Assembly (NCBI GenBank): GCA_032718475.1
Contig: JAUCBJ010002960.1
Location: forward strand, 1 to 36,556
From: Nemertoderma westbladi
Lineage: Eukaryota; Animalia; Xenacoelomorpha
Length of the DNA stretch: 36,556 nucleotides
Reading direction: 5' to 3'
Position 1 is the first letter of the stretch; each line of letters begins with the position of its first letter. This document shows positions 1-36,556 of the stretch, in pieces. The translations under genes were made by a program, and so were the position numbers. The notes beneath the pieces are model-generated. The model was not told the DNA's origin and made no database searches. It saw only the letters and a list, made by a program, of their open reading frames with translations.

Positions 1-134
1 CATGGTACAGTTTCTATTTGTTCGTGATAACGGTTGTCAGTTGTGGCTGTCTGATGCCGATCTGCCAATCGTCATATTTACATTAGTATATAAATGTAGC
101 TCGGCCTCAACGCTAATAATATTAATTAATTTAG

Positions 135-334
135 ACATAGCGGGCAACAATCATTGTAAATCCCAGCGAATGAGTCATCCAATACACGCCGATAATTGTC
201 TGCTCCAATCAGACGGGAGTTGTTTGAGAGAGTATCCGGCCTATATATGGCGTGATTACAGTGCTATACTGTACCTCAACGAACCGCAAGGTGGCGCTTT
301 TGTGTTTGTGGACAATAAAGATCTTAGTATACAG
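135..334 (+). CDS. Prolyl 3-hydroxylase (leprecan/P3H family, Fe(II)/2OG dioxygenase), internal exon; the 5' part of the gene lies outside the window
   Basis: Translates to ...MSHPIHADNCLLQSDGSCLREYPAYIWRDYSAILYLNEPQGGAFVF..., matching the P3H signature SHPxHADNC...PAY.(F/W)RDYSA.LY.N (HxD iron ligands). Bounded by tttag acceptor (133-134) and CAG|gtaatc donor (335). Paralog not assignable. Confidence 0.88.
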
Positions 335-385
335 GTAATCTTTAAATATCAGCATTATTTTTAAAGTAACTAAATTGTTATATAT

Positions 386-2048
386 CGTGACCAAAGAGCC
401 AGAACAACACAAACCAAAAGTAATGTTTCAAGAAAAACGAATTTCATATGATTCAGTGTGGATACCGTCTCATAATGTTTTGCAAAGAGGTCTGTGAAGA
501 TAAAAAAATGTAATTATAAAATAGGGGCTGGCTGTCTTAATAAACTTTTTAATGAAAAATTTATTTTTTGGTTATTTTTCTGAAATGCAGAACAACACAT
601 GAAAATTAGCATTACTCTTTATAACTGTGTGTGTTGTTTTGCTTATATAGCATTACTCTTTATAGCTGTGTGTGTTGTTTTGCTTATATAGCATTACTCT
701 TTATAGCTGTGTGTGTTGTTTTGCTTATATAGCATAACTCTTTATAGCTGTGTGTGTTGATTTGCTTATATAGCATTACTCTTTATAGCTGTGTGTGTTG
801 TTTTGCTTATATAGCATAACTCTTTATAGCTGTGTGTTTTGTTTTGCTTATATAGCATTACTCTTTATATCTGTGTGTGTTGTTTTGCTTATATAGCATT
901 ACTCTTTATAGCTGTGTGTTTTGTTTTGCTTATATAGCATTACTCTTTTTATAGCTGTGTGTGTTGATTTGCTTATATAGCATTACTCTTTATAGCTGTG
1001 TGTGTTGATTTGCTTATATAGCATTACTCTTTATAGCTGTGTGTGTTGATTTGCTTATATAGCATTACTCTTTATAGCTGTGTGTGTTGTTTTGCTTATA
1101 TAGCATAACTCTTTATAGCTGTGTGTGTTGTTTTGCTTATATAGCATTACTCTTTATAGCTGTGTGTTTTGTTTTGCTTATATAGCATTACTCTTTTTAT
1201 AGCTGTGTGTGTTGATTTGCTTATATAGCATTACTCTTTATAGCTGTGTGTGTTGATTTGCTTATATAGCATTACTCTTTATATCTGTGTGTGTTGTTTT
1301 GCTTATATAGCATAACTCTTTATAGCTGTGTGTTTTGTTTTGCTTATATAGCATTACTCTTTATATCTGTGTGTGTTGTTTTGCTTATATAGCATTACTC
1401 TTTATAGTTGTGTGTGTTGTTTTGCTTATATAGCATAACTCTTTATAGCTGTGTGTGTTGTTTTGCTTATATAGCATTACTCTTTATAGCTGTGTGTGTT
1501 GTTTTGCTTATATAGCATTACTCTTTATAGCTGTGTGTTTTGTTTTGCTTATATAGCATTACTCTTTTTATAGCTGTGTGTGTTGATTTGCTTATATAGC
1601 ATTACTCTTTATAGCTGTGTGTGTTGATTTGCTTATATAGCATTACTCTTTATAGCTGTGTGTTTTGTTTTGCTTATATAGCATTACTCTTTATATCTGT
1701 GTGTGTTGTTTTGCTTATATAGCATTACTCTTTATATCTGCGTGTGTTGTTTTGCTTATATAGCATTACTCTTTATAGCTGTGTGTTTTGCTTCCGAGAA
1801 TTTGACAAAGATATAACAATTTCCATGAGTTAGGTTTCTTTGGTGTGGGTTGTTTTACCTCTGGCATTTGATAACTTTAATGTTGTGTGGGTTGTTCTGT
1901 TTCTCCTATTATCTCAACATCTTCTTATTCATATGAACCAATATACTGCTTTAGGATTTTAACATATGATGCGCATACCATCTTGCGTCATTTTGGTGGA
2001 CAAAAGTTTTTAAAAATTATGGTGTGTTGTTCTGGCTTTACGGTTACG
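386..2048. mobile_element. Non-autonomous DNA transposon-like element with imperfect terminal inverted repeats, inside the P3H intron
   Basis: Left end CGTGACCAAAGAGCCAGAACAACAC (386-410) versus reverse complement of right end CGTAACCGTAAAGCCAGAACAACAC (2024-2048): 21/25 identical. Flanks ATAT / TTAT. The AGAACAAC motif recurs subterminally (~589, ~1849, ~1891). No transposase ORF. Confidence 0.6.
607..1793. repeat. 41-bp tandem repeat, ~29 copies
   Basis: Unit TAGCATTACTCTTTATAGCTGTGTGTGTTGTTTTGCTTATA repeated head-to-tail with few substitutions and occasional 2-bp insertions. Confidence 0.97.
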
Positions 2049-2478
2049 TTATTATGTGGTTATGATTAGTCAACAGGTTAATACTACTTTATGTAGTATA
2101 CTAAACAGATTCATCAATCAATCCACCCAATCACACAGCCGTCGAGACTTTGCAGTTAAATTGAATCGGTTTTGTTCCTCGTGTAGAGGAGTAAAGCTTG
2201 TTTCAAGATGTGTGAATTTGGTTTCAAATTGGGACAGCTGAGCCCATGGTCCCTCTCGCTCGCAAACGAGTCACATAGTTGGCAGGTACATGAAGGGGCT
2301 GCCTTCCGCTTCCAATATTTTGTTGCCCGGAACAGTTTATGGTGCGACCCATTCGATATAAACTGAGCCGCCCCATTCTTATGAATCCCCCTATTATTCA
2401 AAACGATTATTCCTAATGGATCTGCTAAATGCCAAATTAAAAACATCGGGATTAATTTGTCTCAATTATTTCTTACAG

Positions 2479-2745
2479 ACGCGCATCCCTCCCACGTGTG
2501 GCCGATTGGTAGCATTTTCCGCGGGTGATTCAAATCTCCATGGAGTCGAATCCATTAACAATGGATCGCGCTATTCGATAGCGCTGTGGTTTACAACAAA
2601 CTCGTCACAGAGCTACAAGAAACCATCGGCCCTCAGAGAGTTACAGAAGGAATGGAGTGGGGAACATCAAACCATCGGCCAGGAGAGAGTTACTGAAGGA
2701 ATGGAGTGGGGAACATCAAACCATCGGCCCAAAGGGAGTTACTGA
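2479..2745 (+). CDS. Prolyl 3-hydroxylase family, probable terminal coding exon; last ~41 codons lie in the satellite
   Basis: tcttacag acceptor at 2477-2478, phase 0 matching the upstream donor. Translates TRIPPTCGRLVAFSAGDSNLHGVESINNGSRYSIALWFT (distal His iron ligand and 2OG-binding Arg; P3H-like CGR..FS.G..N.HGV...G.R...ALWFT). Stop TGA at 2743-2745 lies inside the repeat. Confidence 0.82.
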   Translation, partial: TRIPPTCGRLVAFSAGDSNLHGVESINNGSRYSIALWFTTNSSQSYKKPSALRELQKEWSGEHQTIGQERVTEGMEWGTSNHRPKGSY

Positions 2746-5700
2746 AGGAATGGAGTGGGGAACATCAAACCATCGGCCCTAAGGGAGTTACTGAAGGAAT
2801 GGAGTGGGGAACATCAAACCATCGGTCATGAGAGTTACTGAAGGAATGGAGTGGGGAACATCAAACCATCGGCCAGGAGAGAGTTACTGAAGGAATGGAG
2901 TAGGGAACATCAAACCATCGGCCCTGAGAGAGTTACTGAAGGAATGGAGTGGGGAACATCAAACCAACGGCCCTGAGAGAGTTACTGAAGGAATGGAGTG
3001 GGGAACATCAAACCAACGGCCCTGAGAGAGTTACTAAAGGAATGGAGTGGGGAACATCAAACCATCGGCATTGAGAGAGTTACTGGAGGAATGGAGTGGG
3101 GAACATCAAACCATCGGCCCTGAGAGAGTTACTGAAGGAATGGAGTGGGGAACATCAAACCATCGGCCCTGAGAGAGTTACTGAAGGAATGGAGTGGAGA
3201 ACATCAAACCATCGGCCCTGAGAGAGTTACTGAAGGAATGGAGTGGGGAACATCAAACCAACGGCCCTGAGAGAGTTACTGAAGGAATGGAGTGGGGAAC
3301 ATCAAACCATCGGCCCTAAGGGAGTTACTGAAAGACTGGAGTGGGGAACATCAAACCATCGGCCCTGAGAGAGTTACTGAAGGAATGGAGTGGGGAACAT
3401 CACATCATCGGCATTGAGAGAGTTACTAAAGGAATGGAGTGGGGAACATCAAACCATCGGCATTGAGAGAGTTACTGGAGGAATGGAGTGGGGAACATCA
3501 AACCATCGACCCTGAGGGAGTTACTGAAGGAATGGAGTGGGAAACAGCAAACCATCGGCCCTGAGAGAGTTACTGAAGGAATGGAGTGGGGAACATCAAA
3601 TCATCGGCATTGAGAGAGTTACTAAAGGAATGGAGTGGGGAACATCAAACCATCGGCATTGAGAGAGTTACTGGAGGAATGGAGTGGGGAACATCAAACC
3701 ATCGACCCTGAGGGAGTTACTGAAGGAATGGAGTGGGAAACAGCAAACCATCGGCCCTGAGAGAGTTACTGAAGGAATGGAGTGGGGAACATCAAATCAT
3801 CGGCATTGAGAGAGTTACTAAAGGAATGGAGTGGGGAACATCAAACCATCGGCATTGAGAGAGTTACTGGAGGAATGGAGTGGGGAACATCAAATCATCG
3901 GCCCTAAGGGAGTTACTAAAGGGATGGAGTGGGGAACATCAAACCATCGCCCCTAAGGGAGTTACTAAAGGGATGGAGTGGGGAACATCAAATCATCGGC
4001 ATCGAGAGAGTTACTAAAGGGATGGAGTGGGGAACATCAAACCATCGGCATTGAGAGAGTTACTGGAGGAATAGAGTGGGAAACATCAAACCATCGGCCC
4101 TAAGGGAGTTACTGAAGGAATGGAGTCGGGAACATCAAACCATCGGCCCTAAGGGAGTTACTGAAGGAATGGAGTGGGGAACATCAAATCATCGGCATTG
4201 AGAGAGTTACTAAAGGGATGGAGTGGGGAACATCAAACCATCGGCATTTAGAGAGTTACTAAAGGGATAGAGTGGGGAACATCAAACCATCGGCATTTAG
4301 AGAGTTACTAAAGGGATAGAGTGGGGAACATCAAACCATCGGCCCTAAGGGAGTTACTGAAGGGATGGAGTGGGGAACATCAAACCATCGGCATTTAGAG
4401 AGTTACTAAAGGGATAGAGTGGGGAACATCAAACCATCGGCCTTGAGAGAGTTACTGAAGGAATGGAGTGGGGAACATCAAATCATCGGCATTGAAAGAG
4501 TTACTAAAGGGATGGAGTGGGGAACATCAAACCATCGGCCTTGAGAGTGTTACTGAAGGAATGGAGTGGGGAACATCAAATCATCGGCATTGAGAGAGTT
4601 ACTAAAGGGATAGAGTGGGGAACATCAAACCATCGGCCTTGAGAGAGTTACTGAAGGAATGGAGTGGGGAATATCAATTCATCGGCATTGAGAGAGTTAC
4701 TAAAGGGATGGAGTGGGGAACATCAAACCATCGGCCTTGAGAGAGTTACTGAAGGAATGGAGTGGGGAACATCAAATCATCGGCATTGAAAGAGTTACTA
4801 AAGGGATGGAGTGGGGAACATCAAACCATCGGCCTTGAGAGTGTTACTGAAGGAATGGAGTGGGGAACATCAAATCATCGGCATTGAGAGAGTTACTAAA
4901 GGGATAGAGTGGGGAACATCAAACCATCGGCCTTGAGAGAGTTACTGAAGGAATGGAGTGGGGAATATCAATTCATCGGCATTGAGAGAGTTACTAAAGG
5001 GATGGAGTGGGGAACATCAAACCATCGGCCTTGAGAGAGTTATTGAAGGAATGGAGTGGGGAACATCAAACCATCGGCCTTGAGAGTGTTACTGAAGGAA
5101 TGGAGTGGGGAACATCAAATCATCGGCATTGAGAGAGTTACTAAAGGAATGGAGTGGGGAACATCAAACCATCGGCCCTAAGGGAGATACTGAAGGAATG
5201 GAGTGGGGAACATCAAACATCGGCCTTGAGAGAGTTACTAAAGGGATGGAGTGGGGAACATCAAACCATCGGCCCTAAGGGAGATACTGAAGGAATGGAG
5301 TGTGGAACATCAAACCATCGGCCCTAAGGGAGTTACTGAAGGAATGGAGTGGGGAACATCAAACCATCGGCATTTAGAGAGTTACTAAAGGGATATAGTG
5401 GGGAACATCAAACCATCGGCATTTAGAGAGTTACTAAAGGGATAGAGTGGGGAACATCAAACCATCGGCCTTGAGAGAGTTACTGAAGGAATGGAGTGGG
5501 GAACATCAAATCATCGGCATTGAAAGAGTTACTAAAGGGATGGAGTGGGGAACATCAAACCATCGGCCTTGAGAGTGTTACTGAAGGAATGGAGTGGGGA
5601 ACATCAAATCATCGGCATTGAGAGAGTTACTAAAGGGATAGAGTGGGGAACATCAAACCATCGGCCTTGAGAGAGTTACTGAAGGAATGGAGTGGGGAAC

Positions 5701-8700
5701 ATCAAATCATCGGCATTGAGAGAGTTACTAAAGGGGTGGAGTGGGGAACATCAAACCATCGGCCTTGAGAGAGTTACTGAAGGAATGGAGTGGGGAATAT
5801 CAATTCATCGGCATTGAGAGAGTTACTATTAAAGGGATGGAGTGGGGAACATCAAACCATCGGCCCTAAGGGAGTTACTGAAGGGATGGAGTGGGGAACA
5901 TCAAATCATCGGCATTGAGAGAGTTACTAAAGGGATGGAGTGGGGAACATCAAACCATCGGCATTGAGAGAGTTATTGAAGGAATGGAGTGGGGAACATC
6001 AAATCATCGGCATTCAGAGAGTTACTAAAGGGATGGAGTGGGGAACATCAAACCATCGGCCCTAAGGGAGTTACTGAAGGAATGGAGTGGGGAACATCAA
6101 ACCATCGGCCCTAAGGGAGTTTCTGAAGGGATGGAGTGGGGAACATCAAATCATCGGCATTGAGAGAGTTACTAAAGGGATGGAGTGGGGAACATCAAAC
6201 CATCGGCCCTAAGGGAGTTACTGAAGGGATGGAGTGGGGAACATCAAACCATCGGCATTGAGAGAGTTATTGAAGGAATGGAGTGGGGAACATCAAATAA
6301 TCGGCATTCAGAGAGTTACTAAAGGGATGGAGTGGGGAACATCAAACCATCGGCCCTAAGGGAGTTACTGAAGGAATGGAGTGGGGAACATCAAATCATC
6401 GGCATTCAGAGAGTTACTAAAGGGATGGAGTGGGGAACATCAAACCATCGGCATTGAGAGAGTTATTGAAGGAATGGAGTGGGGAACATCAAATCATCGG
6501 CATTCAGAGAGTTACTAAAGGGATGGAGTGGGGAACATCAAACCATCGGCATTGAGAGAGTTATTGAAGGAATGGAGTGGGGAACATCAAATCATCGGCA
6601 TTCAGAGAGTTACTAAAGGGATGGAGTGGGGAACATCAAACCATCGGCCCTAAGGGAGTTACTGAAGGAATGGAGTGGGGAACATCAAACAAACCATCGG
6701 CATTGAGAGAGTTACTATTAAAGGGATGGAGTGGGGAACATCAAACCATCGGCCCTAAGGGAGTTACTGAAGGGATGGAGTGGGGAACATCAAATCATCG
6801 GCATTGAGAGAGTTACTAAAGGGATGGAGTGGGGAACATCAAACCATCGGCATTCAGAGAGTTACTAAAGGGGTGGAGTGGGGAACATCAAACCATCGGC
6901 ATTGAGAGAGTTATTGAAGGAATGGAGTGGGGAATATCAATTCATCGGCATTGAGAGAGTTACTATTAAAGGGATGGAGTGGGGAACATCAAACCATCGG
7001 CCCTAAGGGAGTTACTGAAGGGATGGAGTGGGGAACATCAAATCATCGGCATTGAGAGAGTTACTAAAGGGATGGAGTGGGGAACATCCAACCATCGGCA
7101 TTCAGAGAGTTACTAAAGGAATGGAGTGGGGAACATCAAACCATCGGCATTGAGAGAGTTATTGAAGGAATGGAGTGGGGAACATCAAATCATCGGCATT
7201 CAGAGAGTTACTAAAGGGATGGAGTGGGGAACATCAAACCATCGGCCCTAAGGGAGTTACTGAAGGAATGGAGTGGGGAACATCAAATCATCGGCATTGA
7301 GAGAGTTACTAAAGGGATGGAGTGGGGAACATCAAATCATCGGCCCTAAGGGAGTTACTAAAGGGATGGAGTGGGGAACATCAAACCATCGGCCCTAAGG
7401 GAGTTACTGAAGGGATGGAGTGGGGAACATCAAATCATCGCCATTGAGAGAGTTACTAAAGGGATGGAGTGGGGAACATCAAATCATCGGCCCTAAGGGA
7501 GTTACTAAAGGGATGGAGTGGGAACATCAAACCATCGGCCCTGAGAGAGTTACTGAAGGAATGGAGTGGGGAACATCAAATCATCGGCATTGAGAGAGTT
7601 ACTAAAGGGATGGAGTGGGGAACATCAAACCATCGGCCCTAAGGGAGTTACTAAAGGGATGGAGTGGGGAACATCAAACCATCGGCCCTAAGGGAGTTAC
7701 TGAAGGGATGGAGTGGGGAACATCAAACCATCGGCATTGAGAGAGTTATTGAAGGAATGGAGTGGGGAACATCAAATCATCGGCATTCAGAGAGTTACTA
7801 AAGGGATGGAGTGGGGAACATCAAACCATCGGCCCTAAGGGAGTTACTAAAGGGATGGAGTGGGGAACATCAAACCATCGGCATTGAGAGAGTTATTGAA
7901 GGAATGGAGTGGGGAACATCAAATCATCGGCATTCAGAGAGTTACTAAAGGGATGGAGTGGGGAACATCAAACCATCGGCCCTAAGGGAGTTACTGAAGG
8001 AATGGAGTGGGGAACATCAAATCATCGGCATTGAGAGAGTTACTAAAGGGATGGAGTGGTGAACATCAAACCATCGGCATTGAGAGAGTTATTGAAGGAT
8101 TGGAGTGGGGAACATCAAATCATCGGCATTCAGAGAGTTACTAAAGGGATGGAATGGGGAACATCAAACCATCGGCCCTAAGGGAGTTACTGAAGGAATG
8201 GAGTGGGGAACATCAAACCATCGGCCCTAAGGGAGTTTCTGAAGGGATGGAGTGGGGAACATCAAACCATCGGCCCTAAGGGAGTTACTGAAGGAATGTA
8301 GTGGGGAACATCAAATCATCGGCATTGAGAGAGTTACTAAAGGGATGGAGTGGGGAACATCAAACCATCGGCATTGAGAGAGTTACTAAAGGGATGGAGT
8401 GGGGAACATCAAATCATCGGCCCTAAGGGAGTTACTAAAGGGATGGAGTGGGGAACATCAAATCATCGGCATTGAGATAGTTACTAAAGGGATGGAGTGG
8501 GGAACATCAAACCATCGGCATTGAGAGAGTTACTAAAGGGATAGAGTGGGGAACATCAAACCATCGGCATTGAGAGAGTTACTAAAGGAATGGAGTGGGG
8601 AACATCAAATCATCGGCCCTAAGGGAGTTACTAAAGGGATGGAGTGGGGAACATCAAACAAACCATCGGCATTGAGAGAGTTACTATTAAAGGGATGGAG

Positions 8701-11700
8701 TGGGGCACATCAAACCATCGGCCCTAAGGGAGTTACTGAAGGGATGGAGTGGGGAACATCAAATCATCGGCATTGAGAGAGTTACTAAAGGGATGGAGTG
8801 GGGAACATCAAACCATCGGCATTCAGAGAGTTACTAAAGGGGTGGAGTGGGGAACATCAAACCATCGGCATTGAGAGAGTTATTGAAGGAATGGAGTGGG
8901 GAATATCAATTCATCGGCATTGAGAGAGTTACTATTAAAGGGATGGAGTGGGGAACATCAAACCATCGGCCCTAAGGGAGTTACTGAAGGGATGGAGTGG
9001 GGAACATCAAATCATCGGCATTGAGAGAGTTACTAAAGGGATGGAGTGGGGAACATCCAACCATCGGCATTCAGAAAGTTACTAAAGGAATGGAGTGGGG
9101 AACATCAAACCATCGGCATTGAGAGAGTTATTGAAGGAATGGAGTGGGGAACATCAAATCATCGGCATTCAGAGAGTTACTAAAGGGATGGAGTGGGGAA
9201 CATCAAACCATCGGCCCTAAGGGAGTTACTGAAGGAATGGAGTGGGGAACATCAAATCATCGGCATTGAGAGAGTTACTAAAGGGATGGAGTGGGGAACA
9301 TCAAATCATCGGCCCTAAGGGAGTTACTAAAGGGATGGAGTGGGGAACATCAAACCATCGGCCCTAAGGGAGTTACTGAAGGGATGGAGTGGGGAACATC
9401 AAATCATCGGCATTGAGAGAGTTACTAAAGGGATGGAGTGGGGAACATCAAATCATCGGCCCTAAGGGAGTTACTAAAGGGATGGAGTGGGAACATCAAA
9501 CCATCGGCCCTGAGAGAGTTACTGAAGGAATGGAGTGGGGAACATCAAATCATCGGCATTGAGAGAGTTACTAAAGGGATGGAGTGGGGAACATCAAACC
9601 ATCGGCCCTAAGGGAGTTACTAAAGGGATGGAGTGGGGAACATCAAACCATCGGCCCTAAGGGAGTTACTGAAGGGATGGAGTGGGGAACATCAAACCAT
9701 CGGCATTGAGAGAGTTATTGAAGGAATGGAGTGGGGAACATCAAATCATCGGCATTCAGAGAGTTACTAAAGGGATGGAGTGGGGAACATCAAACCATCG
9801 GCCCTAAGGGAGTTACTAAAGGGATGGAGTGGGGAACATCAAACCATCGGCATTGAGAGAGTTATTGAAGGAATGGAGTGGGGAACATCAAATCATCGGC
9901 ATTCAGAGAGTTACTAAAGGGATGGAGTGGGGAACATCAAACCATCGGCCCAAAGGGAGTTACTGAAGGAATGGAGTGGGGAACATCAAACCATCGGCCC
10001 TAAGGGAGTTACTGAAGGAATGGAGTGGGGAACATCAAACCATCGGTCATGAGAGTTACTGAAGGAATGGAGTGGGGAACATCAAACCATCGGCCCTGAG
10101 AGAGTTACTGAAGGAATGGAGTGGGGAACATCAAACCATCGGCCCTGAGAGAGTTACTGAAGGAATGGAGTGGAGAACATCAAACCATCGGCCCTGAGAG
10201 AGTTACTGAAGGAATGGAGTGGGGAACATCAAACCAACGGCCCTGAGAGAGTTACTGAAGGAATGGAGTGGGGAACATCAAACCATCGGCCCTAAGGGAG
10301 TTACTGAAAGACTGGAGTGGGGAACATCAAACCATCGGCCCTGAGAGAGTTACTGAAGGAATGGAGTGGGGAACATCAAATCATCGGCATTGAGAGAGTT
10401 ACTAAAGGAATGGAGTGGGGAACATCAAACCATCGGCATTGAGAGAGTTACTGGAGGAATGGAGTGGGGAACATCAAACCATCGACCCTGAGGGAGTTAC
10501 TGAAGGAATGGAGTGGGAAACAGCAAACCATCGGCCCTGAGAGAGTTACTGAAGGAATGGAGTGGGGAACATCAAATCATCGGCATTGAGAGAGTTACTA
10601 AAGGAATGGAGTGGGGAACATCAAACCATCGGCATTGAGAGAGTTACTGGAGGAATGGAGTGGGGAACATCAAACCATCGACCCTGAGGGAGTTACTGAA
10701 GGAATGGAGTGGGAAACAGCAAACCATCGGCCCTGAGAGAGTTACTGAAGGAATGGAGTGGGGAACATCAAATCATCGGCATTGAGAGAGTTACTAAAGG
10801 AATGGAGTGGGGAACATCAAACCATCGGCATTGAGAGAGTTACTGGAGGAATGGAGTGGGGAACATCAAACCATCGACCCTGAGGGAGTTACTGAAGGAA
10901 TGGAGTGGGAAACAGCAAACCATCGGCCCTGAGGTAGTTACTGAAGGAATGGAGTGGGGAACATCAAACCATCGCCCCTAAGGGAGTTACTAAAGGGATG
11001 GAGTGGGGAACATCAAACCATCGGCCCTGAGAGAGTTACTGAAGGAATGGAGTGGGGAACATCAAACCATCGGCCCTGAGGTAGTTACTGAAGGAATGGA
11101 GTGGGGAACATCAAACCATCGCCCCTAAGGGAGTTACTAAAGGGATGGAGTGGGGAACATCAAACCATCGGCCCTGAGAGAGTTACTAAAGGGATGGAGT
11201 GGGGAACATCAAATCATCGGCAGTAAGGGAGTTACTGAAGGAATGGAATGGGGAACATCAAACCATCGGCACTAAGGGAGTTACTGAAAGAATGGAATGG
11301 GGAACATCAAACCATTGACCCTAAATGGAGTTACTGAAGGAATGGAGTGGGGAACATCAAACCATCGGCCCTAAGGGAGTTACTGGAGGAATGGAGTGGG
11401 GAACATCAAACCATCGGCCTTGAGAGAGTTACTGGGGGAATAGAGTGGGAAACATCAAACCATCGGCCCTAAGGGAGTTACTGAAGGAATGGAGTCGGGA
11501 ACATCAAACCATCGGCCCTAAGGGAGTTACTGAAGGAATGGAGTGGGGAACATCAAATCATCGGCATTGAGAGAGTTACTAAAGGGATGGAGTGGGGAAC
11601 ATCAAACCATCGGCATTTAGAGAGTTACTAAAGGGATAGAGTGGGGAACATCAAACCATCGGCATTTAGAGAGTTACTAAAGGGATAGAGTGGGGAACAT

Positions 11701-14700
11701 CAAACCATCGGCCCTAAGGGAGTTACTGAAGGGATGGAGTGGGGAACATCAAACCATCGGCATTTAGAGAGTTACTAAAGGGATAGAGTGGGGAACATCA
11801 AACCATCGGCCTTGAGAGAGTTACTGAAGGAATGGAGTGGGGAACATCAAATCATCGGCATTGAAAGAGTTACTAAAGGGATGGAGTGGGGAACATCAAA
11901 CCATCGGCCTTGAGAGTGTTACTGAAGGAATGGAGTGGGGAACATCAAATCATCGGCATTGAGAGAGTTACTAAAGGGATAGAGTGGGGAACATCAAACC
12001 ATCGGCCTTGAGAGAGTTACTGAAGGAATGGAGTGGGGAATATCAATTCATCGGCATTGAGAGAGTTACTAAAGGGATGGAGTGGGGAACATCAAACCAT
12101 CGGCCTTGAGAGAGTTACTGAAGGAATGGAGTGGGGAACATCAAATCATCGGCATTGAAAGAGTTACTAAAGGGATGGAGTGGGGAACATCAAACCATCG
12201 GCCTTGAGAGTGTTACTGAAGGAATGGAGTGGGGAACATCAAATCATCGGCATTGAGAGAGTTACTAAAGGGATAGAGTGGGGAACATCAAACCATCGGC
12301 CTTGAGAGAGTTACTGAAGGAATGGAGTGGGGAATATCAATTCATCGGCATTGAGAGAGTTACTAAAGGGATGGAGTGGGGAACATCAAACCATCGGCCT
12401 TGAGAGAGTTATTGAAGGAATGGAGTGGGGAACATCAAACCATCGGCCTTGAGAGTGTTACTGAAGGAATGGAGTGGGGAACATCAAATCATCGGCATTG
12501 AGAGAGTTACTAAAGGAATGGAGTGGGGAACATCAAACCATCGGCCCTAAGGGAGATACTGAAGGAATGGAGTGGGGAACATCAAACATCGGCCTTGAGA
12601 GAGTTACTAAAGGGATGGAGTGGGGAACATCAAACCATCGGCCCTAAGGGAGATACTGAAGGAATGGAGTGTGGAACATCAAACCATCGGCCCTAAGGGA
12701 GTTACTGAAGGAATGGAGTGGGGAACATCAAACCATCGGCATTTAGAGAGTTACTAAAGGGATATAGTGGGGAACATCAAACCATCGGCATTTAGAGAGT
12801 TACTAAAGGGATAGAGTGGGGAACATCAAACCATCGGCCTTGAGAGAGTTACTGAAGGAATGGAGTGGGGAACATCAAATCATCGGCATTGAAAGAGTTA
12901 CTAAAGGGATGGAGTGGGGAACATCAAACCATCGGCCTTGAGAGTGTTACTGAAGGAATGGAGTGGGGAACATCAAATCATCGGCATTGAGAGAGTTACT
13001 AAAGGGATAGAGTGGGGAACATCAAACCATCGGCCTTGAGAGAGTTACTGAAGGAATGGAGTGGGGAACATCAAATCATCGGCATTGAGAGAGTTACTAA
13101 AGGGGTGGAGTGGGGAACATCAAACCATCGGCCTTGAGAGAGTTACTGAAGGAATGGAGTGGGGAATATCAATTCATCGGCATTGAGAGAGTTACTATTA
13201 AAGGGATGGAGTGGGGAACATCAAACCATCGGCCCTAAGGGAGTTACTGAAGGGATGGAGTGGGGAACATCAAATCATCGGCATTGAGAGAGTTACTAAA
13301 GGGATGGAGTGGGGAACATCAAACCATCGGCATTGAGAGAGTTATTGAAGGAATGGAGTGGGGAACATCAAATCATCGGCATTCAGAGAGTTACTAAAGG
13401 GATGGAGTGGGGAACATCAAACCATCGGCCCTAAGGGAGTTACTGAAGGAATGGAGTGGGGAACATCAAACCATCGGCCCTAAGGGAGTTTCTGAAGGGA
13501 TGGAGTGGGGAACATCAAATCATCGGCATTGAGAGAGTTACTAAAGGGATGGAGTGGGGAACATCAAACCATCGGCCCTAAGGGAGTTACTGAAGGGATG
13601 GAGTGGGGAACATCAAACCATCGGCATTGAGAGAGTTATTGAAGGAATGGAGTGGGGAACATCAAATAATCGGCATTCAGAGAGTTACTAAAGGGATGGA
13701 GTGGGGAACATCAAACCATCGGCCCTAAGGGAGTTACTGAAGGAATGGAGTGGGGAACATCAAATCATCGGCATTCAGAGAGTTACTAAAGGGATGGAGT
13801 GGGGAACATCAAACCATCGGCATTGAGAGAGTTATTGAAGGAATGGAGTGGGGAACATCAAATCATCGGCATTCAGAGAGTTACTAAAGGGATGGAGTGG
13901 GGAACATCAAACCATCGGCATTGAGAGAGTTATTGAAGGAATGGAGTGGGGAACATCAAATCATCGGCATTCAGAGAGTTACTAAAGGGATGGAGTGGGG
14001 AACATCAAACCATCGGCCCTAAGGGAGTTACTGAAGGAATGGAGTGGGGAACATCAAACAAACCATCGGCATTGAGAGAGTTACTATTAAAGGGATGGAG
14101 TGGGGAACATCAAACCATCGGCCCTAAGGGAGTTACTGAAGGGATGGAGTGGGGAACATCAAATCATCGGCATTGAGAGAGTTACTAAAGGGATGGAGTG
14201 GGGAACATCAAACCATCGGCATTCAGAGAGTTACTAAAGGGGTGGAGTGGGGAACATCAAACCATCGGCATTGAGAGAGTTATTGAAGGAATGGAGTGGG
14301 GAATATCAATTCATCGGCATTGAGAGAGTTACTATTAAAGGGATGGAGTGGGGAACATCAAACCATCGGCCCTAAGGGAGTTACTGAAGGGATGGAGTGG
14401 GGAACATCAAATCATCGGCATTGAGAGAGTTACTAAAGGGATGGAGTGGGGAACATCCAACCATCGGCATTCAGAGAGTTACTAAAGGAATGGAGTGGGG
14501 AACATCAAACCATCGGCATTGAGAGAGTTATTGAAGGAATGGAGTGGGGAACATCAAATCATCGGCATTCAGAGAGTTACTAAAGGGATGGAGTGGGGAA
14601 CATCAAACCATCGGCCCTAAGGGAGTTACTGAAGGAATGGAGTGGGGAACATCAAATCATCGGCATTGAGAGAGTTACTAAAGGGATGGAGTGGGGAACA

Positions 14701-17700
14701 TCAAATCATCGGCCCTAAGGGAGTTACTAAAGGGATGGAGTGGGGAACATCAAACCATCGGCCCTAAGGGAGTTACTGAAGGGATGGAGTGGGGAACATC
14801 AAATCATCGCCATTGAGAGAGTTACTAAAGGGATGGAGTGGGGAACATCAAATCATCGGCCCTAAGGGAGTTACTAAAGGGATGGAGTGGGAACATCAAA
14901 CCATCGGCCCTGAGAGAGTTACTGAAGGAATGGAGTGGGGAACATCAAATCATCGGCATTGAGAGAGTTACTAAAGGGATGGAGTGGGGAACATCAAACC
15001 ATCGGCCCTAAGGGAGTTACTAAAGGGATGGAGTGGGGAACATCAAACCATCGGCCCTAAGGGAGTTACTGAAGGGATGGAGTGGGGAACATCAAACCAT
15101 CGGCATTGAGAGAGTTATTGAAGGAATGGAGTGGGGAACATCAAATCATCGGCATTCAGAGAGTTACTAAAGGGATGGAGTGGGGAACATCAAACCATCG
15201 GCCCTAAGGGAGTTACTAAAGGGATGGAGTGGGGAACATCAAACCATCGGCATTGAGAGAGTTATTGAAGGAATGGAGTGGGGAACATCAAATCATCGGC
15301 ATTCAGAGAGTTACTAAAGGGATGGAGTGGGGAACATCAAACCATCGGCCCTAAGGGAGTTACTGAAGGAATGGAGTGGGGAACATCAAATCATCGGCAT
15401 TGAGAGAGTTACTAAAGGGATGGAGTGGTGAACATCAAACCATCGGCATTGAGAGAGTTATTGAAGGATTGGAGTGGGGAACATCAAATCATCGGCATTC
15501 AGAGAGTTACTAAAGGGATGGAATGGGGAACATCAAACCATCGGCCCTAAGGGAGTTACTGAAGGAATGGAGTGGGGAACATCAAACCATCGGCCCTAAG
15601 GGAGTTTCTGAAGGGATGGAGTGGGGAACATCAAACCATCGGCCCTAAGGGAGTTACTGAAGGAATGTAGTGGGGAACATCAAATCATCGGCATTGAGAG
15701 AGTTACTAAAGGGATGGAGTGGGGAACATCAAACCATCGGCATTGAGAGAGTTACTAAAGGGATGGAGTGGGGAACATCAAATCATCGGCCCTAAGGGAG
15801 TTACTAAAGGGATGGAGTGGGGAACATCAAATCATCGGCATTGAGATAGTTACTAAAGGGATGGAGTGGGGAACATCAAACCATCGGCATTGAGAGAGTT
15901 ACTAAAGGGATAGAGTGGGGAACATCAAACCATCGGCATTGAGAGAGTTACTAAAGGAATGGAGTGGGGAACATCAAATCATCGGCCCTAAGGGAGTTAC
16001 TAAAGGGATGGAGTGGGGAACATCAAACAAACCATCGGCATTGAGAGAGTTACTATTAAAGGGATGGAGTGGGGCACATCAAACCATCGGCCCTAAGGGA
16101 GTTACTGAAGGGATGGAGTGGGGAACATCAAATCATCGGCATTGAGAGAGTTACTAAAGGGATGGAGTGGGGAACATCAAACCATCGGCATTCAGAGAGT
16201 TACTAAAGGGGTGGAGTGGGGAACATCAAACCATCGGCATTGAGAGAGTTATTGAAGGAATGGAGTGGGGAATATCAATTCATCGGCATTGAGAGAGTTA
16301 CTATTAAAGGGATGGAGTGGGGAACATCAAACCATCGGCCCTAAGGGAGTTACTGAAGGGATGGAGTGGGGAACATCAAATCATCGGCATTGAGAGAGTT
16401 ACTAAAGGGATGGAGTGGGGAACATCCAACCATCGGCATTCAGAAAGTTACTAAAGGAATGGAGTGGGGAACATCAAACCATCGGCATTGAGAGAGTTAT
16501 TGAAGGAATGGAGTGGGGAACATCAAATCATCGGCATTCAGAGAGTTACTAAAGGGATGGAGTGGGGAACATCAAACCATCGGCCCTAAGGGAGTTACTG
16601 AAGGAATGGAGTGGGGAACATCAAATCATCGGCATTGAGAGAGTTACTAAAGGGATGGAGTGGGGAACATCAAATCATCGGCCCTAAGGGAGTTACTAAA
16701 GGGATGGAGTGGGGAACATCAAACCATCGGCCCTAAGGGAGTTACTGAAGGGATGGAGTGGGGAACATCAAATCATCGGCATTGAGAGAGTTACTAAAGG
16801 GATGGAGTGGGGAACATCAAATCATCGGCCCTAAGGGAGTTACTAAAGGGATGGAGTGGGAACATCAAACCATCGGCCCTGAGAGAGTTACTGAAGGAAT
16901 GGAGTGGGGAACATCAAATCATCGGCATTGAGAGAGTTACTAAAGGGATGGAGTGGGGAACATCAAACCATCGGCCCTAAGGGAGTTACTAAAGGGATGG
17001 AGTAGGGAACATCAAACCATCGGCCCTAAGGGAGTTACTGAAGGGATGGAGTGGGGAACATCAAACCATCGGCATTGAGAGAGTTATTGAAGGAATGGAG
17101 TGGGGAACATCAAATCATCGGCATTCAGAGAGTTACTAAAGGGATGGAGTGGGGAACATCAAACCATCGGCCCTAAGGGAGTTACTAAAGGGATGGAGTG
17201 GGGAACATCAAACCATCGGCATTGAGAGAGTTATTGAAGGAATGGAGTGGGGAACATCAAATCATCGGCATTCAGAGAGTTACTAAAGGGATGGAGTGGG
17301 GAACATCAAACCATCGGCCCTAAGGGAGTTACTGAAGGAATGGAGTGGGGAACATCAAATCATCGGCATTGAGAGAGTTACTAAAGGGATGGAGTGGTGA
17401 ACATCAAACCATCGGCATTGAGAGAGTTATTGAAGGATTGGAGTGGGGAACATCAAATCATCGGCATTCAGAGAGTTACTAAAGGGATGGAGTGGGGAAC
17501 ATCAAACCATCGGCCCTAAGGGAGTTACTGAAGGAATGGAGTGGGGAACATCAAACCATCGGCCCTAAGGGAGTTTCTGAAGGGATGGAGTGGGGAACAT
17601 CAAACCATCGGCCCTAAGGGAGTTACTGAAGGAATGTAGTGGGGAACATCAAATCATCGGCATTGAGAGAGTTACTAAAGGGATGGAGTGGGGAACATTA

Positions 17701-18398
17701 AACCATCGGCATTGAGAGAGTTACTAAAGGGATGGAGTGGGGAACATCAAATCATCGGCCCTAAGGGAGTTACTAAAGGGATGGAGTGGGGAACATCAAA
17801 TCATCGGCATTGAGAGAGTTACTAAAGGGATGGAGTGGGGAACATCAAACCATCGGCATTGAGAGAGTTACTAAAGGGATAGAGTGGGGAACATCAAACC
17901 ATCGGCATTGAGAGAGTTACTAAAGGGATAGAGTGGGGAACATCAAACCATCGGCCAGGAGAGAGTTACTGAAGGAATGGAGTGGGGAACATCAAACCAT
18001 CGGCCAGGAGAGAGTTACTGAAGGAATGGAGTGGGGAACATCAAACCATCGGCCCTAAGGGAGTTACTGAAGGAGTGAAGTGGGGAACATCAAATCATCG
18101 GCATCGAGAGAGTTACTAAAGGGATGGAGTGGGGAACATCAAACCATCGGCCCTGAGAGAGTTACTGAAGGAATGGAGTGGGGAACATCAAATCATCGGC
18201 CCTAAGGGAGTTACTAAAGGGATGGAGTGGGGAACATCAAACCATCGGCTTTGAGAGAGTTACTGAAGGAATGGAGTGGGGAACATCAAACCATCGGCCC
18301 TACGGAGTTACTGAAGGGATGGAGTGGGGAACATCAAATCATCGGCATCGAGAGAGTTACTAAAGGGATGGAGTGGGGAACATCAAATCATCGGCATT
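2620..18398. repeat. 49-bp satellite, ~320 copies, with higher-order structure
   Basis: Unit AAA(C/T)CATCGGC(C/A)(C/T)T(G/A)AG(A/G)GAGTTACT(G/A)AAGG(A/G)ATGGAGTGGGGAACATC. Rare variants recur at offsets of 7369 bp (e.g. TGGAGTCGGG at 4121 and 11490) and 1969 bp. Confidence 0.98.
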
Positions 18399-18410
18399 AA
18401 TTGTAAACAA

Positions 18411-18416
18411 AATAAA
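18411..18416 (+). promoter_or_regulatory. Candidate polyadenylation signal for the P3H gene
   Basis: AATAAA 13 bp after the end of the satellite; the first canonical hexamer I found downstream of the stop codon. The region is AT-rich, so it may be a chance match. Confidence 0.3.
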
Positions 18417-19368
18417 CATAGTAGGATTTAGTAATAAATAATATTATTATTATTAAAAGGAAATGGTGTTTTTTCAAAACTTAATGTTATTGCATATACA
18501 ATAGATATAAATTGCACTTGAAATGAAACACCGATGATGAATATGAAAGCAATTAATTAATTTGAATTTAATTCCTACAACAACAAAAGAGATAATGGCT
18601 GTCCGCTGTACTGCAAAGATGCCGAGATATTATTAGTATTATCATTATTAGTAATATTATTATTATTATTAGTATTGTTTCCATCGCTTTTCACGCTAAG
18701 CGTGACGCTAATATTTACAGATCGTGAATAATAAGTGACTTAAATAGCGGAATCTCAGAGAATTGGATGTTAAATAAATTAAAGTTGCTTAAAGTAGCTT
18801 GAGTTATATCGCGGCGCGATTTATTTATTATTTTGTTGATTTTTTGAGACATCTAAGACGAAACAACCCCCCCCCCCCCTTCCCGTTTATTAAAGTATGA
18901 CACCACCGGTTCCGGTACTTTATACACCCCTATTAAAGTTATAAAAATCTCAACATACAGTGAACAACAATTATTTTCGAAAATACTTAATGACAGTGGA
19001 GATGATTACGAGCAAGAACTAAGAGGTTGTTATCCTGGGAGCGATCCTGTACAGCCCTGGTTCGAGTCCTTGTGACGCTCTCTTTTTCACTTCTGGACAA
19101 AAATACCAGAAATATTTTCATTAATAAATTATCCGGATCTGGATCTGCGATCCAGGTGCTGAACCAAATGGCTGGGAAACGAAGGTCAGTAGAAGTTCTT
19201 AGTGAATCCATCCGAAAAGATTGTGGCAAACTTTGGCGTTAGTAGTAGCAAAGTACGAAACAAAAATATCCAAATAATATATTATTGGCGGATTTTAATC
19301 CTAAAGATATAAAATAAAAAGTCGCTAACATGTTCTTATTGTCTGTAATATTTTTACTGCCTCGAATT

Positions 19369-20052
19369 CTAGAAATCCCCATCCATATCCATTCCAACGT
19401 CCATAAATCGTTTATAAACCAACATAAACTTGGCGATAAACGCCTCGATATGATATATCGGTTTACTGCCACGTTGGAGTCGGGAGTCGTAAGCCGCCGC
19501 TAGTTGCGTCACTTCCGACTTCAACGCCCCGTCGCATGACGTCATCAACTCCGCCAGTAGCCCCCGGATTATGGTGCTGGGTGGGATACAATGTCCGAGT
19601 AGTTCGTACAGACGAGCTCGGACGTCCAGCAGCGCCTTGGCGGACTGCTCGCGTACAACGAATCCCGCCGTCTCCCGCAGGTAGACCTCCCAGTCCGGGT
19701 CCATAACGGGTTGCTCCGGCACCAAGGGGTACTGCTGCACCCGGCAGGTCTCGGCCATGAGCAGCGCCCGTCGGAGGTTCCGGCCGGAACGGTCCGCGAT
19801 CCGGAGGGCGAGTTTATCCGGGAGGTTGAGGCCCTCCTTCCGGGCGACTGCGTGCAGCACCCGACAGATGTCGGGCACGGTGGGCGCCGGAATCCGGACG
19901 CCCAGACACCGACTAGCTATAGCGGGTATCACGTGACTGGTGGACTCGGTGACCAAGATTAGTCGACACGTCGAGGTGTATTTCTCCATGGTGCGTCGAA
20001 GGGACTGTTGGGCGTCCTTAGAAAGCCGGTCAACCTCTGTTAGAATGACAAC
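19369..20052 (-). CDS. RFC3: Replication factor C subunit 3, coding exon 2
   Basis: Minus-strand acceptor cctttcag|GTT; translates [33 protein letters not shown]...IPAIASRCL...RNLRRALLM...[15 protein letters not shown], the RFC3-type TEVD Walker B variant plus SRC motif. With exon 1 gives 356 aa. Confidence 0.95.
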
Positions 20053-20316
20053 CTGAAAGGGAACAATTACTCATTGATTTTAATTAACAAAAGTTTTTAA
20101 ATAGAGTAAAATAACATATAGTATAGTGTGTTACGCGTTGTAGGGTTAGACAGGGCGGAATGCAATAGCTGATTACGAGCCACAATGAAACTGACTTTCG
20201 TTTATTGCTTTGATTATGGCACTAGGGGAGCCTATCTATACATGACAGCATGATACCTGTTCGATAGTCCCCTTCAATTTACTGTCAAGGGGTCAACTGA
20301 CATAGGCCTACTTACG

Positions 20317-21451
20317 ACCTGGTACTCTCCCTCCAGTTGCGCTGCCCCTGTGCTCTGTAGACGCCTTACCTGGTACTCTCCCTACAGTTGCGCTGCTCCT
20401 ATGCTCTGTAGACGACTTACCTGGTACTCTCCCTACAGTTGCGCTGCTCCTGTGCTCTGTAGACGACTTACCTGGTACTCTCCCTACAGTTGCGCTGCTC
20501 CTGTGCTCTGTAGACGACTTACCTGGTACTCTCCTACAGTTGCGCTGCTCCTGTGCTCTGTAGACGACTTACCTGGTACTCTCCCTACAGTTGCGCTGCC
20601 CCTGTGCTCTGTAGACGACTTACCTGGTACTCTCCCTACAGTTGCGCTGCTCCTGTGCTCTGTAGACGACTTACCTGGTACTCTCCTACAGTTGCGCTGC
20701 TCCTGTGCTCTGTAGACGACTTACCTGGTACTCTCCCTACAGTTGCGCTGCTCCTGTGCTCTGTAGACGACTTACCTGGTACTCTCCCTACAGTTGCGCT
20801 GCCCCTGTGCTCTGTAGACGACTTACCTGGTACTCTCCCTACAGTTGCGCTGCTCCTGTGCTCTGTAGACGACTTACCTGGTACTCACCCTACAGTTGCG
20901 CTGCTCCTGTGCTCTGTAGACGACTTACCTGGTACTCTCCCTACAGTTGCGCTGCCCCTGTGCTCTGTAGACGACTTACCTGGTACTCTCCCTACAGTTG
21001 CGCTGCTCCTATGCTCTGTAGACGACTTACCTGGTACTCTCCCTACAGTTGCGCTGCTCCTGTGCTCTGTAGACGACTTACCTGGTACTCTCCTACAGTT
21101 GCGCTGCCCCTGTGCTCTGTAGACGACTTACCTGGTATTCTCCCTACAGTTGCGCTGCTCCTGTGCTCTGTAGACGACTTACCTGGTACTCTCCTACAGT
21201 TGCGCTGCTCCTGTGCTCTGTAGACGACTTACCTGGTACTCTCCCTACAGTTGCGCTGCCCCTGTGCTCTGTAGACGACTTACCTGGTACTCTCCCTACA
21301 GTTGCGCTGCTCCTGTGCTCTGTAGACGACTTACCTGGTACCGGTACTCTCCCTACAGTTGCGCTGCTCCTGTGCTCTCGCTCTGTAGACGACTTACCTG
21401 GTACTCTCCCTACAGTTGCGCTGCCCCTGTGCTCTGTAGACGACTTACCTG
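20317..21451. repeat. 51-bp intronic tandem repeat, ~22 copies, starting at the RFC3 5' splice site
   Basis: Minus-strand unit GTAAGTCGTCTACAGAGCACAGG(A/G)GCAGCGCAACTGTAGGGAGAGTACCAG; some 50-bp variants. Confidence 0.97.
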
Positions 21452-21835
21452 GAATTCCCTCTGTACCGCCGCTTCCAGCTGTTGCGACTGCGCTAGAGTT
21501 TTGATTAACTCCTGGACGACAACCCGATCGTATATCCCAACGTCGCTCGGGTTCACTTCAATATGGTAGTTACTGGCGAGCGTGTCGATCTCTACCCGTT
21601 TACCGGAAGGCGCCGTGAATGTTTGGTGTTCTAGTCGGAGTTTCTCTACGCCCGGCCCGTATAGCTCTCGGAGGAGACACATTATACGGGTCTTCTTCCC
21701 GGCCCCCGACGGTCCATAAACAAGAAGGTGGGGGAAATCGCCGGTATCCACGAGACGCTTCAATTGTTGGCCGAGTTTCTGGTGGAAATCGAGTTTAGCG
21801 AGGGAAGTTGGTCGGTATTTGTCGACCCACAACAT
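21449..21835 (-). CDS. RFC3: Replication factor C subunit 3, coding exon 1
   Basis: MLWVDKYRP (RFC box II), FPHLLVYGPSGAGKKT (RFC3-type Walker A), ASNYHIEVNPSDVGIYDRVVVQELIK. Ends CAG|gtaagt, phase 0, joining exon 2 in frame. Confidence 0.95.
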
Positions 21836-24539
21836 TATGCTGAATGATGCGAAGGAATATTGGACTATTTAATATTGGAATATTTAATGGACTGCCAAAT
21901 ATTAATCAGACAATCAAGGTAGGCCTATGTATTAATACAAGTCGTACTATGTACTGTTCACAGGAGTGAACTTTCAATATGGTATCGCAGTTCAACTTCA
22001 ATCCTACCTTATATTTCCCTAAAGTTAAGTGCAGTTCTAGACTCCTCCTGTAACGCAACAAATTATTTGCACACCTAATTAGAAACCTTTTTGCACCAAG
22101 TAAACTCCAAACTCACTTTCCACCAAAAATGGCTTACTTTACCACCAAATCTTAGAAGGTCTGTCGTCTATGGCCCGACTGCAATACATACACCAGTTAG
22201 GTGAATAAATCTGGCGGGATTTGCAGAATATTGTGAATTGGAGCGGCGCGATTGGAGTGCCCTGGGGCCTGGAGCTTGGCGCTGAGCGACAGGGCTCTCA
22301 AAGCTGTTCAAGTTCTTGCAAAGTGTAGAAGTGAGAACAAGAATTTGCCACAAAAAAAATTCGCTCGCTTCGCTCGCGTTTCGTTTACATTTTGTATTGT
22401 TCAAATCGTTCTCTGATCATAAATTGACAGATTGCAATGCATCAATATACTACAGAATTCAAGTCAATAATACATACATAGTACATACAGCTGTACAGCT
22501 GTACAGTTACAGTACATTGAATTTGTTAATTTATTGACATGGTAACACATTGATGGGCCAATGAAATGATATAATTCTGGAGAATCACCGATTTTACGAA
22601 TACTGAAAGCAAAAAAATAATTTATAGTATTAGTATGTTCCAAACTAATCAGCTGTTTCAATTAAATAAATATCAGATGTTTTAAAGAGATAACCCGGTC
22701 ATCCGGGAAAATAAATTTTATTAACGAAATGGGTTGAAAATGTGTTTAACGGTTTAATGTTTTTTTTATGTTATTTAAAAAATTTTCTAGTAGGTTGGTA
22801 TTATTGGCGCGATTTTGGACCCGCCAATACTGGCGTGGTTTAATGGCACTATCTGGCGCAAGTATTGGAAGTATTGCAGTCAGGGTCTATGGCCCTGGTT
22901 AGGGTCGCCCTGTCGAAACCCTAGACAAAAACGGTCTTCAACCCTAAAACCTAACTGGAAACATAGTTTTCAACCCAACCTGGGGCCAATTTGGGGGGGG
23001 GGGGGGTGTCGTAAAGCGACACGATGAAATCCGCGAGGTATTAGTGGACCTACTCGAGTCCTGTAGATACTGTAGAGGTACTGTAGATAAAGTAGTTCAA
23101 TAATATGAGGCGAGCCACGAAGTCTGTGAGCTGAGCCTTAGCACCAATGTTTGAACGTTAATATTCTACTGCATTAGGCCTATAACGTTAATTATATATA
23201 ACTATCTATTTTACGGTAAATATAATATGCTTTATTTACCGTTCGTCTCGAGATCTATTATTACACAACCGAGCGCAGCGAGGGAGGTAAATAAGTCAGA
23301 TCGAGGCTCAAAGAGATAAATGAAGTATTTTATTTATTGAACAATACGCCCCCTATGTAGTTTTATTGGGAAAATCATTCGTATTATTATTATATTATAT
23401 TATTCTATTATTGTATTTCGAGGATTTCAGTAGACCCAAGGTTGTAGGGTTGGTCCGGTAATATGAAACGCCATAAGATCTGCGGATTGGATTGCTAACA
23501 TTGCCATGAGCCTTAGGAAAAACGATAAGTTTTGTGGTGGGGGTAACTTCAAATGATTATCGACCGTACTGACCATACCATGATGAAATTCTTTGCACTC
23601 TACTTCAACAAATTTGTACCTACTTAAGTTATTGTCTGTTTTATTGACAACTTAACTACGACGAACACTGAAAGTCTAAATTCCTTTCTCTATAGGTGAT
23701 TTTCTCTGATCAAAATACAGTAGAACATGTGAGAGCCAGTGAGGGCGGCGCCCTTATAATCACAACTAACATCACTATCTTTAATTGAAACGTCCACTGC
23801 TCTCCTTGATAGATCGATACACCCTGACTGAGCAATATGAGATAATCGGTTGTACTTAGCTTGGACTTGTCACTACAGTACCATGAGAGAATTCTGTCAC
23901 ACCGCAACCAGTGAGATCTATCGTAGTCTGGAACACTAACTCTGGTGCCTGAATTACAGTAGAATGGGAATTATCATGGTCTACAGTATGATAGCAGTTA
24001 TAGGTGAATCATCTATGTCCCTTTAAATCAATGATGATTAAATCGGACATTTTAATGCGTCAAAACGCGTAAAGCTAGAACATAATTACACTTAAAAAAT
24101 ACATCCTGTATAATTATGTAATATCTATAATCCTGTCCTTGTGATATCTTACAGTGAAACCTGAAAAGAGTACATAGTCCAATCACTACAAAACAGCATT
24201 GCTTAATACAGTACGTTTCTAATTGGTCTGTCCATTGTGCAGGTTTTCTATGTCCGCTCCACCTTTTTCAAATACCCACTAGTAGGCCTGGTAGCACGAA
24301 CTTAGTTCCTATCGCACATATTCAAAGGCGAAAAGCATCGAAGTAGAAAAGGCTTGCAAGTAAATTTGAGCAAAATCCATTTATTCTAAAATTGTAACAT
24401 TACTCAACGCCGTTAAGTATTAACAGCGAGTTGTTATTTAGCACTTTGCAACTTTAGAGGACATATCAGCATTGTATTGGTCTGTACATTTAGTATTGTA
24501 TTTGGTGTTATCCGTTAAGCGATGTCCCCTTAGGCCTTA

Positions 24540-24735
24540 GGCCGCGTTCACACTACCGAGTCAAAGTCAAAGTCAAAATAAAATAAATATAGCTAGCTAG
24601 CAATAATAAATAATAATACATTATATAGGCCTAATATAATACATAAGGGGATTCTCGAAAAAATTAAATTTCATGTTTTGTGATTTACATTTTGTCTTTT
24701 GACTTTGACTTTGACTCGGTAGTGTGAACGCGGCC
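24540..24735. mobile_element. MITE, PIF/Harbinger-like (196 bp)
   Basis: Perfect ~39-bp TIRs GGCCGCGTTCACACTACCGAGTCAAAGTCAAAGTCAAAA; TTA on both flanks (24537-24539, 24736-24738). A 3-bp TWA target duplication is typical of PIF/Harbinger. Confidence 0.85.
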
Positions 24736-25074
24736 TTAGTCGACATTACTTAACGCCGTCATTGGTTACCACGTAAACAATTGGTGGAAATTTGCCTGAC
24801 AGCCAGATAGGCCTACTGCATTACCTACCGGTAGGCGGGGCATAGCTATTAATAACCAGTAGGGCCTAGCTATATTATTATAACATGGCTCCAAACGCCG
24901 CGATAAATATAAGCTAACTTATTTATAACATAATTTATGTCATTTTTACATTTATTTATACAGCAACTAATATAATTTGTACGGTTTCTATCACTTATAA
25001 TGTATATGCACGCAATATAATATATTATGTACTCGCATATAATCGTAATGTTAAAATTTTGGAATAAAACTACA

Positions 25075-25215
25075 TACATACTTGTTGCAAAGTACTTTAC
25101 AGTGTTCTGATCCTCGTGGCTTTATTTTCACTCACTCACTCACTAACGTTCGTTCGTGTAACAAAGCCACTCGGATGATCACACTGTAAAGTGATTCCTT
25201 ACACACAAGTATGTA
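25075..25215. repeat. Imperfect ~140-bp inverted repeat, probable non-autonomous element remnant
   Basis: Three nested complementary blocks: TACATACTTGT/ACAAGTATGTA, ACTTTACAGTGT/ACACTGTAAAGT, GTGGCTTT/AAAGCCAC. Confidence 0.6.
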
Positions 25216-25434
25216 AATAGTTATTACACATTCAAAGGTTATTGCAACTTTAGTGTCTGCAAGGCGAACTCCAAAACGCAAATCAATATATATTGTTTAT
25301 TTATTTTATTTACCTTTCATGGTTCGGTCACTAATGACCCATACTACTGTACTAATATACAAAAGTACTTACACAGCACAAACATAACTATATATATATA
25401 ATTAACTTTACAATGACAATAGTTTATATATTAA

Positions 25435-25637
25435 GGCCATGATACACCACAGGAGCGGCAGCGGCGGGCGGCCGCGGCTAGCGGCCGATGTGAGCGGCGA
25501 CTTTAGTATGATACACTATAGGAGCGGCGAGCGGCAGCCGCCATTTGTGGTGTATCATCACCCATAGAAAATAATGTGTTCTATTTTTAAAAAGTCGCTC
25601 CTCCGCTCGCTCGCCGCTCCTGTGGTGTATCATGGCC
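25435..25637. mobile_element. MITE with TTAA flanks (203 bp)
   Basis: Perfect 25-bp TIRs GGCCATGATACACCACAGGAGCGGC; TTAA on both sides (25431-25434, 25638-25641); internal degenerate copies of the TIR near 25508 and 25537-25558. Superfamily uncertain. Confidence 0.82.
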
Positions 25638-26225
25638 TTAAGATAAACTAAGAACATAACACAATAATAATGTAGTTTAAGTAGAATAAAAATTCAATAA
25701 TTTTTACACCGAAAAAAATATTCAAAAGATTTTACACCGGAAAAAATTCAATAAATTTTACACAACGAAAGTAATACACCCCAACGTTCCCGTATAGTTG
25801 AGGATGTACAAGAATTTATACAGACTGAAAGTAAAACATTTCTGGACGTCAAGTTCCGCCGAAATAGCGAACCTGCGACAAGTCCGATTGTCGTAAGTCG
25901 AAGTCCGAAGTCGTAAGTCCGATTGGATTTCTATTCAGCAATCTATGGTAATTGAACAGAAGAAAATATCTTTTGACTCCTAACCCGAACACAACACAAT
26001 ATCTCCAAGATGATTGGACAAGGGACTTTACACCAAAATGGTGATGAAAATCAGTTAATTCATATATTATGGGAGCGTGCTGCAGATACTATAAAAGTTT
26101 ATGACAGCAACAGTTTAAAACGTAAATCGATACAGACCGCCCTAATTCAAATGTTTTATTACAATATTCTAACATTTTAAGTTTATTACTTTAATTTTTA
26201 TATTCTTATAAAAATGAAGCGCGCT

Positions 26226-26252
26226 CACGCCCACGCCCACGCCCAATCCAAT
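26226..26252 (+). promoter_or_regulatory. Possible promoter elements (3x CACGCCC Sp/KLF-type boxes, 2x CCAAT) upstream of PI4K2
   Basis: CACGCCCACGCCCACGCCCAATCCAAT about 520 bp upstream of the first coding exon; motif match only. Confidence 0.25.
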
Positions 26253-26766
26253 GCTCTTAATTAGACTGGGTTAATTTACGGTTGTTGTTATCACAAATAG
26301 GCAATTATTAATAATTCTCGGAGATGAAAGGCTGACCTTCCACAGTAAACCCTTCCACTCCGTTTCCGAAAGGAATGCCTGTTCAAGTAGTACGCGAGGT
26401 CAAAAGTGTTTAATTAGATGACAGATGGTGATAAAAAGTTTAAATTAAGGTTAAAAAGTTTAAAAATTAAAAGTAAAAAAGAGTGAAAAGTTAAGATTTT
26501 AGACAGGCCCCTATAACACAACAGTATGCCTACATATTGTTCTGGCCATCAGGCAGTCCAGCTCCAGCAGTCTAGGTCTAGCCATTCTGCCAATTCGCAA
26601 TTAGTTCCAACCAGGCCATGGTTCCAAGTTCTGGTGTTCAGTAGGTACAGCAGTACATAGGTCTGTAGGTGAGTTCAGTTGCATATTGGGATCACATCGA
26701 TATAACGCTGTACCTGTAGGCCTACCGGTGATTTCATTTATTTATGTTGACAATCATCTTCATCAG

Positions 26767-27129
26767 ATGTCCGGGGATATCGACCACATAACCTCGTATG
26801 ACAAATCTCATCCGGGCAATGTTGTAGAGCAGTTACAATCGGTTCCGGAAGTGGCCGTGCGCAGTGGACCCAGTGGGACTGTGACGTCATTCCACAGCGA
26901 GTACCCGCTCAGTTCCGGTAGACTAAGCGACGAAAACTCACCCCTACTGATCGGCGAATACCGCGGTATGTCTGTCTCCGACGTGGACTGCACCACAAAC
27001 TACTTCTCCGATGATATGGACTTTACGGCGGTTATAAGCGAGGCTGATCGAGCAATCGAGAATGGAGTTTATCCAGAGAGAATATATCAAGGGTCCAGTG
27101 GAAGTTACTTTGTTAAAAACTCTGAGGGG
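26767..27129 (+). CDS. PI4K2: Phosphatidylinositol 4-kinase type II, coding exon 1
   Basis: cag|ATG start; contains an acidic dileucine motif ENSPLL and AIENGVYPERIYQGSSGSYFVKN (type II PI4K P-loop); ends GGG|gttagt. An upstream exon cannot be excluded. Confidence 0.88.
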
Positions 27130-27766
27130 GTTAGTTAATGTTGGGTTATCTCTATCTGCCTTAAACCAGTAAACCTCCAGACTAGACCTGTCAATCTTAT
27201 CCCAAAGCCGCCTGCCAGGCAGACAGTCTACAATATTTGTGAAATATTCCTCCAACGGCAGCACGGTCTGCAGTACAGTAAATAATTGAAAAGGTCCGGA
27301 CTTATTTTCCCTCTTTATCAGTTTATAGATATTTGAGTGGCAGAGTGGTGCATATCCGCATCCGGCTGTCCGGCATACCCATCCGAACGGCTGGATATGC
27401 CGGATATTTTTGTTATTATTATCAATAAGATACATATTGACGGTCAAGAGTACGAAATACTACGTGTTTTATAATCCTTTCTTTTAGAAAAAGTAAATCA
27501 ATTATTGAACTACCATACTGCACTCCTAATCCATCACGCTCAATTAACCTGCACCGTACATAACTCATCAGACTTTGTGCATAACCACAGCACAAACGAA
27601 ATGTTTATTTTACTTCTTTACATTGAATTTTATTACGGCATTTTTGTTAACAACGGCGGGGATGCGGGTGGCTGTGGCGTGGCGGCCAGACGGCAACAAA
27701 TAATACCGAATTGAATAATCGACCGAGACCTCAGCCATTTTTTATTCATTGTATCAAAGTTTGTAA

Positions 27767-28036
<270 letters not shown>

Positions 28037-28351
28037 TGACGGTAATACCGAGTGTCTCTAATCAAACATGTACACAATATCTACAGCTACACACACTGTT
28101 GGTACAATATATGAATATGAATATAAATTTAATATTTGTTTTTTTCATTTCTCTCACCCCCTCATCAGTTGTACCGGTGTACCCGTAAAAATATTACTGA
28201 TGCAAGAAAAACAAAATGCGAGACAATAAAAAATATTTTGTGCGGAAACGACCTGACCATAATAAATTATAATACAATATATGGTGGAGTTTCCGCTGTA
28301 AAGATTACTAATTGAATTGTCTTGCATATTAAAGGTAATAAAGGAATCTAA

Positions 28352-28528
<177 letters not shown>

Positions 28529-29046
28529 TAGACATGGGAGGTCATATTCAACTCCAATAACATCCGTAAATTATTATCACGAGAACAATTTTCGTTAGCA
28601 AAACTTTTATAAAATTTCGTCAAGGTTAATTATTGATTAGAGTATTGCGTTTAGAATTATTCTAGAATACATAATTAGGGTGACAATAATATATACGATC
28701 GGATGACTTATTTTATATAACTTTTTAGGAATTTTTATAAAACTTTTAAGAATTTTTAAACCGTGCTTTAGTAAATGCAATTCTAATTTCCAGAATAGAT
28801 TTAAATAATAATTTGCCCTTAGTCTCACTCTTAATAAACTCCTGTGCAAAATGAAACAAGAAGCTACCAACAACAGCTGATATAACCGATACGTTAAAGG
28901 AATTACACTGGCACCCAATAGGATATAGACAAAACAGCTTTATTAACCTGGAAATCTATTAACCATCAGTCCCTTATCTCCCAGACTTATTGGTCCCCAA
29001 CTACAATGTTACCCGAATACATGTGGACTTTCTATTATAATAATGA

Positions 29047-29271
<225 letters not shown>

Positions 29272-29786
29272 TAGCCATATACATTATATCGGCCAAACCA
29301 CTACGACACATCTGCTGCATTTACTTTGCGATAAATACCCAATTCCTTTGCTTTATGAAGGCCGGTACGTCTTTCAGTAGACGACAAGTCACGTCTTTTA
29401 AGAAACCAACAGGGGCTGCATATAGCAGAACAGTCTCTATTATTATAATACCGGCAGACCCAGAAAGAACGCACCTGAAATTATTCTAACCACAACAATA
29501 AACTGGGATCAATAGAACTAGAACAGGTTACAGTTTTAGTTTTGTGAATCCGCTGTTATTTGCTTGGATTTTCCCTGGAGAGGGATGGATTTTGTCTGCG
29601 TCGGAACCCCCCCCCCCCCCCCCCCCCCCCCCATTTATTACGTCACCGTTTGGCGATTATCCCAGCTGTTTGTGTTATTGGTATTAGCAAAATAGGCCAA
29701 TATGAGCGGCATTTTAAGGTTTGTAACAACTTTTGCGTTTCTACATCAGTCGATATAAAAACCATTTTATGATTAATTTCTTCCAG

Positions 29787-29948
29787 ATAGAGGCAATGAT
29801 AATTGGTTAATTAACCTGGAAGACCCTGACATAGACGATACATTGAGCGAACCTGGCTTCGCGTCAGTTAGTCAATCGGAAATCCGGGTTGCTGCGATAG
29901 ATAACGGTCTCGCATTCCCGTTCAAACACCCAGATTCATGGCGAGCTT
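29787..29948 (+). CDS. PI4K2: PI4K type II, coding exon 5
   Basis: ttccag acceptor; (D)RGNDNWLI...[22 protein letters not shown] with the catalytic DRxxxN and IDNG motifs; ends phase 1 T|gtaagt. Confidence 0.95.
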
Positions 29949-32106
29949 GTAAGTACCACAAATAGGGTGAATACGTATAGCTGTGACTGTAACCTGTAAG
30001 TACCACAAATAGGGTGAATACGTATAGCTGTGACTGTAACCTGTAAGTACCACAAATAGGGTGATACGTATAGCTGTGACTGTAACCTGTAAGTACCACA
30101 AATAGGGTGAATACGTATAGCTGTGACTGTAACCTGTAAGTACCACAAATAGGGTGAATACGTATAGCTGTGACTGTAACCTGTAAGTACCACTAATAGG
30201 GTGAATACGTATAGCTGTGACTGTAACCTGTAAGTACCACAAATAGGGTGAATACGTATAGCTGTGACTGTAACCTGTAAGTACCACAAATAGGGTGAAT
30301 ACGTATAGCTGTGACTGTAACCTGTAAGTACCACAAATAGGGTGAATACGTATAGCTGTGACTGTAACCTGTAAGTACCACAAATAGGGTGAATACGTAT
30401 AGCTGTGACTGTAACCTGTAAGTACCACAAATAAGGTGAATACGTATAGCTGTGACTGTAACCTGTAAGTACCACAAATAGGGTGAATACGTATACCTGT
30501 GACTGTAACCTGTAAGTACCACAAATAGGGTGAATACGTATAGCTGTGACTGTAACCTGTAAGTACCACTAATAGGGTGAATACGTATAGCTGTGACTGT
30601 AACCTGTAAGTACCACAAATAGGGTGAATACGTATAGCTGTGACTGTAACCTGTAAGTACCACAAATAGGGTGAATACGTATAGCTGTGACTGTAACCTG
30701 TAAGTACCACAAATAGGGTGAATACGTATAGCTGTGACTGTAACCTGTAAGTACCACAAATAGGGTGAAGACGTATACCTGTGACTGTAACCTGTAAGTA
30801 CCACTAATAGGGTGAATACGTATAGCTGTGACTGTAACCTGTAAGTACCACAAATAGGGTGAATACGTATAGCTGTGACTGTAACCTGTAAGTACCACAA
30901 ATAGGGTGATACGTATAGCTGTGACTGTAACCTGTAAGTACCACAAATAGGGTGAATACGTATAGCTGTGACTGTAACCTGTAAGTACCACAAATAGGGT
31001 GAATACGTATAGCTGTGACTGTAACCTGTAAGTACCACAAATAGGGTGAATACGTATAGCTGTGACTGTAACCTGTAAGTACCACTAATAGGGTGAATAC
31101 GTATAGCTGTGACTGTAACCTGTAAGTACCACAAATATGGTGAATACGTATAGCTGTGACTGTAACCTGTAAGTACCACTAATAGGGTGAATACGTATAG
31201 CTGTGACTGTAACCTGTAAGTACCACAAATAGGGTGAATACATATAGCTGTGACTGTAACCTGTAAGTACCACAAATAGGGTGAATACGTATAGCTGTGA
31301 CTGTAACCTGTAAGTACCACAAATAAGGTGAATACGTATAGCTGTGACTGTAACCTGTAAGTACCACAAATAGGGTGAATACGTATAGCTGTGACTGTAA
31401 CCTGTAAGTACCACAAATAGGGTGAATACGTATAGCTGTGACTGTAACCTGTAAGTACCACAAATATGGTGAATACGTATAGCTGTGACTGTAACCTGTA
31501 AGTACCACAAATAGGGTGAATACGTATAGCTGTGACTGTAACCTGTAAGTACCACAAATAGGGTGAATACGTATAGCTGTGACTAACCTGTAAGTACCAC
31601 AAATAGGGTGAATACGTATAGCTGTTACTGTAACCTGTAAGTACCACAAATAGGGTGAATACGTATAGCTGTGACTGTAACCAGTAAGTACCACAAATAC
31701 GGTGAATACGTATAGCTGTGACTGTAACCAGTAAGTACCACAAATAGGGTGAATACGTATAGCTGTGACTGTAACCTGTAAGTACCACAAATAGGGTGAA
31801 TACGTATAGCTGTTACTGTAACCTGTAAGTACCACAAATATGGTGAATACGTATAGCTGTGACTGTAACCTGTAAGTACCACAAATAGGGTGAATACGTA
31901 TAGCTGCGACTGTAACCTGTAAGTACCACAAATAGGGTGAATACGTATAGCTGTGACTGTAACCTGTAAGTACCACAAATAGGGTGAAGACGTATACCTG
32001 TGACTGTAACCTGTAAGTACCACTAATAGGGTGAATACGTATAGCTGTGACTGTAACCTGTAAGTACCACAAATAGGGTGAATACGTATAGCTGTGACTG
32101 TAACCT
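29949..32106. repeat. 47-bp intronic tandem repeat, ~46 copies, starting at a PI4K2 5' splice site
   Basis: Unit GTAAGTACCACAAATAGGGTGAATACGTATAGCTGTGACTGTAACCT, highly homogeneous. Confidence 0.97.
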
Positions 32107-32913
32107 GTAACCTGTGAACAATCTACATATTTGACTAGACAATTTTGTTATGTCCTTATGTCATATTTTATCGACCCCCACACACCCCATATGTCACATT
32201 TGGCCACCCCCTCCCTTGTGTTACGTCATTAAGGATAGACCCTTATTTGATGCATACTATGCAATTAATTAATTATACTTTATATTTTATTCGAAAATTA
32301 CAAAAAAATGCGATCGAAAATCGTCGCCTAAGTACCGGTACCTACTGTAAAGGCCCTTCTGCATTTTTGTCATTTTACAGGAGAAGCAAAAGAACTGTTA
32401 AAACTGGTAATACTAATAGGATTATCTTACTTTAAATTATTTTTAACGATGAAATATTTGCTCTAGAAATGCAAAGATAATATAAAATAAGTAGTTATTA
32501 TTTTTGATTCCGTAGTTTAATTTTAATTTAATTCCGTTTAATTCCCTTTTTAAACATCAATTTTTTGTTGACGTCGATGGCTCTTTATTTTTGAATCGTA
32601 ATGGAATTTGGGCATCTTTTACTGTACCCAGTATTGGAAAACACTACATAAATGGTATACAATGGATTTAGGGCGTTGTGCAAAATTATGAAAACCAATT
32701 GAGGTGAGGTCTAGGTTAGTTGAGGTAAGGTCTAGGTTGAGGTTAGGAGTGACCCATTTTTAAATGGGTTATACATTTGATTTAAGGCCTTTTACAAAAA
32801 TTTGGGGAACCAATTGGATTTAGGTCTTATAATTTAAACAGCCATAATCTCTAATTTGATTGGTTGAAACTTTTAAAGAATGATTCAATATTAACAAATC
32901 AAATAATGTTGAA

Positions 32914-34203
32914 CTAAATATCAAGAATAACGAATACATCACATCTACCCTGTTTATCATCGTGTACCTGCATTGCGGAGTAAGTTATGGCCTTTACTTC
33001 GGTTCCCTGTGAATGTCTCGATAAGTCCATCGGCTCTCCGAAACAAACAACATCCAGTCCCAATTGGTTTCCATCCCGGTAATCCGTTATTTCGACTCGT
33101 TTAGCTATGAAACATTCGTTCTCCCCACAGATCCCCAGCAACTCGTTTAGGAAGTAGTACAGTAAGTTGAGTTTATCGTTCGCTGTTACTGTGAAATCGA
33201 AAGATCGGACTTCGTCAACCAATCCGATGTCCGTCATGTAACTAAACATCGCGATCGCACTGCGTTCGAACGCCGCCGGAAGGTCTACCCCCCACGCATG
33301 GATCTGTATGTCGGCTGTGTGGTCCAGATAGGCAAACCCTGTAGTCTCGTTACCATGGGTATCGCGAACGCCTTCATCGCTAGACCCTGAGTCTTCTTCG
33401 TGTGAGTCGTAGTAAAGATGGCGACCTTTAGAGTCCGTTGTGGAGAAGTCGGCCAATGGGGAGGCGCGATTGGGGTCCATATGGTCTACCATTGGACTCG
33501 GACTGCGTGGAGGGTAAACATTAGACTGTTCTCTGAGTTCATTGGGACTGTATGATAGGCTGTCTAATTCAGTTACTTTGCAAACATTATTATCAGTTGA
33601 TTGGTCATCACCAGCTGGTTGGTCAGCTGTTTCCGCTAGGCCCCAAACATTATCAGTTGATTGGTCAGCTGTTTCCGCTATACCCCAAACATTATCATTT
33701 GATTGGTAAGCAGTTTCCGCTATACCCCAAACATTATCATTTGATTGGTCAGCTGTTCCCGATGTGCCCCAAACATTATCAGTTGATTGTCCAGCTGTTT
33801 CCGCTATTCCCCAAACATTATCATTTGATTGGTCAGCTGTGCCCCAAACATTATCATTTGATTGGTCAGCTGTTCCCGCTATGCCCCAAACATTATCACT
33901 TGATTGGTCAGCTGTTCCCGCTATGCCCCAAACATTATCACTTGATTGGTCAGCTGTTCCCGCTATGCCCCAAGCATTATCAGTTGATTGGTCAGTTGTT
34001 TCTGCTGCTACCAACATACTTGATTCAGAGTGGCCAATTTGTTCGGGAACATTTCGAGTGTGTTCGCTTGATTGGTCGAAGTAATCTTCTCTATTCCGTG
34101 TATCTCTTGGAGATCTTGATCTCGACCTCTTGTAGAGTGTTCCAATAGAGCCGTTATTCTCGAGTTCCTCTAGAACCGTTGCTGTATCATGCTCTTCCTC
34201 CAT
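32914..34203 (-). CDS. ZBTB8OS: Archease (RtcB tRNA-ligase cofactor) with a ~288-aa acidic, WG-repeat N-terminal extension; intronless, nested in a PI4K2 intron
   Basis: C-terminal ~141 aa read AYLDHTADIQIHAWG...AFERSAIAMFSYMTD...QGTEVKAITYSAMQV...VFVILDI*, carrying the archease DHTAD, EVKAITY and terminal DI signatures. The whole 429-codon frame is uninterrupted. The start codon is less certain than the domain call. Confidence 0.9.
   Translation of the reverse strand: MEEEHDTATVLEELENNGSIGTLYKRSRSRSPRDTRNREDYFDQSSEHTRNVPEQIGHSESSMLVAAETTDQSTDNAWGIAGTADQSSDNVWGIAGTADQSSDNVWGIAGTADQSNDNVWGTADQSNDNVWGIAETAGQSTDNVWGTSGTADQSNDNVWGIAETAYQSNDNVWGIAETADQSTDNVWGLAETADQPAGDDQSTDNNVCKVTELDSLSYSPNELREQSNVYPPRSPSPMVDHMDPNRASPLADFSTTDSKGRHLYYDSHEEDSGSSDEGVRDTHGNETTGFAYLDHTADIQIHAWGVDLPAAFERSAIAMFSYMTDIGLVDEVRSFDFTVTANDKLNLLYYFLNELLGICGENECFIAKRVEITDYRDGNQLGLDVVCFGEPMDLSRHSQGTEVKAITYSAMQVHDDKQGRCDVFVILDI
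33619..34002 (-). repeat. Coding 42-bp (14-aa) tandem repeat, ~9 copies
   Basis: Peptide unit IA(G/E)TADQS(S/N/T)DNVWG; one unit is shortened by 9 bp, keeping frame. Confidence 0.93.
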
Positions 34204-34872
34204 CGTAATAATTTATTATATTATATATATATAATTCCCCGCGGGTGTAAATCTAAACATCAATACACGTGCGGTTACGTTCGTATAATCTAAAATATCT
34301 AGATGCAGTAATGCGTTAAACAATTTAACAAATAAAACAAAACCTGAACACTGACATGAGATGTTGTTAGGTATTAGATGTTGGCTTACACAAACTGTTA
34401 CATAATCTGCATTAAATTATTGGTAAGATTATTCAGATAGGCCTACACGACGTTGGAACTGTGGGCATTAAACCTACAGTTTTAGTACTACAGTAATTCT
34501 CCGACAATTTAATAGTTCTTTACGATTTAATACGACGTGCAGAAGCACAGGAACGGATCGATGGAAATGCTGATTTTCTCCCTACTCAGCTGTAACCAAA
34601 GTTCAGACATCGTGGATCATTTAAATCCATTTTGCACGTAAAAATGACCATTATTAACTTAAATTAATTGTACATCTAATTAAATTGTTATTCCGAAGTA
34701 AAAATTAAGAAAATAACCTATTAGGTATATGTATTTATTGAAACTCAAAACCGGCTGGTTGACCTAGAAGTTGTATGGTTTTGATCTGCCATCCCTCATC
34801 ATATCGTTATCACATAAAGTTATTTTAGTTCGTATTTCAGTTACATTGTTATTAATTTTATGTTTCCCCCAG

Positions 34873-35063
34873 ATCCCTACCATTGGGCATGGCTTTCCTT
34901 CGCCAAAGAACCCTTCCTCGACCAAATTAAAGAAATACTCTCCCCAATGTCAGACATGAACTTCGTAGAGGACCTTGTGCAGGAACTCAAAGATATGTTC
35001 AAACTGGATAAGGATTTCAGTCGTTCTCTGTTCGAGAAACAGATGTCTGTGATGAGGGGGCAG
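34873..35063 (+). CDS. PI4K2: PI4K type II, coding exon 6
   Basis: ttcccccag acceptor; phase 1 completes TAT; (Y)PYHWAWLSFAKEPF...LFEKQMSVMRGQ|gttagt. Confidence 0.95.
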
Positions 35064-35222
35064 GTTAGTTACAACATCAAAACATTCACCTTATGTAAGA
35101 TAACTTAGCAGCAGATAATACAATAATTTTATACAATACTTTAATTATACCGTACCGTTATATATTGTATTATGATATATCCATGGTATAATAATTTAAT
35201 ATATTATAATTTAATATTATAG

Positions 35223-35408
<186 letters not shown>

Positions 35409-36556
35409 ATGAACTGTTTCTATATTACTTGGTGCTGATGTTTATGACCTTAATCTTAATTGACCTTTCGTTCAAATAATTCAATCAACAATGTTTGATG
35501 GTGGCAAATGTCTGGCAATATTTAGTACTTGGGATGGGCTGTTCATAATTTTGTAAATGTTCATCATACTTAGTAATATTAGAGACATTTTGGTTTGCGG
35601 TAGTAAATGTGCGATCAGTAATTCAATAATATTTTGTGGTAAATAAGAGTCTATTGTCCGCCAAATATAGCGATCTAAAAGTTTGCCCATCCCTATTCCT
35701 ATATCACAGAAGACGGATTTGTTTCATTCAATCTCTTAAACAGAACATTAGAGGAGGTTATTTATTGTTTCTACACTTAAGTTTTCATTAATAGATTGTA
35801 CATTTAGTTCTTTATTTATATAATGGAGTTAACTCTTAATAATTACTATTTTTCCTTAATTAGCTGTGCTATTTATTAATACGTACTTGGTTAATGTATA
35901 GTTAGATTTTGTAACATTATTAGGCCTAATTGCTGGCTGGTCCTACTCCCTAATAAATATTTTAGATTCTTTAAACATATAAGTGAAACATCGGAATAAT
36001 TGTATTGAGCGTTTCCTTGTAATAGCAAGTTTTCTCAAATCGCGTGTATAATATTCAATATTGATGGTATAACCTATGATTTTGTCTCACCATTAATACA
36101 CCTGTGCAGTAATTTACACGGGAAAGGAAACACAACGACCTTAGTTAACTAACGGGTATGGGGCATATGTCGAAAATAGTTTACTGAGCTATTTAACTAA
36201 TAAATAATTAACTAATCATTAATTAACTAATTAGTTAACCATCATCAACCAGTTAATGGAGTATTTTTGAGTTATTTGTTAACAGCTCGCCTTCCTAAAA
36301 ACTATTTATTTAAACTATAATAGTTTTGTTAACTAAATGTAAATAATATTCAGGTTGATACATGAACACTATCACATAAATATTTAGTTATTTAACTCGG
36401 AAAGCTACCGGTACGGTACATCCACGAGGATAAATATTAAACTTTGCAGCTAAATTTATTATTGGCCCGACGTTTGTTTATAGATGTTTACTCACTGTGG
36501 TTTATTGGTGTTCTAAGGATGTTCTGGGTTTATTATTCTTAATATAGAATAAAGTA

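What the first reader, a model, noticed from the sequence alone, without database searches (positions are those of the whole stretch)
32914..34203. Archease fused to a WG-repeat (Argonaute-hook-like) disordered extension
Seen: an intact archease domain is preceded in frame by ~288 aa containing an RSRSRSPR motif, nine DN(V/A)WG motifs spaced 14 aa apart (one 11) in D/N/S/T/Q/G/A-rich sequence, then SP-rich and acidic linkers. W and G are invariant while neighbours vary, and the only length change keeps frame, unlike the indel-prone non-coding arrays nearby. Established: archease is normally a small single-domain protein (roughly 140-170 aa) that promotes RtcB guanylylation in tRNA splicing and XBP1 ligation; reiterated WG/GW motifs in such sequence bind Argonautes in GW182, Tas3 and plant NRPE1. 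Inference: a possible adaptor linking RNA ligation or repair to small-RNA complexes or RNA granules. I know of no described archease with this architecture but cannot search. The repeat may instead be a tolerated recent minisatellite.
Basis: partly seen in the sequence, partly recalled or inferred. Interest (0 to 1): 0.82.

Follow-up and report, generated by a model that had tools for sequence, protein, structure and literature searches.

The report
Archease with tryptophan-glycine repeat arm
An animal gene for archease, the helper of the RNA-sealing enzyme RTCB, carries a long front arm predicted to be floppy, with nine tryptophan-glycine repeats that resemble Argonaute-binding hooks, but the repeats show no sign of selection and are likely a tolerated by-product of a repeat-prone genome.

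Summary
One intron-free reading frame (34203-32914, minus strand, 429 aa) joins a 288-aa arm, predicted disordered, to an intact archease domain that keeps the RTCB-activating metal ligands. The gene lies antisense inside a PI4K2 intron. GC steps at start and stop, and open non-repeat flanks (shuffle P 0.0006), make translation of the arm likely. Nine DN(V/A)WG units come from a 42-bp minisatellite. They pass a published WG/GW composition score (40 versus cut-off 7), and none of 329 other archeases has more than two upstream WG/GW. But W/G invariance is not special: 7 of 14 unit positions are invariant, 12 of 15 variants change the amino acid (pN/pS 1.2-1.5; chance that W and G escape 0.15), and both edge copies lack WG. 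The window holds four non-coding 41-51 bp arrays, one of which also encodes WG by chance. Long disordered N-terminal arms are common in eukaryotic archeases. No close orthologue, transcript or binding evidence was obtainable. Verdict: real, apparently undescribed architecture; most likely a tolerated coding minisatellite (0.6); a selected Argonaute adaptor stays possible (0.15). The scan had not noted this gene on other DNA.

The parts
32914..34203 (-). Intron-free ORF, 429 aa: archease with 288-aa N-terminal arm
   Evidence: GC 0.25 to 0.47 at the ATG and 0.43 to 0.22 past the stop
34024..34203 (-). Non-repetitive N-terminal segment aa 1-60, acidic, with a basic RS patch
34105..34128 (-). RSRSRSPR (aa 26-33), basic/RS patch; possible nuclear-import signal (inferred)
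   Evidence: 113 of 126 long archease arms have 4 or more K/R in 9 residues, this one has 5
33580..34023 (-). 42-bp coding minisatellite: nine DN(V/A)WG units (aa 75-203) plus two degenerate edge copies without WG
33340..33582 (-). Ser/Pro-rich then acidic linker, aa 208-288, with Met238 and Met242
32914..33339 (-). Archease domain aa 289-429 with D298, K404, D428 and terminal I429
29949..34872 (+). Host intron of a type II phosphatidylinositol 4-kinase gene, which contains the archease gene antisense and a 47-bp array
   Evidence: flanking exons match consecutive residues 244-292 and 294-356 of PDB 4HND; GT and AG located
29787..29948 (+). PI4K2 exon upstream of the host intron
34873..35063 (+). 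PI4K2 exon downstream of the host intron

Best explanation
This is an archease gene with an intact catalytic domain and a likely translated arm, predicted to be disordered, in which a 42-bp minisatellite expanded to nine tryptophan-glycine copies that are likely tolerated rather than selected. Shown: one open frame, the domain, its fold, its metal ligands, the repeat and its neutral-looking variation. Inferred: the domain activates RTCB as human archease does, by inserting its conserved tip and C-terminal carboxylate into the ligase active site; the arm leaves from the N-terminus, where eukaryotic archeases accept long unrelated additions, so only the reading frame has to be kept. The array arose by the same tandem-duplication process that made four non-coding 41-51 bp arrays in this window; a 42-bp unit survives in coding DNA because it is a multiple of three. 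The WG was in the seed unit by chance. The arm may still bind tryptophan pockets weakly as a side effect; that is untested.
For: Domain: all 17 columns invariant in a 51-protein alignment include the window protein; D298/K404/D428/I429 align with human D51/K156/D178/I179 (roles); model matches 8BTX, E 8e-15, rmsd 1.7. Arm: pLDDT mostly under 50, no secondary structure over aa 1-288. Translation: GC steps; coding score +0.16 and +0.11 bits/codon for aa 1-60 and 208-288, above all 626 and 576 overlapping non-coding windows; joint chance of both being stop-free 0.0006 under shuffling; all 10 AGs behind the array are T-poor (0.10-0.33) against 0.43-0.57 at 8 modelled acceptors. Neutral array: 15 variant alleles, 3 silent and 12 replacement, pN/pS 1.2-1.5; P(W untouched) 0.33, P(W and G unchanged) 0.15; edge copies lack WG. 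Tolerant site: 126 of 329 relatives have 80 or more, 96 have 100 or more residues before the domain; a human fragment 27-167 was the construct made in PMC8668186. Repeat-prone genome: four other arrays in 36 kb; the non-coding 49-bp array encodes 147-155 WG/GW in each plus-strand frame.
Against: The array passes the published WG/GW score (dos 40.0 for aa 71-160, cut-off 6.99), and only 38 of 18,954 14-mers from 233 other archease arms (0.2%) would score 40 if repeated nine times; 108 (0.6%) would contain WG/GW. All nine W of the arm lie in the repeat. Genuine platforms such as NRPE1 also evolve fast by tandem repeats, so neutral-looking variation with only 15 alleles has little power. No other fetched archease arm contains a tandem repeat by a simple 5-mer test. 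No orthologue or transcript could be examined.
Confidence: 0.6

Rival explanations
1. The arm is a selected Argonaute-binding platform: pairs or triplets of its tryptophans would dock in the PIWI-domain pockets and bring archease, and through it RTCB activation, to small-RNA complexes or granules.
For: dos 40.0, P about 7e-5 on the Arabidopsis-fitted distribution; nine WG spaced 11-14 apart, where AGO-binding sites need two W 10 or more residues apart (PMC9262622); architecture like NRPE1's ten 17-aa WG repeats; flanks rich in A/S/E/N/D as described for Tas3, Pol V and a viral P1; a 0.2% event per random repeat; the tRNA ligase complex has roles in transposon RNA handling.
Against: Score is inflated by repetition: units average 3.5 half-bits (range -3.9 to 10.5) against 12.0 for the NRPE1 unit, with disfavoured V and I flanking the WG; no selection signal and no WG in edge copies; no Argonaute-hook family among Pfam hits up to E 10, best is a sub-threshold FG-nucleoporin match; 0 of 329 relatives share the trait; archease meets RTCB only transiently and excludes RNA while bound; the gene was picked from a very large scan, so rare coincidences are expected.
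Confidence: 0.15
2. The tryptophan array is functional but not through Argonaute: it would act as aromatic stickers for condensates or bind other W-pocket proteins (for example CCR4-NOT or PAN3; recalled), and with the RS patch set the protein's location.
For: Regular W spacing in an acidic disordered chain (net charge -25 over aa 61-207); weak FG-nucleoporin similarity, E 0.0018, 19.5 bits against a cut-off of 32.2; tRNA ligase subunits occur in stress granules (reference titles and legend).
Against: Same lack of selection signal; strongly acidic spacers; no homologue of the arm.
Confidence: 0.1
3. The repeat is not in the main protein: translation starts at Met238/Met242, or an intron from the GTATGT at 34019 to an in-phase AG (33564, 33486, 33387 or 33339) removes it, giving an ordinary 190-200 aa archease.
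For: In-phase donor/acceptor pairs exist; the array itself scores only -0.04 bits/codon and is also open on the antisense strand; non-coding arrays here contain open runs of 202 and 539 codons; arrays in this genome often start at splice donors.
Against: GC step falls on the ATG at 34203; aa 1-60 and 208-288 are open and coding-like; candidate acceptors are T-poor and 9 of 10 have an AG just upstream; all length changes are multiples of three whereas most in the non-coding arrays are 1-2 bases.
Confidence: 0.1
4. This is a spare, relaxed retrocopy or paralogue, and an ordinary archease elsewhere in the genome does the essential job (not exclusive of the best explanation).
For: Intron-free and nested antisense in another gene's intron; most divergent domain of 51 (mean identity 47.7% against 60.5 +/- 3.0%; end branch 2.28 against median 0.34 in a quick tree; 12 substitutions and 2 one-residue insertions at well conserved columns), while neighbouring RFC3 is about 64% identical to human (hand count).
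Against: All invariant residues are kept and the frame is intact; RFC3 here has a single intron, so intron loss may be general; no genome is held to look for a parent copy.
Confidence: 0.3

Closest known systems
Human archease (ZBTB8OS name recalled; PDB 8BTX, 8ODO, 8ODP; bioRxiv 10.1101/2023.03.30.534986, passages and sections 7-8 read)
   Same: Fold, about 46% identity, metal ligands and catalytic lysine, terminal Ile.
   Different: 288-aa arm instead of about 40; WG minisatellite; intron-free gene nested in a PI4K2 intron.
Long eukaryotic archeases with disordered N-terminal arms (algae, diatoms, ctenophores, springtails; e.g. P0010, P0011, P0105)
   Same: Long low-complexity arm with a basic patch before the domain.
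   Different: Arms mostly 80-150 aa, non-repetitive, at most two WG/GW; the few longer ones are fusions to other domains or possible gene-model merges.
WG/GW Argonaute-binding platforms: Arabidopsis NRPE1 CTD, SPT5L, WGRP1; GW182/TNRC6; Tas3 (PMC2910046 parts 1-4 of 8 and supplement 3; bioRxiv 10.1101/111831 passages; PMC9262622 passages)
   Same: About ten tandem WG units in a disordered, D/N/S/G/A-rich chain; spacing over 10; passes the dos cut-off.
   Different: Lower per-residue score (0.24 against 0.70 for the NRPE1 unit), V and I next to WG, no known role of the host protein in silencing, no conservation or binding data.
Exon-edge 'mirage' minisatellites of amphioxus (PMC3087553, passages read)
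   Same: Units of tens of bases, homogenised centre and divergent edge copies; two neighbouring arrays in this window begin at splice donors.
   Different: This array lies inside coding sequence and does not span a demonstrated splice junction.

Membership tests
Archease (PF01951) | Full-length match to the family profile above the curated cut-off | tested here: met
   118.5 bits against 25, profile 1-136 of 136
Archease (PF01951) | Archease fold | tested here: met
   pLDDT about 90 or more over most of aa 291-429; Foldseek 8BTX E 8e-15, TM 0.81 on target
Archease (PF01951) | Metal-site ligands and lysine (human D51, K156, D178, terminal I179) | tested here: met
   D298, K404, D428, I429 by the alignment with a 4-residue offset (my mapping); roles; invariant
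Archease (PF01951) | Stimulates RTCB guanylylation | not testable with these tools
   needs an assay
WG/GW Argonaute-binding platform | Reiterated WG/GW in a disordered region, W 10 or more residues apart | tested here: met
WG/GW Argonaute-binding platform | Composition score dos of 6.99 or more (Karlowski 2010, plant matrix) | tested here: met
   40.0 for aa 71-160 (7 WG); 6.94 for aa 168-206 (2 WG); my re-implementation of Table 1
WG/GW Argonaute-binding platform | Internal composition score ics of 2.14 or less | not tested
   matrix seen but the normalisation is not specified well enough to reproduce
WG/GW Argonaute-binding platform | W kept while the rest diverges, within the array | tested here: inconclusive
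   W and G unchanged in 9 of 9 core units but expected by chance with P 0.15; absent from both edge copies
WG/GW Argonaute-binding platform | WG retained in orthologues | not testable with these tools
   no close orthologue: best identity 54% over the domain, none in metagenome contigs; distant relatives lack it
WG/GW Argonaute-binding platform | Tryptophan-dependent Argonaute binding | not testable with these tools
   needs pull-down or ITC
Mirage (splice-junction) minisatellite | Unit spans a used exon-intron boundary | tested here: inconclusive
   a donor-like GTATGT lies in the upstream edge copy at 34019, but no convincing acceptor follows and the whole stretch is open in frame; no transcript seen

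The most novel reading that the evidence does not exclude
An animal has turned a minisatellite expansion into a multivalent Argonaute hook on archease, tethering the activator of the RTCB ligase to small-RNA complexes or granules, so that RNA ligation is switched on where small RNAs cut or store RNA (for example transposon-derived RNA). This would be the first physical link between the RTCB activation step and Argonaute, and a case of an Ago platform born de novo from a repeat.
Probability: 0.15. Interest if true: 0.8.

Novelty: new variant of a known kind. Interest (0 to 1): 0.36.

Why it matters
If the best reading holds, it is a clear example of how a repeat-prone genome writes a motif-rich disordered arm onto an essential enzyme cofactor, and a warning that WG/GW scores can be passed by a neutral minisatellite. 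If the arm does bind Argonaute, it would connect RNA ligation and repair with small-RNA silencing and show how Ago platforms can arise in one step; that is directly testable with one peptide and its W-to-A variant.

Tried and rejected
Own genome: none held, so copy number, a parent gene, the animal's Argonautes and the number of other coding minisatellites could not be counted. Exact look-up of this protein and RFC3: not in the collection. Homologues of the arm: none of 5,600 candidates reached E 0.01 (lengths 235-751 only); Atlas gave no usable hit for aa 60-215 and only archease clusters at 0.82-0.85 for the whole protein; PDB none for the repeat. The top phmmer hit to the repeat (P0090, an abalone ankyrin protein with an unrelated 14-aa repeat without W) was rejected as period and composition similarity. 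Proteins over 751 aa were not searched with the word index; only the best 150 of 2,578 representative hits were seen. Close relatives in metagenome contigs: 66 pattern matches, none confirmed. Complex prediction of aa 100-140 with a stand-in invertebrate-type Argonaute MID-PIWI lobe from a metagenome contig (L065): no answer, scores 0.02 and 0.01, controls not run; not counted for or against. Rfam: 0 matches in the window. Tree: the careful search did not finish; the quick tree leaves the protein unplaced on a long branch. A folded solenoid for the repeat was considered and not seen in the model. Pfaff et al. 2013 was not held; five of six supplements of PMC2910046 were not read and may bear on how the ics score is computed.

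Full report
Observation. The minus strand holds one ORF from 34203 to 32914, 429 aa, with two in-frame stops just before the ATG. Residues 290-429 match Pfam Archease over the whole profile (E 3e-34). Upstream lie RSRSRSPR (aa 26-33), nine WG dipeptides at spacing 14 (one 11), and Ser/Pro-rich and acidic linkers. At DNA level the WG block is a 42-bp minisatellite of 9.6 copies. The description is accurate, with two corrections given below.

Setting. The window is from an unidentified animal: it carries RFC3 (one intron), the end of a 2-oxoglutarate oxygenase gene and a type II PI4-kinase gene. Two PI4K2 exons match consecutive residues 244-292 and 294-356 of PDB 4HND and bracket an intron at 29949-34872. 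Four non-coding arrays of 41, 49, 51 and 47 bp fill over half of the window; two begin at splice donors (21448 and 29949) and one at the end of a coding exon. Earlier unreviewed notes report many such exon-edge arrays across this genome; the type is described in amphioxus, with homogenised centres and divergent edge copies (PMC3087553, passages).

The domain. In an alignment of the window protein with 50 relatives chosen from the 345 fetched, all 17 invariant columns include it. Human archease binds a third Mn ion through D51, D178 and the terminal carboxylate of I179, with K156 on the phosphate, and its tip enters the RTCB active site transiently (bioRxiv 10.1101/2023.03.30.534986, sections 7-8). 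By the alignment these are D298, D428, I429 and K404 here. The model has the archease fold. The domain is nevertheless the most divergent of the 51 (mean identity 47.7% against 60.5 +/- 3.0%), while RFC3 is about 64% identical to human (hand count, 143 of 222). Intron-free, nested and fast-evolving fits a retrocopy, but no genome is held to test it.

Is the arm translated? Probably. GC rises from 0.25 to 0.47 at the ATG and falls from 0.43 to 0.22 after the stop. A small coding model (895 codons from neighbouring exons) scores aa 1-60 at +0.16 and aa 208-288 at +0.11 bits per codon, above all 626 and 576 overlapping non-coding windows (mean -0.60); held-out exons ranged from -0.16 to +0.52, the score is largely GC-driven, and for aa 1-60 another frame scores as well. 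The two non-repeat segments are both stop-free with probability 0.0006 under base shuffling. Openness of the array alone means little: 2 of its 6 frames are open, and non-coding arrays here have open runs of 202 and 539 codons. A donor-like GTATGT at 34019 is in phase with four downstream AGs, but all 10 AGs behind the array are T-poor (0.10-0.33) compared with 8 acceptors of the homology-based gene models (0.43-0.57). Length changes in the array (-9, +18, +3, and an inferred -6) are all multiples of three, whereas those in the non-coding arrays are mostly 1-2 bases (3 of 28, 4 of 21, 3 of 45 and 10 of 300 unit intervals). No transcript could be examined.

Is the repeat under selection for WG? 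No sign. Among nine units, 29 of 42 bases and 7 of 14 residues (D, N, W, G, T, A, Q) are invariant. Of 15 variant alleles 3 are silent and 12 change the residue, against 3.3-3.8 silent expected; pN/pS is 1.2-1.5. W escapes by chance with P 0.33, W and G with P 0.15, and no stop arises with P 0.40-0.48. The degenerate copies at both edges lack WG.

Does it look like an Argonaute hook? Yes, moderately. With the scoring table of Karlowski et al. 2010 (PMC2910046, parts 1-4 of 8 read), aa 71-160 score 40.0 against a cut-off of 6.99, and aa 168-206 score 6.94. The matrix is plant-derived and the companion ics score was not computed. Per unit the mean is 3.5 against 12.0 for the NRPE1 consensus, because V and I flank the WG. 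Spacing satisfies the rule of two W at least ten apart (PMC9262622, passages). A null from 18,954 14-mers of 233 other archease arms, each repeated nine times, gives WG/GW in 0.6% and a score of 40 in 0.2%; random open DNA units give 1.2% and 0.1%. That is rare per event and is the main point for function. But the non-coding 49-bp array in this same window encodes 147-155 WG/GW in each plus frame, and a genome this rich in minisatellites offers many trials, which I could not count. Pfam lists no Argonaute-hook family for the arm up to E 10.

Relatives. Of 345 proteins fetched, the domain start was located in 329 (16 dropped, one of them not an archease). Of these 126 have 80 or more and 96 have 100 or more residues before the domain, in a sample biased to long proteins; 113 of the 126 carry a basic patch like the RS patch here; 317 have no WG/GW upstream, 9 have one, 3 have two, none more. 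The best domain identity is 54%, so no close orthologue is available, and the arm has no homologue. Paper searches pairing archease with N-terminal extension, Argonaute, tandem repeat and intrinsically disordered (listings and abstract starts, plus passages of PMC8668186 and PMC13247085) showed no description of such a protein; the library lacks most subscription papers.

Mechanism and verdict. Most likely (0.6): a working archease whose N-terminus, free of constraint as in many eukaryotes, absorbed a frame-keeping minisatellite; RTCB activation is inferred from conserved residues, tolerance of the arm from relatives and from neutral variation. Rivals: a selected Argonaute adaptor (0.15), another tryptophan-based localisation role (0.1), an arm that is not made (0.1); a spare retrocopy (0.3) is compatible with any of these. 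It is a member of the archease family; it works like, but is not shown to be, a WG/GW platform. The architecture appears undescribed, so I class it as a new variant of a known kind, interest 0.36, with a cheap decisive test.

Noticed in passing
window 26767-35406 (+): Type II phosphatidylinositol 4-kinase gene of about seven exons; its 4.9-kb intron 29949-34872 hosts the archease gene antisense.
   Followed up: yes
window 29948-32110: 47-bp array of 46 copies starting at the PI4K2 splice donor at 29949 (mirage-like).
   Followed up: partly
window 20317-21452: 51-bp array of 22 copies made of the RFC3 exon 1 end and its donor (21448, minus strand); RFC3 has a single intron.
   Followed up: partly
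window 2620-18398: 16-kb array of a 49-bp unit (321 copies) starting inside the last coding exon of a 2-oxoglutarate oxygenase gene, so that the first copies form the protein's C-terminus before a stop; the unit encodes WG in one frame.
   Followed up: partly
window 607-1790: 41-bp intronic array of 29 copies, not at a splice junction.
   Followed up: no
P0001 (277 aa), P0002/P0003, P0020/P0024, P0059/P0079/P0082: Other archease fusions in the databases: with PF09341, with PF14880 in Adineta, with a DEAD-box helicase in two nematodes, and with ankyrin repeats; some may be merged gene models.
   Followed up: no
P0009-P0089, N-terminal arms: Many algal and protist archease arms share a short motif of Leu-Pro-Gln-Arg followed by a basic run, a possible conserved import or RTCB-contact signal not found in the window protein.
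   Followed up: no
window 33552-34148 (+): A 198-aa antisense ORF over the repeat, a by-product of the 42-bp period.
   Followed up: yes
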